Of a stretch of DNA of 60,755 bases, positions 1 to 60,755 are shown piece by piece; within the stretch, counting starts at the first letter, position 1; the number at the start of each line of letters is the position of its first letter. The translations under genes and the position numbers were made by a program. A model generated the notes under the pieces. That model searched no databases and was not told the DNA's origin. It worked only from the letters and a program-made list of their open reading frames with translations. The stretch spans positions 97,480 to 158,234 of the forward strand of contig CAZHXI010000001.1 of NCBI GenBank assembly GCA_964536515.1. The letters run 5' to 3'. This DNA is from an uncultured Gammaproteobacteria bacterium. Lineage in GTDB: Bacteria; Patescibacteriota; Patescibacteriia; CAYZDG01.

Positions 1-2312
1 TCGCCGCGCCGAACTCGTGGACGTGGAACGTGCTCAATCCGGGCGTCGCCGCCCTGGATAGCTCCAGCGGCAACCGGGCAACCGTACGTGCGGTGGACAA
101 TGGCAGCACCCAGCTGCAGGCACGCCTGGGCGGCTTCAGCACGCCCGGCTCCTCCGACATAACGGTTACGCTGCCCAACCCGCTGCGCCTGGGTGCGGTA
201 ACGGGAGGGCAGTGCCGGAACAGCGTCATCACGGCAGAGTTCACCCGCCCGCTGGATGCCTCCACGGTACCCGGCAATATCTTGGTGGAAGAATTCAGCG
301 GCGGCGTATGGACCACGGTCGGCGCCACGGTACGGGTCTCCGCTGCCGGCTACGGCCGTACCGTCGTTACGCTCACCCCGCCCGGCATGCTGTCGGAGTC
401 ATCGCCGTACCGGCTGTGGGTGCGGGGCGGCGGAGCCGGCATCCGCGACCAGTTGGGCCAGCAGCTGCAGGACGACGACGGCTCGTACCCCGCGTTCAAG
501 ACGGTCGCCCTGGGCACGCCGCCGCGCGAGGTCTGCGCCGTCAGCAGGGTCGAGGTTACCCGGAATACCGTGCCGGTACGCACCGATACCTTCCTGTGCG
601 GCGGAACGAATAACTGCGGCGGCGACGATGATCCAGCTACGGCGGGCAACCAGCACGCGTTCCGCGCCCAGGCTCGCGCCGCCAGCGGGGACATAGTTAG
701 CGCCAGCTACCGCTGGACCGTGCCGCGCGGTGGGAACCTGGTAACCGTTACGCCGAACCCGGCCGTGGCGCAGGACGTTACGCTGACCGCCGGCAACCAG
801 AACGGCAGCGCTACCGTAGTGGTGGACGCCACCAACGATTACGGCAGCGCCCGGGGCAGCGTGGGCGTGCGGCTGTTCCTGTGCTCCAACCCGTGGCCCA
901 GCCCGACCGCAGCGGGGGACTGGGGTCCGTTCCTGGATAACGACACCGGCTTCTCGTTCTTCTACTGCCGCGACGACGGCAGCCCCGCCACGACGACGGA
1001 CGACCTGCCGCCGCTGCCCACGCCGACCCGTCGCAACATGGCCGGAGACCTCTTCCGCGAGATTATCTTCCTGCCCGGCGCCGCCGGCGGCGAAGTCAAT
1101 CCGGCGAACGGCGTACCGTACATCGACTACCTGCCGTCCATTACAGTGGACGAGAACGAGGAGGTTCGGTTCTACGTCAACGCCCACGACCCCGAGAACG
1201 ATACGCTCAGCTTCGCGCCCGACGGCGGCTTCAGCAACCTGACGTGGTCGCCGATCAGCCCCATGGGCCCCCAGGTGCTCAACCTGGGCAGCAGCGCGCT
1301 GTTCACCTGGCGGCCGGGGCCCACGCAGGGAGGCAGCACCCCCGGGGGGTTCGTAGACTACACCGCAACCTTCCACGTCCGCGATTCTGCCGGCGACGCC
1401 GGCCACTCCAACCCCGTGCTCATCCGCGTCATGGATACCTCTCTGCCAGAGCCGCCGCCTCCGCCGCCCGCTAGCGTGCTGGTCAACTTCGCATCCGGCG
1501 ACCCGGTGCACGCCCTGGGCAACGTGTCGTGGAACCGGTCGAGCTTCGCAGACACCTACCGCGTCTACCGGCGTGACGACGGCGCGGCCGGGGGCGGCGA
1601 CGGCAACGAGGAGGGCATCAGCTACGGCTACCCATCCGAGCTACGGAATCCGCTCCGCAGGGTGGCGGACGCCGTACGCAGCTGGGTGGCGAAGGTCATC
1701 TCGCCCATCGCCCGCGCCCTCAATATTCCCAGCAGCTTCGCCGCCGCTGCAGACATCGAGCCGCTGGGTTCGTACGTAGAGGTGGCTACGCCGCCCGTCG
1801 ACGATAGCTCCTGCGGCGCACGATGCGCCTACGCAGACTCTGGGGCGCCCGTCTCCCGCCGCCTGTGCTACGCCGTCAAGGCCTGCAACGAGGCTGGCTG
1901 CTCTGGCTTCTCGGCTCCGGCCTGCGGCGATGCGCCGCCGCCGAACACCCTGCCGACCGTAACCTTCGTGCAGCCCTCGACGCCCGGGCAGAACGTCCCG
2001 CTCGGATCGCCGTTCACCTTCAGGGCGCAGCTGGCAGAGGCAGATCCAGGCGACCACATAGCTAGCTACCAGTGGACCGTAGACGGCACCGCGCTGCCGG
2101 CGGTGAACGGCGACTTCGGCAGCGCCGAGACGGTGGAGGTTACGCGTACCTTCAGCGTCGCCGGCGCGCACACGGTCAGCCTCCGCGTTACAGACGGCAA
2201 CGGCGCGCGGCCCGTGCCTGACGCCAGCACCAGCGTCAACGCCCAGGCCAATGACGCGCCCGACGCCTGCATCATTAACCCCACCGGGCCGCAGCCGGCG
2301 TGGTGCACCTAG
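1..2312 (+). CDS. Cell-surface/secreted protein, 5'-partial (Ig-like repeats, C-terminal PKD-like repeat)
   Basis: The frame of ORF 30..2312 stays open to base 3, so the N-terminus lies outside the window. 'NVLNPGVAALDSSSGNRATVRAVDNGSTQLQARLG' looks like a bacterial Ig-like repeat. 'YQWTVDG...HTVSLRVTDGNG' looks like a PKD repeat. Confidence 0.6.
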   Translation, partial: AAPNSWTWNVLNPGVAALDSSSGNRATVRAVDNGSTQLQARLGGFSTPGSSDITVTLPNPLRLGAVTGGQCRNSVITAEFTRPLDASTVPGNILVEEFSGGVWTTVGATVRVSAAGYGRTVVTLTPPGMLSESSPYRLWVRGGGAGIRDQLGQQLQDDDGSYPAFKTVALGTPPREVCAVSRVEVTRNTVPVRTDTFLCGGTNNCGGDDDPATAGNQHAFRAQARAASGDIVSASYRWTVPRGGNLVTVTPNPAVAQDVTLTAGNQNGSATVVVDATNDYGSARGSVGVRLFLCSNPWPSPTAAGDWGPFLDNDTGFSFFYCRDDGSPATTTDDLPPLPTPTRRNMAGDLFREIIFLPGAAGGEVNPANGVPYIDYLPSITVDENEEVRFYVNAHDPENDTLSFAPDGGFSNLTWSPISPMGPQVLNLGSSALFTWRPGPTQGGSTPGGFVDYTATFHVRDSAGDAGHSNPVLIRVMDTSLPEPPPPPPASVLVNFASGDPVHALGNVSWNRSSFADTYRVYRRDDGAAGGGDGNEEGISYGYPSELRNPLRRVADAVRSWVAKVISPIARALNIPSSFAAAADIEPLGSYVEVATPPVDDSSCGARCAYADSGAPVSRRLCYAVKACNEAGCSGFSAPACGDAPPPNTLPTVTFVQPSTPGQNVPLGSPFTFRAQLAEADPGDHIASYQWTVDGTALPAVNGDFGSAETVEVTRTFSVAGAHTVSLRVTDGNGARPVPDASTSVNAQANDAPDACIINPTGPQPAWCT

Positions 2313-2318
2313 CCGCAT

Positions 2319-3332
2319 ATGGACCGACGACGAATTCCCATTCTCGTAGCTGCCGGCGTCGCCGCGCTGCTATCGGGTGCCTACCTGTTGGCGCAGCCCA
2401 AGTTCGGCTGGCCGCTGCCCGCTCTGGCCGACATGCCGGTGCCGGCTACCACCACCCGTAACTTCACCGGCGCCATAGCCGTTCGCGTGTTCCGTAACCC
2501 GAACCGGCTAGACCCGCTCGCCTGGTACCGCAGCCAAGACTTTACCCAGGGCAACCCCGGCGCGGCGACCGTAGACGGCTACCCCGGCCTGGAGGAGGGG
2601 AGCTCGGTCTACGTCTCTGCCCCCAACTACATCCACGCCAATGCGCCGGGTGTACCGCGCGCCTACGTTAACGTCTACCTATTGTCCTACGGCCAGGGCT
2701 CCGACGAGGCGACGGTGGAGATTGCCCGGCGGCTACGGCAGAACTGGGAGTTCCTCTCGAACATTCCCACCGAGGTGCCGGATGGCACCGCGTTAGCCAG
2801 GGAGAAGCTGCGCCGCGATAACCAGAGGCTGACCGTGCTCGGCACCACCGTCGCTAGCCTGCAGCGCTACCGCCAGGCTAACGGCAGCTACCCCAACCTT
2901 GCCGCCGGCAGCTACCTGCCCGGACGTTCCGTTAGCACCTGGCCGTCGTGGACTGGCACGCTGAGCGCCGCCCTGGGTGGCCCAGTGGGCGTGGACCCCG
3001 TCAATAGCTTTGACCCCTCGTGGCCGTACGATGGTCCCTCCGCCTGCGATACGTCACAGGGCTTCGCCACCGGCACCTGCTACGCCGCGCCCGGCACGCC
3101 CGGCGGCGGCAGCACCGGCGACTACCGGTGCCCGGCGGGCAGCCACGTGTTCGAGTACGAGTCGGCAGCGTCAACCCGTCTGTACGCGAACTTCGAGTTC
3201 AAGAATATTCAGTGGCCCAGCGGACTTGCCCACAGCACGGTAGATGTGGGTGCTGATGACGCCTGCCGAAGCTACTTCATCGACATGGATGCACGCGGTC
3301 CGTCGTGGGGCGGCGTCTGGTCAGCGTCCTAA
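2319..3332 (+). CDS. Membrane-anchored hypothetical protein with GspG-like 'YRQANGSYP' motif
   Basis: N-terminal TM helix (IPILVAAGVAALLSGAYLLA). 'LQRYRQANGSYPNLAAGSYLPG' resembles the globular-domain motif of type II secretion/pseudopilin G proteins. No prepilin cleavage motif is present. Confidence 0.45.
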   Translation: MDRRRIPILVAAGVAALLSGAYLLAQPKFGWPLPALADMPVPATTTRNFTGAIAVRVFRNPNRLDPLAWYRSQDFTQGNPGAATVDGYPGLEEGSSVYVSAPNYIHANAPGVPRAYVNVYLLSYGQGSDEATVEIARRLRQNWEFLSNIPTEVPDGTALAREKLRRDNQRLTVLGTTVASLQRYRQANGSYPNLAAGSYLPGRSVSTWPSWTGTLSAALGGPVGVDPVNSFDPSWPYDGPSACDTSQGFATGTCYAAPGTPGGGSTGDYRCPAGSHVFEYESAASTRLYANFEFKNIQWPSGLAHSTVDVGADDACRSYFIDMDARGPSWGGVWSAS

Positions 3333-3353
3333 CCTGCTTGCTAGAATGTCCCT

Positions 3354-4016
3354 ATGAGCGACGACCTCAGCAGCCAGCTGAATCCACCCGCACCGGCGAT
3401 GCCGGCGGAGCCTGCCATGCCCCAGCCTACGGCTGCCGCTGCACCTGCGCCGGATATCTTTGCGGGAGTAGATGGGTCTACGCCACAGCCGGCTGCCGCT
3501 GCGCCGGCGCAGCCCCAGGTGCAGGCAATGCCCAGGCCGCTGGAGCCGCTGGAGCACCTGCCCGAGCTGGAGGCCGAAGATGGGCGTAAGAAGGTGTTCG
3601 TCTGGGTGGGCGTGGCGGTTGCGGTGATCATTGTGGCTGTCGGCGGCTGGTTCGCCTACGGGCAGCTGCTCGCCCCAGCTTCGCCGACCGTTCCCGGGGG
3701 CGGCAGCCCAGTAGCGCCGGACGGGTCCGGTGAGCCGCAGGAGCCTGGAACCCCAGCGACCCCGGCAACCGACGATGACTTCGACCGTGACGGCTTAACG
3801 AACGCCGAGGAGGAGCAGCTGCAGACAGACCCATACAACGCCGATACCGACGCCGATGGCCTGTACGACCGCGAGGAGGTGAATGCCTGGCACACCGATC
3901 CCCTGAACCCTGACACCGACGGCGATAGCTACCTAGACGGCGCCGAGGTGGCGAACGGCTTCAACCCCAAGGGCAGCGGCCCGCTGCTGGAGCTGCCCAC
4001 CAGCACCGCTCCGTAG
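3354..4016 (+). CDS. Pro/Ala-rich membrane protein with thrombospondin type-3-like Ca-binding repeats
   Basis: One TM segment (VFVWVGVAVAVIIVAVGGWFAY). It is followed by repeated D-x-D-x-D-G motifs (DRDGLTNAEE, DTDADGLYDREE, DTDGDSYLDGAE). Confidence 0.55.
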   Translation: MSDDLSSQLNPPAPAMPAEPAMPQPTAAAAPAPDIFAGVDGSTPQPAAAAPAQPQVQAMPRPLEPLEHLPELEAEDGRKKVFVWVGVAVAVIIVAVGGWFAYGQLLAPASPTVPGGGSPVAPDGSGEPQEPGTPATPATDDDFDRDGLTNAEEEQLQTDPYNADTDADGLYDREEVNAWHTDPLNPDTDGDSYLDGAEVANGFNPKGSGPLLELPTSTAP

Positions 4017-4022
4017 CAGGCT

Positions 4023-5258
4023 GTGGCAGAGGAGACACGAGACCCCAGCGTCGCACCGGAAATACCGGTGCGCGTAATGCCGGCAGCCTTTCTGCCCGGC
4101 GCCAAGCAGGCGCACGGGCGCGGTGCGGAAACCGCGTCCGCCGTAGGGGCGAGGCGCGCCTCGCCCCTACCCGCCCATGCGGTGCGCCGGCGGTGGATTA
4201 TCTGGATTGGGCTAGGATTCTTAGCCCTGGTTCTTGCGGGAGCCGGCATTGCGCTGTGGCTGCTGCAGCCGGTCGAAATCGTCAACGATGTTCCGGCGGA
4301 TCAGACCGGAACTCCTACCGGCACGGCGCAGGTTGCGCCCGAGTCTTCCACCGGCGCGCAGACCCCAGCCGGCCGCGACGAGGTGAGGCTGCAGCACATT
4401 TCCAACCTCCACACGGCCTTCGAGCAGTACCGGCAGGTCAACGGCCGCTACCCCGAGCAGCTGCAGCAGCTGGTGGCCTACCTGCCCGACGTCCCGGTTG
4501 ATCCCAGTGGCTCGGCCTACCCCTACCAGCCGAGCGGCGACGGCGCCAGCTACCAGCTCCAGTTCACCCTGGAGGCGGGGGGAACCTACCGTGGGCTCCG
4601 CCTGCTGCCCGGGCCGTACAGCCTCACCCCGCAGGGCGTGCAGGTGCCCGTGGCTGCGCCGGCTGACCCCACGTTGCCCGAGCCCGGGGCTACGCCGCCT
4701 CCTACCACGGCTGATTCTGACGCCGACGGCTTGACCGACGTCGAGGAGGCGCAGTACGCCACCGAGCTCAACGGAGCAGACACCGACTCCGACGGCTACG
4801 TAGACGGCGTAGAGGTACGCGGCGGCTTCGACCCGCTCTCGCCCGGCCGCACTGCGCTGGATGCCGGCTTGGTGCAGCGCTACGACAACGTTACCCAGCG
4901 CTACGCCGTTAGCTACCCCACGGGCTGGGTTACGCGTGCCCTGGATGCGCCGCAGGCGACCCAGGTTACATTCAGCGCCCCGAACGGGGAGTTCTTCCAG
5001 GTACTGGCAGAGGAGAACCCGGGCAGCCTGTCGTCGATTGAGTGGTACCAGCAGCAGTACCCCGGCGCCGACGTGGCCGGGCTGGTTCCGGTTACCGTAG
5101 CGGGACGTTCGGGCGTACGCGCCCCGGACGGACTCACCGTGTACGTGGGCGACGGGCAGACCATGTACGTCTTGGTCTACAGCCTGGGCGGCGCCAGCCA
5201 GGCAAGCTACGTCAGCACCTTCGCCCTGTTCCAGTCCAGTTTCCAAATTGGCGGGTAA
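4023..5258 (+). CDS. Membrane-anchored protein with GspG-like motif and TSP3-like repeats
   Basis: GTG start. TM helix (WIIWIGLGFLALVLAGAGIALWLL). 'FEQYRQVNGRYPEQLQQL' motif. DSDADGLTDVEE / DTDSDGYVDGVE repeats. Confidence 0.5.
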   Translation: MAEETRDPSVAPEIPVRVMPAAFLPGAKQAHGRGAETASAVGARRASPLPAHAVRRRWIIWIGLGFLALVLAGAGIALWLLQPVEIVNDVPADQTGTPTGTAQVAPESSTGAQTPAGRDEVRLQHISNLHTAFEQYRQVNGRYPEQLQQLVAYLPDVPVDPSGSAYPYQPSGDGASYQLQFTLEAGGTYRGLRLLPGPYSLTPQGVQVPVAAPADPTLPEPGATPPPTTADSDADGLTDVEEAQYATELNGADTDSDGYVDGVEVRGGFDPLSPGRTALDAGLVQRYDNVTQRYAVSYPTGWVTRALDAPQATQVTFSAPNGEFFQVLAEENPGSLSSIEWYQQQYPGADVAGLVPVTVAGRSGVRAPDGLTVYVGDGQTMYVLVYSLGGASQASYVSTFALFQSSFQIGG

Positions 5259-5263
5259 TGTAG

Positions 5264-5283
5264 GGACGTAAAATTTTACGTCC
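5264..5283. repeat. Perfect 20-bp palindrome GGACGTAAAATTTTACGTCC between a stop codon and the ybeY start
   Basis: Read directly from the sequence. A related palindrome lies at 20232-20259 and a shorter one at 55536-55552. Confidence 0.8.
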
Positions 5284-5293
5284 GTACAAATAT

Positions 5294-5710
5294 ATGCCGG
5301 CGACGGTTGCGTTACGACAGGCGGCCGGGCAACGTGTGCCGGCTAGCCTGGTGCAGCGGGTCGTGGACGCTGCCGGACGTAGGCACGCCGAGCTGCGGCG
5401 CCTGGGCGTATCGGTAGCCATCGTGGGAGACGGCCAGATGCGCCGTCTGAACCGTGTCTACCATGGCGTCGACTCAACGACCGACGTCCTCACCTTCTCC
5501 ATGCGCGAGGAGGGCGTGGTGGAGATCATCGTCTGCTACCACCAGGCGGCTCGGCAGGCAAAGGCGGCCAGCTGGTCCATTCAGTCCGAGCTGCAGCTGC
5601 TGGTTGCACACGGCATGCTGCACGCCGCCGGCTTCGACGACCGCAGGCCAGCCGACGAGAAGAAGATGCGGCGCGAGGAAGCTGCCGTGCTGGCTCTGCT
5701 GCGTCGCTGA
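5294..5710 (+). CDS. ybeY: Endoribonuclease YbeY
   Basis: 138 aa with the metal-binding motif 'HGMLHAAGFDD' (H-x3-H-x5-H/D type), at the typical size for the family. Confidence 0.85.
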   Translation: MPATVALRQAAGQRVPASLVQRVVDAAGRRHAELRRLGVSVAIVGDGQMRRLNRVYHGVDSTTDVLTFSMREEGVVEIIVCYHQAARQAKAASWSIQSELQLLVAHGMLHAAGFDDRRPADEKKMRREEAAVLALLRR

Positions 5711-5735
5711 CGTCCCGGGGGCAGCGTGCGCCTAT

Positions 5736-5752
5736 GCCCTTCGGGGCTTTTT
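5736..5752 (+). terminator. Short GCCC-UUCG-GGGC hairpin plus T5 after ybeY
   Basis: GCCCTTCGGGGCTTTTT read directly. The stem is only 4 bp, so the call is weak. Confidence 0.4.
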
Positions 5753-5796
5753 CAGTATACTAATTGGTACCCGCTACACTTTTCCTCAACCTTTGC

Positions 5797-7041
5797 ATGG
5801 CTAAGCCAGAGATACTCACCGGGGTCGACGTCGGCTCCACCACGGTTCGCGTGGTGGTGTGCCAGCGGCAGCCGGGCGGCGAGCTAACCGCCATCGCGGC
5901 CAGCGAGGTGCCGGCCCAGGGCGTGAGCAAGGGTGTGGTGACGAGCATAGACGAGACGGTCTCGGCGCTATCCGAGGCCTTCGAGCGTGCCGAGCGCATG
6001 GCCGGCGTACCCATCGAGCGTGCCACGGTGGGCGTATCCGGCAGCCACGTAATGACCCAGGAGAGCCACGGCGTGGTGGCGGTAGCCAAGGCAGACGGCG
6101 AGATAGGACCGGGCGACGTGCAGCGAGTGCTGGAGGCGGCCCAGACCGTAGCCGTTCCACCGAACTACGAGCTGCTGCACGTAATCCCGCGCAGCTACAC
6201 CGTAGATAGCCAGGCCAATGTGAAGGACCCGGTCGGGATGGTCGGCGTTCGGCTGGAGGTGCAGGCGCAGATCATCATGTGCCAGGCGGCGCCGGTCCGA
6301 AACCTGACCAAGTGCGTGTACCGAACGGGCGTAGATGTAGACGAGCTGGTGTTCAGCGTCCTCGCCACCGCCACCGCGTGCACCACCCGCAAGCAGCGCG
6401 AGCTGGGCGTTGCCCTGGTGAACATCGGCGGGGCGACGACCAGCCTGGTCGTGTACGAGGAGGGAGACATAGTGCACACGGCGGTGCTGCCCGTCGGGGC
6501 GGGGCACGTTACGGCAGACCTCGCCATCGGCCTACGGACCGCCATCGACGTGGCCGAGCACATCAAGCTCAACCACGGCGTAGCGCAGGCCAAGCAGGTG
6601 CCGCGGCGTGAGGACATCGACGTCAGCGCCGCCGAGGACGCCGGCGCTTCGCCCGTCCGCGTCTCCCGCCAGCACGTCGCAGAAATTATCGAGGCTCGCA
6701 TGGACGAGCTATTCAAGATGGTAGACCGCGAGCTGCGCAAGGTTGGCCGCAGCGGCCTGCTGCCCGCCGGCGTAGTCATCACCGGCGGCGGCGCCAAGCT
6801 GCCCGGCGTGGTAGACCTAGCCAAAGACGTGTTCCGCCTGCCGGCATTCCTGGGCCTGCCGTTGGACCTCCGTACCCCCGTAGACAAGCTGCACGACAGC
6901 CAGTTCACCACCGCGGTGGGCCTGGCGCAGTGGCTGGCGACCGGCTCCGGCGGCGACGCCGCCCGTGCAGCAGACCGTCCGCACGCCAGCGGCGACGTGG
7001 CGGGAAAGGTCCGCGGCTGGCTGCGCTCGCTGCTGCCGTAG
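5797..7041 (+). CDS. ftsA: Cell division protein FtsA
   Basis: Actin-like ATPase with 'ILTGVDVGSTTVRVVV' and 'ALVNIGGATTSLVV', located immediately upstream of ftsZ. The ATG at 5797 is preferred over the TTG at 5764. Confidence 0.9.
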   Translation: MAKPEILTGVDVGSTTVRVVVCQRQPGGELTAIAASEVPAQGVSKGVVTSIDETVSALSEAFERAERMAGVPIERATVGVSGSHVMTQESHGVVAVAKADGEIGPGDVQRVLEAAQTVAVPPNYELLHVIPRSYTVDSQANVKDPVGMVGVRLEVQAQIIMCQAAPVRNLTKCVYRTGVDVDELVFSVLATATACTTRKQRELGVALVNIGGATTSLVVYEEGDIVHTAVLPVGAGHVTADLAIGLRTAIDVAEHIKLNHGVAQAKQVPRREDIDVSAAEDAGASPVRVSRQHVAEIIEARMDELFKMVDRELRKVGRSGLLPAGVVITGGGAKLPGVVDLAKDVFRLPAFLGLPLDLRTPVDKLHDSQFTTAVGLAQWLATGSGGDAARAADRPHASGDVAGKVRGWLRSLLP

Positions 7042-7062
7042 CGCCGTGCTACGATACCGTCC

Positions 7063-8337
7063 ATGGCACGTCGCACCACGCACCACCAGGCGCCAGCGCG
7101 CCACGCGCCCCGTACGCAGCGCAGCGCCCTCGCATCGATAAAGGTAGCGGGCGTCGGCGGCTCCGGTGGCGCCGCCGTCAATCGCATGGCGGCCAGCAAG
7201 CTGGCCGGCGTTGACCTGCTCGCGTTCAACACCGACAGCCAGGCGCTGGAGAGCAACCAGGCAGAGAACCGCGTCCACATCGGCCAGCAGACCACGCGCG
7301 GCCTGGGCGCCGGCATGGACCCCGAGGTTGGCTACCGTGCGGCGGAGGAGAGCAGCGACGAGATAGCAAAGGCGCTGCAGGGCTCCGACATGGTGTTCGT
7401 TACCTGCGGGCTCGGGGGCGGCACCGGCACCGGCGCTGCGCCGGTCGTGGCAGAAATTGCCCGTAGCCAGGGCGCATTGACCGTAGCCGTTGTCACCAAG
7501 CCGTTCGCCTTCGAGGGGGCGCAGCGCCGCCGCCTAGCCGAGGACGGCCACGCCCAGCTGGCCGAGCGGGTAGACGCCATCATTACCATTCCCAACGACC
7601 GCATCCTGCAGCTCATCGATCGGCAGACGCCGCTGCTGGAGGCGTTCGGCATCGTTGACGAGGTGCTCAAGCAGGCGGTGCAGGGCATCTCCGACATCAT
7701 CACCGTCCCCGGTCTGGTGAACGTAGACTTCGCCGATGTGCAGGCCATTATGAAGGATGCGGGCAGCGCGCTGATGGGCATTGGCCGGGCTGCGGGCGAG
7801 GGCCGTGCGGTAGAGGCCGCGCGAGCGGCGATCGATTCGCCGCTGCTGGAGCTTTCCATTGAGGGGGCCAAGGGCGTGCTGTTCACCGTAACCGGCGGCT
7901 CCAACCTGGCTATGTACGAGGTCAACGAGGCGGCCGAGGTCATTACCCAGGCGGTTGATCCTGACGCCAAGATTATATTCGGCGCCGTGGTAGACCCCAG
8001 CCTGGGAGACGAGGTTCGCGTTACGGTCATCGCCACCGGCTTCGCCGCGCAGACCCTGATGAACCCCGGCGCCGCCAAGCCCGCCGCGAGCTTCGCCGGC
8101 GAGCGCGAGAAGCTGCGGCCAACGTACGCCCCAACGCCGGCGGCGAAGCGCCACGCCGACCGTCCCGCGCCGCCCCAGCAGGTTCGTCGCCCCGAGGCTC
8201 GTCCCTCGTTCGCCGACACTACAGCTGCCGGGCCGACGCCCGAGCCACGCTTCGCGCAGCGGGCGGTAGCAGACGCGGCGACCCTGAGCGAGGAGGAGCT
8301 GGAGATTCCAGCCTTCCTGCGCAAGAAGATGGGCTAG
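7063..8337 (+). CDS. ftsZ: Cell division GTPase FtsZ
   Basis: Tubulin signature 'GLGGGTGTGAAPVVAEIA'. The C-terminal peptide 'LEIPAFLRKK' is typical of the FtsZ tail. Confidence 0.97.
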   Translation: MARRTTHHQAPARHAPRTQRSALASIKVAGVGGSGGAAVNRMAASKLAGVDLLAFNTDSQALESNQAENRVHIGQQTTRGLGAGMDPEVGYRAAEESSDEIAKALQGSDMVFVTCGLGGGTGTGAAPVVAEIARSQGALTVAVVTKPFAFEGAQRRRLAEDGHAQLAERVDAIITIPNDRILQLIDRQTPLLEAFGIVDEVLKQAVQGISDIITVPGLVNVDFADVQAIMKDAGSALMGIGRAAGEGRAVEAARAAIDSPLLELSIEGAKGVLFTVTGGSNLAMYEVNEAAEVITQAVDPDAKIIFGAVVDPSLGDEVRVTVIATGFAAQTLMNPGAAKPAASFAGEREKLRPTYAPTPAAKRHADRPAPPQQVRRPEARPSFADTTAAGPTPEPRFAQRAVADAATLSEEELEIPAFLRKKMG

Positions 8338-8347
8338 CGGCGGCGCC

Positions 8348-9106
8348 ATGGCCACCGTCGTTCTCGCCATCGCCGGCCTGGTAGCCGGCAGCTTCGTTAG
8401 CGCCTGGCTGCACCGGCTCCGCACCGGTACATCTGTGGTCGTCGGCCGCTCGGCCTGCCCCAGCTGCGGCCACCAGCTCGCCTGGTACGATTTGCTGCCC
8501 GTGGCTAGCTGGTTGATGCTCCGCGGCCGCTGCCGCTACTGCAGCCAGCCGATTAGCTGGCAGTACCCTGCGCTGGAGCTGGCGCTGGCCATCCTGTTCG
8601 TCCTCGCCCCACTGGGCAGCGGCGCCATCGCCGTAGCGGCGTACCTCGCCGCCTGCCTGCTGCTGGTTGCCGCCGCTACGTACGACGCCCGCTGGATGGA
8701 GCTGCCGGACATCATCAGCTGGCTGCTGGTGGCCGCGGGCGTACTGCGGATAATCGGCGTTGCGCTGGCGAGCGGTACCTGGGCTCCGGTGCTTTTGAAC
8801 GCCGCGCTCGGCGCTGCCGTGGCCGGCGGCTTCTTTGCGCTGCAGTACCTCGTCTCACGCGGAAGGTGGATTGGCAGCGGCGACATTATCCTGGGCGCCG
8901 CCGCCGGCCTGCTGGTCGGATGGCCGGGTAGCCTGCTGGTGCTGGTGGTGGCCTACGTGGTCGGCGGAGCGGTGGCCGTGCCGCTGCTGGCGCTCCGCCG
9001 GCGCGGGTGGTCTACGGCGGTGGCATTCGGCCCCTTCATTGCGGTGGGAACGTGGGTGGCGATGCGGTTCGGCACCCAGCTGACCCAGCTGCTGGGCTGG
9101 GTGTAG
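8348..9106 (+). CDS. pilD: Prepilin peptidase (A24 family, PilD-like)
   Basis: Zn-finger region 'CPSCGHQLAWYDLLPVASWLMLRGRCRYCSQPISWQYPALE'. Catalytic-Asp contexts 'YDARWMELPD' and 'GSGDIILGAAAG'. The protein is polytopic. Confidence 0.9.
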   Translation: MATVVLAIAGLVAGSFVSAWLHRLRTGTSVVVGRSACPSCGHQLAWYDLLPVASWLMLRGRCRYCSQPISWQYPALELALAILFVLAPLGSGAIAVAAYLAACLLLVAAATYDARWMELPDIISWLLVAAGVLRIIGVALASGTWAPVLLNAALGAAVAGGFFALQYLVSRGRWIGSGDIILGAAAGLLVGWPGSLLVLVVAYVVGGAVAVPLLALRRRGWSTAVAFGPFIAVGTWVAMRFGTQLTQLLGWV

Positions 9107-9114
9107 GTAGCCGG

Positions 9115-9208
9115 GTCGAAAATTCGTTGGTCGATTGTCGGGGGTAGGGTATACTTGGGTTGATTCTCAGGTGCTTTTATGCTACGACCAACGATCAACG
9201 ACCAACGA
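9115..9208. repeat. Inverted CGAnnAA-heptad cassette, copy 1 (no cargo)
   Basis: The left arm is 9115-9140 (GTCGAAAATTCGTTGGTCGATTGTCG). The right arm is 9185-9208 (CGACCAA CGATCAA CGACCAA CGA). TCGTTGGTCG is the exact reverse complement of CGACCAACGA. Confidence 0.75.
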
Positions 9209-10120
9209 TCCCGGCGTCCCGCCTTCACCCTCCTAGAGGTGCTGGTGGTAATGGCTATAATGGCGATCATCATGGGCGTTTCGGTCTACCAGTTCCGTCG
9301 GGGTGAGGCCAGGCAGGACCTACGGACCGCCGCCGACGACATAAAGGCTGCCTGGGCCGAGATGCAGGGCCGGGCGCTCGCCGGTTCGCCGACGCCGTCG
9401 GATGCGGTTCGCGAGGTCGGGGTGTTCGTGCAGCCGTACGGCGATCGCCCAACCACGGCCCACGGCCTGCTGCTCTACGGGACCCTGCCCGATCCGGATA
9501 TTCCGTATTCGACGTTCGTGCCCGACGACCCAACTCCCGCCGAGGTCGAAGACTACGCCGGCATGCTGCCCGGGCAGCAGGTGCTCAACCAGCCGTTCGT
9601 GCTGCTGGGCTGCGCTACGGTACTCTCGCCTCGCCCCTCGCGTTGCTGGATACCCATTCCCGAGTACTCGCCGGTGCTGCCGCCGAATACCTACATAGAC
9701 AAGGGGAGCATTCAGCTGGCTGCCTCAACAACCGATGCCGGTGGCCTCTACGATTTCGTACCATTCCTCCTGGATGCTACCAGCAATCCGTTCGCCTTCC
9801 ACCCCCACTTCGACTTCGAGCGGTGCGTGGCGGCGGAGTGGCTGCCCCGGTACCAGTACTACTACAATAATCCTACGCCGGGGAGCGAGAACCCCGACGT
9901 AACAATGGCGAGGTACCTGTACCTGGGCATTCGGGCGCCGCAGCCAACCTTTACCATCAATGGCTGGCAGGGCTGCGGCGTGCTACGGTTCGCGCTGCGC
10001 AGCAATCTAGACGAGCGCCTACCCGAGGACCTGCGAGCCAAGCTGTGGCTGCAGTTTGACATGCGAACCGGCCGCATCAGCACGGCTAACGAGGAGGCCG
10101 GCCTACCGGACCGTCCGTAG
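9179..10120 (+). CDS. Prepilin-type N-terminal cleavage/methylation domain protein (pseudopilin)
   Basis: N-terminus 'MLRPTINDQRSRRPA/FTLLEVLVVMAIMAIIMGV' has the class III signal peptide pattern. The gene follows pilD. Confidence 0.8.
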   Translation: MLRPTINDQRSRRPAFTLLEVLVVMAIMAIIMGVSVYQFRRGEARQDLRTAADDIKAAWAEMQGRALAGSPTPSDAVREVGVFVQPYGDRPTTAHGLLLYGTLPDPDIPYSTFVPDDPTPAEVEDYAGMLPGQQVLNQPFVLLGCATVLSPRPSRCWIPIPEYSPVLPPNTYIDKGSIQLAASTTDAGGLYDFVPFLLDATSNPFAFHPHFDFERCVAAEWLPRYQYYYNNPTPGSENPDVTMARYLYLGIRAPQPTFTINGWQGCGVLRFALRSNLDERLPEDLRAKLWLQFDMRTGRISTANEEAGLPDRP

Positions 10121-10121
10121 C

Positions 10122-10718
10122 ATGGCACGATTCCGCCCCGGCCAGACGCTCATCGAGGGCATAATCGCCATCGCCGTCGTTACGGTAGGCTTGATGGGCG
10201 TCATCGGCCTCGCCATTAGCAACCAGGCTTCTGCCCAGGCCATCGGCGACCGGGCTGTGGCAACCGCCCTGGCGCGCGAGGGGCTAGAGGTGGCCAAGAA
10301 CATACGTGACAGCAACTGGCTAGCGGGTCGGCCGTTCAGCCAGGGTTTGCTCGACGGCACCTCCGCCGTTCCGGAGAGCAGCTTCGCCCAGGTTGGCTCC
10401 CATTGGGGGCTAGCCTTCGGGCCATACGGCGACTTCGCCGACGACGCAACCCAGGTTACCTGGCTGCCATCAGATGGCCGCTACGGGCAGCGGGACGGCG
10501 GCGATGCCACCAAGTTCCGGCGCCGGCTGGAGCTCTCTGCCCTGTGTCGGCCCAGCGGCGATACCGGCTTGAACTTTACCTACGACGCCTCGGGTTCCAC
10601 CGGCTGCGGCAGCGGCGAGCAGGTGGTCGGCGTGCGCGTGCGCAGCTTCGTGCAGTGGCCCCAGGGCCCGGGGCTGCGGACCATCGTCCTCGAGCTGAGG
10701 CTGTTCGATTGGAGGTAG
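10122..10718 (+). CDS. Prepilin-type protein (pseudopilin)
   Basis: 'MARFRPG/QTLIEGIIAIAVVTVGLMGV' is a prepilin-like leader followed by a hydrophobic helix. The ATG at 10122 is in frame within track ORF 10056..10718. Confidence 0.7.
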   Translation: MARFRPGQTLIEGIIAIAVVTVGLMGVIGLAISNQASAQAIGDRAVATALAREGLEVAKNIRDSNWLAGRPFSQGLLDGTSAVPESSFAQVGSHWGLAFGPYGDFADDATQVTWLPSDGRYGQRDGGDATKFRRRLELSALCRPSGDTGLNFTYDASGSTGCGSGEQVVGVRVRSFVQWPQGPGLRTIVLELRLFDWR

Positions 10719-10721
10719 GGG

Positions 10722-11162
10722 TTCGTTTGTCGAAAATTCGATTGTCGAAATATCTAGGCTTATGGTTAGCGATTCGCAGGGAAAAAATTATCGAGATTTG
10801 ATTGCCTGGCAGAAGGCAATGGATTTAGTCACATTAGTTTACAAGCTGACTGAGAAATTTCCGCAGCATGAGCTGTACGGATTAACATCTCAAATTCGGC
10901 GTTGCGCAGTGTCTATTCCCTCGAATATTGCCGAGGGTAGCAGGCGAGGGACGAGAAAGGAGAATGGGCACTTCCTATATATTGCTTACGGTTCGGGAGC
11001 GGAGCTCGAAACGCAGCTCGAAATCGCTGATCGACTAGGCTACAGCAGCGACGTCACTCGTACGGAAACACGCCGAGTCCTCGATGATGTTATGCGGCTT
11101 CTCAATCGTTTGACGAAGAGCTTCACGGTATGATTCGACCAACGACCAACGACCAACGACGA
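10722..11162. mobile_element. Inverted CGAnnAA-heptad cassette, copy 2, carrying a four-helix-bundle gene
   Basis: The left arm is 10722-10750 (TTCGTTTGTCGAAAATTCGATTGTCGAAA). The right arm is 11134-11162, (CGACCAA)x3 followed by CGACGA. The enclosed ORF is visibly AT-richer than the flanks. Mobility is inference only. Confidence 0.45.
10762..11133 (+). CDS. Four-helix-bundle protein ('23S rRNA intervening sequence protein' family; Avd-like fold)
   Basis: 'DLIAWQKAMDLVTLVYKLTEKFPQHELYGLTSQIRRCAVSIPSNIAEGSRRGTRKENGHFLYIAYGSGAELETQLEIA' matches the family hallmark motifs (IPSNIAEG..., GS..ELETQL). Confidence 0.85.
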   Translation: MVSDSQGKNYRDLIAWQKAMDLVTLVYKLTEKFPQHELYGLTSQIRRCAVSIPSNIAEGSRRGTRKENGHFLYIAYGSGAELETQLEIADRLGYSSDVTRTETRRVLDDVMRLLNRLTKSFTV

Positions 11163-11801
11163 TCTCGTTCCGGCTTCACGGTCATCGAGATCATCATAGT
11201 GATGGCTATCTTCAGCATCGTGCTGGGGGTCATCATCCAGATATTCATATTCACCACCCGTACGCAGCGTCGGAGCCGCAGCGTGCAGGAGGCTTACGCG
11301 CAGGGTAGGGCAGCGGTCGAGGGGGTGGCGCGGGAGCTGCAGAACGGCTCGGTGGACTACGGCTACTACTCCGACCCCGCCCACGCCGCAGATAGCCTCG
11401 AGGCCCAGCCCGTCGACGTTACCGCGCTGCGCGACTCCCAGGGCCAGTCGGTACGGTTCCGCTGCGTGGAGAACCTGGCCAACGGCGCGGAGCAGGCTTG
11501 CGATGCTGACACTCCCGAGCGCGGGCAGGTGGAGCTGTGCCGCGGCAGCGGGTGCGACGCTACCCCGCCCGCCTGGGCTGGCGTTACCGATGAGGCTACC
11601 GACGTCACCGCTTGGTCGGTATGGCTGGGGCCGGAGGACGATCCGTTCCGACGCGATCCGGATGACGTAGCTAGGTACCTCGCCGATGTTCAGCCCTGGC
11701 TAACCGTGGCGGCCACGGTGCAGCCCGCGCCCGTCTCCGGCGTTCAGCTGCCCGAGGCCAGGGTGCAGGCTACGGTCTCCAGTAGGTCGTACCTACGCTA
11801 G
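11130..11801 (+). CDS. Prepilin-type N-terminal cleavage/methylation domain protein
   Basis: 'MIRPTTNDQRRSRSG/FTVIEIIIVMAIFSIVLGV'. Its ATG overlaps the stop of the four-helix-bundle gene (ATGA). Confidence 0.8.
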   Translation: MIRPTTNDQRRSRSGFTVIEIIIVMAIFSIVLGVIIQIFIFTTRTQRRSRSVQEAYAQGRAAVEGVARELQNGSVDYGYYSDPAHAADSLEAQPVDVTALRDSQGQSVRFRCVENLANGAEQACDADTPERGQVELCRGSGCDATPPAWAGVTDEATDVTAWSVWLGPEDDPFRRDPDDVARYLADVQPWLTVAATVQPAPVSGVQLPEARVQATVSSRSYLR

Positions 11802-11802
11802 T

Positions 11803-17833
<6,031 letters not shown>

Positions 17834-17876
17834 CAGCGTTGCGACCCAGCCTCGCTACTGCTAGGCTGGTGCCTGT

Positions 17877-18224
17877 ATGGAGCAGCACGCCGCTACGGTA
17901 ACCGACGCCGAGCTAGCTCGGCTAGCTGAGCTAGCGTGCCTGCAGCTGCCGGATGACGTCGCGGCCAGACGCCACCTGGCGGACCAGCTGGGCAGCATTC
18001 TGGGGTACGTCGCGGCTGTGCAGGAGTACGACGTCGCCGCCGGGGACGAGGGCGGCGATCCCATCTCGGCTCGCGCAGACGAGCCCGTGGCGAATGCCCT
18101 TGGGGCAGCCGGCGGGGGCGGTCGCCCGGCGTGGCTAGACGATGCGCCGCGGGCCGAGGGTACGCTGGTAGCTGTTCCGGCGCTGTTCGCCGGACGTAGC
18201 AACGGCAATGGTGGAGACGCGTAG
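17877..18224 (+). CDS. gatC: Asp/Glu-tRNA amidotransferase subunit C
   Basis: Small protein 'LARLAELACLQLPDD...LGSILGYVAAVQEYDV' directly upstream of and overlapping gatA. Confidence 0.8.
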   Translation: MEQHAATVTDAELARLAELACLQLPDDVAARRHLADQLGSILGYVAAVQEYDVAAGDEGGDPISARADEPVANALGAAGGGGRPAWLDDAPRAEGTLVAVPALFAGRSNGNGGDA

Positions 18225-19629
18225 CGCGGCGGCGCTGGCTTCAGCGGTCCGGGCCGGCACGCAGTCGGCAGAGGCTGCCGCCGCCGAGAGCCTGGAGGCA
18301 ATCCGCCGCCGCGATCCCGCTATCCACGCCTTCCTCAGCGTGGATGAGGAGGGTGCGCTCGCCGCAGCTCGAGCCACGGACGCCGCGGTAGCCGCCGGCC
18401 AGCCGGTCGGCCCGCTCGCCGGCGTGCCCATTAGCGTCAAGGACGTGCTGTGCACGGCCAGCTGGCCTACCACCGCCGGCTCGCGGGCGCTGGAAGGCTG
18501 GAAGCCGCCGTATGACGCCACCGTGGTAGCCCGCCTGCGGGCAGCCGGGGCGACCATCTTGGGCAAGACGAACTGCGACGAGTTCGCCATGGGATCTTCA
18601 ACCGAGTACTCAGCCTATGGGCCCACGGCTAATCCAGCTGATCACAGCTTGGTTCCCGGCGGGTCTTCTGGTGGGTCTGCGGCGGCGGTGGCTGCGGGCA
18701 TGGGCATTGCATCCATTGGCACCGATACCGGCGGCTCGGTACGTCAGCCGGCTGCGTTCTGCGGCGTCGTCGGGTTCAAGCCGACCTACGGACGGGTCAG
18801 CCGCAACGGGCTCATCGCCATGGCCTCGTCGCTCGACACGGTGGGCTTCTTCACCAACGACGTCGATGATGCAGCCCTCCTCCTATCCGCGGTTGCCGGC
18901 GCGGATGGCATTGATGCGACCGCGCCCGCACGACCCCTGGCGCCGGCGCACGTTGATGCCGCCGACCTGGCCGGCTGCACCGTGGGTATACCTCGGGGCG
19001 TAGTCGCCGAGGGCGTTGACCCGGCAATCGCCGCCGCCTTCCAGGCCAAGATCGATAGCCTGCGCGCCGCCGGCTGCACAGTGGTGGATGTGGATCTGCC
19101 GGGCCTCGCCTACGCGCTCGCCGCCTACTACATCCTCATGCCGGCCGAGGTCAGCGCCAACATGGCTCGGTACGACGGCATCCGCTACCCATCCGGCAGC
19201 GGCACGGCGGCAGCCTCCTTCGCCGAGGCGGTCGCCGCCTGGCGCGGCGGGAGGATTGGCGCAGAGGTCCGTCGGCGCATTCTAGTCGGCGCGTACGTCC
19301 TATCCGCCGGGTACAGCGACGCCTACTACCGGCGCGCGCAGGCGGCACGGCGGGCAATCCGCGCCGAGCTTGCCGCTGCCTTTAAGCAGGTAGACGTAAT
19401 CGCTACGCCGACGGTTCCCACGTTCCCGTTCCGGCTGGGCGAGAAGCTGGACGACCCGCTGGCTATGTACCTGGCCGACCTGTTCACCGTGCCCGCCAAT
19501 ATCGCCGGAGTGCCGTCTATATCTCTGCCGCTGGCCGGCACGCCGCTGCCGGCTGGGTTCCAGCTCACCGGCGGGTGGTGGGCAGAGGAGCGGCTACTAG
19601 CCATTGCGAAGGCTGCGGCCGCCCTGTAG
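18208..19629 (+). CDS. gatA: Asp/Glu-tRNA amidotransferase subunit A
   Basis: Amidase signature 'GGSSGGSAAAVAAG' and 'GTDTGGSVRQPAAFCGVVGFKPTYG'. Confidence 0.95.
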   Translation: MVETRSAAALASAVRAGTQSAEAAAAESLEAIRRRDPAIHAFLSVDEEGALAAARATDAAVAAGQPVGPLAGVPISVKDVLCTASWPTTAGSRALEGWKPPYDATVVARLRAAGATILGKTNCDEFAMGSSTEYSAYGPTANPADHSLVPGGSSGGSAAAVAAGMGIASIGTDTGGSVRQPAAFCGVVGFKPTYGRVSRNGLIAMASSLDTVGFFTNDVDDAALLLSAVAGADGIDATAPARPLAPAHVDAADLAGCTVGIPRGVVAEGVDPAIAAAFQAKIDSLRAAGCTVVDVDLPGLAYALAAYYILMPAEVSANMARYDGIRYPSGSGTAAASFAEAVAAWRGGRIGAEVRRRILVGAYVLSAGYSDAYYRRAQAARRAIRAELAAAFKQVDVIATPTVPTFPFRLGEKLDDPLAMYLADLFTVPANIAGVPSISLPLAGTPLPAGFQLTGGWWAEERLLAIAKAAAAL

Positions 19630-19641
19630 CCTATACGGGAT

Positions 19642-20235
19642 ATGCGAACAGCAGCCGCAGCCATTGCCGTAGTAGCCGTCGCAGCTCTGGTGGCTGCCTG
19701 CGGCAAGTCATCCTACAGGTCGCCGGCCTGGGAGCGGCCGTACCGAGGCGTCGCCACGTCGTCTGTAACCGTGGTCGAGTTCAGCGACTTCCAGTGCCCT
19801 GCCTGCCAGTCGGCCGAGGCGACGGTCAACGACCTGCTCGCCCAGTACGGCGGCAGCGTCCGGTTCGAGTACCGCCACTTCCCGCTCACCAGCATCCACC
19901 GCTTCGCCTTCGCCGCTGCCGTGGCTAGCGAGTGCGCCGCTGACCAGGGCAAGTTCTGGGAGTACCACGACAAGCTGTTCCGTGAGCAGCCCAACTTCTC
20001 CAAGAAGGACCTCATCGGCTACGCCGAATCGTTGGGCCTAGACGTGGAGCCTTTCACCGCCTGCCTCGCGAGCGACGATCCAGCGGGCCGGGTGAAGGAT
20101 GACGCCGCCGAGGCTGCCCGACGGGGACTGCAGGGCACGCCGACTTTCTTCATCAACGGCCAGCAGGTTGGAGACTGGTCGCAGCTGGGGGCGCTGCTCC
20201 GCGCCGCGGGTGCTACCCCCGTACCGGCGCCGTAG
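19642..20235 (+). CDS. DsbA-family thiol:disulfide oxidoreductase (lipoprotein-like signal)
   Basis: The signal peptide ends 'VAAC'. Thioredoxin active site 'FQCPACQ'. 'GTPTFFINGQ' motif. Confidence 0.8.
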   Translation: MRTAAAAIAVVAVAALVAACGKSSYRSPAWERPYRGVATSSVTVVEFSDFQCPACQSAEATVNDLLAQYGGSVRFEYRHFPLTSIHRFAFAAAVASECAADQGKFWEYHDKLFREQPNFSKKDLIGYAESLGLDVEPFTACLASDDPAGRVKDDAAEAARRGLQGTPTFFINGQQVGDWSQLGALLRAAGATPVPAP

Positions 20236-20259
20236 GGACGCAATATATTGCGTCCCTAC
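20232..20259. repeat. Perfect 28-bp palindrome GTAGGGACGCAATATATTGCGTCCCTAC before lgt
   Basis: Read directly. It shares the TAGGGACG...CGTCCC core with the palindrome at 5264-5283. Confidence 0.8.
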
Positions 20260-20261
20260 CT

Positions 20262-21023
20262 ATGTTGCCCCCCGTCGCCCTCCAGGTAGGGCCGGTACAA
20301 ATCCGTTGGTACGGCATTGCTATGGCTGCGGCCATGGCTGCGGCGTGGCTGGTGGCGCGTAAGCTGGCGCCGCGATGGGGTGGTACCGCCGAACACGTAG
20401 ACGGCATGGTGCCGTGGCTGGTCATCGGCGGCCTGGTCGGTGCCAGGCTGGTAGCCGTCGTTGCGTTCGAGCCGAGCTACTACATCGCTAATCCCGGGGA
20501 GCTGCTAGCTATCTGGCACGGCGGCATCTCTATCCTCGGCGGCCTTGCCGGGGGCGCAGCGGCGCTATGGCTGTACTGCCGCAGGCACCGGCTGAATCCC
20601 ACGCCGTACCTCGCTAGCCTCGCCGTAGCGTTGCCGCTGGCTCAGGGCATCGGCCGCTGGGGGAACTACTTCAACCAAGAGCTGTACGGTCGCCCGTCCG
20701 ATTTACCTTGGGCGGTGGCCATCGATGGCCTGGGCACGTTCCAGCCCCTGTTCCTGTACGAGTCGCTCCTCAATCTAGCCCTCTTCATCACCCTCTGGGT
20801 GCGCCGGGGCACGGTGAACCCGGCCCAGCTGCCCTGGCTGTACCTGCTGGGCTACGGCGTCATCCGTTTCGCCATGGAGTTCGGCCGAACAGATCCGGTG
20901 GTAATGCTCGGCCCGCTGCGGCTGTCGCAGCTACTTGCCCTCGGCCTGGTGGTTGCGGGGGTGTCTGGATTAGCTATTGGATGGCGGACCCGACCGGATT
21001 CGAACCGGCGATCTTCTCCGTGA
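20262..21023 (+). CDS. lgt: Prolipoprotein diacylglyceryl transferase
   Basis: 'GRWGNYFNQELYGRP' signature in a polytopic protein. The last ~14 codons are antisense to tRNA-Asp, so the true stop is uncertain. Confidence 0.88.
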   Translation: MLPPVALQVGPVQIRWYGIAMAAAMAAAWLVARKLAPRWGGTAEHVDGMVPWLVIGGLVGARLVAVVAFEPSYYIANPGELLAIWHGGISILGGLAGGAAALWLYCRRHRLNPTPYLASLAVALPLAQGIGRWGNYFNQELYGRPSDLPWAVAIDGLGTFQPLFLYESLLNLALFITLWVRRGTVNPAQLPWLYLLGYGVIRFAMEFGRTDPVVMLGPLRLSQLLALGLVVAGVSGLAIGWRTRPDSNRRSSP

Positions 21024-21057
21024 CAGGGAGACATGTTAACCGCTACACTACGGGTCC
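20982..21057 (-). tRNA. tRNA-Asp (GUC)
   Basis: Manual fold: acceptor GGACCCG/CGGGUCC, D-arm GUGU/ACAU, anticodon stem UCUCC/GGAGA with loop CUGUCAC, T-arm GCCGG-UUCGAAU-CCGGU, discriminator G and an encoded CCA. Confidence 0.9.
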
Positions 21058-21185
21058 GTACCGCAGCACTATACGGAAGCTGGCGGTAAGTTTCAAGTAT
21101 CCTTGGCCACTTGACGGCGCCCCGCATGGGGCGTAGGTTTGGCCATATTCCAACGAGATCCTTTTACCACAGGGAGGAAGTTTGA

Positions 21186-21419
21186 GTGAGCATTCCACAT
21201 CAAATGGCGACGGCGCCAATCGGTAACCAGGGTGCCCGAATGGAACCCGAGCGGATACGTCAGATTCGGCAGCGGATGCAGCTGACGCAGGAAGACTTCG
21301 CGCACCTCATCGGCGTCACCTTCAGCACGGTGAACCGGTGGGAGAACGGTAAGTCCTCCCCCAACCGTATCGCTGCCCGTCTCCTATTCGGGCTCGAGAA
21401 GAAGTTCAAACAGGTGTAG
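21186..21419 (+). CDS. XRE-family helix-turn-helix protein (paralog 1)
   Basis: 'MQLTQEDFAHLIGVTFSTVNRWENGKSSPN'. A GGGAGGAAG Shine-Dalgarno sequence lies 6-7 nt before the GTG start. Confidence 0.8.
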   Translation: MSIPHQMATAPIGNQGARMEPERIRQIRQRMQLTQEDFAHLIGVTFSTVNRWENGKSSPNRIAARLLFGLEKKFKQV

Positions 21420-21426
21420 CAACTGG

Positions 21427-21460
21427 CGGGAGGAGGCGAACAGCCCCCTCCCGTTTTCGT
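21427..21460 (+). terminator. Hairpin CGGGAGG...CCTCCCG followed by a T-run
   Basis: Read directly downstream of the stop codon at 21417-21419. Confidence 0.6.
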
Positions 21461-21532
21461 ATTTGACGTTCGGCCCCAGTGGGGCTAGCATCCGGCTAAG
21501 TACACGCCCTTTTATACCTCGGAGGAGGAAGT

Positions 21533-21790
21533 ATGGATGCTACTACCATCGCCCGGAATATGATCCGCCAATCCCGCCCGAACCCCGACGACTTCGACGG
21601 GGCACGGATAAAGCAGCTACGCGAAGACCTGAACATGACCCAGGAGAACTTCGCCCACGAGATCGGCGTAACCTTCGCCACCGTGAATCGGTGGGAGAAC
21701 GGCCGCACCTCGCCGAACAAGGTTGCGCAGAAGGTGCTCCTGCTGCTGGAGCGTAAGCTCCGTAAAGTTCGCAATCAGCCGCACGAATAG
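21533..21790 (+). CDS. XRE-family helix-turn-helix protein (paralog 2)
   Basis: 'LNMTQENFAHEIGVTFATVNRWENGRTSPN', preceded by a GGAGGAGGAAG Shine-Dalgarno sequence. Confidence 0.8.
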   Translation: MDATTIARNMIRQSRPNPDDFDGARIKQLREDLNMTQENFAHEIGVTFATVNRWENGRTSPNKVAQKVLLLLERKLRKVRNQPHE

Positions 21791-21795
21791 AAAGG

Positions 21796-21826
21796 AACAG
21801 AGCCCGTAAACGGGCTCTGTTTTCAA
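21796..21826. terminator. Bidirectional terminator between XRE gene (+) and rplT (-)
   Basis: AACAGAGCCCG-TAAA-CGGGCTCTGTT has an 11-bp stem. T-runs follow on the + strand and A-runs precede it. Confidence 0.75.
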
Positions 21827-21840
21827 AACAGAATTGGATC

Positions 21841-22188
21841 CTACGCCTTCGTGGCCTCGACAATCTTGGCGAAGGCGGCGGGGTGCTCGGCGGCCAGCTG
21901 GGCTAGCACCTTGCGGTCCAGCAGCACGCCCTGCTTCTTGAGCTTGCCCATGAAGGCGCTGTAAGAGGTTCCCAGCGGGCGTACGGCGGCGCCGATGCGC
22001 ACCTGCCACAGGCTGCGGTACTCACGCTTGCGCAGGCGGCGGCTCTTGTAGGCGTTCACCCCGGCACGGCGGACGGCCGTGGTGGCCAGACGCATGCTCT
22101 TCTTGCGGCCCCACTTGAAGCCCTTGGCCTTCTTCAGCAGGTTCTTGCGGGTCTTGGTGTGGATTACGCCACGCTTTACTCGTGCCAT
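21841..22188 (-). CDS. rplT: 50S ribosomal protein L20
   Basis: 'MARVKRGVIHTKTRKNLLKKAKGFKWGRKK', in the conserved infC-rpmI-rplT order. Confidence 0.95.
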   Translation of the reverse strand: MARVKRGVIHTKTRKNLLKKAKGFKWGRKKSMRLATTAVRRAGVNAYKSRRLRKREYRSLWQVRIGAAVRPLGTSYSAFMGKLKKQGVLLDRKVLAQLAAEHPAAFAKIVEATKA

Positions 22189-22192
22189 ACGG

Positions 22193-22393
22193 TTAGACGG
22201 AGTGGGGGATGGTGGCCTTGATGTTGGCTACGTCCACCTTTACGGCGCTGCGGTCGCGGCGCTTATAGCGGGTTACCTTGCTGCTCTCACGGCTGTTGAA
22301 GTGGTCCTGGCCAGCCTGGCGCGCCAGCAGCTTGCCGCCGCCGGTTACCTTGAACCGCTTGGAAACCGCCTTGTAAGTCTTCATTTTCGGCAT
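22193..22393 (-). CDS. rpmI: 50S ribosomal protein L35
   Basis: 'MPKMKTYKAVSKRFKVTGGGKL'. Confidence 0.93.
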   Translation of the reverse strand: MPKMKTYKAVSKRFKVTGGGKLLARQAGQDHFNSRESSKVTRYKRRDRSAVKVDVANIKATIPHSV

Positions 22394-22414
22394 AGGAACC
22401 TACCCTAGCAGAAG

Positions 22415-22927
22415 TTAGTGCTTGGCTGCAATAACCGTGGATAGCCGGTTGCCGGTACGGCTGACCAGCTGCTCTATGGTCACCTTATCCCCCAGGCTCG
22501 CCACGAATTCTTGGATATTGCGGGTGGAGAGGTCGGCGTGGGCGTTCTCGCGGCCCCGCATAATCAGCTCTATCTTCACCTTGTGGCCCTCGGCTAGGAA
22601 GGCCGCAGCCTGGCGACGGCGCATGTCTAGGTCGCCGCTCCCGATCTTGGCCGTTAGCCGGATGCCCTTGACCTCGACCTTCTTCGCCTTGACCTTAGAT
22701 ATCTTCTTATTCTCCTGGTAGCGGAACCTGCCGTAGTCAATCAGCCGGCAGGTGGGCGGCTCGGCTTTGGGGTTAACCTCGACCAGGTCTAGCCCGCGCT
22801 CCTGGGCAATCGCCACGGCGGCGGGCACGGTGAGCTCGCCCAGGTTCTCGCCCTGGTCGCCGATGACGCGCACCAGCGGCGCGGTAATCTTTTCGTTTAT
22901 CCTAAATGTACGCTCCGGCTCGGGAAT
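22415..22927 (-). CDS. infC: Translation initiation factor IF-3 (non-ATG/GTG start; 5' end uncertain)
   Basis: The track ORF starts at an internal GTG (22873). The same frame is open up to a TAA at 22976-22978 and encodes '...RTFRINEKITAPLVRVIGDQGE', the canonical IF-3 N-terminus. The only candidate starts are ATT (22960 or 22927) or ATA (22900). Confidence 0.85.
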   Translation of the reverse strand: MPEPERTFRINEKITAPLVRVIGDQGENLGELTVPAAVAIAQERGLDLVEVNPKAEPPTCRLIDYGRFRYQENKKISKVKAKKVEVKGIRLTAKIGSGDLDMRRRQAAAFLAEGHKVKIELIMRGRENAHADLSTRNIQEFVASLGDKVTIEQLVSRTGNRLSTVIAAKH

Positions 22928-23111
22928 GGGCCGGCCGCGGTTTCGGCTGCGGTGACGAATGGCTGTGGGGGTTACTTACTGCTTAGAATCGCTGGTAAAT
23001 GTACGCAAACCCCGCGGTTCAGTCAACCGAGGGGAGCGAGGGTTGGTGCCTCCGAACCAGAAGCTGCGCTTCGGTTCGGGGCTACCACGAACCGTGCTGC
23101 GTACTGGTTCG

Positions 23112-23501
23112 TGGTGGAGATGGCGGGGGTTGCACCCGCGTGCACACGCTCGTGGCAGGACGTTCTACACGCGTACCCCGTTCGAGAGGTTTAGGTTCAG
23201 GCAGTAGAGAGCGGGGGAGAGCTGCCGGTTCCGAGCCGACCTGTATGCAGCCTCGCACGGATCGGCGGCGTGCGGGCGGGCCTCGACGGTATGGCACCCG
23301 GGTCCAGCCCGCGAGACAGGGCTGGTCGGATGGCGTTGGCCCTTAGGCGAACGCGGGAGCGAAGGCAGGGGCGCGGAAAGCGCTCGCTACCTTAGCCATG
23401 ACATTTTTGGCATGTCTGCCTGCGGGACTCCGTTGACGTTGGTTTCCCAGTCGCCGGCGTGCCCGTCCTACGGTGAGCTATGTGGCAAAGTACGGCATCC
23501 C
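23112..23501 (-). ncRNA. ssrA: tmRNA (SsrA)
   Basis: The 3' end GCGGG-UGCAACC-CCCGC-CAUCUCC-ACCA pairs with the 5' end GGGGAUG, with G3:U70. An internal tag ORF begins after 'AAAAAUGUCAUG': GCU AAG ... GCC UAA, giving AKVASAFRAPAFAPAFA*. The gene is adjacent to smpB. Confidence 0.85.
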
Positions 23502-23551
23502 CCCTCCGCTTCCCGTCGTCGGGGATCGGGGGGTGGCGGCCGTACGCGCTA

Positions 23552-24013
23552 TCAAGGTGCTGCCCGTCGAATCTGCCGCTTGGCTTCTCGCTCCCTTATC
23601 GCCTCGCGCTTGTCGGCTTTGGTACGGCTGCGAGCCACCGCAATTTCGACCTTCACCAGCGACCGCTCAACGTACACGCGCAGCGGGATGACGGTCAACC
23701 CCTTGGCTTTGATCGTGCCGATGAGGCGGTCTATCTCGCCGCGGTTGAGCAGCAGCTTGCGGTCGGCGCTGGGGTCGTAGCCTCGCTGCACCTGGCTGGC
23801 GGGGCGGTACGGGCCGATGAAGGATCCTCGGAGCCAGGCTTCGGTCTTGCCGTTCGTGGTCAGCACGGTTACGAAGCTGCCCTTGAGCGAGCAGTGGCCC
23901 AGCTTGGCCGCCTTAACCTCGGGGCCGGTCAGCTTGAGCCCAGCGGCCAGCTTCTCCGTCACCTCGTAGGTGAAGGTGGCGCCCCTATTCTCTGCGAGAG
24001 TTCGTCCTGGCAT
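23552..24013 (-). CDS. smpB: SsrA-binding protein SmpB
   Basis: 'LAENRGATFTYEV...GLKLTGPEVK...KLLLNRGEIDRL' with a basic C-terminal tail. The ATG at 24013 is preferred over the track start at 24052. Confidence 0.9.
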   Translation of the reverse strand: MPGRTLAENRGATFTYEVTEKLAAGLKLTGPEVKAAKLGHCSLKGSFVTVLTTNGKTEAWLRGSFIGPYRPASQVQRGYDPSADRKLLLNRGEIDRLIGTIKAKGLTVIPLRVYVERSLVKVEIAVARSRTKADKREAIREREAKRQIRRAAP

Positions 24014-24068
24014 AGCTTTACGGTGTGGTGGTGCCATTCTATACTTACGCACACCTGCTCGCTACCCT

Positions 24069-24575
24069 ATGTCCGATATCCGCCGATTCAGCCGTACCCC
24101 CGACAGCCCGGCTGCCGAGGAAGGGCGTTGGGCCGATTCTCCGCCGGTTCAGCGACGCTGGGGACTGGTGGTGGGCGGAGCTACGCTCGTCATCGTGGCC
24201 GTGGTTGCGGCGCTCAAGCTGTCTACCGGCAGCGTGCTGGGTCTGTGGCCGAGCGCGCCGACGTGGCAGGCTGTATTCCTCTCCAATAGCACCGTCTACT
24301 TCGGCCAGGTCGGCTCCAGCGGCGGCCAGTGGCTGGAGATGCACGACATTTACTACCTGCAGCGAGCCCAGACTCCGCAGCCGTCCGGCGCGCCAGATGA
24401 GCAGGTCGACCAGAGCAAGCTGGTGCTCATTAAGCTGGGCAACGAGCTCCACGGCCCCCAGGATAAGATGCACATCAACCGGGACCACGTCGTCTTCATT
24501 GAAGATTTGAAGGCCGACTCGCAGGTGGTGAAGGCGATCGATAGCTACCTGCAGGCCCAGGCTCCGGCTAGGTAG
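24069..24575 (+). CDS. Membrane-anchored hypothetical protein
   Basis: The ATG at 24069 lies within track ORF 23970..24575. It has one TM segment (WGLVVGGATLVIVAVVAALKL). It is the first gene of the surface locus. Confidence 0.5.
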   Translation: MSDIRRFSRTPDSPAAEEGRWADSPPVQRRWGLVVGGATLVIVAVVAALKLSTGSVLGLWPSAPTWQAVFLSNSTVYFGQVGSSGGQWLEMHDIYYLQRAQTPQPSGAPDEQVDQSKLVLIKLGNELHGPQDKMHINRDHVVFIEDLKADSQVVKAIDSYLQAQAPAR

Positions 24576-24577
24576 CC

Positions 24578-25954
24578 ATGGCCGCACGGCTGAGCGTAGC
24601 GGCGACGCTCCTGGCGCTGGCGGCGGCATTCGGTCCGCCCATCGTACGGGCGGAAATGAATAGCGCCAGCTACCGGATAGACCGCGACGTCATTAGCTAC
24701 GGCGGCGGCGAGAGCCAGTCCGGTAGCTACCAAGCCTTCGCCAGCCTGGGCGACTTCGCGGCTGGCTTGAGCCAGTCGGCGAGCTACGTGGTGAACGCTG
24801 GCCAGCCGGGGCAGACGAACGCCGTCATTACGCTGACGCTGGATAGCCCCACAGTCTCGCTCGGCACGCTCACGCCCGGTACCCCGGTCGGCGACGGGAC
24901 CGTCATTACGGTTGCGACCGATGCGCTGAACGGCTACAGCCTGTCTACCTCGTACAGCGGCGCAATGACGTCCGGCGCATACAACATCGCCGACTTCGTG
25001 GGCACGGTTGCCGATCCGGTGCCGTGGACCGACAACTGCGTGGCCAGCTCCACGCAGTGCGGCTTCGGCTTCTCGCTGCAGTTCGATACCGCGCTGGCCG
25101 ATTCCGACTTCAACGCCAGCGCAGACAGCGCCGCCCTAAGGGCGAACGGAACGGGCCAGGATTGGTACGAGAGCCGCGCCCAGGCGCCTACCATGCTAAC
25201 CCTCGACGAGGCCGCGATCGGCAGCAACTCCACCAAGAAGGCGCGGCTCGCATCCAGTACCACCCAGAACGTCTACCTGTCGCAGGAGTTTGCGGCCAGC
25301 GCTACATCAACGTTCATGGCGCAGTGGGACGTGTTCGTGGACGACGTGCTGGACGACAGCACGCGAGACCGTGCCGCGGTCATGTTGGTCGGCGACGACT
25401 CCGGCGGCACCAATGGCCCCAACTCGGCCAGCACCGAGCGGTTCGTCCACCTGGCTTTCTGGAAGAACGGCGGCGGCGATACCGGCTCTGCCGTGCTGGT
25501 GGCGCAGGAGGCGGGCGATACGTTCAATGATTCTACGGTGTGGCGCCAGGTTAAGACGGACATGAGCCTAGACCAGTGGTACACCATCCGCGTCGTCGGC
25601 AACCTCGCCGCCGATACGTACGACGTGTACGTGGACGGCGTGCTGGCGGCGAGCGGGGTCGCCGCGCTCACCGCCAAGTCCAGCGTCGGGTACATTTCGT
25701 TCGCCAGCTGGAGCGACAGCCGCGGCGCCTACTACGTGGATAACATTACGGCCGATATCGGGGGCGTGCCGAAGTGGGGGAACGGCACCGACTTCGCCGC
25801 CTTCACCACTACGGCTGCCGAAGTCTACAGCCGCGGCGGGTACAGCACGGCGGCGGATACAGCTACGGTCCGCTACCGCGCCGACGTTCCGGTAACCCAG
25901 CCCACCGGCTCGTACCAGACCACCATTACCTACACCGCGACCGCGACGCTGTAG
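24578..25954 (+). CDS. Secreted beta-rich protein with inserted LamG/concanavalin-like module (WxL/CscB-like ends)
   Basis: Signal peptide (...PPIVRA/E). 'SASY' repeats. 'FVHLAFWKNGGG...WYTIRVVGNLAADTYDVYVDGVLAASG' looks like a laminin-G-type jelly roll. The C-terminal 'PTGSYQTTITYTATATL*' parallels the ends of the next two genes. Confidence 0.5.
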   Translation: MAARLSVAATLLALAAAFGPPIVRAEMNSASYRIDRDVISYGGGESQSGSYQAFASLGDFAAGLSQSASYVVNAGQPGQTNAVITLTLDSPTVSLGTLTPGTPVGDGTVITVATDALNGYSLSTSYSGAMTSGAYNIADFVGTVADPVPWTDNCVASSTQCGFGFSLQFDTALADSDFNASADSAALRANGTGQDWYESRAQAPTMLTLDEAAIGSNSTKKARLASSTTQNVYLSQEFAASATSTFMAQWDVFVDDVLDDSTRDRAAVMLVGDDSGGTNGPNSASTERFVHLAFWKNGGGDTGSAVLVAQEAGDTFNDSTVWRQVKTDMSLDQWYTIRVVGNLAADTYDVYVDGVLAASGVAALTAKSSVGYISFASWSDSRGAYYVDNITADIGGVPKWGNGTDFAAFTTTAAEVYSRGGYSTAADTATVRYRADVPVTQPTGSYQTTITYTATATL

Positions 25955-25992
25955 CCTTCCCGCGCACGGGGGCGTATAATTGTTACGTAGCA

Positions 25993-26643
25993 ATGACTAG
26001 CATGGAGTACACGCAAGCAGCAGCGAGGAGCTCGTCTCTGCGGATAGCCGCAGCAACGGCTGCTGCCGTCCTCGTCGGCACCGTCGCCTTCGGCGCGCTG
26101 GAGGCGGGCTACCTGGCGGCCGCCGTGGACGAGGACCAGGTGGAGATTTCGCTGGTGGTGGACGCGGTTCTCTCCATCAGCAGCCCGGCCAACGTCAGCC
26201 TCGGCACCATCAACGGCACCGGCCAGAGCGTCACGAGCAGCGCCGACTTCAACGTCATCACCAACAACACCTCCGGCTACCGCTTCGACATCAAGGCGTC
26301 GAGCAGCCCGGCCATGCGCTGCTCGAGCGGCGGCTGCGCGGTGAACAGCGACTCGTTCGCCGACTACACCCCGGCTACCGCCGACGTGCCCGAGACCTGG
26401 AGCGTGGCGGCGAGCGCCAGCGAGTTCGGCATCTCGGCCAGCGGCACCGCGGCCAGCTCCAGCTTCCTGACCGGCCAGACGTACTACAACCTCACCACCG
26501 CCTACCGCTGGATCGCCGGGCAGAACACCCAGACAACCGGCGCCACCACCAGCGTCATCTACCGGGCGGAGATCGGGGCGAGCAAGGTGCAGCCGACGGG
26601 CGTGTACACGGCTACCACCACCGCCCAGGTGACCACGCTGTAG
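25993..26643 (+). CDS. Secreted beta-rich protein (WxL/CscB-like), duplicate A
   Basis: The ATG at 25993 is in frame within track ORF 25774..26643. It has a signal-like N-terminus. The C-terminal 190 aa are identical to 26721..27359. Confidence 0.6.
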   Translation: MTSMEYTQAAARSSSLRIAAATAAAVLVGTVAFGALEAGYLAAAVDEDQVEISLVVDAVLSISSPANVSLGTINGTGQSVTSSADFNVITNNTSGYRFDIKASSSPAMRCSSGGCAVNSDSFADYTPATADVPETWSVAASASEFGISASGTAASSSFLTGQTYYNLTTAYRWIAGQNTQTTGATTSVIYRAEIGASKVQPTGVYTATTTAQVTTL

Positions 26644-26651
26644 ATCGGCGG
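26082..26651 (+). repeat. 570-bp perfect direct repeat, copy 1
   Basis: Line-by-line comparison with 26798-27367 (offset 716 bp) showed no mismatch. Confidence 0.9.
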
Positions 26652-26720
26652 TTACAAGATGCTCCCGAATGGGGTATAGTATATCGGTAAGTTGGACTGT
26701 GGATAACAGGTAAACAGACA

Positions 26721-27359
26721 ATGAATTTAGAGAGCAAGAGAACTACGGCAGCTGGGCGTTTGGTCTTAGCGGCTATGGGCGTTTCGCTCTGCAGCTACGT
26801 CGCCTTCGGCGCGCTGGAGGCGGGCTACCTGGCGGCCGCCGTGGACGAGGACCAGGTGGAGATTTCGCTGGTGGTGGACGCGGTTCTCTCCATCAGCAGC
26901 CCGGCCAACGTCAGCCTCGGCACCATCAACGGCACCGGCCAGAGCGTCACGAGCAGCGCCGACTTCAACGTCATCACCAACAACACCTCCGGCTACCGCT
27001 TCGACATCAAGGCGTCGAGCAGCCCGGCCATGCGCTGCTCGAGCGGCGGCTGCGCGGTGAACAGCGACTCGTTCGCCGACTACACCCCGGCTACCGCCGA
27101 CGTGCCCGAGACCTGGAGCGTGGCGGCGAGCGCCAGCGAGTTCGGCATCTCGGCCAGCGGCACCGCGGCCAGCTCCAGCTTCCTGACCGGCCAGACGTAC
27201 TACAACCTCACCACCGCCTACCGCTGGATCGCCGGGCAGAACACCCAGACAACCGGCGCCACCACCAGCGTCATCTACCGGGCGGAGATCGGGGCGAGCA
27301 AGGTGCAGCCGACGGGCGTGTACACGGCTACCACCACCGCCCAGGTGACCACGCTGTAG
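26721..27359 (+). CDS. Secreted beta-rich protein (WxL/CscB-like), duplicate B
   Basis: It has a distinct N-terminus (MNLESKRTTAAGRLVLAAMGVSLCSY) followed by sequence identical to duplicate A. It is preceded by an AT-rich spacer containing TATAGTATAT. Confidence 0.6.
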   Translation: MNLESKRTTAAGRLVLAAMGVSLCSYVAFGALEAGYLAAAVDEDQVEISLVVDAVLSISSPANVSLGTINGTGQSVTSSADFNVITNNTSGYRFDIKASSSPAMRCSSGGCAVNSDSFADYTPATADVPETWSVAASASEFGISASGTAASSSFLTGQTYYNLTTAYRWIAGQNTQTTGATTSVIYRAEIGASKVQPTGVYTATTTAQVTTL

Positions 27360-27367
27360 ATCGGCGG
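26798..27367 (+). repeat. 570-bp perfect direct repeat, copy 2
   Basis: See copy 1. Confidence 0.9.
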
Positions 27368-27410
27368 CCATTTGCGCCCCCGGCGCCGTTGGCCTAGAGT
27401 CAAAAAAACT

Positions 27411-28379
27411 ATGAGCCGAGCCTACTACCTGCTCTCTATAGCCTCGGTAGGAGCCGCACTTGCTGTGGGTTCCGGTGTAGCTCACGGCGCATCGACCAGC
27501 ACCGTCAATGCCCCCGCGAACGGGATGTTTTCGGTCAGCCCGGCACGACAGGAGATTGAAATTGAGCCCGGGGCGACCGTCACCAAGTACATTGACGTAG
27601 TCAACAGGCTGGGTCGTCCCAGTAGGTACGTGGTGGAGGTTAACCCCTTCGTCGCCGGGGCACCGGGAGACGGCGGCGTCGAGGTCCCCCTGGTAGAGCC
27701 GCCGAACTCAGCCGTCAGCTGGATCCGTCCTGAGCTAGACGAGTTCATTCTGCAGGATGGCGAGCGCCTGAAGATGGCGGTAAAGGTTTCGGCGCCTGCG
27801 AATGCCGGCGCAGGTGGACACTACGCCGGCGTATTCATCTCTAGCCACTCGCTGGAGAAGCCACTGCCGACGTCGAACATCAATGTGGTTACGCGCGTCG
27901 GCTCGCTATTCCTCATCAATGTAAAGGGCGACGTGGTGGAGGCTGGCCGCATCAGCCAATTCTCGGCGCCGCGCGTCCATACCCGCCTCTCGCCGGTAAC
28001 CTTCGACGTTGCCTTCAAGAACGAGGGTACCACCCACGTCGCGCCGCACGGTACGGTAGAGGTTAGCAATCTGTTCGGAACACGCGTCGCAGTCCTGCCC
28101 GTAGAGGCCTGGTACGTGCTGCCGCAGTCGGAGCGGAGCCGCCAGGTGACCTGGGATAGGCGGTGGCTGTGGGGTCCCTACCGCGCCACCCTCAATCTGA
28201 CCTACGGCCGCGCCGACGACCTGAATGCAGACGCCAGCATCCTCATCTGGGCTGCGCCGTGGCGAATGGTAGCCATCGTGCTCCTCGCGCTCATCGCGTT
28301 CTGGCTGCTGTGGCGGCAGTACCTATCTCGGATTCACATCAGCCTATCCGGCCCCAAGGCGCCGAACGATGGCGCGTAG
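27411..28379 (+). CDS. Signal-peptide protein with C-terminal TM anchor (CscA/DUF916-like)
   Basis: 'FSVSPARQEIEIEPGATVTKYIDVVNRLG' beta-sandwich start. C-terminal anchor 'WRMVAIVLLALIAFWLLWRQYLSR'. The ATG at 27411 lies within the track ORF. Confidence 0.5.
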   Translation: MSRAYYLLSIASVGAALAVGSGVAHGASTSTVNAPANGMFSVSPARQEIEIEPGATVTKYIDVVNRLGRPSRYVVEVNPFVAGAPGDGGVEVPLVEPPNSAVSWIRPELDEFILQDGERLKMAVKVSAPANAGAGGHYAGVFISSHSLEKPLPTSNINVVTRVGSLFLINVKGDVVEAGRISQFSAPRVHTRLSPVTFDVAFKNEGTTHVAPHGTVEVSNLFGTRVAVLPVEAWYVLPQSERSRQVTWDRRWLWGPYRATLNLTYGRADDLNADASILIWAAPWRMVAIVLLALIAFWLLWRQYLSRIHISLSGPKAPNDGA

Positions 28380-29223
28380 GTTGCTGGCCGGCGCCGTGGC
28401 TCTGGCGCTCGCCGCGGTCGGTACCAAAGTCAGCGCGGCGACGGTTTCTCTGTCGCCGCTGTTCTTAAGCTACGACCTGCCGCAGGGTGCCACCCAGCAG
28501 ATGGAGGTTGCCGTGGCGAACCCCGGGAGCGAGGCGGTGGATATTCAGCTAGAGAGCGACCGCTACCCCAGCCCCGGCGACGGTAGCCCGCTGCCGCGTA
28601 GCCAGTCGCTGGAGCCGTGGCTGTACGGGCCAGCCGAGCCAATTACCCTGCAGCCTGGTGAGGCGGTGAGGGTCCCGGTGGAGCTACGGGTGCCGCTGGA
28701 GGCGGCGAACGGGAGCTACTACGGCATCGTGGCTGCCCGGGCGGTGCAGCGCGGCGGCAGCATTTCGGTAGCGGGGCGGGTAGCTACCGTCGTCCTGGCC
28801 AACGTCGGTTCGCCGCTGGATGCTACCGGGCAGATCGATAGCTTCAGCCTGCAGCGGGGGGGCGAGCGGTGGGAGGCTACCGTTTCGTACGAGAATACCG
28901 GCAATGCGCACTTCGTTCCCAGCGGCACAGTCTCCTTCCGCTCCTGGCCTGCAGGTGTCGCCGCCGAAGTCGGCCTGGAGTCGCGGCCGGTGCTGCCCGG
29001 AACCGTCCGTCCGCTGCGCGCGTCCACGCCCCGGGCGACGCTTGGCTGGGGCGTAGCTGTGGCTACGGCGAGGGTGGTCGACGGCAATGGCGTGGTGCGA
29101 ACTGCCAAGGACGTGTACGTGCCGCGCTCCATTAGAGCTACGCTGGCCCTGCTGACGGCCCTGGCTGTTGGGAGTACGATGTACGTACGAAGAAGGAAAC
29201 GTACCCTCCATGGCACGGCGTAG
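28369..29223 (+). CDS. Signal-peptide protein with C-terminal TM anchor (CscA/DUF916-like), paralog
   Basis: 'VSLSPLFLSYDLPQGATQQMEVAVANPGSEAVDIQL'. C-terminal anchor 'LALLTALAVGSTMYVRRRKR'. It overlaps the previous gene by 11 nt. Confidence 0.5.
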   Translation: MARRLLAGAVALALAAVGTKVSAATVSLSPLFLSYDLPQGATQQMEVAVANPGSEAVDIQLESDRYPSPGDGSPLPRSQSLEPWLYGPAEPITLQPGEAVRVPVELRVPLEAANGSYYGIVAARAVQRGGSISVAGRVATVVLANVGSPLDATGQIDSFSLQRGGERWEATVSYENTGNAHFVPSGTVSFRSWPAGVAAEVGLESRPVLPGTVRPLRASTPRATLGWGVAVATARVVDGNGVVRTAKDVYVPRSIRATLALLTALAVGSTMYVRRRKRTLHGTA

Positions 29224-30763
29224 CTTACCACTGCTCCTAGCTGCGTTCGCGGTCGGCATCGCGCTGCCGGCTGCAGCATCGACGGTAGCAGACCAGGTAA
29301 CGGTATCGCTCACCGTCAGTTCCACCTCAACGCCGACGTCTACCCCGTCTGAGCAGCCGTCTGGAGGCGGGGGAGGGGCGCCGCTTCCGGCCACGCCCCT
29401 GGTGGTGAGCGACGTCAGCATTACGTACCTCTCTCCGGACGAGGTGCTCATCAGCTGGCTAACGAATATGCCGGCTACTACCGTGCTGCGCTACGGCAGG
29501 ACCCTGCAGTACGAGGAGGCCACCGCGGCCTACACGGACGCCTATACCCTGCGCCACGAGGTTTCCCTAACCGGCCTGCAGCCTGGGTCCCTGTACCACG
29601 GGCAGATTATGGGGGCCACCGCGGCTGGCCAGCAGGTGGTTAGCAGCGACTTCGTGTTCTCGACCGAGGAGGAAGCCGACGGCACGCCGCCGGCGAACGT
29701 GGGGAGCCTGCTGGTGGTCCCCGGCGACGGGCAGATTGCCCTCAGCTGGCAGAACCCAACGGACCGAGACTTCGCCGGAGTGGCGGTGGTCCGTAGCGCC
29801 GCCGGCTTCCCGTCCAGCGTGGCCGACGGAGCGGTGGTTACCCGAACGGCGGGGACATCGTTCAACGATACGGGTCTCACCAACGGTCGCCGCTACTACT
29901 ACGCCCTATTCACATACGACAGCACGCTCAACTACTCGTCCGGAGCCATCGGCAGCGGCGTGCCGCAGGCAGCTGCCGCGCCGGGGGAGCCGCAGCAGCC
30001 GCCCCCTCCCCAGCCCGTGATACCGCCGGACTACGAGCCTGTCCCCCCAACCCAGGCGTTGCCACCCTCGGCGGTGCAGGTAGCAGCCTACCAGGGCTCT
30101 GTGGTGCTGGCAGCCAGCGCTACCGGCACGGTCAACGTCATAGCCGGCGAGTCCTTCACCATCGTCGTGCCCTCCTTCCAGCTCCAGAAGTCGGTGAGCC
30201 AGGTACTGGTAGAGCTGCAGATCCCCGGGGGAACGCAGTGGTACCTGCTGCAGGTAGAGCCCGGCCAGTCCAGCTACCGTGCCACGCTGCCGGCGACCTT
30301 GGCGCCGGGATCGTACGTAGCTAGGGTGCATATCCTCTACGTCGATAGGACTCAAGACAGCGTAGCCAAGGTGATTATCGTCAACGCCCGCGGCCAGGTC
30401 GTTGGCGCAGACGGCCAGCCGCTGCCCGAGGCGGTAGTGGTGCTGTGGGTGAGGCGCGGCACGTCTTGGCAGCTCTGGCAGCCCGTGGAGTACGCCCGAA
30501 ACCCAGTCGTAGTCGGGGAAAATGGCGGCTTCGGCTTCATGGTGGACGGTGGGCGGTACCGCGTGCAGGTGCTGCGGGGAGGGTTCGAGCCCTGGGACGA
30601 GGAGGTAGAGGCCCGGAATGGGATTGTGGCGCCGGTCGTAACGCTGCGACGTGCGTCGCTCGGCTCAGCCGGAGGCTACGCTGGTGCAGCGACGAACTAC
30701 GTGCTAGTCGCGCTCGCGTTGCTGGTCGCAGCTCTAACCGTGAAGCTCGTCCGCCGCGGGTAA
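29210..30763 (+). CDS. Surface protein: Fn3-like domains, Pro-rich linker, CarboxypepD_reg-like domain, C-terminal TM
   Basis: Signal 'MARRSLPLLLAAFAVGIALPAAAS'. 'VSDVSITYLSPDEVLISWLTNMPATTVLRYG' and 'GDGQIALSWQNPTDRDFAGVAVVR' are Fn3-like. 'GQVVGADGQPLPEAVVVLWV...GGRYRVQV'. C-terminal 'YVLVALALLVAALTVKLVRRG'. Confidence 0.55.
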   Translation: MARRSLPLLLAAFAVGIALPAAASTVADQVTVSLTVSSTSTPTSTPSEQPSGGGGGAPLPATPLVVSDVSITYLSPDEVLISWLTNMPATTVLRYGRTLQYEEATAAYTDAYTLRHEVSLTGLQPGSLYHGQIMGATAAGQQVVSSDFVFSTEEEADGTPPANVGSLLVVPGDGQIALSWQNPTDRDFAGVAVVRSAAGFPSSVADGAVVTRTAGTSFNDTGLTNGRRYYYALFTYDSTLNYSSGAIGSGVPQAAAAPGEPQQPPPPQPVIPPDYEPVPPTQALPPSAVQVAAYQGSVVLAASATGTVNVIAGESFTIVVPSFQLQKSVSQVLVELQIPGGTQWYLLQVEPGQSSYRATLPATLAPGSYVARVHILYVDRTQDSVAKVIIVNARGQVVGADGQPLPEAVVVLWVRRGTSWQLWQPVEYARNPVVVGENGGFGFMVDGGRYRVQVLRGGFEPWDEEVEARNGIVAPVVTLRRASLGSAGGYAGAATNYVLVALALLVAALTVKLVRRG

Positions 30764-30854
30764 GGAGTTCGTCGGCGTCGGGAATATCGCCCACCGGGGC
30801 GTTTTTTTGTATCCGAAGGGTGCCTACCGTCTCCTGATTCAAGTTTCACGACTC

Positions 30855-30884
30855 TTCACCAAAGACGGTACTTGTAAGTATAAT
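30855..30884 (+). promoter_or_regulatory. Candidate sigma70-type promoter (TTCACC-18 bp-TATAAT) in the AT-rich spacer upstream of the giant ORF
   Basis: TATAAT lies at 30879-30884. A 7-bp hairpin (TCGTCGT/ACGACGA, 30965-30983) sits in the putative 5'UTR. Confidence 0.4.
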
Positions 30885-31000
30885 TACATGTGGAAAAGCT
30901 GCACTCTGTGCAACTTGTATCCCGCGTAAGCTAACTGCAGCAAATGCAAAAATAAATTTAGGCATCGTCGTTCGTTACGACGACTCCTCTGCACGAAAAA

Positions 31001-34000
31001 ATGATCCTACGAACTCGCTACAGGACCGTTCCTCCCGTGAGGAAGCGTGTAGCTACGCTGCTGTCCAGCAGGAGGGCACCCCTACCCAAGGGTCCGCCTC
31101 GCTGGTGGCGTCTGGTGAGCAGCCTTCTATTCAGCGGATCGTTGCTTCTCGTGGGTAGCGTGTGGTACCTGGGGCAGCGCGCTAGCCCCACCGAGGCTGC
31201 AGACCAGCCGAACCCAACGGTCAGCTACCAGGGCAAGCTGTCTGATTCCAGCGGAAGCGCCGTTGCCAACGGAATGCAGTCCGCCGCCTTTGCTATCTAC
31301 GCAGCTGCCAGCGGCGGCACGGCGCTGTGGACCGAGACGTGGGGAACCTCGACCTCCTTCCAGACCAGCCTATCGGCGCAGTCGGTTACGTCCAGTGTCT
31401 CGCTGACCTACACCGCGCCTACCACCACGGACGAGGCTAACCTGTACGTGTACCACACGCTGTACAACATCAACCGGCGCGACCAGGTAACGGTTACGGC
31501 GGTAGATACGGGTACCAATACAATCACCATTACCCCCACGGCTAAGACGTGGGAGAGCGGGGACTACATTACGAACAAGCTGGTGACGTTCGATGGCCTG
31601 TTCAGCGTGCGGCTGCCCGCGACGTCTACGCTGGAGGCTATATTCAACCAGGCGTCTACGACGCGGCTATTCTTGGGCGTGAACATTAACGGCGACGGCG
31701 AAATGCAGCCGCGCAAGCAGATTACGTTCGCGCCGCTGGCTATCAATGCGCTGTACCTGGGCGGAGTGCCCTCTACATCCTTCGCGCGGCTAGACATTGC
31801 CAATACCTTCGCTACTACCACGTTCACCGGCTCGCCCGGTGGCACGGCGGTCAACCAGGGCGGGCTGTACGTAAACCCCGCGTCACCCGGAGCAGACCAG
31901 ACCCTGCTGGGCATTGCGAACAACGGCAGCGAGCGGCTGCGTGTAGACGCCGAGGGAGACGTGTTCGCCAGCGGCACCCTATCCGTTCTGGCAATTAAGA
32001 CGACCTCCTCGAACCCGCTGCTGGTGTACGGCGGTGCGGCAGACAGCTACGTGCAGGTAGGCCAGACGTTGCCCGCCGCCTACCGCGGCTTGGCAGCTAC
32101 ATCGTCCGATGATCTATTCGTGGCCGACCAGCTCTACGTAGACGGCCTCAGCCGGCTCGACGGCGCAGTCTACAGCTCCAGTACCCTGACCGTAACGGGC
32201 GCCACCTCGCTGCACGGCTCGCTCACCGTGAGGAATACCCTTTCGCTCCCAGATTCAACCGCGCAGCTGGACATATCTGCCGTCAAGGCGAACGGCTCCC
32301 TTTCGGCCAGCGTAATCTACGTGAACGCTGCGGTTTCTTCCGTGGCGAACGGCTACGTCATAGGCCTGGCCCACAATGGCACCGAAAGGTTCAAGGTAGA
32401 CATAGACGGCGACGTGTACGCCAGCGGCACAATCCACGCGTTCGGCTTAGCGGCGACCGGCACGACCCCCCTGCTGCTGTACGGGGGAGGCTCGGGTAGC
32501 TACGTGCAGACCGGCTCGAGCCTGCCCTCCGCCTACCGCGGCTTCAGCGCAACCACCAGCAAGAGCCTGTTCGTTACCGACGACCTGTACGTAAGCGACG
32601 TGGTGCGGATGGACGGCGCCGTCAGCGCATCGAGCTCGCTGCAGGTAACGGGCGCCTCCACCTTCTACAATGATGTGACGGTACAGGGGACGCTAATCAT
32701 TCCCGATACCGGCGGAGGCCTAAGCGTAGGCACCGTAGGTGTTGACTTCGCGAACTGGGTTAACTTCAACGCCGCTGGCTACGTAGATAACTGGGAGAAG
32801 GCTCCGGTGGCAATTACCGCGGCTAGCGCCGACCCCATGTCTTTCCTGCTGGGTGCGGGAACCGGCGGGACGGAGGCGTTCTCGGTACGCGCCGGCGGGT
32901 ATGTGTTCGCATCTGGGACCTATACCGGCTTAGGCCTGACTGGGCTAGCCGACCAGGCACTGGCGGTGCAGGGTGGCGGCAACACGGGCTACGTGCTCAT
33001 AGGTGGAGCTCTGCCCGCGGGTTACCGAGGTCTGCCCGCCACCTCGACCCGTGACCTATTCGTAGCCGGCGCGCAGTTCGTAGACGGCACGGCGCTGTTC
33101 GACGGTGGCGTATGGGCCAGCAGCACGCTGCAGGTGGGCGACCTCTCCACCTTCTACGCCACCAGCACCTACGCGGCGGGTGGAATACAGATTGCCGGGT
33201 TAAATATCACGAACTCCGGTGCCCTGGGGTCGAAGAAGCTGATAATTGGGGATGCTTCCGACGCCACCCCGTACTTCATGTTCGAGCTAGATGGCTCAAC
33301 TGCATTCATAGATTCGAGCAGCTACGTAACCTTCCGTGACTCGATTTCCTTCGACTCCAGCGGCGACGTGTACTACATACCAAACGGCATGACGCTCGGG
33401 AACGGGGGGACGAACGACAGCATCGACTTCCGTGACGACGCCAACTCATCTGCCGTCGGCAACATAAACCTCGACCTCGATCGGGCCTTCCCCATCATCT
33501 CGTCCCCGAACACCGCGACCACGTCTATCGCCGACACGCTGCTCGTCAGCTCTACCGATTCGTTCTACATCCGCAGCATAGTCAATACCTCTAACGTGGC
33601 TAGCCGCATGGCGTTCGACGACACGAACGATGAGTTCATCATCGACGTGCAGACTAGCTCTACGGGCGCCGGTCCATTGGACGTAGCGGTGAAGCTAGAT
33701 GACCAGGCTGCCGGCCTCTCGTACTTCCGGGTGCGCAGCAGCACCACGGCCGTGTGGAGCGTGGATAGCGCGGGCACCGTGGGCGCCGGTGGCAGCGACG
33801 TGGCCGAACGGTACCCGTCTGCAGAGCTGCTGCTGCCGGGCGATGTCGTAGCCGCCGACCCAACCCACGCCGGCTACATCCGCCGCGCCACCGGCGGAGC
33901 GGGCGAGTCTATCATCGGCGTGGTCAGCACCAAGCCCGCCATTATCCTCGGCTTCTACGACGCAGGAGCCGAGACCCTGGGCTACGACGTGGCCCTGGTG

Positions 34001-34960
34001 GGCCGTGTGCCCGTACGGGTGACGGACGAGAACGGACCCATTTCAATCGGCGACCTGCTGACGCTCGGCTCGGAGCCGGGCACCGCCGTGCGCCGAGTCG
34101 GCGGCGGGGTAGCGCTCGGCACGGCGCTGGAGGCACTGGCTACCAGCAGCGCTGGGTCGGTGACCACGTTCATCAACGTGTCTACCCAGCCCGACGTGCT
34201 GGAGGTGGTGCCGTCTGCCTCCCGGGCGGCGGGGCTGAAGGTCTACCGCTTCGCCCCGTACGCCGGCACCATCGAGGTGGCGAGCCTGGTGGTTACCGAA
34301 TCGATCGAGGTCCGGGGTAGCGTCAGGGTCCGCGGCAGCCTGCAGCTGGACGGCGCGGTGCTGACGGAGTTCTGGGATGCGTCGGACGGTGCGCTCCGCG
34401 TGGGCGACGCCGCGGCCATCGTCGGCCCCAACGAGGTGGACCGGACGTGGGCAGACCGCAGCCCCACGCTGCCGGCCATTGGCGTGGTGGCCGAGGTGGT
34501 GCCCATTGAGCAGGTAGACGCTACCACTACGCTGGAGTACCTGACGCTGCTGGCGTCGCGCGGCCAGCTGGTAGACCCCTCGCAGCTGCGGCGGCTGCGC
34601 GTGGCGGTGGGCGGCACGCTCGCCGGGTTCACCGGCCTGCTGCCGGGTACCCGCTACTACCTGGCGACGCAGCCGCCGTACCCGTCAGCCGGCACCAGTA
34701 GCCAGGAGGCGTTGGCAGCCGAGGCGCCCACGGCGGTCGGCGTCATCCAGCAGCTGCTGGGCATTGCGCGGGATGAGCGGTCGCTGCTGCTGTTCGTCTC
34801 GCCGCAGTACAAGCTCAACGAGCCGCCGCCGGCCCCGGTGGTAATAACGGTGCCGGTGCCGTCCCCAGCTCCGCAGCCGTCTCCACAGCCGCCGGAGAAG
34901 CCCCAAGAGCCGCCGCCGGAGGCTACCCCGGCGCCGACTCCATCAGAACCATCGCCGTAG
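31001..34960 (+). CDS. Giant (1319 aa) fibre-like surface protein with three ~150-aa tandem repeats and a Pro-rich tail
   Basis: N-terminal TM (WWRLVSSLLFSGSLLLVGSVWYL). 'VSYQGKLSDSSGSAV...ALWTETW...FDGLFSVRL' is a tail-fibre-like motif. The repeats carry 'NG(S/T)ER(L/F)(R/K)VD..GDV(F/Y)ASGT...LL(V/L)YGG...Y(R)G(L/F).AT(S/T)S..LFV.D.LYV'. The C-terminus has PxP repeats. Confidence 0.6.
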   Translation: MILRTRYRTVPPVRKRVATLLSSRRAPLPKGPPRWWRLVSSLLFSGSLLLVGSVWYLGQRASPTEAADQPNPTVSYQGKLSDSSGSAVANGMQSAAFAIYAAASGGTALWTETWGTSTSFQTSLSAQSVTSSVSLTYTAPTTTDEANLYVYHTLYNINRRDQVTVTAVDTGTNTITITPTAKTWESGDYITNKLVTFDGLFSVRLPATSTLEAIFNQASTTRLFLGVNINGDGEMQPRKQITFAPLAINALYLGGVPSTSFARLDIANTFATTTFTGSPGGTAVNQGGLYVNPASPGADQTLLGIANNGSERLRVDAEGDVFASGTLSVLAIKTTSSNPLLVYGGAADSYVQVGQTLPAAYRGLAATSSDDLFVADQLYVDGLSRLDGAVYSSSTLTVTGATSLHGSLTVRNTLSLPDSTAQLDISAVKANGSLSASVIYVNAAVSSVANGYVIGLAHNGTERFKVDIDGDVYASGTIHAFGLAATGTTPLLLYGGGSGSYVQTGSSLPSAYRGFSATTSKSLFVTDDLYVSDVVRMDGAVSASSSLQVTGASTFYNDVTVQGTLIIPDTGGGLSVGTVGVDFANWVNFNAAGYVDNWEKAPVAITAASADPMSFLLGAGTGGTEAFSVRAGGYVFASGTYTGLGLTGLADQALAVQGGGNTGYVLIGGALPAGYRGLPATSTRDLFVAGAQFVDGTALFDGGVWASSTLQVGDLSTFYATSTYAAGGIQIAGLNITNSGALGSKKLIIGDASDATPYFMFELDGSTAFIDSSSYVTFRDSISFDSSGDVYYIPNGMTLGNGGTNDSIDFRDDANSSAVGNINLDLDRAFPIISSPNTATTSIADTLLVSSTDSFYIRSIVNTSNVASRMAFDDTNDEFIIDVQTSSTGAGPLDVAVKLDDQAAGLSYFRVRSSTTAVWSVDSAGTVGAGGSDVAERYPSAELLLPGDVVAADPTHAGYIRRATGGAGESIIGVVSTKPAIILGFYDAGAETLGYDVALVGRVPVRVTDENGPISIGDLLTLGSEPGTAVRRVGGGVALGTALEALATSSAGSVTTFINVSTQPDVLEVVPSASRAAGLKVYRFAPYAGTIEVASLVVTESIEVRGSVRVRGSLQLDGAVLTEFWDASDGALRVGDAAAIVGPNEVDRTWADRSPTLPAIGVVAEVVPIEQVDATTTLEYLTLLASRGQLVDPSQLRRLRVAVGGTLAGFTGLLPGTRYYLATQPPYPSAGTSSQEALAAEAPTAVGVIQQLLGIARDERSLLLFVSPQYKLNEPPPAPVVITVPVPSPAPQPSPQPPEKPQEPPPEATPAPTPSEPSP

Positions 34961-35502
34961 TGCCTACGTACCCCGTTCGAGCCCTCACCATCCGCCGCTG
35001 GCGTCGCCGCGACGCGGATAGGGTGTACCGCGTGCTGACCGAGGAGCGCGGCGTGCTGGACGTTACGGTGGCGGGCGCCGCACGGGCCACCAGCAAGCTG
35101 GCCGGCCACCTGGAGCCGTTCGCCGAGGTGCGCCTGCTGCTGGCGCGGGGGCGGGGGCCGTTCCGCGTCGCGGGGGCGGTGCAGGTGCGGCGGTTCGTGG
35201 GCGCAGACGAGGCTTCGGTGCGGCGGCTGGCGCAGGTGGCGGCGGTAGCCGAGCAGCTGGTGCCGGTAGACCAGGCGCTGCCCGGTGCGTTCGCCGCCGT
35301 CCGTGACGCCTGGGAGCAGGTGCTGTCCGAAAGTCCCGGGGGCCAGTCTGCGGCCGTTGCCAAGCTGGCCTACGACCTGTGCGGTGTGGCTGGCTACGGC
35401 GTTCCCAGTACGACCCAGCTGCCTCCAGATCCCAGCCGTTTCCTGCAGTTCATGGATACCTACCTATCGTCGGTGCTACCGCGACCTGTCCGTCTGGGGT
35501 AA
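34960..35502 (+). CDS. recO: DNA repair protein RecO (short form)
   Basis: N-terminal OB-fold pattern 'ALTIRRWRRRDADRVYRVLTEERGVLDVTVAGAARATSKLAGHLEPFAEV'. GTG start overlapping the previous stop. The assignment is by motif only. Confidence 0.55.
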   Translation: MPTYPVRALTIRRWRRRDADRVYRVLTEERGVLDVTVAGAARATSKLAGHLEPFAEVRLLLARGRGPFRVAGAVQVRRFVGADEASVRRLAQVAAVAEQLVPVDQALPGAFAAVRDAWEQVLSESPGGQSAAVAKLAYDLCGVAGYGVPSTTQLPPDPSRFLQFMDTYLSSVLPRPVRLG

Positions 35503-35511
35503 GCTACCCCC

Positions 35512-36837
35512 ATGCAGCGCAGCATCGACGTGCGGCCACCCGCCGTCCCCGGCCGGGACGCTAAACCTTTACCTACCCATTCGCCGCAGCAGCCCGCTGC
35601 GCCTACGCCTATGCCCCGACGTAAGGCCAAGAAGAGCCACGGTCTCGCCACGCTGGTGGTGGTAAGCCTCGCGTTGATCCTCGCCGCTACCGTGGGCGGG
35701 CTGTACGTGTTCGGCCCCGGGTCCAGCCGCGGAGCCGTGGCCGTCTCTATCGATGGTCCATCCGCGGTGACTTCGGGTGACGAGGTTACCTACGCCGTTA
35801 CCGTCGCCAACGCCGACGCCCAGCTGGACGTGGCAGACCTAACGCTGGAGTACCCCGTCGGCTTCTTGGTTACTTCAGTGAATCCACCGGCGACGAATGC
35901 AGCCGGGCAGAGCCTATTCAACCTGGCGCCGCTCGCCCCCGGCGAGACGGCCACGGTAACGATCAGGGGCCGTCTGCTGGGCGCCGTGGGTACCGCAGCC
36001 GAGGTCCGCGCCCGACTAGACTACGAGCCCGTCAACTTCAGCTCTAGCTTCCGCGCGGACGCCGCGGCCGTAACGAGCATCGCCGCCGGACGTGTACACC
36101 TGACGTTCGATGCGCCCGCGGTTGCCGTTTCGCCCGGCCAGCTGGCGATGTCTATTGCCGTAGAGAACGTCGCCGAGTTCGCCCTGAACGAGGTCGAGGT
36201 CGTGCTGGAGGTTCCCGAGGGCATTACGGCTACATCCAGCACCCCGCCGCTGGCGAACGGCGCGGGCGAGCTGCGGTACGACCTCGGCTCGCTGGAGCCG
36301 GGTGCCACCTGGCGTGCGCAGGTGGCCGCCGACATAGTGGGAGACTCCGGCGCCAGGCGTGGGATTGCCGTGGCCGTCTACCAGCGCATCGGCGGGCAGC
36401 GGGTAATTGTGGAGCGGGCCCTGCGCGAGGTAGAGGTGGTGCAGCCGTCGGCGACGGTCGCCCTATACGTGAACCAGTCTACCAGCTCGCCAGCTTCGGT
36501 ACCTGCGGGCGGCGTCGCTCAGGTAGCGGTAGAGGTACGCAATGTTGGATCGGTTGCCCTGGAGCAGCTGAACTTGCAGCTCAGGGCGATGGATGCTGCA
36601 TTCGACTTGGAGCGAGCCACCGGCGACGGCTGGAGGGTTAGCCCTACCGCAGGCTTGCTGCAGATTGATTTACCCGACCTCGCCCCGGGTGAGGCCATGG
36701 TACGATCGATAGGTATCCCGGTTCGTGGGGACGCACAGCTCGGTGCATCCCCGTCTCTCTGGGCAGCGGTTGGAAGCGTGGCATACGGAGAGGATTGGCT
36801 AGCGGGCTCCGGCTCCGTGTCGCTGGTGATCCAGTAG
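35512..36837 (+). CDS. Membrane-anchored protein with DUF11/CARDB-like beta-sandwich repeats
   Basis: TM (LATLVVVSLALILAATVGGLYVF) followed by repeated 'V.Y.V.V.N....L..V.L' modules. Confidence 0.4.
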   Translation: MQRSIDVRPPAVPGRDAKPLPTHSPQQPAAPTPMPRRKAKKSHGLATLVVVSLALILAATVGGLYVFGPGSSRGAVAVSIDGPSAVTSGDEVTYAVTVANADAQLDVADLTLEYPVGFLVTSVNPPATNAAGQSLFNLAPLAPGETATVTIRGRLLGAVGTAAEVRARLDYEPVNFSSSFRADAAAVTSIAAGRVHLTFDAPAVAVSPGQLAMSIAVENVAEFALNEVEVVLEVPEGITATSSTPPLANGAGELRYDLGSLEPGATWRAQVAADIVGDSGARRGIAVAVYQRIGGQRVIVERALREVEVVQPSATVALYVNQSTSSPASVPAGGVAQVAVEVRNVGSVALEQLNLQLRAMDAAFDLERATGDGWRVSPTAGLLQIDLPDLAPGEAMVRSIGIPVRGDAQLGASPSLWAAVGSVAYGEDWLAGSGSVSLVIQ

Positions 36838-36841
36838 CGAA

Positions 36842-36866
36842 AACACCTGCCGTTCTGGCAGGTGTT
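36842..36866. terminator. Bidirectional hairpin AACACCTGCC-GTTCT-GGCAGGTGTT between convergent genes
   Basis: Perfect 10-bp stem read directly. Confidence 0.65.
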
Positions 36867-37497
36867 ACGTTGCGGCCGTGGTGGGATCTCGGCGCCAGTA
36901 GTAGGGGAGCGAGATGAAGCCGACGACTACCGCAGCGCCGGCGACTACGTCGGCTACCAGCTTGGGTACGCCGAGCAGCAGCGCCAGCAGCAGGCAGAAC
37001 ACTATCGCCATGTACCATTTGCCCGGTCGGTTGCTGCGTACGGTTAGCCGCTCACGGGAGCGGAGCGCCACCAGCGTGTACCCGATGATGGTCACGTCGC
37101 GTGCTACCAGCAGCCAGAAGATGAGCGGCTCGATGCTGGCGAAGCCCAGGATCCACAGCGGCGGTACCACCAGCAGCTTGTCGGCGACCGCGTCTAGGGC
37201 GGCGCCGAGCGGGGTCTGCTGGTGCCGTAGCCGCGCCATGGTTCCATCTAGCCCGTCGCTGATGAAGCCGGCGGCCGCAATGGCTACCGTCGTCCAGCGC
37301 GGCCAGCTAAGCAGCAGGCTGGCGGCCAGCGTCGGGCAGATGGCCAGCAGCCGGAACCACGTTACGTGGTTGGGCTGCAGCGATTGGGGAATGGCCCCGA
37401 CCACGAACCCCAGCAGCTTCTCCTTGCGGAGCTCTACCGCACGGGCGGCGCGGCGTACCGCTAGCTGAATGCGTGGCAGGGCGTTCGTCTTGCGCAC
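36865..37497 (-). CDS. CDP-alcohol phosphatidyltransferase family protein
   Basis: Motif 'DGLDGTMARLRHQQTPLGAALDAVADKL' (D-G-x2-A-R-x8-G-x3-D-x3-D) in a polytopic protein. Confidence 0.85.
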   Translation of the reverse strand: MRKTNALPRIQLAVRRAARAVELRKEKLLGFVVGAIPQSLQPNHVTWFRLLAICPTLAASLLLSWPRWTTVAIAAAGFISDGLDGTMARLRHQQTPLGAALDAVADKLLVVPPLWILGFASIEPLIFWLLVARDVTIIGYTLVALRSRERLTVRSNRPGKWYMAIVFCLLLALLLGVPKLVADVVAGAAVVVGFISLPYYWRRDPTTAAT

Positions 37498-37599
37498 TGT
37501 TCTCTCCTCCGGTTGTTAGGTTCAATAATGACGCAGTGCTACCACGTCGCACCTGCCGGCGCAAGGGTCAGGCGTTGCAGCGTGGTGTACAATAGCCCC

Positions 37600-37992
37600 A
37601 TGCAGCAGCTCGCCACACAGCTCCCCGCCGCGCCGCGCAGGGCATCGGGAGGAGCTTCGGACGCAGCGTGGCAGGCGCTCGCCGAGCTGGCGATTGCGCC
37701 GCTGTGGTGGTACACCGGCGGCCTGCTGAACGTGGTGCGGTGGTGGCTGGCGCAGCTGGGCGAGGGCGCCAAGCGTCTGAGCCTGCGCGTGCTCCTCTCG
37801 CACTGGTTCCAGCCTATGTACGGGCAGTACGATACGGCGGGCCGCATCATCAGCTTCGTCCTGCGCACCATCCTCATCGTCTGGCACGTCCTGATGATGG
37901 TGATCTGGATCGTCGCGGTAACCGTCGGCCTGGCTGCCTACATTCTGCTGCCGGCCGTCGCCGTGTGGCAGCTCGTAGCTAACGTTGGCTAG
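37600..37992 (+). CDS. Hypothetical membrane protein
   Basis: The internal ATG at 37600 is preceded by TACAAT (37588-37593). It has two hydrophobic helices near the C-terminus. Confidence 0.35.
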   Translation: MQQLATQLPAAPRRASGGASDAAWQALAELAIAPLWWYTGGLLNVVRWWLAQLGEGAKRLSLRVLLSHWFQPMYGQYDTAGRIISFVLRTILIVWHVLMMVIWIVAVTVGLAAYILLPAVAVWQLVANVG

Positions 37993-37995
37993 CGT

Positions 37996-40641
37996 ATGGC
38001 AGACCAGCAGGCTCCGCTCCGTCGCTCCGATTCCGGCGGCACCTACCTAGAGCTGCCGGAGGGGCTGGTGTTCTGGGGCCGCAGCTACAGCCCCCTGGCG
38101 ATTCAAGCTAGCCGCACCCAGCGGCTGGTGAGCAGGGCGGTCGATACGTTCCTGGTCGTGGTTGCCGCAGCCGGCGCCGTCGCCGGCGCCGTTCACGTAA
38201 CGTCGTTCTGGGGTAGCGGCTCGGTGCCCATGCGCGGGCCGCTGGTGGCGCAGCTCTGGGTCGGAGTCCTCGCAGCCTGCCTCGTGGTCAGCCGATGGGG
38301 CTGGCGTCACCGTGGGCGCGCCACCGTCCTCGCCCGGTCGTTCGATGGATCTCCCACGCCGACGGCCAAGCCCCGCTGGCTAGATGCCAGTGCGTGCGCC
38401 AGCGCCGAGGTGCTAGCTAGCCTGGAGGCAGCAGCGGGCGTGGCCGTGGCTGACGGCGGCAGCGACATTCAGCCGCTCCACGTGCTGGTGGGGCTGCTGC
38501 GGCAGCCCGGGGTAGCCGCTACGGTCGCCCGCCTGGGCGTGCCGGCCAAGTCGCTGGCAGACCAGGTGCAGGCGCTGGCCCTGCGCGACAGCGTCGTCGT
38601 CCACGGCGGCAGCCGCGCCCTCACGTCCGAGGCTCTGTCAGCGGTGCTCGGCGCCTACTGGCTCGCCTACCAAGACCGGAGGCCACGGATAGAGGCGGCA
38701 GACGTGCTGCTGGGCGTAGCCAACGCCGATGAGCGGGTACGCCAGATACTGTTCGACGTCGGCATCACCAGCCAGAAGCTGGCGAACGCCGCGGCGTGGC
38801 TGCGCATCAATAGCCAGCTGGCGCACCAGTACCGCCGCCTGGCTGCCGGGGCGCGGCTGAAGCCCAAGGGCGTAATGAACCGCGCCATGACGGCGGTGGC
38901 CACGCCGACGTTGGACATGTTCAGCCACGACCTCACCCAGCTGGCGCGCGCCGGAATCCTCACCTTGGCCGTGGCCCGCGAGCGGGAGGTGGCCGAGGTG
39001 CTACGCCTGCTGGAGAGCAGCCGCCCCGTGCTGCTGGTGGGCAGCGACGGCGTGGGGAAGTCATCCATTATCCAGGCGCTAGCAGGCGCCATGGCTGCAG
39101 AGGCTGTGCCGGCCAAGCTGCAGGATAGGCGCCTGGTCGCCCTGTCGCTGCCCGCGCTGCTGGCTGGAGGCGGCGCGGCGGGAGCCGTGGAGCAGCGTAT
39201 CCTCGCCGTGTTCGGCGAGGCCCGCCGCGCCGGCAATGTCATCCTGGCTATAGAGGGGCTGCACAACGTAACGGGCATCGCCAGCGGCGGCGAGGACAGC
39301 ATCAACCTGGCGGAGGTGTTCGCCGAGGGGCTGGGCGACGGCACCGTGCTGGCCATTGCCACGGCCACGCCGCAGCAGCGCAGCCAGTTCCTAGACCAGA
39401 GCGCGCTCGGCGCCATGTTCGAGCCGGTCATCGTCAGCGAGCCCGACGACGATGCCTGCCTGCAGATGCTGGCGGCGCACGTGGGGCTAGCCGAGGCCCG
39501 GCAGGGCGTGGCGTTCACCTACGGCGCGCTGGAGCGAGCCGTGGAGCTATCCCGCCGCTACGTCCGCGACGTCTCGCTGCCCGCGCAGGCCATTCGCCTA
39601 ATGGAGGAGGCGGCCGTCTACGCCAAGCGCCACCACGCCGCCAGGCCAATCGTAACGCCCGAGGACGTGGGCGCGGTGGTCGCGGCCAAGACCGGCGTTC
39701 CCGTTACGTCCGTGACCGAGGCGGAGGAGGGCAAGCTGCAGCGGCTGGAGGAGGAGATCCACCGCCGCATGGTCGGCCAGTCCGAGGCCGTTACCCTCGT
39801 CTCGCAGGCGCTGCGCCGAGCCCGCACCAACCTACGCGACCCCAAGCGGCCCATCGCCAGCTTCCTGTTCCTGGGCTCTACCGGCGTGGGCAAGACCGAG
39901 CTGGCCCGCACCATCGCCGAGGTCTACTTCGGCGCCGAGACCCGCATGGTGCGGCTGGATATGTCGGAGTACCAGCTGGTGACCAGCCTGCCCCAGCTGC
40001 TGGGCACGCCGGACGGCAGCCAGCCCGGGGCGCTGACCGAAGCTGTCCGTCGCACGCCGTTCTGCCTGCTGCTGCTGGACGAGCTGGAGAAAGCTCACCC
40101 CGACGTGCTCAACATCTTCCTGCAGGTAATGGAGGACGGCCGCCTCACCGACAGCCAGGGTCGCACCGTGGATTTCACCAACGTCATCATCATTGCTACC
40201 TCTAACGCCGGCACTTCCTACATCCAGGACCAGGTGCGCGCCGGCACGTCGTCCGAGAAGATCCGTACCGCCCTGGTGCAGGAGCAGCTGCGCGGCATCT
40301 TCAAGCCAGAGTTCATCAATCGCTTCGACGCCGTGGTGGTGTTCACCCCGCTCACGCTGGTGGAGGTGAACGAGATCGCCCGGCGCATGGTGAAGGGCAT
40401 CGCCAAGCGGCTGGAGGAACGCGGCGTCTACCTGCGTGTAACGGACGAGGCGATTGCCGAGTTCGCGCAGCGGGGCTTCGACCCGGCCTTCGGCGCTCGC
40501 CCGCTGCGGCGCGTGCTGCAGGATACGGTGGAGAATACGTTGGCCAACTACATGCTGGCGCACACCGTGGACCGCCGCGACGTGGTCGTGATTAAGCCTG
40601 GCGGCGTGGTGGAGGTAGAGCAGGCGGTGCGGGAGATTTGA
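37996..40641 (+). CDS. Membrane-anchored Clp/Hsp100-type double AAA+ ATPase (ClpC-like, no long M-domain)
   Basis: Two N-terminal hydrophobic helices and a Clp-N-like repeat. D1 has Walker A 'GSDGVGKSS' and an atypical Walker B 'VILAIEGLH'. D2 has 'GSTGVGKTELA', 'LLLLDELEKAHPDV' and sensor 'GARPLRR'. Confidence 0.85.
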   Translation: MADQQAPLRRSDSGGTYLELPEGLVFWGRSYSPLAIQASRTQRLVSRAVDTFLVVVAAAGAVAGAVHVTSFWGSGSVPMRGPLVAQLWVGVLAACLVVSRWGWRHRGRATVLARSFDGSPTPTAKPRWLDASACASAEVLASLEAAAGVAVADGGSDIQPLHVLVGLLRQPGVAATVARLGVPAKSLADQVQALALRDSVVVHGGSRALTSEALSAVLGAYWLAYQDRRPRIEAADVLLGVANADERVRQILFDVGITSQKLANAAAWLRINSQLAHQYRRLAAGARLKPKGVMNRAMTAVATPTLDMFSHDLTQLARAGILTLAVAREREVAEVLRLLESSRPVLLVGSDGVGKSSIIQALAGAMAAEAVPAKLQDRRLVALSLPALLAGGGAAGAVEQRILAVFGEARRAGNVILAIEGLHNVTGIASGGEDSINLAEVFAEGLGDGTVLAIATATPQQRSQFLDQSALGAMFEPVIVSEPDDDACLQMLAAHVGLAEARQGVAFTYGALERAVELSRRYVRDVSLPAQAIRLMEEAAVYAKRHHAARPIVTPEDVGAVVAAKTGVPVTSVTEAEEGKLQRLEEEIHRRMVGQSEAVTLVSQALRRARTNLRDPKRPIASFLFLGSTGVGKTELARTIAEVYFGAETRMVRLDMSEYQLVTSLPQLLGTPDGSQPGALTEAVRRTPFCLLLLDELEKAHPDVLNIFLQVMEDGRLTDSQGRTVDFTNVIIIATSNAGTSYIQDQVRAGTSSEKIRTALVQEQLRGIFKPEFINRFDAVVVFTPLTLVEVNEIARRMVKGIAKRLEERGVYLRVTDEAIAEFAQRGFDPAFGARPLRRVLQDTVENTLANYMLAHTVDRRDVVVIKPGGVVEVEQAVREI

Positions 40642-40703
40642 CCGGGCGTCCTTCCTTGCCCGCGGCACCTCGCCGTGGTAGTTTTTGCTGTACAAACAGC
40701 CCC

Positions 40704-42023
40704 ATGGAGCGTCCTTCCCTAGATACCATCGTATCGCTGTGCAAGCGGCGTGGGTTCGTGTACCCGTCGTCGGAGATGTACGGCGGGCTGGCCAACGCCT
40801 GGGACTACGGCCCGCTGGGCACGGCGCTGAAGAAGAACATTAAGGACGAGTGGTGGCGCCGCTTCGTTCAGGCGCGGCCGGACGTGGTGGGCATAGACGC
40901 GGCGCTGATTATGAACCCCAAGGTTTGGGAGGCCAGCGGCCACCTCAAGGAGTTCTCTGACCCCCTGGTGGAGTGCAAGGTGTGCCACCAGCGGTTCCGC
41001 GCCGACCACGCCGAGGTTATCCTGGAGCACGAGCACCAAGATTTCACCGAGCCGCAGCAGTTCAACATGATGATAAAGACGCACCTGGGCTCGGCCGAGA
41101 CCACGGCCAACGCCGTGTACTTCCGCCCCGAGACCGCGCAGGCGATGTTCGTAGACTTCAAGAGCGTGCTCACCACCACGCGTCGGCGGCTGCCCTTCGG
41201 CATCGCGCAGGTGGGCAAGGCCTTCCGCAACGAAATTACCCCGGGCCAGTTCATCTTCCGCACCCGCGAGTTCGAGCAGATGGAGATTGAGTACTTCAGC
41301 AAGCCGGGGGAGTGGGAGCAGCACTTCGAGCACTGGCTGGCCGAGATGAAGCGCTGGTTGAAAGACCTGGGGGTAGCCGACGAGCGGCTGCACTTCGTGG
41401 AGATCGCCGACGGCGACCGCGCCCACTACTCCAAGCGTACGGTTGATGTGGAGTACGACTACCCGTTCGGGCAGAAGGAGCTGTACGGCATCGCCTACCG
41501 CGGCGACTTCGACCTGGCCAGCCACCAGGCCGCCAGCGGGCAAGACCTGCAGTACGTAGACCCCGAGACGAACGAGAAGCTGCTGCCGCACGTCATCGAG
41601 CCGACGTGGGGCGTAGACCGCTCCATCCTGGTCGCGATGCTGGAGGCCTACCACGAGGAGGATGCGCCGACGGCCGAGGAGGGCGAGACGGACAGGAGGA
41701 TTGTGCTGAAGTTCCCGTACTGGCTGGCGCCGTTCAAGGCGGCGGTGCTGCCGCTCTCCAAGAAGCTGGCCGAGCCGGCGCAGAAGCTGCGCGACGAGCT
41801 TGCCCAGCGGTTCGCCTGCGACTACGACGAGACCCAGAGCATCGGCAAGCGCTACCGGCGCCAGGACGAAATCGGCACGCCGTTCTGCGTTACGTTCGAC
41901 TTCGAGACCGAAGCCGACGGCAAGGTTACCATTCGCGAGCGAGACACCATGGAGCAGGTGCGCATTCCGATAGCGGACGTGGCGGCCTGGATCAGCGAAC
42001 GCGTATGGCCTCCCCGAAGGTAA
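40704..42023 (+). CDS. glyQS: Glycine--tRNA ligase (single-chain class II)
   Basis: 'LCKRRGFVYPSSEMYGGLANAWDYGPLG', 'FRNEITPGQFIFRTREFEQMEIEYF' and 'IEPTWGVDRS'. The ATG at 40704 lies within the track ORF. Confidence 0.93.
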   Translation: MERPSLDTIVSLCKRRGFVYPSSEMYGGLANAWDYGPLGTALKKNIKDEWWRRFVQARPDVVGIDAALIMNPKVWEASGHLKEFSDPLVECKVCHQRFRADHAEVILEHEHQDFTEPQQFNMMIKTHLGSAETTANAVYFRPETAQAMFVDFKSVLTTTRRRLPFGIAQVGKAFRNEITPGQFIFRTREFEQMEIEYFSKPGEWEQHFEHWLAEMKRWLKDLGVADERLHFVEIADGDRAHYSKRTVDVEYDYPFGQKELYGIAYRGDFDLASHQAASGQDLQYVDPETNEKLLPHVIEPTWGVDRSILVAMLEAYHEEDAPTAEEGETDRRIVLKFPYWLAPFKAAVLPLSKKLAEPAQKLRDELAQRFACDYDETQSIGKRYRRQDEIGTPFCVTFDFETEADGKVTIRERDTMEQVRIPIADVAAWISERVWPPRR

Positions 42024-43285
42024 CGGTCTTCGACGACGGCCTTAAGCTGGTGGTGGCGCCCATCCGCGGCACCGGCACCGTGACGGTGGACGCCTTCGTC
42101 GGCGTGGGCTCGCGGCACGAGACGCCAGCAGACAGCGGCATCTCGCACTTCCTGGAGCACCTGGTGTTCAAGGGCACGGCCCGCCGCCCCAGCGCGCAGA
42201 TCCTCACCGAGGAGCTGGACGGCGTGGGCGGCTCGTACAACGCCTACACCGCCAAGGACCGCACCTGCTTCTACGTCAAGCTGCCGGCTGAGCACCTGGC
42301 TCTGGGCATCGACATAATCGCCGACATGGTCACCCGGCCGCTGCTGCCGCCGGCGGAGGTTGAGCGCGAGCGCGGCGTGGTTCTGGAGGAGATAAACATG
42401 TACGACGACAACCCCATGATGCTCATAGACGAGCTGGCGGAGGACGAGCAGTTCAAAGGCCACGCCCTGGGGCAGCGCATCATCGGCCCGGCCGAGAACA
42501 TTCGCACCAACATTACCCGCGAGATGGTGGCGGAGCACCACGCCCGGCACTACCGGCCGGACCGCTGCGTGGTGGTGGTTACCGGCCGCTGCAAGCCAGA
42601 AGAGGTCGTGGCAATGGTCCGCAAGCACTTCACCTTTCCGTCCGCAGATGCGGCTACCCCCGCGGCTGCCGAGCCGTTCACCTTCACCCAGAAGGAGCCG
42701 CGGCTGCTGGTGCAGCACCGTGATGTTGAGCAGATTAACCTCGCCCTGGCCTTCCCGGGCGTGGGCATGTCCAGCCGCTCCAGCGCCGCCGCCCACGTCC
42801 TCGCGACCATGCTGGGCGGCACCATGAGCTCGCGCCTGTTCCACGAGGTCCGCGAGCGGCTGGGGCTGTGCTACTCCATTAGCGCCAGCCACAGCAGCCT
42901 GGCTGAGGTCGGCACGTTCAACGTGTCCGCCGGCCTGGAGCGTTCGCGAATCGCCGAGGCGCTCACCGTCATCCGCCGCATCCTGGACGATGCCGTCGCC
43001 AACCCGCCGTCCGAAGCCGAGCTGCAGCGGACCGTTACGAACATGGTCGGCCGCATCGCCATGAAGGTGGAGGACAGCGCCAGCTTGGCGGACTGGCTGG
43101 GCACGGGCATGACGGTAACCGGAGAGCTGCAGACGCCCAGCCGCCGCGTGGCCGTGCTGAAGCGGGTTACGGCCAAGCAGGTCCACCGCGTGGCCAGGCA
43201 GCTGCTGGACTGGCGCCGCGCCTGCCTGGCGCTCATCGGCCCGGTGGAGGACGAGGCGGCGATCCGCAGGATCCTCCAGCCCTAG
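42005..43285 (+). CDS. M16-family (pitrilysin-like) zinc peptidase
   Basis: 'GISHFLEHLVFKGT' (HxxEH). The ATG at 42005 is in frame within track ORF 41606..43285. It overlaps the glyQS end by 19 nt. Confidence 0.85.
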   Translation: MASPKVTVFDDGLKLVVAPIRGTGTVTVDAFVGVGSRHETPADSGISHFLEHLVFKGTARRPSAQILTEELDGVGGSYNAYTAKDRTCFYVKLPAEHLALGIDIIADMVTRPLLPPAEVERERGVVLEEINMYDDNPMMLIDELAEDEQFKGHALGQRIIGPAENIRTNITREMVAEHHARHYRPDRCVVVVTGRCKPEEVVAMVRKHFTFPSADAATPAAAEPFTFTQKEPRLLVQHRDVEQINLALAFPGVGMSSRSSAAAHVLATMLGGTMSSRLFHEVRERLGLCYSISASHSSLAEVGTFNVSAGLERSRIAEALTVIRRILDDAVANPPSEAELQRTVTNMVGRIAMKVEDSASLADWLGTGMTVTGELQTPSRRVAVLKRVTAKQVHRVARQLLDWRRACLALIGPVEDEAAIRRILQP

Positions 43286-43304
43286 GTGGTATAATTCAAG
43301 ACGT

Positions 43305-44324
43305 ATGCCAGAGCGAAGGATTATCACCATTTCAACGGGCACCATCGTGCGCGTGCTGGCCGTCCTGCTCGGCCTAGCCTTCCTGTACCTCATCCGAGAC
43401 GTGCTGGCCCTGGTGCTGGTGGCCTGGCTGCTGGCGACGGCCTTCTCTCCCTCGGTCAACTGGCTCCACCGCATCGCCCGCATTCCGCGGCCGCTGGGCC
43501 TAGCTGCCATGTACGGCCTCATCGGCGGCATCGTTGCATTGGTCGTGCTGCTGTTCAGCCCCATCGTGGCCGAGCAGTTCAAGCAGCTCGTTACCGCGCT
43601 GCCGCACTACATGGACGAGCTCAGCCGCTGGTGGCTCAGCTTCACCGGCACCGCGGCGCAGCTGCCGGACCTGGGCAACTTGGCCGGTGCACAGGGCTTC
43701 GCCGGCAACCTGCTCGCCACGGTGTTCGGCGTGTTCAGCGCCGTGCTGGCCACGCTGCTGGTCATCGTCCTCTCGTTCTACTTCATCGCCGAGGAGACCA
43801 GCATCCGTAAGCTGGTCAGCGCGCTGGTGCCCCCCTCGTCTGCTCTGGATGTTACGCAGCTCATCACCCGCATCCAGGGGCGGCTGGGGCTGTGGCTCCG
43901 CGGCCAGCTGGTGCTCGCCGTGGTCGTGGGCGTACTGGTCTACGTCGGCCTAGCTATCATCGGGGTTAAGTACGCCCTGCTCCTGGCGCTGCTGGCTGCG
44001 GTCATGGAGATCGTGCCGTTCGTCGGCCCAACCATCAGCGGCGCGGTGGCCGTCCTGCTGGTAATGGCCTCGGGAGCTCCGACTGCCGTCGTCCTGCTGG
44101 TGGTCGGCCTGTACGTGCTGGTGCAGCAGCTGGAGAACAACATTATCTCTCCCAAGATTCTGGGCAGCAGCGTGGAGATAAACCCGCTCATCGTCATTAT
44201 CGCCGTGCTGGTGGGGGCCAAGGTAGCCGGCGTCATCGGCGCCCTGCTGGCCGTGCCCGTGGCTGCGCTGCTGGCAGAGGTGGCCAAGGAAGTCTGGGCG
44301 CGGCGCCCGTCGTCCGGTGGCTAG
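43305..44324 (+). CDS. AI-2E family transporter (PerM/UPF0118)
   Basis: Polytopic protein with 'ISPKILGSSVEINPLIVIIAVLVGAKVAGVIGALLAVP'. Confidence 0.8.
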   Translation: MPERRIITISTGTIVRVLAVLLGLAFLYLIRDVLALVLVAWLLATAFSPSVNWLHRIARIPRPLGLAAMYGLIGGIVALVVLLFSPIVAEQFKQLVTALPHYMDELSRWWLSFTGTAAQLPDLGNLAGAQGFAGNLLATVFGVFSAVLATLLVIVLSFYFIAEETSIRKLVSALVPPSSALDVTQLITRIQGRLGLWLRGQLVLAVVVGVLVYVGLAIIGVKYALLLALLAAVMEIVPFVGPTISGAVAVLLVMASGAPTAVVLLVVGLYVLVQQLENNIISPKILGSSVEINPLIVIIAVLVGAKVAGVIGALLAVPVAALLAEVAKEVWARRPSSGG

Positions 44325-45048
44325 CAGCCTTCGCCAAGGCTTCGGCTCGCCGAGGCTCGGAACACTGCTCGTCGTCGCCACGCCGCTGGGGAACGTGGAG
44401 GACTGCAGCCCGCGCGGCCGGGAGGCTCTGGCGTCCGCCGACGCCGTGCTGTGCGAGGACACCCGCCGAACGGGCGTGCTGCTGAAGGCGCTCGGTACCT
44501 CGGCCAAGAAGCTGATCAGCTACCACCAGCACTCCACGCTATCGCGCGTCGATCAGATCGTGGCGATGCTAAAGGCGGGCCAGACGTTGGCGCTGGTTAC
44601 AGACGCCGGCACGCCGGGCATAAGCGACCCCGGCAATATGCTGGTGCGTGCCGTGCGCGAGCAGCTGGGCGACGACGTAGCCATCAGCCCCATTCCCGGT
44701 CCGTCAGCCCTCGCCGCGCTGGCGTCCGTGAGCGGCATGCACACAGATAGCTTCCTGTTCCTCGGCTTTTTGCCGCACAAGAAGGGCCGGCAGACGCTGG
44801 TTAAGCAAATTGCCGCGTCCGAGCAGACCGTATTCCTGTACGAGTCTGTCCACCGCATAGGTAAGCTTCTGGCCGAGCTGCAGGCAGCCTGCGGCGCGGA
44901 TAGGTACGTTGTGGTCGGCCGCGAGCTGACCAAGAAGTTCGAGCACGTCTACGCCGGCCAGCTGGGCGACGTGGCTACCCGCGTCGCCGCCGACCCCGTG
45001 AAGGGGGAGTACGTGGTGGCGGTTGCCGGAGCGAGCCGTAAGCGGTAG
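44317..45048 (+). CDS. rsmI: 16S rRNA (cytidine-2'-O)-methyltransferase RsmI
   Basis: 'LLVVATPLGNVEDCSPRGREALASADAVLCEDTRRTGVLL' and 'TDAGTPGISDPG'. Confidence 0.85.
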   Translation: MASSLRQGFGSPRLGTLLVVATPLGNVEDCSPRGREALASADAVLCEDTRRTGVLLKALGTSAKKLISYHQHSTLSRVDQIVAMLKAGQTLALVTDAGTPGISDPGNMLVRAVREQLGDDVAISPIPGPSALAALASVSGMHTDSFLFLGFLPHKKGRQTLVKQIAASEQTVFLYESVHRIGKLLAELQAACGADRYVVVGRELTKKFEHVYAGQLGDVATRVAADPVKGEYVVAVAGASRKR

Positions 45049-45060
45049 GGTTGCGGCACT

Positions 45061-46503
45061 ATGGAGCGCCGCTACGTAACCACCCCCATCTACTACGTCA
45101 ACGACGTGCCGCACATCGGCCACGCCTACACCACCGTGGCTGCGGACGTGGACGTGCGGGCAAGCCGTAGGGCGCTGGGCGAGGGCAACGTTCGCTTCCT
45201 CACCGGCACCGACGAGCACGGCACCAAGATCGCCAAGGCAGCAGAGGCTGCGGGGGTTCCCACGCAGCAGTTCGTAGATAAGAATGCCGCGGTCTTCCAG
45301 GATGCGTGGAAGCTGCTGAATATTTCCAACGACGACTTCATCCGCACAACCGAGCCGAGGCACGTAGCTGCTGTGCAGCAGATCCTACGTCAGCTGCGAG
45401 CGGCTAAGGCGCCGGACGGCAAGGATGCGGTGTACGAGGCAGAGTACGAGGGGCTGTACTGCAGCGGCTGCGAGAAGTTCCTGCTCTCGTCTGAACTAGT
45501 AGACGGCCAGTGCCCAGACCACAAGCGGGCGCCGGAGATACTGAAGGAGAAGAACTGGTTCTTCCGCCTGGGCGCGTACCTGGGCCAGGTGGAGGCAGCC
45601 GTGAACGATGGAACCATCAAGATTGTCCCCGAGCGGCGGAAGAACGAGGTACTCGGCCTAATTCAGCAGCTACGCGAGACTTCGAACGGCGGCGACTTCT
45701 CCATCTCGCGTGAGTCAGTTACCTGGGGTGTTGATTTGCCGGATGAGTATGGCTCCTCAAATCAAAAGACGTACGTTTGGGTCGATGCCCTTTCCAACTA
45801 CATCACCGCACTTGGCTACGGGTCTGCAGACGATGCGCTGTTCAAGAAGTTCTGGGCAGACGAATCTAGCCACGTCGTGCACTACCTAGCGCAGGACATC
45901 CTCAAGTTCCACGCGGTGTACTGGCCGGCAATTCTGCTCGCCCTCTTCGGCAAGCTCCGACCATTGGAGCTGCGCATCCACGGCTACTTCACCATTGCCG
46001 GCGAGAAGATGTCGAAGTCATTGGGTAACGCCATTCCTCCCAAGCAGCTCGTGGATAGGTACGGGGTGGATGCTACGCGCTGGCTGCTCGCCACCGGCTT
46101 CCCGTTCGGCAGCGAGAGCGACATTAGCCTGGCTAAGTTCGACGAGCGCTTCACCGCCGAGCTGGCGAACCTGCTGGGCAACCACGCCAGCCGGGTAACG
46201 GACCTCATCGCCAAGTTCGCCGGCGGCTCGCTGGAGGGAACGGGCGAGCCATCCGACGAGCCCATTCTGCAGCAGTTGCACACTGACAGCGTCTACTTGC
46301 AGGAGCAGAAGCCCTGGCTGCTGGTTAAGAATGATCCAGCGGCTGCTGCTGCCGTAGTCAACAAGGTTGGCCTGCGCCTCCGCGACTCTATTCTTCCCGC
46401 CGTTGCACCGATTATGCCGGAGTCGGCGGCGAAGATAGCCGCGGCGCTGTCTGCGAATCCCGTCGTCAAACTGGAGCCCCTGTTCCCGCGGTTGGAGATC
46501 TGA
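45061..46503 (+). CDS. metG: Methionine--tRNA ligase
   Basis: HIGH motif 'PHIGHAYT', KMSKS motif 'KMSKSLGN' and a Zn knuckle 'CSGCEKF...CPDH'. Confidence 0.92.
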   Translation: MERRYVTTPIYYVNDVPHIGHAYTTVAADVDVRASRRALGEGNVRFLTGTDEHGTKIAKAAEAAGVPTQQFVDKNAAVFQDAWKLLNISNDDFIRTTEPRHVAAVQQILRQLRAAKAPDGKDAVYEAEYEGLYCSGCEKFLLSSELVDGQCPDHKRAPEILKEKNWFFRLGAYLGQVEAAVNDGTIKIVPERRKNEVLGLIQQLRETSNGGDFSISRESVTWGVDLPDEYGSSNQKTYVWVDALSNYITALGYGSADDALFKKFWADESSHVVHYLAQDILKFHAVYWPAILLALFGKLRPLELRIHGYFTIAGEKMSKSLGNAIPPKQLVDRYGVDATRWLLATGFPFGSESDISLAKFDERFTAELANLLGNHASRVTDLIAKFAGGSLEGTGEPSDEPILQQLHTDSVYLQEQKPWLLVKNDPAAAAAVVNKVGLRLRDSILPAVAPIMPESAAKIAAALSANPVVKLEPLFPRLEI

Positions 46504-46512
46504 AACCAGCTA

Positions 46513-46601
46513 TTCATTGCGAGCGCAACGTAGTGGAGTGAAGCAATCACCTCAGTAAAGGGGGAGATTGCTTCATTTCGCTGCGCTCCATTCGCAATGA
46601 G
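46513..46601. repeat. CATTGCGAG...GCAATC / GATTGC...CGCAATG hairpin repeat, copy a
   Basis: TTCATTGCGAGCGCAACG..GAAGCAATC-loop-GATTGCTTCATTTCGCTGCGCTCCATTCGCAATGA. It belongs to the same family as 48166-48274, 54963-55073 and the split copy around 51309-51608. Confidence 0.7.
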
Positions 46602-46675
46602 TAGCCTAATTCTAGGACCGGATGTATTCTATTTTCTAGATTCCCAGTCCTAAGTCCTCCGTCCTCAGTCCTACC

Positions 46676-47260
46676 ATGACCATCCTAGACATTGTCGTCG
46701 TCCTCATCCTGGCGGTGTTCTTCTTCAAGGGTTTCAGCCTGGGGCTCGTTCGGGCGGTGGGAACCTTCATCGGCCTCATCGTTGGCCTGTGGCTAGCCGG
46801 CCGCTACTACGAGGCCATGGGCGGCTGGCTGGTGGGCTGGGGCCTGCCCGAGGCGTTCAGCGCTGCGGCTGGGTACATTGCCACGTTCATTGCGGCGGTG
46901 TGGGCCGTATCGCTGCTGGTGTGGATGGCAGACCGCGTGTTCAAGTTCCTGGCCATCATCCCGGGAATGAAGCTGGCGAACAACGTGCTGGGCGGCGTGC
47001 TGCTGCTCATCGTCGGCACCATCGTCGTCGGAGTAGTGCTGTACGTGGCTGGGCAGTTCAGCGCGCCGGGCAGCGGCACCAAGCAGGCGCTGGAGAAGGC
47101 CCGCGTGGCCCCGCTGGTTACGGCGGCAGCGTGGGTGGCGGCGCCGCTCATTCCGACCGCAATCGAGCAGTACCAGCGCGTGGCGCCGGCAGCGGATGAG
47201 ATGATGCCGACGGCGGACGACATAGGGAACCTGCCCACGCCGTGGGGCGTGTCGAGGTAG
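46676..47260 (+). CDS. cvpA: CvpA-family membrane protein
   Basis: The N-terminus 'ILDIVVVLILAVFFFKGFSLGLVRAVGTFIGLIVGLWLA' and four TM helices are typical of the colicin V production protein family. Confidence 0.6.
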   Translation: MTILDIVVVLILAVFFFKGFSLGLVRAVGTFIGLIVGLWLAGRYYEAMGGWLVGWGLPEAFSAAAGYIATFIAAVWAVSLLVWMADRVFKFLAIIPGMKLANNVLGGVLLLIVGTIVVGVVLYVAGQFSAPGSGTKQALEKARVAPLVTAAAWVAAPLIPTAIEQYQRVAPAADEMMPTADDIGNLPTPWGVSR

Positions 47261-47262
47261 GG

Positions 47263-47350
47263 GTCGTTTGTCGGAAATTCGTTTGTCGAGGAGTCGAGCT
47301 ACTACTATGTCCCGCATTTTCGACCAACGAATAACGACCAACGAATAACG
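47263..47350. repeat. Inverted CGAnnAA-heptad cassette, copy 3 (no cargo)
   Basis: The left arm is 47263-47290 (GTCGTTTGTCGGAAATTCGTTTGTCGAG). The right arm is 47319-47350 (TTCGACCAA CGAATAA CGACCAA CGAATAA CG) and abuts the tatD ATG. Confidence 0.75.
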
Positions 47351-48163
47351 ATGATCTACGACAGCCACTGCCACCCCCACTTCGGGGACTACGCCGGCGA
47401 CCGCGACCAGGTGCTGGCGCGCTGCCTGCAGCACGGCATCGGCCTGGTCGCCGTGGGTACCAACCTGCGCGATAGCCAGGCTGCGGTAGATTTGGCCAGC
47501 CGCTACTCGCACGTGTGGGCCAGCGTGGGCCTGCACCCCAGCAGCGTGTACGACGAGGCGTTCAGCGTCCCCGCGTTCCGCAAGCTGTTCGGCCCGCGCG
47601 TCGTCGCGGTGGGCGAGACGGGGCTGGACTACTTCCATACCGAGGAGGCGTCCGTTACGACCGAGGAGCTGTTCGCCAAGCAGGTAGAGGTGTTCAAGGA
47701 GCACATCGCCCTGGCTCGGTCTAAGGACGTGCCGCTCATCCTGCACATCCGCAACGCGCGTCCGGTTGCCGGAGCTGACCGTCCGGCCGCATCGGCCTAC
47801 GCCGACGCGCTGTCTATTCTGCGCCGGCACCGCTGGCACCGCGGCGTGGTTCACTGCTTCGGCGGCACGCCGGAGGAGGCCAAGGCCTTTGCCGCTGCGG
47901 GGTTCTGCATCGGGTTCACCGCCAACGTTACCTACCCCAAGAACGACTGGCTGGTAGCGATTGCCGCCAGCCTGCCGCTGGACCGCATCCTAGTGGAGAC
48001 AGATAGCCCCTACCTGGCGCCGCAGGCAACACGCGGCAAGCGTAATGATCCATCGAACGTGGTTGAAGTCATAAAGAAGATCGCCGCTGCCCGCGGCATG
48101 CACTACGACGAGCTAGCCAAGGCCACGGCCGACAACGCGCGAAAATTGTTCGGCATTAACTAA
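47351..48163 (+). CDS. tatD: TatD-family metal-dependent hydrolase
   Basis: 'MIYDSHCHP', 'GETGLDY', 'LILHIRNA' and 'VETDSPYLAP'. Confidence 0.9.
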   Translation: MIYDSHCHPHFGDYAGDRDQVLARCLQHGIGLVAVGTNLRDSQAAVDLASRYSHVWASVGLHPSSVYDEAFSVPAFRKLFGPRVVAVGETGLDYFHTEEASVTTEELFAKQVEVFKEHIALARSKDVPLILHIRNARPVAGADRPAASAYADALSILRRHRWHRGVVHCFGGTPEEAKAFAAAGFCIGFTANVTYPKNDWLVAIAASLPLDRILVETDSPYLAPQATRGKRNDPSNVVEVIKKIAAARGMHYDELAKATADNARKLFGIN

Positions 48164-48165
48164 TC

Positions 48166-48274
48166 ACGTCATTGCGAGCGACCTCGGCGGAGCCGGGGGA
48201 GCGTGGCAATCGTCCCGCTCAAGCGGATTGCCACGTCATCCGCCGCTGGTGCGGCGTCCTCCTCGCAATGACGT
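48166..48274. repeat. CATTGCGAG hairpin repeat, copy b (probably also the tatD terminator)
   Basis: The outer stem ACGTCATTGCGAG/CTCGCAATGACGT is a perfect 13 bp. The inner stem CGTGGCAATC/GATTGCCACG is a perfect 10 bp. It is followed by GGTTTTTTCT. Confidence 0.8.
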
Positions 48275-48325
48275 GGTTTTTTCTGGTCTTGCCCACGCCG
48301 CCTAGCCTAGCTAAACTCTAGCCCT

Positions 48326-49372
48326 ATGGAAGCCGCCCTCATCGTCGCCGTCATTGTGCTGGGTGGGGTGGCTATTTGGCTGGTCCTGCGCCGTCCGTCT
48401 GCTGCTCCGGCTGCCGACCAGGGCCAGGCCATGCTGATGCTGCAGAACCAGATCGCCGAGATTAACAAGACGCTGGATTCCAAGCTGGGTGAGTCTACCC
48501 GGCTGATGGTTACCCAGCACGGCCAGTCCAGCAAGATAATCCAGGACATAACCGAGCGGCTGACAAAGCTGGACGAGACCAACCGGCAGGTGGTGGGCTT
48601 CGCCGACCAGCTGAAGAACCTGCAGGACATCCTGAAGAACCCCAAGCAGCGCGGCGTGCTGGGCGAGTTCTACCTCGAGACGGTGCTGCAGAACGTGCTG
48701 CCGCCCAAGAGCTTCCAGATGCAGTACGCCTTCAAGAACGGCGAGATAGTAGACGCCGTGGTGTTCGTCAAAGACAAGGTCATCCCCGTTGACTCAAAGT
48801 TCTCGCTGGAGAACTACCAGCGCATCCTGGCTACCAACGATCCCGCCGAGCGTGAGCGACTGGAGAAGCTGTTCAAGCAGGACCTGAAGAACCGCATCGA
48901 CGAGACGTCCAAGTACATCCGTCCGGCCGAGGGCACCATGGACTTCGCCTTCATGTTCATTCCGTCCGAGGCGATCTACTACGACCTGCTCATCAACAAG
49001 GTGGGCGCGGTGCAGATCTCTACGCAGGACCTAATTACCTACGCCTTCAACGACCGGCACGTCATCATCGTCTCGCCCACGTCGTTCCTGGCCTACCTGC
49101 AGACGGTGCTGCAGGGGCTGCGCGCGATGCAGATAGAGGAGTCGGCCAAGGAAATCCGCAAGAACGTAGAGGCGCTGGGCCGGCACATCGTTACCTACGA
49201 TACCTACCTGCAGAAGCTGGGCAGCAACCTGGGCACCACGGTGAACATGTACAACTCGGCGTCCGCTGAATTCAAGAAGATAGACAAGGATGTAATGCGT
49301 ATTACAGGCGGCGAGTCGAAGGTGGAGCCGGTGCTGCTGGAGAAGCCGAAGCTGGGCGAGGCGGGGGAGTAG
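48326..49372 (+). CDS. rmuC: DNA recombination protein RmuC
   Basis: N-terminal TM and coiled coil. 'VDAVVFVKDKVIPVDSKF' and 'DFAFMFIPSEAIYYDL' are typical RmuC motifs. Confidence 0.85.
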   Translation: MEAALIVAVIVLGGVAIWLVLRRPSAAPAADQGQAMLMLQNQIAEINKTLDSKLGESTRLMVTQHGQSSKIIQDITERLTKLDETNRQVVGFADQLKNLQDILKNPKQRGVLGEFYLETVLQNVLPPKSFQMQYAFKNGEIVDAVVFVKDKVIPVDSKFSLENYQRILATNDPAERERLEKLFKQDLKNRIDETSKYIRPAEGTMDFAFMFIPSEAIYYDLLINKVGAVQISTQDLITYAFNDRHVIIVSPTSFLAYLQTVLQGLRAMQIEESAKEIRKNVEALGRHIVTYDTYLQKLGSNLGTTVNMYNSASAEFKKIDKDVMRITGGESKVEPVLLEKPKLGEAGE

Positions 49373-49376
49373 AAGA

Positions 49377-49404
49377 AACGCCAGCCCGGTTCGGGGCTGG
49401 CGTT
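49377..49404. terminator. Bidirectional hairpin AACGCCAGCCC-GGTTCG-GGGCTGGCGTT
   Basis: 11-bp stem between convergent rmuC and ORF 49414..50055. Confidence 0.7.
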
Positions 49405-49413
49405 GCGTTGCGA

Positions 49414-50055
49414 TCAGGCGACGGCTTCGGCGTGCCTCGGCTGAGGCTTCGACCTGGTGGTCACCAGCTGCTGCGCGGCGGCTACACGCTCGGGCCTCGC
49501 CGGGTTGAGCTCGTTCCCCCCGCTGATGAGGCGTTCGGCTTGGGCAACCAGGTAGGCATCGAATTCGGCTCGGCTCACCGCCCCCGGGGGGCTGCCGTAC
49601 TTGGCCGGCAGGAAGCCGATGCTCCGGATCGGGTCTGCCAGGTGCTGCTGCACGAGCTCGATCCGCGCCCAGGCTTCGTTCGGCGACGCCATGGCCAGAC
49701 GCAGATGCCGCTTGACCGTGTTCTTGCTCATGCCCGCGTCTCCTTCGGTTTCGCGGAACCGCCGGCCGCAGGCGCGGATGCCGTCACCGCCGGCCAGCGT
49801 CAGCAGGACGAGGCCGATGGTCTCATCGGGTAGGCGGCTGTCCCAGTAGGCGGTGCCGTTCCGTTCACTGAATGTCTTTTCGCACGACGTGCAGGTCAGC
49901 AGGCGAATCTGGTTACGGCCGTAGCGCGTGTACAGGCGGACGTTGCTGCGGCCGGCTAGGCCGTGGTCTGGGCAGGCCGGATTCGGGCAGCTCAGTACGT
50001 CGAGGCCCCGTTCGGCTAGCCTAGCCGGAGCGGAAACAATGTGTGCATTCCTCAA
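49414..50055 (-). CDS. Orphan transposase-like Zn-ribbon + HTH protein (no catalytic domain)
   Basis: 'CPNPACPDHG...RLLTCTSCEKTFSERNGTAYW' looks like an IS1/IS1595-type zinc ribbon. 'LTLAGGDGIRACGRRF...SKNTVKRHL' looks like an HTH. No DDE or other catalytic region follows. Confidence 0.5.
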   Translation of the reverse strand: MRNAHIVSAPARLAERGLDVLSCPNPACPDHGLAGRSNVRLYTRYGRNQIRLLTCTSCEKTFSERNGTAYWDSRLPDETIGLVLLTLAGGDGIRACGRRFRETEGDAGMSKNTVKRHLRLAMASPNEAWARIELVQQHLADPIRSIGFLPAKYGSPPGAVSRAEFDAYLVAQAERLISGGNELNPARPERVAAAQQLVTTRSKPQPRHAEAVA

Positions 50056-50181
50056 GATGCTTCTCCAATTCTGTGATGGATGTATTTAAAGGGCCAATAG
50101 AAATTGCAACCGAAGTATTTAGCCAGACGAGGGGAAATTAGTCAAGGCAGGGGCGTACCCGTAAAGGAAAACCAGCCATTG

Positions 50182-50628
50182 CTACCGGAACCGCGCCGCT
50201 AGTTGGCCCCAGCGCTTACCGCGGATAACCTCGTTCGTCTCGGTTTCCTCTAGCTTGAACGCCTCGGTGAAGTAGGCGATTACCGCCTGGCTATCTAGCT
50301 GGTTCTGGCAGGTGTACACGTCTATCGAAACGAATCGGTCAGCCGGGAAGGTGTGGATGCTGATGTGGCTCTCGGCGATCATGACGAAGCCAGATAGGCC
50401 ACCCGGATCCTTGGTTTCGTTGCCGCCCACCCGTACGACGTAGGGCGTGGTGATGGTGTGCATGTGCAGCTTTGCCGGCAGCTGCTCTAGGCAACTGAAT
50501 ACGCCGTCCATGCTGTCCAGTAGACTGGCGTCGGCGCCGTAGCCATCTAGCATTAGGTGAACTCCGAAGTGGCTCAGCGACGCTGAATCATCCCGAGCAG
50601 TGCGAGGGATCCCACCCTGTTCATTCAT
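50182..50628 (-). CDS. speH: S-adenosylmethionine decarboxylase proenzyme (small prokaryotic type)
   Basis: Self-cleavage and active-site motif 'IAESHISIHTFPA...SIDVYTC'. The ATG at 50628 lies within the track ORF. Confidence 0.8.
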   Translation of the reverse strand: MNEQGGIPRTARDDSASLSHFGVHLMLDGYGADASLLDSMDGVFSCLEQLPAKLHMHTITTPYVVRVGGNETKDPGGLSGFVMIAESHISIHTFPADRFVSIDVYTCQNQLDSQAVIAYFTEAFKLEETETNEVIRGKRWGQLAARFR

Positions 50629-50733
50629 AGCAAAGGCAGTATACAGAAGCCAGCCCCAGCGGGGGAGGGGAATGTGAAACCGCCCCCTCACCTTTCGCTT
50701 TGCGAACAGGCGTGGGGGCGGTTCGGTGGTTGG

Positions 50734-51156
50734 TCAGCGTTCGTCGGTAGTGACGTACCGAGCATTGGCTGTTTTCTCTTCGTCGGCCGTTGCAGCAAAT
50801 ATGCTGCTCGCGGCGACAATGTTCTTCGTGTAACTCCGGCATTCACCGGAGACTTCGAAGAAGGTACCGTGCGGATTCTTGTACACGTTGTACCGCAGGG
50901 TACGAACATCGAATCCGCTGTAGTCGAGCAGATCGTCGTACGCTGTTCCCAGGTATTGGGCGAGATCACCGGCGACCAGCTCTTCAAATGACTGCGGCTC
51001 GGGGTAGTCGCCCCGGTGATCGGCGGCGTAGTCGGTAATGGCGGCGCGGACCGCATTCAGCTGCGCCTTAGCTACAGCTTCGTCGTGCGTGTTGCCAAGG
51101 TAGGCAACTAACCCAACGGTGCCGACGATGAAGGCGACCACGAATACCTTAAACAT
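50734..51156 (-). CDS. Small membrane-anchored hypothetical protein (GspG-like 'DYAADHRGDYPEP' motif)
   Basis: N-terminal TM 'MFKVFVVAFIVGTVGLVAYLG'. A very AT-rich upstream region lies at 51157-51256. Confidence 0.45.
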   Translation of the reverse strand: MFKVFVVAFIVGTVGLVAYLGNTHDEAVAKAQLNAVRAAITDYAADHRGDYPEPQSFEELVAGDLAQYLGTAYDDLLDYSGFDVRTLRYNVYKNPHGTFFEVSGECRSYTKNIVAASSIFAATADEEKTANARYVTTDER

Positions 51157-51256
51157 CTTTCTCTCCTTGCCCCACAGGGGCCGGTATGTGAATGAAACAG
51201 TTAACTATCTAATAATTATATGTTAGCATATTAATCAAATAATGTCAATATTAATG

Positions 51257-51680
51257 GTGTCATTGCGAGGGGGCACGTAGTCGTGCCGACGAAGCAAGCT
51301 GCATCTGCTCAGTCGTCTTGAGGTACCTGGAGATCAACCCAGAACGGATTGTGGGTACAAATCAGCTGCAACTTCTTGGATCGCGACCCGCCCTTCAGCT
51401 GCTTCTCTCTGGCGATCGCTGATGCCGGATCGTCGTACTGCTCGAAGTGAACCAGCCGTTTGACGTTGTACCTGGCGGTGAATGACGAGGGGTACGTTTT
51501 GCAAACATGGTCCCAAACCCGTTGCGCTAGCTTACTCGTAACGCCGACGTACAGGGTAGTGCCCGTATAGTTTGCCAGAATGTAGACGTAGTATTTTTTG
51601 TTTCGCATAGCACGTGGATACAGGTTGCTTCGTCCCCTTCGACTCCGCTGCGCTCCGCTCAGGATCCTCGCAAGGACACG
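51257..51680. mobile_element. Split CATTGCGAG hairpin repeat with a GIY-YIG gene in its loop
   Basis: The left half, 51257-51299, is GTGTCATTGCGAGG...GACGAAGCAAGC. The right half, 51623-51679, is GGTTGCTTCGTC...CCTCGCAAGGACAC. The halves are complementary at the outer stem (13/14) and the inner stem (10/12). Mobility is inferred. Confidence 0.5.
51309..51608 (-). CDS. GIY-YIG nuclease family protein (small, URI-domain only)
   Basis: 'KKYYVYILANYTGTTLYVGVTSKLAQRVWDH...ASAIAREKQLKGGSRSKK'. The track ORF's 53-aa N-terminal extension is read-through of the repeat arm. Confidence 0.85.
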   Translation of the reverse strand: MRNKKYYVYILANYTGTTLYVGVTSKLAQRVWDHVCKTYPSSFTARYNVKRLVHFEQYDDPASAIAREKQLKGGSRSKKLQLICTHNPFWVDLQVPQDD

Positions 51681-51773
51681 GTGTTGGGTGGCAAAGCGGC
51701 CGTCTAGTACTTGCGCCGTCGCGAGACGGCGCTGGCGCTGGGGTTCGTGGGGTACGGTCGGTAGCATTGCTAG

Positions 51774-53225
51774 ATGCGTCGGAGCGATATTGTGCAGCTC
51801 GTTTGCCTGGGCACAGGTGCGGGAATGGTCGCCGGTAGCTACGCCTCGCTCGTCGCTCTTGCGGTAGCAGCGGGGATCGTTTATCTAGGCGGCGTCACTC
51901 TGAGACGTGGCGCGTTCGGATTGATCCTTGCCATCGCCGTGCTGCTCGGTGGTTTGCGGTGGAATCACGCCACGGCTATTGGTCCAGCCGATGTGTCGCG
52001 CCTGGCGACCGGTGAGGCGCAGCTTGTATCTGGAACAGTGTCGGACGAGCCCGAGCTGCTGGGAGAACGGCAGCGGGTGGTTCTATCCGAGGTCGCGGTG
52101 GATGGTGCGTCGGTATCCGGTGGCATCCGCGCTAGCCTCAGCCGCTACCCGCAGTACAGCTACGGCCAGCAGCTGCAGCTCTCGTGCAAGCTTACGCCCG
52201 CAGAAGATTCACCGGGTGTCGCCAGCCTGCGTCGCAGGAACATTGGCGCGCTGTGCGGCAGCCCATCGGGCATCCGGATTCTTGGTGAAGCATCATCTGG
52301 CGTAAGGGGCATGCTCCTGCGTCTGCGGGCCAAGCTGCAGGCCAGCGTAAACGGCAGCCTGCCCGAGCCCCAGGCTAGCCTGCTGGCCGGCATCCTGTGG
52401 GGCGCCAGAACTGGATTGCCGCAGGGCGTGCAGGATGACTTCAAGGTTGCCGGTATGTCGCACCAGGTGGCGGTGAGCGGCTTCAATACAACCATCATTG
52501 CGACGGCGCTGGGGGCGCTTCTGTTTCGTGTAGGCTTAGCGCGGGGAGCTGTTGCTGCAACGTCTGCGTTGGGTATCGCTGCGTTCGCCGTCTTGAGCGG
52601 CGGCTCGGCTGCGGTCGTCCGCGCCGCGGCGATGTCCTCAGCTGTTCTGGCTGCGCGCACCGTCGGCCGTCCGGCAGCGGCCGGCTACGTCCTAACCGTC
52701 GCTGCGTTCGCCATGGTTCTGTGGAACCCGTGGCTCATCTACGACGTCGGCTTCCAGCTATCGCTGGCGGCCACGGCAGGCCTGGTCTACATCAGCCCGG
52801 CGCTGGAGCCCGTGGTCCGCTGGCTGCCGGAACGTTTCGCCCTGCGGGAGAATATGGCGACTACGCTCGCAGCGACGCTGGCGACTCTGCCGATTACCGT
52901 GGCTCACTTCGGGCAGTTCTCGGTCGTCGGCCTGCTGGCGAACGCCGTTACGCTGCCGCTGCTGCCGCTCACCATGGCTTTGGGAGGCATTGCCGTGGGC
53001 GCAGGGATGCTGCTGCCGTCGCTGGGCGCAGCGGCCGGCATCGTTACCTGGCTGCCGCTGACGTACCTGCTGGGCGTGGCGCACGTAGCCGCGCTCATCC
53101 CCGGCGCCGCGGTGGTTACCCAGCCGCTCGGCTGGTGGGCGGCGTTCCTGTACCTGCCGCTGGTAGCTGTAGTCTTAAGGCGACAATCCAAACTGCCATG
53201 CCCAGCCGTCGTGCCCGTGCCCTAG
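51774..53225 (+). CDS. comEC: ComEC/Rec2 DNA internalization channel, membrane (competence) domain
   Basis: Polytopic protein with 'LLAGILWGARTGLPQGVQDDFKVAGMSHQVAVSGFN', the core motif of the Competence domain. Confidence 0.85.
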   Translation: MRRSDIVQLVCLGTGAGMVAGSYASLVALAVAAGIVYLGGVTLRRGAFGLILAIAVLLGGLRWNHATAIGPADVSRLATGEAQLVSGTVSDEPELLGERQRVVLSEVAVDGASVSGGIRASLSRYPQYSYGQQLQLSCKLTPAEDSPGVASLRRRNIGALCGSPSGIRILGEASSGVRGMLLRLRAKLQASVNGSLPEPQASLLAGILWGARTGLPQGVQDDFKVAGMSHQVAVSGFNTTIIATALGALLFRVGLARGAVAATSALGIAAFAVLSGGSAAVVRAAAMSSAVLAARTVGRPAAAGYVLTVAAFAMVLWNPWLIYDVGFQLSLAATAGLVYISPALEPVVRWLPERFALRENMATTLAATLATLPITVAHFGQFSVVGLLANAVTLPLLPLTMALGGIAVGAGMLLPSLGAAAGIVTWLPLTYLLGVAHVAALIPGAAVVTQPLGWWAAFLYLPLVAVVLRRQSKLPCPAVVPVP

Positions 53226-54046
53226 TCCTCTCCGCAGTCGTTTTGCTGTACGCCGCTGCCGTCGTCTGGTACCTAGCCAGCCGGCCAGCGCTGCTGACCG
53301 TGGTCGTGTGCGACGTGGGCCAGGGCGACGCCATCCTCATCCGAGCTCCATCCGGCCACGACATTCTGGTAGACGGCGGCAGAACAGATGCAGCTGTCCT
53401 GGCTTGCCTGGGCCGCCACCTGCCGCCGTGGGACAGGACATTGGAGCTAGTCATCCTCTCGCACGGCGACGCAGACCACGTCGGCGGGCTGCCGCAGGTG
53501 GCGGCCCGGTACCGCATCTCGCAGGCAATTTTCAGCGGCGTGGAATCCGAGTCGCAGGTATACCGTGCCTGGGTCGGTAGCCTGCGGCAGCAGGGGGTTA
53601 CGCAGCGTGAGGTTGCGGCGGGGGACACGTTCGATCTCGGCGACGGCGTCCGTGCCGACGTCGTATGGCCAGGGCCGGGCGCAGATCGAACGAACACGAA
53701 TGAATCCAGCGTCGTCATCCGCCTGTCGTACGCCAGCAGCAGCCTGCTCCTAACCGGCGATATCGCCGCGGAGACGGAGCGGGCAATCGTCGCCAGCGGC
53801 GCCGATGTGTCCGCGCAGCTGCTGAAGGTGGCTCACCACGGCAGCCGCTACTCTTCCGACGCCTCCTTCTTAGCCGCGGTGGGGCCAGACGTCGCCCTCA
53901 TTTCGGTGGGAGCCGAGAACAGCTACGGGCACCCGGGGCAGGAGGCGCTCGATCGTCTGATTGCCGCTGGCGCATCCGTCTACCGCACCGACCAGCAGGG
54001 TGACATCGTCTGGCGGACGGACGGCCTCCACTGGAGCTTGAAGTAG
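53198..54046 (+). CDS. ComEC C-terminal metallo-beta-lactamase domain, encoded as a separate overlapping ORF
   Basis: 'VVVCDVGQGDAILIRAPSGHDILVDGG', 'ILSHGDADHVGGL' and 'KVAHHGS'. The ATG at 53198 lies in another frame and overlaps the comEC end by 28 nt. Confidence 0.8.
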   Translation: MPSRRARALVLSAVVLLYAAAVVWYLASRPALLTVVVCDVGQGDAILIRAPSGHDILVDGGRTDAAVLACLGRHLPPWDRTLELVILSHGDADHVGGLPQVAARYRISQAIFSGVESESQVYRAWVGSLRQQGVTQREVAAGDTFDLGDGVRADVVWPGPGADRTNTNESSVVIRLSYASSSLLLTGDIAAETERAIVASGADVSAQLLKVAHHGSRYSSDASFLAAVGPDVALISVGAENSYGHPGQEALDRLIAAGASVYRTDQQGDIVWRTDGLHWSLK

Positions 54047-54076
54047 GGGAGCTGCGCCTGCTACCATGACACCCTT

Positions 54077-54466
54077 ATGCCCACCGCCGCCAAGCAGCAG
54101 GTCCTGATAGTGGAGGACGACACCACCATCGCCGGCATGTACCAGAAGAAGTTCGAGCTGGAGGGCTTCGGCGTAACCATGGCGGCGGACGGAGAGGCGG
54201 GGGTTGCGGCGGCCAAGGCGTCCGCTCCGGCGGTTATCCTGCTGGATATCATCATGCCCAAGATGGACGGCTTCGCCACGCTGCAGGCGCTGAAGGAGGA
54301 CGCGGCGACCAAGGCTATCCCCGTAATCCTGCTCACCAACCTGGGCCAGAACGAGGACGTGGCCAAGGGCACCAAGCTCGGGGCTGTGGGCTACCTCATC
54401 AAGGCCCAGCTGACCCCAGCCGAGGTCGTGGCCAAGGTCCGCGAGCTGCTTGGCAAGAAGCGCTGA
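54077..54466 (+). CDS. Stand-alone response-regulator receiver domain (CheY-like)
   Basis: 'VLIVEDDTTIAGMY...ILLDIIMPKMDGFATLQALKED...PVILLTNLG...KGTKLGAVGYLIK'. Confidence 0.88.
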   Translation: MPTAAKQQVLIVEDDTTIAGMYQKKFELEGFGVTMAADGEAGVAAAKASAPAVILLDIIMPKMDGFATLQALKEDAATKAIPVILLTNLGQNEDVAKGTKLGAVGYLIKAQLTPAEVVAKVRELLGKKR

Positions 54467-54486
54467 CTTTGCTAGCTTTGCCTCCT

Positions 54487-54936
54487 ATGGAGCGGACCCT
54501 AATCCTGTGCAAGCCAGACTGCCTGCAGCGCAACCTGCTGGGTGAGGTCATTGCCCGCTTCGAGCGCAAGGGGTTGAAGATCGTCGGCCTGAAGATGATG
54601 GAGCTGAACGACGTGCTGCTGGACGACCACTACAAGCACCACAAGGATAAGCCGTTCTTCGCCGGGCTCAAGGACTTCATGAAGAGCGCCCCCGTGGTCG
54701 CCATGGTGCTGGAGGGCAAGCAGGCGGTCGCCGCCGTGCGGCTGATCGTGGGCTCTACCAAGGGCGCCGAGGCAGACGCCGGAACCATCCGCGGCGACCT
54801 GGCCATGACCACGCAGAACATCGTCCACGCCTCCGACTCACCGGAGAATGCCGAGGAAGAGGTCGCCCGATTCTTCAAGCCCGACGAGCTGTTCGAGTAC
54901 CGCAAGCTAGACACCGAGCTCATCTACGCCGATTAG
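54487..54936 (+). CDS. ndk: Nucleoside diphosphate kinase
   Basis: 'MERTLILCKPDCLQRNLLGEVIARFERKGLKIVGLK' and 'NIVHASDS'. Confidence 0.93.
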   Translation: MERTLILCKPDCLQRNLLGEVIARFERKGLKIVGLKMMELNDVLLDDHYKHHKDKPFFAGLKDFMKSAPVVAMVLEGKQAVAAVRLIVGSTKGAEADAGTIRGDLAMTTQNIVHASDSPENAEEEVARFFKPDELFEYRKLDTELIYAD

Positions 54937-54962
54937 CGTAGGCTAGCTCAGCGTTAAAGATA

Positions 54963-55073
54963 GCGTGTCTTTGCGAGCCCCGAGACCACGAGGGGCGTGG
55001 CAACCTATAGCCTACGACTCGGCCGTAGGTTGCTTCGTCGTCCACCTACGGTGCCCGCCTCGCAAGGACACGC
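54963..55073. repeat. CATTGCGAG-family hairpin repeat, copy d
   Basis: GCGTGTCTTTGCGAG...GGCAACC...GGTTGCTTCGTCG...CTCGCAAGGACACGC, with 14/15 complementarity in the outer stem. Confidence 0.7.
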
Positions 55074-55104
55074 CTTGTGGCTATTTTTCGTTCCCGTTTT
55101 GAGC

Positions 55105-55110
55105 TATAAT
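55105..55110 (+). promoter_or_regulatory. Consensus -10 box TATAAT flanked by three TTGAGCT repeats
   Basis: TTGAGCT occurs at 55099-55105, 55110-55116 and 55136-55142. The region is AT-rich and lies upstream of the structured leader of tRNA-Pro. Confidence 0.4.
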
Positions 55111-55116
55111 TGAGCT

Positions 55117-55443
55117 ACTCCAATCGTTCGTTTATTTGAGCTCTACAAATAGTGTTCCAAAGGGGGCCTTACATTGGCCTGCGCCTAGGCGCAGTTCTGC
55201 GGGCACCCGGCGGCGACAAGCTGCCAGCGGCTGCGTTCGCCCGGTTAAACCACCCGGTTCAACTCGGTACCCACGGCCCGGCAGCCCGCCACGTCAAACT
55301 TAACGTGGCTCGCCCGGTTATAGAACCCGGGAACTCAAATAGCGAACGTGCGGAGCCAGCCTCGCCGTCTACCGGGAAACCGGTGGCGGCTTTGCGCTGC
55401 CCCGGTTGACGGCAGATGCTCGAATTGTCAGAGTGTCTCCCAT
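55117..55443 (+). ncRNA. Unassigned structured non-coding region upstream of tRNA-Pro
   Basis: No credible ORF. It contains many perfect hairpins, for example 55289-55308 and the GNRA-capped 55364-55390. It also contains an internal ~27-nt direct repeat (55237-55265 and 55310-55336). Confidence 0.4.
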
Positions 55444-55519
55444 CGGGGTATGGCGCAGTTGGTAGCGCGCTTGCATGGGGTGCAAGAGGTCGTGGGTTCG
55501 AGTCCCGCTACCCCGACCA
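55444..55519 (+). tRNA. tRNA-Pro (GGG)
   Basis: Manual fold: acceptor CGGGGUA/UACCCCG, D-arm GCGC/GCGC, anticodon stem CUUGC/GCAAG with loop AUGGGGU (G37), T-arm GUGGG-UUCGAGU-CCCGC, discriminator A and an encoded CCA. Confidence 0.9.
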
Positions 55520-55610
55520 CGCTTAGCCTGGTTATGGGACGCTCAGCGTCCCGACTACTAACCCTTGCCCTGCGGCTGGGGTAGCTGTAGATTGCCCCCA
55601 GCTCTTTCAA

Positions 55611-55966
55611 TTGCCCACGGAAGTACGAGGCGTACCGACCCCTATTCGGTTCCGAAGCTACCCTGATACAGGAACGGAATACCTGCCCGCCCGCGTTACG
55701 GGCGGCGCAGCGAAAACCCCGAATGAAGACCACGGCAGCCTTTGGCTGCGAGGAGTTTGTATGAGACGACGTTCCGTTAACCATACGAGCGGTCCGACCT
55801 AGCCTAAGATAACGGCAGACTCGAACCGGCCGTACAGGCCATAACCCCGTGTCCGGTTTGTCCGGCACAATTACGGCAACCATAACCCTTCCCGAGAGGA
55901 GGCACGATGGTTTGGAGGATGTTCAACAATAAGCTGTAGGGAGCCAAGTACGAGAGCCGTGGGCAA
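55611..55966. ncRNA. Unassigned ~356-nt structured domain closed by a perfect 10-bp long-range helix
   Basis: TTGCCCACGG (55611-55620) is the exact complement of CCGTGGGCAA (55957-55966). Several internal hairpins are present. No credible ORF. Strand undetermined. Confidence 0.4.
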
Positions 55967-55978
55967 ACGAGCAAAAGA

Positions 55979-56005
55979 AGGCAGCCCTCGCGGGCTGCCT
56001 TTTCT
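55979..56005. terminator. Bidirectional terminator AGGCAGCCC-TCGC-GGGCTGCCT with T-runs on both strands
   Basis: Read directly. It lies downstream of rpmB (-) and of the non-coding domain (+). Confidence 0.75.
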
Positions 56006-56042
56006 CTTCGGCGGGGAGAGCCGACGTTGCGACGCAACGTCT

Positions 56043-56225
56043 CTACTTCGCGCCTACCACCTTCTTCACCGTGCGCAGGCAGCTGGTGCAGACCTTCATG
56101 CGGCCTCCGGCTACGCGCCGGCTCTGCAGGTTGATGTGCTGGCGGCGCTTGGCGGCCACGTTGGAGTGGCTACGCCAGTTGGCGCTGGCCGGGCCCCGGC
56201 TGCACATGTCGCAAACTTTTGCCAT
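56043..56225 (-). CDS. rpmB: 50S ribosomal protein L28
   Basis: 'MAKVCDMCSRGPASANWRSHSNVAAKRRQHINLQ...VCTSCLR'. Confidence 0.9.
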   Translation of the reverse strand: MAKVCDMCSRGPASANWRSHSNVAAKRRQHINLQSRRVAGGRMKVCTSCLRTVKKVVGAK

Positions 56226-56294
56226 ATACGGTATCGTTCAGCAGTTCTATTGAGACACATACCTTACCCACGAAGCGTAAACCCGTCAACTGCT

Positions 56295-56918
56295 GTGCTC
56301 ATCGAGTACCTATTCAGCAACCCAGCTGTATTCGTGGCCGCCTTTGCCGCCATTGTCCTGGCGCTGGCCTTCCACGAGTACGCCCACGCCTACGTAGCCT
56401 ACCGGCTGGGGGATGCCACAGCGGCAGATGCCGGCCGCCTCACCCTTAACCCCCTAGCTCACCTGGACCTCGTCGGCACCCTATGCCTGGTCCTGGTCGG
56501 CTTCGGCTGGGGTAAGCCCGTGCCGGTAAATGAGAATAACCTTCGCAATAGGCGCTGGGGCGGGCTGTGGGTATCGCTGGCTGGGCCTGTTTCAAATGTC
56601 ATCCTCGCCCTTGCAGTGGGGGTTATCAGCCGTACGCTGGGCGGCTCGGTGGGGGAGCTGGTAGCCGTTTTCTTTGTCTACTTCGCCGGAATAAACCTAG
56701 TCCTAGCTGCGTTCAATCTGCTGCCCGTGCCGCCGCTAGACGGCAGCAGCATCCTGTTTGCCCTGCTGCCGTACCGCTTCAGGGGCCTGGAGATGCAGCT
56801 GCGCCGCAATGGCCTGTGGATCATTCTGGGGTTGGTGCTTCTGCTCAACGTAGCCAACTGGAACCCCTTCGGGGGGCTGTACGACCTGGGGCAGTGGCTG
56901 GTAGGGTACGGTACTTGA
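56295..56918 (+). CDS. M50-family (site-2 protease-like) membrane metalloprotease
   Basis: 'LAFHEYAHAYVAYRLGD' (HExxH) and 'NLLPVPPLDGSSIL'. The GTG at 56295 was chosen because the upstream part of the track ORF is antisense to rpmB. Confidence 0.75.
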   Translation: MLIEYLFSNPAVFVAAFAAIVLALAFHEYAHAYVAYRLGDATAADAGRLTLNPLAHLDLVGTLCLVLVGFGWGKPVPVNENNLRNRRWGGLWVSLAGPVSNVILALAVGVISRTLGGSVGELVAVFFVYFAGINLVLAAFNLLPVPPLDGSSILFALLPYRFRGLEMQLRRNGLWIILGLVLLLNVANWNPFGGLYDLGQWLVGYGT

Positions 56919-56967
56919 CGTTGCCCAGCCGAATTGTTAGCGTCACCCTCTAGCTACAGACCCAGCC

Positions 56968-57393
56968 ATGCCTACATTCAACCAGCTCGTACGCAAGCCC
57001 CGCTACACCGGGATGCGCAAGGCTAAGACCCCGGCCCTCCGGGTTACCGCAAACACGCTCCGGCGCACTAAGACGACCCACGCCGAGGGCGCCCCGTTCA
57101 AGCGTGGCGTCTGCACCAAGGTAACCACCATGACCCCCAAGAAGCCGAACTCGGCGCTCCGCAAGATCGCCCGCGTCCGCCTGTCCAACGGCATGGAGGT
57201 AACGGCCTACATTCCCGGTATCGGCCACAACCTGCAGGAGCACTCGGTAGTCATGATTCGTGGCGGCCGCGTCAAGGACCTGCCCGGCGTGCGCTACCAC
57301 ATCGTCCGCGGCGTGTACGACACCCGTGGCGTGGAGACCCGCCGCCAGGGCCGCTCGCTGTACGGCCAGAAGCGCCCCAAGGCTAAGTCGTAA
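56968..57393 (+). CDS. rpsL: 30S ribosomal protein S12
   Basis: '[12 protein letters not shown]...[18 protein letters not shown]...[18 protein letters not shown]'. Confidence 0.97.
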
Positions 57394-57398
57394 ATTTT

Positions 57399-57863
57399 AT
57401 GCGCGGCAAGAAAGCATCCCGGCGTGAAATCGCCCCCGACCCCCGCTTCAAGAGCGCGGAGATCGCCAAGTTCATCAACTACATCATGGAGCGCGGCAAG
57501 AAGACCGCCGCTCAGAAGATTGTGTACGGTGCGCTGGACCAGCTCTCCGCCGCCACCAAGTCGGACCCCATGGAGATCATGGAGCTGGCGATGAATAACA
57601 TCCGTCCGACGGTAGAGGTGCGCAGCCGTCGCGTGGGCGGCAGCAACTACCAGGTGCCCGTGGCCGTTTCGCCGGAGCGCAAGATCGCCCTGGCCTACCG
57701 CTGGCTAATCGCCGCCGCGCGCAAGCGCAAGGGCAAGCCCATGGCTATTAAGCTGGCCGACGAGCTGCTGGCCGCCAGCAAGGAGGAGGGCGAGGCGGTG
57801 CGCAAGCGCCAGGACGTGCAGCGCATGGCCGAGTCCAACAAGGCCTTCGCCCACTTCGCGTAG
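57399..57863 (+). CDS. rpsG: 30S ribosomal protein S7
   Basis: 'DPRFKSAEIAKFINYIMERGKK...VEVRSRRVGGSNYQVPV'. Confidence 0.96.
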   Translation: MRGKKASRREIAPDPRFKSAEIAKFINYIMERGKKTAAQKIVYGALDQLSAATKSDPMEIMELAMNNIRPTVEVRSRRVGGSNYQVPVAVSPERKIALAYRWLIAAARKRKGKPMAIKLADELLAASKEEGEAVRKRQDVQRMAESNKAFAHFA

Positions 57864-57871
57864 GATTGGGT

Positions 57872-58252
57872 ATGGAGGGCGACGCACCTGCAGCCGCGGT
57901 CGTCCGCACTCCGAAGGAGAGGTACCCGGTCGCCGTTTGGGCTGTAGGAATCCTGCAGCTCCTAGTGCTGCTGATTTGGGGGCTTCGGATGTTAACGGGA
58001 GGACTGGTTCGATTGGACTTAGTTCGTCTACTTACCGAGGGTTGGGGCTACCTAGTTGTTCTGTTCATCCTTAACCCACTTGTCTTCATTGGCGTAGTAG
58101 CTCTGTGCTACCGAAGGTTCCGGTGGAGCGTTTGGTCCGCGCTCGTCCTAGCGTCAGCGTTGAGCATTGTAGCTACGCTAGCCGGTTGGATAGCTTATAT
58201 CTTTTATACATTGTCTACGCGTTACCCATCTGGTATCTCAATTGTTTCGTAA
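57872..58252 (+). CDS. Small polytopic membrane protein inserted between rpsG and fusA
   Basis: ATG at 57872 (the track ORF starts at a TTG at 57866). It has 3-4 hydrophobic helices. It is visibly lower in GC than the flanking ribosomal genes. Confidence 0.45.
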   Translation: MEGDAPAAAVVRTPKERYPVAVWAVGILQLLVLLIWGLRMLTGGLVRLDLVRLLTEGWGYLVVLFILNPLVFIGVVALCYRRFRWSVWSALVLASALSIVATLAGWIAYIFYTLSTRYPSGISIVS

Positions 58253-58287
58253 CTCTGTGCATCTGAATTGATCTATCCCCCAATCGT

Positions 58288-60381
58288 ATGCCCCGTGAAT
58301 ACTCCCTCGAGAAGACCCGCAATATTGGTATCATCGCCCACATCGACGCGGGCAAGACCACCGTGTCCGAGCGCATCCTGTTCTACACCGGCAAGAAGCA
58401 TAAGATCGGCGAGGTGCACGAGGGCGCGGCGGAAATGGACTGGATGGAGCAGGAGAAGGAGCGCGGCATCACCATCACGTCCGCTGCTACCACCTGCTTC
58501 TGGAAGGACTGTCGCATCAACATCATCGATACTCCAGGCCACGTAGACTTCACCGCCGAGGTGGAGCGCTCGCTGCGCGTGCTCGATGGCGGCGTAACGG
58601 TGTTCGACGGCGTGGCCGGCGTAGAGCCGCAGTCCGAGACGGTGTGGCGCCAGGCCGACAAGTACAAGGTTCCCCGCATCTGCTTCATCAACAAGATGGA
58701 CCGGACGGGCGCCGACTTCTACGCGGATATGGATAGCATCCACGACCGGCTGACCCTGAACGCCAAGGCGGTGCAGCTGCCCATAGGCGCGGCCGACACC
58801 TTCCAGGGCGTCATCGACCTGTTCGAGCGCAAGGCCTACTTCTACCGTGACGACCTGGGCCAGAAGGTAGAAATCCTGGACGTGCCCGAGGATATGAAGG
58901 AGAAGGTGGAGAAGTACCGCCACGACCTGGTGGAGGCTATCGTCGAATCTGACGACAAGCTGATGGAGCAGTACCTGGGCGGCAACGAGCCGGCTGTTCC
59001 CGAGCTGAAGGCTGCCCTGCGCCGGGCCTGCATCGCCTACAAGATCATCCCGATTTTCTGCGGCTCGGCCCTAAAGAACAAGGGCGTGCAGCTGCTGCTG
59101 GACGGCGTCATCGAGTACCTGCCCAGCCCGCTGGACGTTCCGGCCGTGAAGGGCTTCAAGCCGGGCGAGGGCGAGGCCACCGAGGAGCGCCACGCCTCCG
59201 ACAGCGAGCCGTTCAGCGCCCTGGCCTTCAAGATCGCCACCGACCCGTTCGTGGGCAAGCTGGCGTTCTTCCGCGTCTACTCGGGCAGCGTCAAGGCTGG
59301 CAGCTACATTCTGAACTCGACCAAGGGCGAGAAGGAGCGCCTGGGCCGCATCGTACGTATGCACGCCAACCACCGCGAGGAGATTGAGGAGGTATTCGCG
59401 GGCGAGATCGCGGCTGCGGTCGGCTTCAAGGGCACGCGCACCGGCGACACGCTGTGCGACGAGTCCAAGCCGATCATCCTAGAGAACATTACCTTCCCCG
59501 AGCCCGTGATCCAGGTGGCTATTGAGCCCAAGACCAAGGCTGACCAGGAGAAGCTGGGCCTGGGCCTATCCAAGCTGGCCGAGGAGGACCCAACCTTCCA
59601 CGTGAACACCGACCCCGAGAGCGGCCAGACCATTATGGCCGGCATGGGCGAGCTGCACCTGGAGATCCTCGTAGATCGCCTGAAGCGCGAGTTCAACGTG
59701 GAGGCCAACGTGGGCGCCCCGCAGGTGAACTACAAGGAGAGCATCCGCGGCACGGCCGAGGCTGAGGGCAAGTACATCAAGCAGACCGGCGGACGCGGCC
59801 AGTACGGCCACTGCTGGCTCAAGGTGGAGCGCATGGAGACCGGCGGCTACGAGTTCGTGGACGCCATCAAGGGCGGCGTGGTGCCCAAGGAGTTCATCAA
59901 GCCCATCAACATGGGTGCCAAGGAGGCGCTGGAGCGCGGCATCCTGGCCGGCTACCCGGTACTGGACGTCCGCGTAACCCTGTTCGACGGCAGCTACCAC
60001 GACGTCGACTCGTCCGAAATCGCCTTCAAGATGGCCGGCAGCATGGCCGTGCAGGATGCCTGCCGCAAGGCTGGCCTGGCGCTGCAGGAGCCGATCATGA
60101 AGGTCGAGGTCATCACCCCCGAGAACTACCTGGGCGACGTCATCGGCGACCTCAACTCCAAGCGGGCTAGCATCGAGGAGATGACGGACCGTGGCCAGCT
60201 GAAGATTATTAAGGCGACGGTGCCCCTGGCCGAGATGTTCGGGTACTCCACGCGGCTGCGCAGCGTTACCCAGGGCCGGGGCAGCTACACCATGGAGTTC
60301 GGCCACTACGCCGAGGCTCCGAGGAACGTGGCCGAGGCCGTCATCGCGGGTACTGCGGGCAGCGAAAAGCGTAGGGTTTAG
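58288..60381 (+). CDS. fusA: Elongation factor G
   Basis: '[15 protein letters not shown]', 'DTPGHVDF' and 'NKMDR'. Full length at 697 aa. Confidence 0.97.
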
Positions 60382-60421
60382 CGAGATTATTGCGATTCCC
60401 TAGGAATTTTGCTACCGTAGC

Positions 60422-60450
60422 TTGACGGAGTGCGGGCGAACCGCTAACGT
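60422..60450 (+). promoter_or_regulatory. Candidate internal promoter for tuf (TTGACG-17 bp-TAACGT)
   Basis: Read directly in the 143-nt fusA-tuf spacer. Confidence 0.3.
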
Positions 60451-60524
60451 ACTCCTTCTGACCCCCTATATTTTCCCCTAAATTCTTAACCCCGCCCCGT
60501 TCCGGGCTCTAAAGAAACCGATGT

Positions 60525-60755
60525 ATGGCAGAGAAGTTTGTACGCTCTAAGCCCCACGTCAATATTGGCACCATTGGCCACGTTGACCACGGCAAGACCA
60601 CCCTTACCGCCTCGATCCTGAAGGTGCTGGCTGCCCACGGCTTCTCGGCCCAGACCAAGGACGTCAGCCCGATAGACAACGCCCCCGAGGAGCGGGCGCG
60701 CGGCATTACCATCGCCACGGCCCACGTGGAGTACGCGACGGCCAACCGTCACCAC
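60525..60755 (+). CDS. tuf: Elongation factor Tu, 3'-partial (runs off the window)
   Basis: '[29 protein letters not shown]...[13 protein letters not shown]'. It is absent from the ORF track because no stop codon lies in the window. Confidence 0.95.

Follow-up and report, generated by a model that had tools for sequence, protein, structure and literature searches.

The closest described relatives of the element analyzed here are the intervening sequences (IVSs) of 23S rRNA, of which ORF-bearing examples are known from Coxiella burnetii and Leptospira and have also been reported for Brucella and Xanthomonas (PMC4990558). The Coxiella IVS has a 28-bp stem made of terminal inverted repeats, with tandem GACAGAT heptamers ahead of the start of the S23p gene; RNase III cuts at the first repeat, and the number of repeats varies among strains (PMC4990558). 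By the account that the same paper gives of earlier work, a mobile origin of rRNA IVSs has been proposed since 1993 (PMC4990558). Tandem heptamers are also known as genome-wide repeats, described but unexplained in Xanthomonas (GGGAATC) and Nostoc (PMC4692102), as arrays in Beggiatoaceae (TAACTGA), cyanobacteria (STRR) and Bacteroidetes (PMC4679880), and as families of heptanucleotides repeated four times in Geobacter metallireducens (PMC2700814). PF05635 genes, under the terms 'S23', 'intervening' or 'helix bundle', are not mentioned in any of these three papers on heptamer repeats. A further relative, by protein fold, is the Avd protein of diversity-generating retroelements, which binds RNA stem-loops (bioRxiv 10.1101/2023.10.23.563531).

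We compared these systems with a cassette of ~440 bp (cassette B, or copy B) that occupies the stop|start junction of two co-directional prepilin-type genes (PF07963) in a window of 60.7 kb, by which we mean the whole stretch of DNA analyzed. A prepilin peptidase gene lies further upstream, and the row of pilus genes, three of which have an N-terminal methylation motif, is followed by a gene of 1342 aa (Table 1). Like the Coxiella IVS (428–444 nt), the cassette has terminal inverted repeats that serve as a stem, tandem heptamers in the stem region and a sense PF05635 ORF in the loop. The likeness to rRNA-IVS architecture that a first-pass annotation of this DNA had pointed out is thus well founded, since the Coxiella IVS encloses an ORF of the same kind within a stem that holds tandem heptamers and that RNase III cuts (PMC4990558). 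The cassette differs from rRNA IVSs in lying between protein-coding genes rather than in helix 9, 25 or 45 of 23S rRNA and in having a right arm that is part of a coding sequence; moreover, its ORF is intact, with every residue that is invariant in the family, in contrast to the Coxiella ORF, which is in decay and probably not translated. We rejected strict membership in the rRNA IVS class, the flanks being prepilin genes and the window containing no rRNA.

The other systems offer partial matches. The arrays resemble the known heptamer repeats in being tandem 7-nt repeats that are mostly intergenic, genome-specific, often beside start codons and sometimes in convergent inverted pairs, but here they form two arms around a PF05635 gene, and cargo-less pairs share the heptad of the cargo-bearing one. 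MITEs and REP elements are likewise short, multicopy elements with inverted-repeat ends that sit at intergenic junctions and are present or absent at orthologous sites, yet the arms here are tandem 7-nt arrays instead of unique terminal repeats, and the cargo is a conserved non-transposase gene. With Avd the cargo protein shares a homologous four-helix-bundle fold and presumably a pentameric barrel; unlike Avd systems, the locus has no reverse transcriptase among the 45 window ORFs scanned and no template or variable repeats.

Table 1 Features of the pilin locus and of the two cargo-less copies, in window coordinates.
Feature	Position	Strand	Remarks
Prepilin peptidase (A24)	8348..9106	+	upstream of the pilin genes
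Cargo-less copy A	9109..9215	+	between prepilin peptidase gene (end 9106) and pilin1 (ATG 9179)
Copy A, left array	9113..9140		
Copy A, TATACT box	9150..9155		in loop
Copy A, right array	9185..9208		translated
N-terminal-methylation-motif gene 'pilin1'	9179..10120		
Upstream prepilin-type gene 'pilin2'	10122..10718	+	198 aa; TAG stop 10716–10718
Left arm, cassette B	10719..10758	+	G+T-rich array of 7–8-nt units (TCGTTTG TCGAAAAT TCGATTG TCGAAAT)
Cargo gene	10762..11133	+	123-aa four-helix-bundle protein, 23S-rRNA-IVS protein family (PF05635/TIGR02436)
ATGA overlap	11130..11133	+	cargo stop and only possible start of downstream prepilin
Downstream prepilin-type gene 'pilin3'	11130..11801	+	223 aa; G|FTVIE motif; leader lengthened by arm
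Right arm, cassette B	11134..11164	+	(CGACCAA)x3 CGACGA, at 11136–11162
Cargo-less copy C	47256..47360	+	between CvpA-like gene (stop 47258–47260) and TatD gene (ATG 47351)
Copy C, left array	47261..47289		
Copy C, 13-codon ORF	47307..47348		runs through right arm, ends 2 nt before TatD start
Copy C, right array	47321..47351		

The product of the cargo gene scores 127.5 bits against PF05635 (cut-off 33.8) and 121.9 bits against TIGR02436 (cut-off 24), and it has a relative of solved four-helix-bundle structure in XCC0516 (PDB 2GSC; E = 2.4e-28 over residues 8–117), a protein for which literature cited in PMC4990558 gives a homopentameric ring. The 123-aa ORF named in the first-pass annotation is present with both of its motifs, and the profile scores and the structural relative bear out the family to which that annotation had assigned it. 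All 23 family-invariant columns of a 37-sequence alignment are present in the cargo protein, and the ORF is intact. It is also AT-richer than its flanks, as had been claimed (GC 0.49 versus ~0.66 in neighboring genes; GC3 0.52 versus ~0.8), a composition that marks the cassette as foreign. Among named homologues of the cargo protein, the nearest come from Patescibacteria/CPR metagenome-assembled genomes (MAGs), and the closest homologue, with 76% identity, lies in a gene layout matching that of the window. Defence-system models gave no match at the locus, and no homologue of the cargo protein was found among phage records.

The left array begins directly after the TAG codon that ends the upstream pilin gene. 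It had been described as starting 1 nt after that stop; the placement behind the stop is right but the spacing is not, as the arm quoted (TTCGTTTGTCGAAAATTCGATTGTCGAAA, 10722–10750) starts 4 nt after the stop (10718) and the region paired in our fold starts at 10719. The right arm and the ATGA overlap of stop and start were both located as described. In the minimum free energy fold of 461 nt around copy B, left arm and right arm are base-paired, as they are in the predicted folds of copies A and C. Stem B is imperfect, with 16 of 21 Watson-Crick positions in its best ungapped stretch, and its arm fold (−31.0 kcal/mol, z = −2.7) is only moderately better than those of shuffled sequences, 3 of 300 of which matched it. 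The heptad motif itself is over-represented: CGACCAACGA, allowing at most one mismatch, occurs 14 times against an expectation of 3.6 ± 2.0 and a total of 14 was reached by none of 100 shuffles, and arrays of at least two CGAnnAA units followed by CGA are found in the window only at the three sites of copies A, B and C. No known RNA family matched the arms, even at E values up to 1.

Both cargo-less arm pairs listed in the first-pass annotation are real (9115–9208 and 47263–47351). In all three copies the left arm stands directly 3' of the upstream stop, within a common AGGTAG. As expected of a MITE-like family, related inverted ends recur within the one genome, in three copies over 60.7 kb. 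Copy A folds at −39.9 kcal/mol (z = −4.0) in one prediction and at −48.8 kcal/mol (z = −5.5) in another, and copy C at −34.0 kcal/mol (z = −2.9). We propose that such cargo-less hairpins are related to the cassette as non-autonomous elements or as copies that have lost their interior by deletion. Across orthologues, the TATACT box in the loop of hairpin A is invariant, lies 16–27 nt before the ATG of pilin1 and is kept even where an orthologue has no arms. A promoter may therefore lie between the arms, and transcripts initiated there would carry the right arm only. A scan of positions 8900–11400 for the sigma-70 consensus found no promoter.

In copies A and B the right arm is read as the leader of a prepilin, MLRPTINDQR and MIRPTTNDQR, respectively, and in both copies no start other than the ATG before the arm retains the conserved G|FT(V/L)IE cleavage motif in frame. 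Residues 2–12 of the leader of the downstream prepilin (MIRPTTNDQRRS..) are the translated right arm of cassette B; this prepilin thereby owes its start codon and nine additional residues of its leader to the arm, an exaptation of the element. Orthologues of the downstream pilin fall into two groups, one with short leaders (M..RRRG|FTVIE) and one with long, heptad-like leaders (SYLQATSYKLQA, TLQPKTYNLKPT), and leader length tracks the presence of a cassette. That conserved coding sequence might explain the arrays entirely, an objection anticipated when the locus was first annotated, is not upheld, the cassette-less orthologous pilins having short leaders without the array-encoded residues. Prepilin peptidase would remove the arm-encoded residues from mature pilins, and because the leader is removed in this way, its extension by an insertion is presumably tolerated.

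Orthologous pilin operons in groundwater metagenomes show the junction between pilin2 and pilin3 in different states. It is empty in L205 and L206 (10 nt between the genes), L207 (3 nt) and L214 (1 nt), and the pilin2 orthologue adjoins pilin3 in L205, L207 and L214. It is filled by a PF05635 gene with inverted arms built from other heptads in L208–L210 (TAGCTTG/CTACAAG) and in L211–L213 (TAGGTTn/CTAnAAC), with the L211 cassette showing the same ATGA overlap as the window. Orthologous junctions that are empty or filled with other heptads imply that the cassette has been gained and lost, and the suggestion in the first-pass annotation of a mobile cassette holds to that extent. We found neither a transposase nor a clear target-site duplication, so the term 'mobile' refers here to presence and absence; the right-arm end shares only 4–5 nt (CGAC, CTAC) with the empty-site sequence, with no flanking direct repeat. 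The three junction proteins are mutually 59–61% identical and each has closer relatives elsewhere, which would fit independent insertions at one junction as a possible history, though the proteins of this family are short and uniformly 55–65% identical.

We surveyed the association of gene and arms across the 23S rRNA IVS protein (IVP) family by scanning metagenomes with the family alignment, which gave 80 loci; together with the window and a Terriglobales MAG (L103), 70 were usable. Inverted repeats were scored between the 200 nt upstream and the 130 nt downstream of each gene. Scores of at least 24 were reached at 51 of the 70 loci (73%) versus 3 of 70 in the reversed control, and scores of at least 30 at 35 loci, a level seen once with the reversed control and at 3 of 180 positions picked at random. 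Strict periodicity at lag 7 or lag 8 was seen in ~43% of flanks versus 5 of 180. The median arm length was 30 nt, and the median gap between the upstream stop and the cargo start was 31.5 nt, meaning that the arm fills the spacer. At 54 of 64 loci the upstream neighbor was co-oriented with the IVP gene. Of the 80 loci, none lay inside rRNA. Plasmid copies in cultured bacteria were flanked by inverted 7–8-nt arrays in six of six cases: between cas6 and cas4 in Anabaena sp. 90, between two ribonucleotide reductase genes in Nostoc edaphicum, between cmr2 and cmr3 in Picosynechococcus PCC 7003, and in Geminocystis, Nostoc punctiforme and Gemmatirosa. Most of the four-helix-bundle genes sampled are therefore array-flanked, as had been asked of them at the outset, and a gene with inverted arms is the rule for the IVP family in several phyla.

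The converse fails. A scan of contigs for CGANNAACGANNAACGANNAACGA found more than 120 loci in many phyla, the source genome not among them, and ~27 inverted CGAnnAA pairs in other genomes; an IVP gene lay between the arrays only in L103, where the PF05635 gene follows lipA and stands between TCGTTGG and CGAnnAA arrays. The most interesting result of this analysis is, in our view, that PF05635 genes are generally associated with inverted heptad arms and with cargo-less hairpins made of heptads. We found no literature that links PF05635 genes generally to inverted heptamer arrays, a provisional statement given incomplete coverage.

The arms of a cassette belong to a genome-specific heptad family that is common to cargo-less hairpins. 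At the junction of the peptidase gene and pilin1, the site of copy A in the window, L208 and L213 have cargo-less hairpins, each made of its own genome's heptad; L205 has a hairpin of the TAGGTTn type and L207 has none. In a matrix of left and right arms, pairing within heptad families ranged overall from −22 to −45 kcal/mol (−22 to −38 in the window family, −41 to −45 in the L208 family and −25 to −43 in the L205/L211/L213 family), versus −9 to −24 kcal/mol between window arms and those of other genomes, although a few cross-family pairs among the non-window families were also strong, down to −41 kcal/mol. Within loci, the other 7-nt arrays agreed with the IVP-adjacent heptad at no more than one mismatch in 23 of 63 cases, compared with 73 of 1260 in a null drawn from other loci. 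The heptad does not track protein lineage: L103 has the heptad of the window at 47% protein identity, and L208 has a different one at 61%. This comparison, in which n is tiny, speaks against sequence-specific co-evolution of protein and heptad.

On balance, we find it reasonably probable that the locus carries an IVS-type cassette outside rRNA, composed of a PF05635 gene and inverted 7–8-nt arrays, inserted at a pilin junction and processed by RNase III. The cassette would be co-transcribed with the pilin operon, and by analogy with the homologous Coxiella 23S IVS, its arms would pair into a long imperfect stem cut by RNase III. Such cleavage would free the cargo mRNA while keeping the cistrons on either side functional, with translation of pilin3 coupled to that of the cargo through the ATGA overlap. 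The cargo protein may bind the stem of its own element, as Avd binds RNA stem-loops. An RNA-processing module separating the pilin cistrons, one of two roles proposed in the first-pass annotation, is not established: it is argued by analogy, and a TATACT box lies in hairpin A. Over 58 IVP stems, mismatches showed no excess of G·U (46 G·U versus 73 A·C among 278 mismatched positions), and stem stability showed no sense-strand bias (sense versus antisense 23 versus 31, P = 0.14). Selection on a sense-strand RNA stem is thus not visible in these stems, and what preserves the pairing may instead act on the DNA. The idea that the left arm has stops in every frame and the right arm stays open gained no significant support (P = 0.087), and no RNase III gene was present among the 45 window ORFs scanned. 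The element is polar, with 62% G+T in the left arm and 35% in the right; this polarity and the co-orientation with host operons keep the RNA reading alive.

The main rival is that the arms act at the DNA level only, as a MITE- or REP-like family of mobile hairpins or cruciforms whose factor is encoded elsewhere, with the arms kept complementary through copying, by template switching or by gene conversion, and with RNA pairing and any RNase III cutting incidental. The absence of G·U excess and of sense-strand bias agrees with this account, as do the genome-specific heptad families at orthologous sites, the presence/absence polymorphism at the pilin junction, the promoter-like box inside hairpin A and the preponderance of cargo-less CGAnnAA pairs, with cargo in only one of the ~27. 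Heptamer arrays are, besides, known as genome-wide repeats, with 70–75 convergent pairs in Xanthomonas (PMC4692102). We nonetheless hold this account to be rather unlikely: arm polarity and operon co-orientation point to a constraint at the transcript level, processing at the RNA level has been demonstrated for the homologous rRNA IVS, and neither a transposase nor a target-site duplication was found. DNA-level copying, which may be what keeps the arms complementary, is for its part compatible with RNA processing.

Much less probable is a reading of the heptads as regulatory simple-sequence repeats that serve phase variation of the pilins, by frameshifts in the translated leaders whenever a unit is gained or lost, or act as sites for a repeat-binding regulator, the four-helix-bundle gene being a passenger. 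Two pilin genes do have arrays in their 5' coding part, with a unit of 7 nt that is not a multiple of 3, Coxiella strains do differ in heptamer copy number, and a role in regulating translation has been proposed for intergenic heptamer arrays near start codons (PMC4679880). Against this, the arrays here have three units only, and unit number is unchanged in four contigs of other samples that are nearly identical to the window or match it at 97% (L001, L002, L203 and L204) and, in a small sample, does not vary within the L208 and L211 strain groups. In copy C and many other cassettes the array is outside the downstream coding sequence, and the inverted partner arm would be left unexplained. The first-pass annotation had also likened the ORF to Avd, and the shared fold is real; that the ORF is itself the Avd of a diversity-generating retroelement is nevertheless very improbable, as its weak similarity (18.9 bits to PF22296 and 20.1 bits to NF033474) falls far below the cut-offs (40 and 80 bits), its neighbors are pilin genes, no reverse transcriptase match was found among the 45 window ORFs scanned, and none stands beside the cassette. 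Chance resemblance or conserved prepilin leader coding sequence as the source of the arms, suggested by the translation of the right arms of copies A and B, is already refuted by the shuffle tests on unit counts and folds, by the cassette-less orthologous pilins that lack arm-encoded residues, and by copy C, whose array precedes the TatD gene without being part of it.

The association ties three puzzles, namely rRNA IVSs, the proteins annotated as 'four helix bundle' or 'S23p', and genome-specific heptamer repeats, to one element design that can be tested. Sites with and without the cassette can be compared in the orthologous pilin operons, and the arms are a defined substrate, as RNA or as DNA, on which RNase III and the cargo protein can be assayed. 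As a tentative extension that may well prove wrong, armed PF05635 genes and cargo-less heptad hairpins could constitute a single pan-bacterial class of mobile hairpins, in which the pentameric protein binds the heptad stem and drives the spread or homogenization of the arms. If true, this would account for ORF-bearing rRNA IVSs, for genome-specific heptamer families (STRR and the like) and for thousands of orphan 'four helix bundle protein' genes in operons, including cas operons. The reported association of '23S rRNA IVP' with CRISPR may partly reflect cassettes inside cas operons.

A smaller observation concerns the annotation of the downstream prepilin gene. The public record starts this gene 24 codons later than the ATG in the overlap, giving a protein of 199 aa; the gene is mis-started there because its true start lies inside the cassette.

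Heptad-armed four-helix-bundle genes (PF05635, the '23S rRNA IVS' protein or IVP) also lie inside cas operons, at the cas6/cas4 junction in plasmid pANA02 of Anabaena sp. 90 (L215) and at the cmr2/cmr3 junction in a plasmid of Picosynechococcus PCC 7003 (L218). A figure legend in PMC10910872 describes '23S rRNA IVP' as associated with CRISPR loci, and armed genes of this kind within cas operons may be a source of that reported association.

At the pilin2/pilin3 junction, the final unit of each right arm shares 4–5 nt with the sequence of the empty junctions in the orthologous operons L205 and L207, the shared motif being CGAC in the window and CTAC in the filled operons L208 and L211. Such a match could reflect either insertion at microhomology or an array that grew out of the local sequence. 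Upstream, the cargo-less arm pair between the prepilin peptidase gene and pilin1 (hairpin A) carries in its loop, with one arm on either side, a TATACT box that resembles a −10 promoter element. The box is invariant across five orthologous operons (the window and its equivalents in L205, L207, L208 and L213), including the armless operon L207, and lies 16–27 nt upstream of the pilin1 ATG. The pilin1 gene itself differs by an in-frame 300-nt indel between L211 and L213, which are otherwise nearly identical strains, giving proteins of 389 aa vs 289 aa.

Positions of the features described in this section
Feature	Locus	Positions	Strand
Four-helix-bundle gene, cas6/cas4	L215	1192-1560	
Four-helix-bundle gene, cmr2/cmr3	L218	1195-1551	
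Right-arm end or empty junction	window	11157-11175	
	L205	4001-4015	
	L207	3181-3204	
	L208	3317-3355	
	L211	2487-2530	
TATACT box	window	9150-9155	
pilin1 indel (vs L213)	L211	647-948	
128-aa ORF	window	57866-58252	
Lower-GC3 genes (GIY-YIG domain protein and two neighbours)	window	51309-51767 and 50182-51156	-
MetRS/CvpA hairpin	window	46509-46605	
AGTCCTn array	window	46646-46666	
ACGGGAAn units	window	11817-11841	
Direct repeat	window	26071-27086	

A 128-aa ORF between rpsG and fusA, low in GC (0.53; GC3 0.56) and membrane-like in appearance with its many hydrophobic stretches, may be a further foreign insertion into a conserved operon; it had no match in Pfam or NCBIfam, and no flanking arrays were visible by eye. 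GC3 also fell below the rest of the window, to 0.66–0.73, in the GIY-YIG domain protein gene and its two neighbours.

The MetRS/CvpA spacer holds a very stable hairpin (arms 43 nt, loop 11 nt; −72.7 kcal/mol for the spacer, z −8.3) that is not made up of heptad units and is distinct from the heptad hairpins; a short array of 7-nt units, AGTCCTn, follows it. Three 8-nt units, ACGGGAAn, for which no inverted partner was seen, fall within the initial codons of the gene for a 1342-aa product after the pilins, and a 300-nt direct repeat (98% identity, spacing 716 nt) lies inside or beside large surface-protein-like genes.

Follow-up and report, generated by a model that had tools for sequence, protein, structure and literature searches.

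The locus at positions 24069–30763 of the window (the whole 60,755-nt stretch of DNA analyzed here) probably encodes a filament on the surface of a CPR bacterium with a monoderm envelope. This filament would be Sec-dependent, usher-less and assembled by donor-strand exchange, a compact system related to the Pam pilus. The small secreted subunits most likely build a thin filament on the cell surface, aided by two membrane-anchored chaperones. The Pam pilus has been described in Saccharimonadia, Ca. Mycosynbacter amalyticus, and other CPR bacteria; its pilins form donor-strand filaments in cryo-EM, and TM-anchored PapD-like chaperones and an FnIII/TM protein, PamR, with an extra N-terminal strand are proposed to take part (Troman et al., bioRxiv 2026, 10.64898/2026.03.03.709456). 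An earlier note on this DNA had likened the locus to Csc/WxL complexes and suggested that the system might be undescribed, but the Pam preprint sets out the same logic. The present reading builds on which genes the locus comprises, the families and folds of their products, the conservation of synteny, and the pilin/anchor strand covariation observed here, from which we infer strand exchange, an order of assembly, filament formation, and an adhesive function.

Gene content and layout

Seven genes, g1–g7, lie within the locus, all on the + strand (Table 1), where the earlier note counted eight; an eighth gene, g8, falls outside the range. The genes had been called co-directional and overlapping, and while the former is correct, overlaps are limited to g5/g6 (11 nt) and g6/g7 (14 nt), the remaining intergenic gaps from g1 to g5 being 2–77 nt. 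The coding sequences were found at the tabulated coordinates, and because homologs of their products occur elsewhere, g1–g7 are real genes and not spurious high-GC ORFs. The ATG start of g5 is the recorded one; a TTG at 27372 is an alternative start, for which an exact look-up gave no match.

Table 1. Features of the locus and its 3′ flank (window coordinates).
Feature	Position	Strand	Description
g1	24069–24575	+	168 aa, one TM segment at ~residues 29–60 (hydropathy)
g2	24578–25954	+	458 aa, class-I PamT-like subunit with a ~220-aa lectin-like insert
g3	26002–26643	+	213 aa, class-II single-domain pilin, copy 1, proposed rod subunit
g4	26721–27359	+	212 aa, class-II single-domain pilin, copy 2, proposed rod subunit
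g5	27411–28379	+	322 aa from ATG, membrane-anchored two-Ig-domain chaperone, WxLIP/PapD-like
g6	28369–29223	+	284 aa, second membrane-anchored chaperone paralog
g7	29210–30763	+	PamR-like anchor/terminator (proposed), Fn3 domains and C-terminal TM
g8	31001–34960	+	1319-aa surface protein, N-terminal TM or signal anchor, outside 24069–30763
Direct repeat, exact, 570 nt	26082–26651 (copy 1), 26798–27367 (copy 2)	+	Spans the mature pilin coding sequence
Candidate donor strand of g4, DEDQVEISLVV (residues 42–52)	26844–26876	+	Identical strand in g3, 716 nt upstream
Donor-like N-terminal strand of g7, ADQVTVSLTV	29288–29317	+	Matches the pilin strand
Terminator-like hairpin and T7 run	30788–30801	+	25 nt past the g7 stop (consensus scan)

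The small TM protein recognized earlier is g1, separated by 2 nt from g2 downstream. Of the loci compared, L005, a close relative, has a homolog (3.8e-85), and the other ~85 lack one; g1 matches no Pfam, NCBIfam, or PHROG family and is uncertain as a component of the system. Homologs of g8 lie directly 3′ of the anchor gene in 22 loci, and g8 has a weak Bactofilin-type beta-helix match in Pfam. The g8 gene is an associated neighbor that appears to have a promoter-like site of its own at 30855–30884, and it is possibly the 'tail fibre-like' protein of Pam neighborhoods. The operon likely ends after g7 at the terminator-like hairpin, which is a hint only: the consensus scan returned 5 terminator sites against 4.6 expected, and the promoter and terminator scans were both at chance level overall. 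A PHROG search of g1, g8, and a separate protein of 1342 aa gave zero matches. Scanned singly against Pfam and NCBIfam, g1–g6 returned almost nothing, and most products of the locus have no family match above the cut-off; the family links reported below became significant only once whole families, and not single locus proteins, were scanned.

Secreted subunits, anchored chaperones, and the Fn3 protein

As claimed earlier, g2, g3, and g4 each carry a signal peptide and share a C-terminal motif, ending in QPTGSYQTTITYTATATL or QPTGVYTATTTAQVTTL. The g2 protein matches the NCBIfam model CPR_pilus_PamT (NF058579) over residues 6–135, covering model positions 5–135 of 241, with E = 1.2e-12 and 47.8 bits against a cut-off of 240. 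It also matches CPR_Pam_pilin_C (NF058581) over residues 404–457 with E = 5.3e-5 and 23.3 bits against a cut-off of 55, a model that neither g3 nor g4 matches. Judged by these scores, g2 is a distant relative of PamT and not an equivalog. Its N-terminal S-x-x-Y hairpin motif is common to class-I homologs, and the donor-like N-terminal strand is absent from g2 and from class-I subunits generally. The LamG-like insert noted earlier has no Pfam match in g2 itself; it belongs to a domain family of 336 representatives, and because one homolog of that family, P0274, passes Laminin_G_3 (30.2 bits, cut-off 27.6), a concanavalin-A/LamG-like lectin domain of ~220 aa is supported transitively. The g2 product is proposed to be the tip adhesin. 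A direct BLASTP alignment of g2 and g4 is restricted to the C-terminal motif; that the two are related follows from shared homologs and from jackhmmer searches started with either one, which hit comparable numbers of ORFs in one and the same set of 87 sequences.

In g3, the signal peptide is followed by AAAVDEDQVEISLVV and then by the domain. The exact repeat covers the mature coding sequence of g3 and g4, and the two mature proteins are therefore identical, each having ~170 aa (~19 kDa) and a single beta domain behind a short N-terminal strand. No larger pilin occurs in the locus. In a Foldseek search of the PDB, chaperone-usher pilins, including CfaB, CS20, FimA/F/G, PapA, CsuA/B, and Caf1, make up most of the 50 best matches of the g4 AF2 model (pLDDT 82.3), with a weak best E of 1.7e-3 and modest TM-scores; the WxL chain of 9i25 is not among these 50. 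As modeled, the g4-type subunit resembles the Ig fold of chaperone-usher pilins. The PamT model is matched, below the NCBIfam cut-off, by 19 of the 30 alignment members (g4 and homologs) and by 54 of the 92 members of the family (best E 1.8e-14). Homologs of g4 number 31, one of them from a Ca. Vogelbacteria MAG. Searches of PDB sequences with the g2, g4, and pilin-family profiles gave no meaningful match and turned up neither a WxL nor a Pam chain.

The 570-nt repeat had been overlooked in the earlier note. The contigs of two relatives stop at the position of the repeat, that of L005 just past the pilin and that of L003 110 nt ahead of the chaperone.

The two C-terminally anchored paralogs of the earlier description are g5 and g6, which share ~26% identity, start with FSVSP and VSLSP, respectively, and both end in a TM helix and a basic tail (in g6, a hydrophobic segment followed by RRRKR). 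The AF2 model of g5 (pLDDT 78.5, from an alignment of only nine sequences) shows a pair of beta-sandwich domains followed by a helix near the C-terminus (284–312). Its top Foldseek match is WxLIP (9i25_C, 4.3e-12, 244 columns spanning both domains), followed by CfaA, CsuC, CupB2, YadV, DraB, EcpB, and FimC, the matches together, WxLIP included, ranging from 4e-12 to 1e-6. Against the PDB, the chaperone-family profile matches WxLIP1 of E. faecium (EfmWxLIP1) with E = 6.5e-11, and 48 of 52 family members match Pfam WxLIP_PGBD (PF06030, DUF916), with a best value of 1.6e-8; among the window's own proteins, g6 matches PF06030 weakly (E = 0.04) and g5 does not. DUF3324 was not detected by sequence, the second domain being matched structurally only, and none of the 52 chaperones matched a Pam chaperone model in NCBIfam. 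By these profile matches, the anchored paralog family is truly homologous to WxLIP (DUF916), which bears out the earlier pairing of secreted, non-anchored subunits with anchored DUF916-like partners. The g5 and g6 pair is conserved in L003. A homolog of the chaperones also occurs in a Ca. Paceibacterota MAG, which, like the pilin homolog of the Ca. Vogelbacteria MAG, fits a CPR host; a scan of the genome collection with a narrower chaperone alignment found one species genome only.

The g7 protein consists, in order, of a signal peptide, the donor-like strand, a PST/G-rich linker, Fn3 domains, a CarboxypepD_reg-like domain, and a C-terminal TM helix at residues 489–517. The Fn3 and C-terminal TM assignments made earlier stand (Pfam fn3, E = 1.8e-6, above the cut-off, as is Pur_ac_phosph_N), whereas CarboxypepD_reg reaches 24.8–27.7 bits and stays under its cut-off of 32.3. 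Of 90 sequences scanned, 77 have a g7 homolog directly 3′ of a PamT-like gene, and g7 is proposed to be a PamR-like membrane anchor or terminator.

Conserved cassette, strand covariation, and competing readings

The gene set is strongly conserved across metagenomic loci. In 80 such loci retrieved with the pilin alone, the pilin is accompanied by the chaperone, the PamT-like protein, and the anchor in ~70, and the chaperone and anchor are adjacent to and co-directional with the pilin almost whenever the contig is long enough. With the cassette written in the symbols P, C, and A, the gene order is P-C-P-A in ~43 loci and C-P-A in ~26. The earlier note had spoken of an unrelated high-GC lineage; the best named LigA matches are all Patescibacteria or Parcubacteria, by which the host is a high-GC member of the Patescibacteria (CPR) of Parcubacteria type, with Komeilibacteria and Kerfeldbacteria as the nearest named lineage matches.

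In the g4 AF2 model, DEDQVEISLVV is unstructured, has a low pLDDT, and is placed after the signal-peptide helix and ahead of the domain's first strand. It shows an alternating hydrophobic pattern that is conserved across class-II pilins and mirrored in the anchor: ADQVTVSLTV of g7 and DQVEISLVV of the pilin give a BLOSUM62 9-mer score of 29. The mature N-terminal strands of the class-II pilin and the anchor covary within loci, with a mean score of 23.5 for strands of the same locus against 18.6 across loci (p <= 1e-4, by a permutation that ignores kinship) and 15.0 for shuffled strands. This score-based permutation test replaced a strict regular expression for the donor strand, which undercounted badly.

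According to the proposed mechanism, all components would be exported by Sec, and the membrane-tethered g5 and g6 would cap the incomplete Ig-like fold of fresh subunits by strand donation. The g2 product would offer an acceptor domain and a ConA/LamG-type lectin insert and, since it lacks a donor strand, would initiate the fibre and form its adhesive tip. The identical g3 and g4 products, in which an N-terminal donor strand precedes an acceptor domain, would then form the shaft by head-to-tail donor-strand exchange. The g7 product, having a donor strand and no acceptor domain, would enter last, halt growth, and tether the fibre to the membrane through the linker, Fn3-type spacer domains, and C-terminal TM helix that lie behind its strand.

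The same genes could instead encode a non-polymeric complex of the Csc/WxL type, in which WxLIP-like proteins would hold the secreted subunits, including the lectin-bearing one, by strand complementation without forming a fibre. The true WxLIP/DUF916 homology indicated for the anchored proteins fits such a complex, and the set of a small subunit, a large subunit, and an anchored partner mirrors the small-WxL/large-WxL/WxLIP clusters (PMC10599100). Moreover, WxLIP, to which the chaperones are closest in sequence, has been described as a scaffold that binds the cell wall or the host and not as a pilus chaperone (PMC10599100), and polymerization of WxL systems is not known. However, the earlier note was right that the hallmarks of these clusters are absent: Pfam WxL has no match at E <= 1 in g2–g4 and 30 homologs, g2–g4 contain no W-x-L motif, the family profiles match no WxL chain in the PDB, and all locus products lack an LPXTG motif, leaving no CscD-type partner. 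The resemblance to Csc/WxL proposed there holds for the anchored family; the subunits have a chaperone-usher pilin-like fold and PamT-family membership. Class-II subunits also combine a donor-like strand with an acceptor domain, and the same covarying strand on a separate anchor is hard to explain without chain formation. Taken together, a non-polymeric complex seems unlikely.

A donor-strand fibre built without chaperones, as in TasA, CanA, or archaeal bundling pili, with the anchored Ig proteins serving, for example, wall binding or adhesion, is very improbable. TasA (8aur) and CanA (7uii, 9hdi) do occur among the weaker g4 matches (E about 0.08–0.12), but they rank far under the chaperone-usher pilins, and the two-Ig anchored protein structurally matches pilus chaperones and adjoins the pilin almost throughout the synteny set. 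That the locus holds unrelated envelope proteins (S-layer or wall-associated), merely clustered and without a common assembly pathway, would suit the scarcity of family matches above curated thresholds but is strongly disfavored and close to negligible, given that the P, C, P, A order and orientation persist in dozens of divergent loci of very different GC content and that strands covary within loci. A sortase-dependent pilus was rejected, with no LPXTG motif and no sortase nearby, as was a type IV pilus, whose pilin and PilD genes form a separate cluster 13–16 kb upstream.

Significance and comparison with known systems

CPR bacteria are mostly uncultured epibionts. The donor-strand filament proposed here bears on how they attach to their hosts, and the lectin domain on the presumed tip, g2, is a concrete candidate for host recognition. 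Going by gene content, the Pam-type pilus may also exist in a much simpler form, a four-gene cassette whose single-domain pilin carries an N-terminal donor strand, and this cassette is widespread in Parcubacteria-type lineages, beyond the classes with reported Pam. The locus is most likely a variant of the Pam-type logic that links two surface systems described separately. The homology of its chaperones to WxLIP (DUF916) would tie CPR pili to the Csc/WxL clusters known from lactobacilli, enterococci, and Listeria, and suggests a hypothesis for the assembly of these clusters and for the origin of the chaperone-usher chaperones. Tentatively, the CPR cassette and the Firmicutes Csc/WxL clusters might descend as separate branches from a single ancient monoderm machinery, in which a membrane-tethered two-Ig chaperone (WxLIP/PamC-D) completes beta-sandwich subunits by strand donation and passes them on; here, the chaperone homology is shown by the sequence profiles, while the homology of the subunits and the shared mechanism are hypothetical. 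WxL proteins, too, would then be put together, and perhaps linked into chains, by donor-strand exchange, and the chaperones that serve chaperone-usher pili in the Gram-negative periplasm would be a soluble offshoot of this family.

Chaperone-usher pili resemble this locus in the chaperone and pilin folds as modeled, the closest being class 5 CFA/I (CfaA-CfaB) and archaic Csu (CsuC-CsuA/B), along with Fim and Pap. They also share the N-terminal-extension donor strand on the rod subunit, predicted here, and the tip adhesin/rod/terminator logic, proposed here. In contrast to them, there is no outer membrane and no usher: Pfam and NCBIfam found no usher family in any locus product, and the conserved cassette comprises only P, C, P, and A. 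The chaperones are membrane-tethered, and termination would be brought about by a TM-anchored Fn3 protein and not by a PapH-like subunit. Pfam PapD and fimbrial families have no sequence match in the locus products.

The Csc/WxL clusters of Lactobacillales and Listeria comprise WxL proteins and WxLIP, a DUF916-DUF3324-TM protein (PMC10599100; PDB 9i25, 9i1y). In common with the locus, they have an anchored two-Ig-domain and TM protein, homologous by its profile matches, and a cluster in which an anchored partner accompanies a small subunit and a large one that bears a binding domain; there, too, WxLIP is predicted to insert a strand into the subunit. They differ in their Firmicutes hosts, as opposed to Patescibacteria, in the WxL domain and motif, LPXTG/CscD-type protein, and DUF3324 sequence match that are missing here, and in fibre formation, which is not known for them; the locus, for its part, has pilin-like subunits and an extra Fn3 anchor with a donor strand.

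The Pam pilus shares with the locus its CPR hosts, the export of all parts by Sec without an usher (predicted here), a PamT-like acceptor-only subunit (with g2 scoring far under the PamT cut-off), two paralogous PapD-like chaperones with a C-terminal TM helix (PamC/PamD, cf. g5/g6), an FnIII protein that has a C-terminal TM and one additional strand at its N-terminus (PamR, cf. g7), a large fibre-like protein nearby, and cysteine pairs in the subunits. Unlike the ~19-kDa single-domain rod subunit with its N-terminal donor strand, PamA and PamB are 39–55 kDa two-domain pilins composed of a nine-strand NTD, a linker donor strand, and a CTD; entries for PamA or PamB did not come up in the searched copies of the PDB. 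In this locus, the proposed tip subunit bears the ConA/LamG lectin insert and the anchor includes further Ig-like and CarboxypepD_reg-like domains; the host is of Parcubacteria type and not from the Saccharimonadia or Microgenomatia, all NCBIfam Pam scores lie below cut-off (47.8 vs. 240; 23.3 vs. 55), and there are no ATP synthase genes among the window ORFs examined. Among described systems, it is nevertheless the CPR Pam pilus, and not Csc/WxL, that is closest to this locus.

Gene content and layout of the locus

Seven co-directional genes (g1–g7) were counted on the + strand, one fewer than the eight claimed in an earlier note, and the overlaps described there occur only between g5 and g6 and between g6 and g7, with gaps of 2–77 nt elsewhere. 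The C-terminal motifs described for g2–g4 and the SVSP/SLSP start of g5 and g6 were confirmed. Despite a GC content of 65%, g1–g7 are real genes, since homologs elsewhere were found for all of them. Only the closest relative has a counterpart of g1, which makes it doubtful that g1 belongs to the system. Each subunit carries one closely spaced pair of cysteines, and 4 kb upstream there is a gene for a DsbA-like protein. The downstream neighbour g8 encodes a giant protein with no tail-fibre match in PHROG.

Features of the locus and its surroundings (window positions)
Feature	Position	Strand	Length	Description
PilD prepilin peptidase	8348-9106	+		type IV pilus-related cluster
N_methyl pilin-like protein	9179-10120	+		type IV pilus-related cluster
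N_methyl pilin-like protein	11130-11801	+		type IV pilus-related cluster
Type IV pilus-related cluster	8348-15831	+		also holds an unannotated 1342-aa protein
tmRNA gene	23112-23502	-		adjoins smpB
g1	24069-24575	+	168 aa	single TM segment
g2	24578-25954	+	458 aa	signal peptide
g2 insert	25010-25780		~220 residues	residues ~145-400
g3	26002-26643	+	213 aa	signal peptide
Repeat copy 1 (g3)	26082-26651		570 nt	mature pilin coding region
g4	26721-27359	+	212 aa	signal peptide
Repeat copy 2 (g4)	26798-27367		570 nt	mature pilin coding region
g5	27411-28379	+	322 aa	signal peptide, C-terminal TM
g6	28369-29223	+	284 aa	signal peptide, C-terminal TM, RRRKR tail
g7	29210-30763	+	517 aa	signal peptide, C-terminal TM
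g8	31001-34960	+	1319 aa	N-terminal anchor, Pro-rich C-terminus, weak bactofilin-like beta-helix match
RecO	34960-35502	+	180 aa	match to RecO_N domain alone

The pilin genes g3 and g4 share an exact tandem repeat, and their mature proteins are identical while the signal-peptide and 5' regions diverge. Recent gene conversion, duplication or an artefact of assembly could each account for the repeat. In two close relatives, one contig (L005) stops just past the pilin gene and the other (L003) begins 110 nt upstream of the chaperone gene. Because repeat-induced assembly breaks would give these contig ends, the duplication is probably real and shared. Several orphan contigs of ~1.1 kb hold the pilin gene alone.

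Subunits, chaperones and anchor

No Pfam family was matched by g1–g4. Against NCBIfam, g2 matched the 'CPR-type pilus protein PamT' model over residues 6-135 (E=1.2e-12, 47.8 bits; far below the curated cut-off) and the C-terminal domain of the 'Pam pilus system pilin subunit' model over residues 404-457 (E=5.3e-5; well below the curated cut-off). A search of 5.8 billion proteins yielded 31 homologs of the pilin g4, and PamT was matched by 19 of the 30 members of an alignment of g4 and its homologs and by 54 of the 92 proteins of an enlarged family set (best E 1.8e-14). The subunit family falls into two classes. Class I proteins (~255 aa, including g2) are PamT-like, and their mature form starts with three S-x-x-Y hairpin-like repeats and carries no free strand. 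Class II pilins (~230 aa, including g3 and g4) begin with a short strand in which hydrophobic residues alternate, DEDQVEISLVV in the window and EDQFTITQ... or TDEFTVQ... elsewhere. In the AF2 model of g4 (pLDDT 82.3), this strand is of low confidence, has no assigned secondary structure and lies after the signal-peptide helix, ahead of the first beta-domain strand. When the model was compared with the PDB by Foldseek, chaperone-usher pilins (CfaB, CS20, FimA/F/G, the PapG pilin domain, PapA, CsuA/B and Caf1) made up most of the top 50 matches, with weak E-values from 1.7e-3.

An insert sets g2 apart from ordinary class I proteins. The insert itself has no Pfam match, and its family comprises 336 representatives, often arranged in tandem (up to 6 copies) in giant proteins of up to ~4000 aa. 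One member passes the Laminin_G_3 threshold and several others weakly match sialidase-type CBMs, on which basis the insert is a predicted ConA/LamG-type lectin domain. Most family members escape Pfam and Laminin_G_3 is reached only occasionally. The domain family looks under-modelled.

The paralogs g5 and g6 showed only weak Ig-type Pfam matches, including WxLIP_PGBD (formerly DUF916) at E=0.04 for g6, and g5 has only 8 close homologs. In an alignment of 52 chaperone family members collected from related loci, 48 matched WxLIP_PGBD (best E 1.6e-8), and the only PDB sequences matched by the family profile with E <1e-3 were those of Enterococcus faecium WxLIP1 (9i25_C, 9i1y_A; E=6.5e-11). The AF2 model of g5 (pLDDT 78.5) consists of two beta-sandwich domains and a TM helix, with the same WxLIP entries as best fold matches (4.3e-12), followed by the chaperone-usher chaperones CfaA, CsuC, CupB2, YadV, DraB, EcpB and FimC. 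The candidate chaperone strand of g5 is R-V-G-x-L-F-L-I-N-V-K-G (residues ~162-173). WxLIP, the WxL-interacting protein, is described as having two Ig-like domains and a TM helix, with a predicted insertion of one of its strands into the WxL domain (PMC10599100). Since Pfam, profile and fold matches all reach WxLIP, the DUF916-like character first proposed for these anchored paralogs represents true homology.

The anchor g7 matched fn3 and Pur_ac_phosph_N in Pfam, with CarboxypepD_reg below threshold. The mature N-termini of the anchors carry a strand of the class II type, after which comes a linker rich in Pro, Ser and Thr; the strands of the window are ADQVTVSLTV in g7 and DQVEISLVV in the pilin. 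When N-termini of pilins and anchors from 28 non-redundant loci were compared, their best BLOSUM62 scores over 9-mers averaged 23.5 within the same locus, 18.6 between different loci and 15.0 for shuffled anchor segments, and the excess of same-locus over cross-locus scores gave a permutation p <=1e-4, without correction for phylogeny. This excess suggests that the pilin and anchor strands co-evolve, as would be expected if both fit one acceptor groove.

Conservation of the cassette and host lineage

A scan of metagenome contigs with the pilin alignment retrieved 80 loci, and ORFs were annotated by jackhmmer in 90 sequences (89 loci and the window). Chaperone matches were present in 82 and anchor matches in 77 of the 90, and no ORF was common to the three families. 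The genes are typically co-directional in the order class II pilin, chaperone, class I PamT-like protein and Fn3 anchor. The full order was found in ~43 loci, and chaperone, class I protein and anchor were found in this order in ~26 further loci, many of them with a truncated contig. A low-GC Ca. Paceibacterota genome also shows the typical order. In 22 loci, the gene after the anchor encodes a giant protein resembling g8. In the window lineage, the order is rearranged and expanded to g1, the lectin-bearing class I protein, two class II copies, two chaperones, the anchor and g8. A divergent variant (L001, 5473-10993; GCA_040384345.1, JAWVGX010000651.1) encodes three paralogous chaperones and two subunits of ~350 aa with the C-terminus YTATFTYICTA(T/S)F, and a PKD/TM protein replaces its Fn3 anchor. 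This variant adjoins parAB and genes for an S26 signal peptidase and a member of the LytR_cpsA_psr family. In the Ca. Vogelbacteria locus L006 (GCA_016181465.1), an insertion at 4836-5774 splits the chaperone from the PamT-like gene; it comprises a gene for an N6/N4 DNA methyltransferase and an unrelated gene of 240 aa.

The flanking genes include rplT-rpmI-infC, smpB, ligA, gatA, dsbA-like, lgt, a short recO and ftsA/ftsZ. The best named relatives of LigA are all Patescibacteria/Parcubacteria MAGs (Ca. Komeilibacteria, Ca. Kerfeldbacteria and 'Patescibacteria group'), with an identity of <=58% outside a small clade of close relatives, and a pilin homolog was found in a Ca. Vogelbacteria MAG and a chaperone homolog in a Ca. 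Paceibacterota MAG. Because these relatives are all Patescibacteria-type MAGs, the host, earlier described as an unrelated high-GC lineage, is a CPR bacterium. The tmRNA gene scored 45.7 bits against the Rfam gathering threshold of 47 (E=7e-17) and was missed by ARAGORN; across the intergenic block, identity to L005 is 88%, and L005 carries a deletion of 68 nt that lies outside the RNA. The short form of RecO recurs in L003. The type IV pilus-related cluster is separate, 13-16 kb upstream of the locus, with the FtsA and FtsZ genes upstream of it.

Proposed assembly and relation to known systems

The locus probably encodes a donor-strand pilus that is compact, has no usher and is related to the Pam pilus of CPR bacteria. 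The acceptor-only g2 would form the tip, g3 and g4, with donor strand and acceptor, the shaft, and the membrane-anchored, donor-only g7 the terminator and anchor, while g5 and g6 would act as tethered chaperones. This distribution of strands and acceptors over g2, g3/g4 and g7, together with the two chaperones, gives a complete chain logic. That a filament forms, that strands are exchanged and that the structure is adhesive are inferences. The main rival, a non-polymeric WxL-like surface complex, would accommodate the WxLIP homologs. However, Pfam and motif checks found no WxL domain or motif and no LPXTG protein among the locus products, and the subunit family profile matched no PDB chain. 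This alternative is thus unlikely, and the resemblance to Csc/WxL clusters described in the earlier note does not extend beyond the WxLIP homologs.

The NCBIfam Pam models derive from a 2026 preprint on Ca. Mycosynbacter amalyticus, a parasite belonging to the Saccharimonadia; its cryo-EM structures show that the pilins PamA and PamB (WP_260763287, WP_260763280) polymerise by donor-strand exchange (10.64898/2026.03.03.709456). In the pam operon, PamT (WP_260763289) is the acceptor-only tip, and PamC and PamD (WP_260763277, WP_260763284) are PapD/FimC-like chaperones in which a C-terminal TM helix is retained. PamR (WP_260763282), proposed as the pilus terminator/anchor, is an FnIII protein bearing an additional strand at its N-terminus and a TM helix at its C-terminus (10.64898/2026.03.03.709456). 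WxL and DUF916 go unmentioned in that preprint (10.64898/2026.03.03.709456). The most interesting by-product of the present analysis is that pilus chaperones of CPR bacteria and WxLIP of Firmicutes are linked by significant sequence similarity. As in classical chaperone-usher pili, the rod pilin here is single-domain with a putative N-terminal donor strand. Every role in the Pam operon has a candidate counterpart in the present locus, but the locus is not an equivalog of the Pam system: its rod pilin has this single-domain form, all Pam HMM scores are below threshold, and its host lineage differs from the reported Pam lineages.

Follow-up and report, generated by a model that had tools for sequence, protein, structure and literature searches.

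An Ssn-type GIY-YIG nuclease gene, highly probable by homology, lies between GTC-tagged hairpin repeats that recur as gene-less inverted pairs

The window (the whole stretch of DNA analysed, 60,755 nt from an uncultured bacterium) contains a short minus-strand gene enclosed by two oppositely oriented copies of a repeat unit. This is the arrangement originally predicted from the sequence, a GIY-YIG gene within the loop of a split member of a hairpin-repeat family, and both its coordinates and its architecture were correct. The features of the locus, with unit, gene and inverted unit together termed the cassette, are as follows:

51220–51248, minus strand: sigma-70-like promoter TTGACA-17-TAACAT, serving the neighbouring pilin-like gene
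51257–51679, no strand assigned: whole cassette (unit, gene and inverted unit), missing as one block in the relatives L083 and L091
51259–51299, plus strand: downstream repeat unit, GTC tag distal, covariance-model match of 33.3 bits
51309–51608 (stop codon included), minus strand: ssn-like gene for a predicted 99-aa single-domain GIY-YIG nuclease
51623–51677, minus strand: upstream repeat unit, GTC tag distal and reading towards the gene, covariance-model match of 32.1 bits (E 1e-4)
51680–51713, no strand assigned: ~34 nt adjoining the cassette, found by alignment only in filled alleles (the window and L081)

The promoter starts at a distance of 8 nt from the cassette, and its sequence is also conserved in the relatives whose site is empty. 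The nuclease gene and both flanking units are covered by metatranscriptome contigs of identical sequence, which is weak evidence of expression.

The 99-aa product carries a GIY-YIG domain (Pfam PF01541; E 6e-13, residues 5–80) as its sole Pfam domain, and its AlphaFold2 model (pLDDT 92.5) has a confident GIY-YIG fold, with UPF0213/BH0048, Slx1 and the UvrC N-terminal domain as top fold matches. Across 34 homologues, conservation is complete or no lower than 90% at Y9, Y20, R30, H34, E68 and N87. In size and intact catalytic residues the protein corresponds to the Ssn nucleases (single domain, ~90–100 aa). The Ssn family comprises ~95-aa single-domain GIY-YIG enzymes (CDD cd10448) that cut single-stranded DNA (ssDNA), as opposed to dsDNA or RNA, site-specifically beside a GTC-tagged hairpin, and its NTS-ssnA-NTS gene design has been published for Neisseria and thousands of other bacteria (Chenal et al., Nat Commun 2025, PMC11893778). 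Pairwise blastp of the window protein with the N. gonorrhoeae SsnA orthologue, used here in place of the N. meningitidis protein, gave 48.9% identity over 94 aa at E 2e-23, within the SsnA homology threshold of BLAST E < 1e-10 (PMC11893778); tblastn against a 7.3-Gb database recovered the same gonococcal ORF at E 2e-14. This 94-aa ORF (L094, 613–900) has seven exact matches to the published NTS consensus around it. A Sphingomonas homologue shares 54% identity with the window protein, and GTCATTCCCGCGAAGGCGGGAATC occurs on both flanks of its gene. NCBIfam holds no model specific for the protein's family, and a PDB sequence search returned UPF0213 proteins only and no Ssn structure.

Oriented GTC-tagged repeats on both sides of the gene, as in the Ssn design (PMC11893778), are present at 51259–51299 and 51623–51677. 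The downstream unit lies on the strand opposite to the nuclease gene and reads GTCATTGCGAGG-GGCACGTAGTCGTGCC-GACGAAGCAAGC; its minimum-free-energy DNA fold has a TTGC/GCAA closing stem and an inner hairpin. The upstream unit reads GTCCTTGCGAGG...GACGAAGCAACC and contains an additional interior stretch resembling an ATCCT-class unit. Its interior differs in L081 and L082 while its ends are conserved, and the interiors of the two flanking units also differ from each other. Complementarity between the two sides amounts to 13 of 14 positions in an outer stem (51257–51270 with 51666–51679), exactly as predicted. An inner stem was likewise present where expected, although the count of 10 in 12 needed revision: 11 of the same 12 nt pair, and the stem extends to 16 of 18 (51288–51305 with 51617–51634), leaving 3 nt before the stop codon and 8 nt before the start codon. 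The ORF lies as close to the hairpin halves as had been thought, at distances of 9 and 14 nt rather than 8 and 15. Once joined, the cassette halves fold like three gene-less hairpins of the window, all of them located where the prediction had placed them:

46513–46601 (units 46513–46548, plus strand, and 46566–46601, minus strand): gene-less pair, 29.3 and 28.0 bits, fold z −6.35; 10 nt past the metG stop codon, tags degenerate (TTC, CTC)
48166–48274 (units 48168–48211, plus strand, and 48226–48272, minus strand): gene-less pair, 33.6 and 33.9 bits, fold z −7.7; 3 nt past the tatD stop codon and followed by a T-run, the best preserved copy, with CGTC tags
54963–55073 (units 54967–55005, plus strand, and 55028–55069, minus strand): gene-less pair, 31.9 and 34.8 bits; downstream of ndk

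Each hairpin is a head-out pair of one 36–55-nt unit, which consists of a (C/T)GTC tag, a 5-bp ATTGC/GCAAT closing stem, a conserved purine-rich internal loop (GAG / CGAA) and a variable apical hairpin. A covariance model of this unit detected exactly eight units in the window, arranged as four inverted pairs and scoring 28–35 bits, with the next match at 10.8 bits. All eight fall within 46.5–55.1 kb, and the first 46 kb contains none. Their tags are CGTC (two units), TGTC (four) and the degenerate ATTC and ACTC (two). The string GTCATTGCGAG, with at most one mismatch, occurs seven times in the window against 0.94 expected, a number reached in none of 100 shuffles. Derived GTCC...GCAACC ends are common to the unit at 55028–55069 and the unit upstream of the nuclease gene (51623–51677).

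Two units in inverted order can pair together to form one long hairpin, the form that the original prediction described. Folded as ssDNA, the four elements had z scores of −4.1 to −7.7, and none of 200 shuffles was as stable. Individual units alone folded no better than shuffles (z +1 to −2.5), and the inter-unit hairpin is therefore the dominant structure. The spacers of the gene-less copies share no sequence with the sub-terminal DNA of the cassette, so these copies are not simple deletion derivatives of it, contrary to the MITE-like origin first proposed. A supposed parallel with a four-helix-bundle cassette at 10722–11162 also fell away: the repeat there is a different one (CGAnnAA heptads) and falls outside this family. 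Rfam returned no family for the repeats, its single match being a spurious mir-1010 (E 0.14), and a literature search with the repeat sequence gave primer coincidences only. A generic scan of the window for GTC plus a 5-mer followed by its complement plus C gave 63 matches, against 62 in shuffles; such a scan is uninformative unless an AT constraint and the gene context are added.

The nuclease gene and the hairpin family are genuinely linked, and the link extends well beyond this locus. Inverted repeats flank the gene in 56 of 78 homologous loci with both flanks, compared with 23 of 72 control positions (p 1.5e-6), and strict inward-facing GTC-tagged units stand on both sides of it in 28 of 80 loci. 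Across these 80 loci, drawn from many phyla, the closing stems covary and follow the protein tree. Inward-facing GTCATNNN sites number 142 in the flanks of the 80 genes, and 90 of them are followed by their own complement plus C within 66 nt. For classes other than ATTGC, the own complement plus C follows 36 of 78 sites, against 1.2% for swapped 5-mers, a non-circular test of covariation that does not presuppose perfect complementarity. Repeat class clusters on the protein tree as well: it requires 29 changes, whereas shuffling gives a mean of 40.6 and none of 200 shuffles was as low.

The ATTGC class accounts for 29 of the 50 loci with a strict flanking unit (80 loci sampled, many phyla). The published SRM pattern matches none of these 29 and only 3 of all 80. 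In the window, HGTCWYN(0-2)YYVSBRHN(0-5)WNVSBRGN(0-2)RNCYNB gave one chance match and none at the repeats. Because it is a search pattern and not a definition, the repeat of the window is best treated as a class outside it.

Comparison with relatives revealed the presence/absence polymorphism that the prediction had called for. The cassette, including both hairpin halves, is missing at the orthologous site of the syntenic L083 and L091, as seen in a four-way alignment of filled and empty alleles, in pairwise flank alignments and in the L091 intergenic sequence. Comparisons of filled with empty sites showed no target-site duplication at cassette or dimer junctions. Read or contig joints skipping the cassette were absent from eight runs; these were contigs, which makes the absence weak evidence. 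The L081 cassette shares 98% identity with that of the window (dS 0.06), whereas the AdoMetDC gene 700 nt away has a dS of 0.39 (p 1.5e-4) and the gene between cassette and AdoMetDC is non-homologous. This discordance indicates that the cassette tract was recently exchanged laterally with the L081 lineage. The high-identity tract also takes in the promoter region of the neighbouring gene. Compared with L082, the nuclease gene shows a dN/dS of 0.07 at a dS of 0.92, and it has remained at the site under purifying selection since the split from that lineage. In this it is closer to a resident single-copy gene of the RAYT kind than to an active transposon.

Two of the three gene-less pairs are polymorphic among relatives. 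The metG-3' pair is found in a relative of ~89% identity but not in L091, and L089 carries a pair of other classes in its place. In X2, X3, X10 and L089, 185 unrelated nt take the place of the tatD-3' pair, which L091 and L092 lack. The cassette and both of these dimers show insertion polymorphism at orthologous sites, as expected of an IS or MITE. The third pair is frozen in sequence: the units of the ndk-3' dimer are identical at 81 of 81 positions in L083 despite an ndk dS of 0.51 (P about 1e-9 to 1e-16).

We consider it highly probable that the ORF encodes an Ssn-type nuclease, that the split hairpin around it represents two inward-facing copies of its likely cognate motif, and that the gene-less hairpins are head-head (HH) dimers of the same unit. 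The cassette layout is the already known NTS-ssnA-NTS design, and the gene-less hairpins are a class of CGTC-tagged REP. By homology to characterised family members, the nuclease would bind the unit hairpin in DNA that replication, recombination or the uptake of transforming DNA has made single-stranded, and would place its nick a few nucleotides to the 5' side of the GTC tag. This would make the dispersed dimers its genomic target sites. Dimers located just past stop codons probably also act as terminators or mRNA-end structures. Cassette and dimers are gained, lost and replaced between related genomes, although the gene itself is long-resident, selected and single-copy. Weighing against the Ssn reading, the SRM pattern matches no unit of the window, the units are long, with short closing stems and weak folds of their own, and all eight are confined to 46.5–55.1 kb.

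A further-reaching proposal, which we regard as tentative, is that Ssn-type GIY-YIG nucleases are the long-missing dedicated enzyme of CGTC-tagged REPs and that, with head-out doublets, they make up a replicative system of the REPIN/RAYT kind in which a hydrolytic nuclease takes the place of the Y1 transposase. The unit-gene-unit cassette would then move as one block, as the empty sites of L083 and L091 and the exchange with L081 suggest. The gene-less doublets would multiply by copying, give way in situ to other classes or be kept unchanged by selection, and the ATTGC class would be the commonest and still undescribed branch of the system.

Among the alternatives, the one that survives best is an autonomous mini-transposon, in which the nuclease cuts its own hairpin ends and mobilises the cassette while the gene-less dimers spread in trans, as REPINs do by RAYTs. 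It shares its parts with the preferred reading and departs from it in making the nuclease the mobilising enzyme. We judge it rather unlikely. In its favour, the whole cassette with its hairpin halves is the unit of presence and absence at the orthologous site, its near-identity with the L081 copy speaks for recent lateral exchange, and the metG-3' and tatD-3' dimers are absent or replaced by other classes in relatives. The derived GTCC...GCAACC variants are shared by units of different dimers, and the protein tree crosses phyla, placing for example Acinetobacter beside a cyanobacterium. CGTC REPs have no known transposase (PMC3733652), and the IS-like layout of NTS-ssnA-NTS was remarked on in the Ssn paper, which raised mobility and did not test it (PMC11893778). 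Against this stand the lack of a target-site duplication in every filled/empty comparison, the unrelatedness of dimer spacers to cassette sequence, the single copy of the gene in 60 kb and its long, vertically inherited presence under purifying selection. Ordinary homologous recombination could explain the near-identity with L081, in a tract that extends into the promoter region of the neighbour. GIY-YIG enzymes are hydrolytic nucleases that form no covalent intermediate, so that strand transfer would need host functions; site-specific cleavage of ssDNA, as opposed to strand transfer, is all the biochemistry known for the Ssn family. At E 1e-10 or better, homologues occur in 30 plasmid records and in no phage record. 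Of the autonomous element first envisaged, the link between gene and hairpin (56/78 versus 23/72 loci) and the insertion polymorphism hold up, while the missing target-site duplication and the differing interiors of the flanking units do not fit.

Homing, the second option raised by the original prediction, would have the nuclease gene invade the loop of a dimer already resident at the site, in the manner of a free-standing homing endonuclease gene. The gene fills the position of a dimer spacer almost exactly, and GIY-YIG homing endonucleases are well known. The idea nevertheless finds no support at this locus, since the syntenic empty sites of L083 and L091 carry no hairpin at all. In addition, the protein has no DNA-binding domain beyond its 99-aa catalytic core, and both recognition units are intact in the filled allele, which would leave that allele open to cutting. 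We therefore rate homing as very improbable. Least credible of all is a coincidence of ordinary terminators or REP-like RNA structures functionally unlinked to the gene, which would suit weak individual hairpins and three gene-less copies all just past stop codons, one with a T-run, but not an association found again in dozens of unrelated genomes, where repeats of matching class stand on either side of the gene, a repeat class that tracks the protein tree, or the published direct binding and cleavage by four Ssn homologues.

On its own, the locus is one more pair of an Ssn gene and its repeats; its value lies in what the relatives show. The empty site, the discordance at synonymous sites, the turnover of doublets and a doublet that stayed invariant across a dS of ~0.5 all bear on the mobility of NTS-ssnA-NTS (PMC11893778). 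They bear equally on what spreads CGTC-tagged REPs, a question that PMC3733652 leaves open. Around close homologues of the 99-aa protein, what seems to be the commonest repeat class escapes the published SRM pattern, and Ssn-repeat associations have therefore probably been under-counted.

Among known systems, GIY-YIG homing endonucleases of the I-TevI type, whether free-standing or intron-encoded, share the catalytic core and an association with mobile DNA. The window protein differs in having no C-terminal DNA-binding domain, no intron or phage context and no phage matches, and the recognition motifs lie inside the element, not in the empty allele; neither a separate DNA-binding domain nor a target in the empty allele was found at the cassette. 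A classical IS or MITE would have a target-site duplication and a recognised transposase class, whereas here no duplication is seen and the only protein is the 99-aa nuclease.

The REPIN/RAYT system (Bertels and Rainey 2011, PMC3116915; Nunvar et al. 2010, PMC2817692) is a further known system. There, too, inverted doublets of a short palindromic unit lie in intergenic DNA, and a single-copy, vertically inherited enzyme gene flanked by its own units persists for long while individual doublets turn over. The enzymes are of different kinds: a RAYT is a Y1 (HUH) tyrosine transposase with a covalent intermediate, whereas the window encodes a hydrolytic GIY-YIG nuclease, and the tag is GTAG in RAYT systems and (C)GTC in the window.

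CGTC-tagged REPs and their HH dimers were described by Di Nocera, De Gregorio and Rocco (BMC Genomics 2013, PMC3733652) and include Neisseria dRS3 and Rickettsia RPE-4/-6. Shared with them are the CGTC/TGTC terminal tag, a stem starting with A-T/T-A and a short tail opening with C. Also shared are the predominance of head-head dimers with the tags outside and 14–22-nt spacers, the position downstream of coding regions, and the capacity of a dimer to form either two hairpins or a single large stem-loop. In the window, the units carry the unpaired terminal tag of the CGTC, TGTC or CCTC kind, all four pairs are head-out, and the gene-less ones follow metG, tatD and ndk. The described families have perfect 8–9-bp stems with 4–5-nt loops (PMC3733652), in contrast to the 4–5-bp closing stem, internal loop and variable extension found here. 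That study reported no dedicated enzyme, whereas an Ssn-type gene lies inside one dimer of the window.

Ssn and its SRM repeats are the nearest counterpart, with direct binding and cleavage demonstrated for four homologues (PMC11893778). Several features set the window apart. Its repeat class, GTC-ATTGC-GAG...CGAA-GCAAT-C (24–55 nt), has an internal loop and a variable apical hairpin and is unmatched by the SRM pattern; its units are longer (36–55 nt), with a closing stem of just 4–5 bp as opposed to the compact 8–9-bp NTS hairpin, and are arranged without exception in head-out pairs, each folding into a single long hairpin. The host seems to belong to an uncultured lineage of wastewater and groundwater; the nearest named TatD relatives (~42% identity) include Patescibacteria among others, which makes this a weak placement. 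In both systems, a single-domain GIY-YIG protein (~95–100 aa) is encoded between oriented GTC-tagged hairpin repeats, the repeats are dispersed and clustered in intergenic DNA, repeat variants co-vary with protein clades, and the GTC tag and its orientation are the same.

The GIY-YIG nuclease gene lies within a cassette (51257-51679) formed by a repeat unit, the gene and the inverted repeat unit. A split hairpin around this ORF had been predicted originally and is borne out by stem complementarity, by further copies of the repeat and by the fold of the joined halves, which resembles that of the intact gene-less copies. The outer stem (51257-51270 with 51666-51679) is complementary at 13 of 14 positions as proposed, while the inner stem matches at 11 rather than 10 of 12; traced over 51288-51305 and 51617-51634, its complementarity is 16/18, ending 3 nt from the stop codon and 8 nt from the start codon. 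The gaps between ORF and hairpin halves measure 9 and 14 nt instead of the predicted 8 and 15 nt. Two features define the locus:

51309-51608, minus strand: GIY-YIG ORF of 99 aa, with PF01541 GIY-YIG as its sole Pfam match (E 6e-13)
51220-51248, minus strand: promoter of the pilin-like gene, near-consensus TTGACA-17-TAACAT with TG, starting 8 nt from the cassette end

With at most one mismatch, GTCATTGCGAG occurs seven times in the window (0.94 expected), distributed over the cassette and the hairpins 3' of metG (46513-46601), tatD (48166-48274) and ndk (54963-55073), and these matches and the folds confirm the three as gene-less copies. All four elements are unusually stable as single-stranded DNA (z −4.1 to −7.7; no shuffle equally stable). 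Every hairpin consists of two inverted copies of one unit with outward tags and the consensus (C/T)GTC-ATTGC-GAG-[variable hairpin]-CG(A/T)(A/G)-GCAAT-C, and the nuclease gene sits where the gene-less pairs have a spacer of 14-22 nt. A covariance model built on the 8 window units together with 42 units of other genomes (50 in total) retrieved exactly eight units in the window (28-35 bits; next best 10.8 bits). As these stand in inverted pairs, the previously described outer and inner stems represent unit 1 pairing with unit 2. The interior of the unit upstream of the nuclease gene (51636-51666; ATCCTGAGCGGAGCGCAGCGGAGTCGAAGGG) resembles an ATCCT-class unit body and is replaced by a short GC hairpin in two relatives' loci (L081 and L082); interiors are swapped while unit ends remain fixed.

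The nuclease resembles N. meningitidis SsnA, a 94-aa single-domain GIY-YIG protein (cd10448) that binds and cuts ssDNA beside the NTS hairpin CGTCATTCCCGCGMAVGCGGGAATCYRG; cleavage is governed by the GTC triplet that precedes the palindrome on its 5' side (Chenal et al. 2025, PMC11893778). The window protein matched a 94-aa N. gonorrhoeae ORF (tblastn E 2e-14; pairwise 48.9% identity, E 2e-23), which we identify as the gonococcal SsnA orthologue because seven exact NTS-consensus matches surround it. The orthologue is unannotated in its record (NZ_CP119140.1, 2.17 Mb), which is filed as a plasmid in a plasmid collection and is evidently a chromosome. A Sphingomonas protein with GTCATTCCCGCGAAGGCGGGAATC on both flanks is 54% identical to the window nuclease. 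The confident AlphaFold2 model (pLDDT 92.5) matched UPF0213/BH0048, Slx1 and the UvrC GIY-YIG domain, and homologue comparison showed that the catalytic GIY-YIG residues are kept. Metatranscriptome contigs identical to the window span the gene and both units, with DNA carry-over as a possible source. A reading of the cassette as an Ssn-type nuclease gene enclosed by a head-out dimer of GTC-tagged hairpins, probably its cognate motif, is well supported. By homology, the nuclease would bind the unit hairpin on single-stranded DNA and nick just 5' of GTC. Unlike the NTS, single window units are weak hairpins in DNA folding and the long inter-unit hairpin dominates, so the substrate could be the dimer rather than a single unit.

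A one-genome-per-species scan yielded 578 confirmed relatives of the nuclease, of which the best 80 (46-61% identity) were analyzed. These cover Bacteroidota, several proteobacterial classes, Acidobacteriota, Verrucomicrobiota, Chloroflexota, Cyanobacteria, Patescibacteria, Spirochaetota, Bacillota and Actinomycetota. Inverted repeats of at least 11 nt spanned the gene in 56/78 loci versus 23/72 displaced control positions (p 1.5e-6). Strict inward-facing units were found upstream in 37 of the best 80 loci, downstream in 41 and on both sides in 28, in some cases within 1-11 nt of the ORF (L057, L003). Using inward-facing GTCATNNN sites and presupposing no pairing, we found the site's own complement plus C within 66 nt at 90/142 sites; for non-ATTGC classes this held at 36/78 sites versus 1.2% for 5-mers swapped between sites. 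The closing stem therefore covaries across homologous loci, with classes including ATTCC/GGAAT (NTS type), ATCCT/AGGAT, ATCCC/GGGAT, ATTCT/AGAAT, ATTAC/GTAAT and ATGTT/AACAT. Repeat class changes 29 times on the protein tree versus 40.6 times with shuffled labels (0/200 shuffles as low), a signal to which host relatedness contributes. One Dehalococcoidia MAG locus (L016, 2300-2990) carries tandem arrays instead of dimers: GTCATTGCGAG is repeated six times ahead of the GIY-YIG gene, one copy per 25 nt, and five times after it at intervals of 18-25 nt.

The organism is found in metagenomes of wastewater, sludge and groundwater. Comparison with its relatives, known from metagenomic contigs, bears on whether Ssn-type cassettes are mobile. 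L081, L082 and a 97% relative (X2) all carry the cassette. Against L082, the nuclease gene shows dS 0.92, near its neighbor's 0.82, and dN/dS 0.07, indicating long residence at this site under purifying selection. Compared with L081, identity reaches 96-99% over the cassette and the promoter tract beside it (51157-51634; dS 0.06), in contrast to a dS of 0.39 for AdoMetDC at a distance of 700 nt (p 1.5e-4 for the contrast), and the intervening pilin-like gene is a non-homologous allele; this points to recent exchange of the tract with the L081 lineage. In the syntenic loci L083 and L091, the whole cassette including both hairpin halves is missing, either by loss there or by gain in the filled alleles, as are ~34 nt more beside it. 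Both flanks are conserved, namely the pilin-like gene's TTGACA promoter and, on the comEC side, a GCCGTCG-N-CGACGGC hairpin that precedes this gene.

The cassette lies directly upstream of the pilin-like gene's −35 box and is divergent from and upstream of comEC (DNA-uptake channel; 51774-54046). Neisseria SsnA acts on transforming ssDNA as it enters the cell, which makes this adjacency suggestive; L083 and L091 do not have it, and it may be due to chance. At the position of the pilin-like gene, either of two non-homologous alleles is found, one in the window (50734-51156) and L082 (487-909), the other in L081 (641-1057) and L083 (4004-4426); homology breaks exactly at the start codon. The L091 neighbor may be of the L081/L083 type, judging from its start and upstream region only. 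From rmuC to the pilin-like gene (49414-50700; L083 289-3778, L091 7938-9364), gene content varies among relatives, making this stretch a variable island, with a transposase-like gene and AdoMet decarboxylase in the window and a 921-aa GH172 protein in L083.

The gene-less pairs also turn over. The pair 3' of metG is present in an ~89% relative and missing in L091 (39-nt spacer); at this site L089 (3230-3320; likewise L090) carries a heterodimer of an ATCCT-class unit (GTCATCCTGAAC...AGGATC) and an inverted ATTCC-class unit (GTCATTCCGGGC...GGAATC), which could have arisen by a separate insertion at this spot or by in situ replacement. The tatD pair is missing in L091 and L092, and 185 unrelated nt stand instead in X2, X3, X10 and L089. 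A heptad-repeat cassette between cvpA and tatD (47246-47366) is likewise polymorphic, 119 nt being swapped for 22 nt (CTGCCCAATGATCTTCGATTCG) in X2, X3 and X10 (three runs). The ndk pair is kept in L083 with 81/81 unit bases identical and all five differences in the spacer, despite an ndk dS of 0.51 (P about 1e-9 to 1e-16 under neutrality).

The originally suggested transposon, an idea akin to Chenal et al. likening NTS-ssnA-NTS to an insertion sequence (PMC11893778), gains real support from the presence/absence polymorphism of the cassette, lateral exchange of its tract and dimer turnover at gene-less sites. Against it, no target-site duplication is visible between filled and empty cassette sites, a plausible strand-transfer chemistry is lacking, and the gene-less pairs show no sign of being the cassette derivatives that had been proposed. 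Homing of the nuclease gene into an existing hairpin is disfavored, since the empty sites in L083 and L091 are hairpin-free.

SRM repeats lie near 71% of surveyed ssnA-homologous genes, on both sides in 42% (PMC11893778). The published SRM search pattern matched none of the window units, 0/29 ATTGC-class loci and 3/80 homologous loci overall; the repeat therefore belongs to a class outside this pattern. CGTC-tagged REPs are mostly head-head dimers with outside tags downstream of genes, can fold as two hairpins or one large hairpin, and were described as lacking a dedicated transposase (Di Nocera et al. 2013, PMC3733652). The locus is a real feature of the Ssn/SRM kind, equivalent to CGTC-REP head-head dimers and thus already known in kind. 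As a system, with a long-persisting, resident single-copy enzyme gene flanked by its own repeats and with doublets turning over, it most resembles REPIN/RAYT, although the enzyme is of another class.
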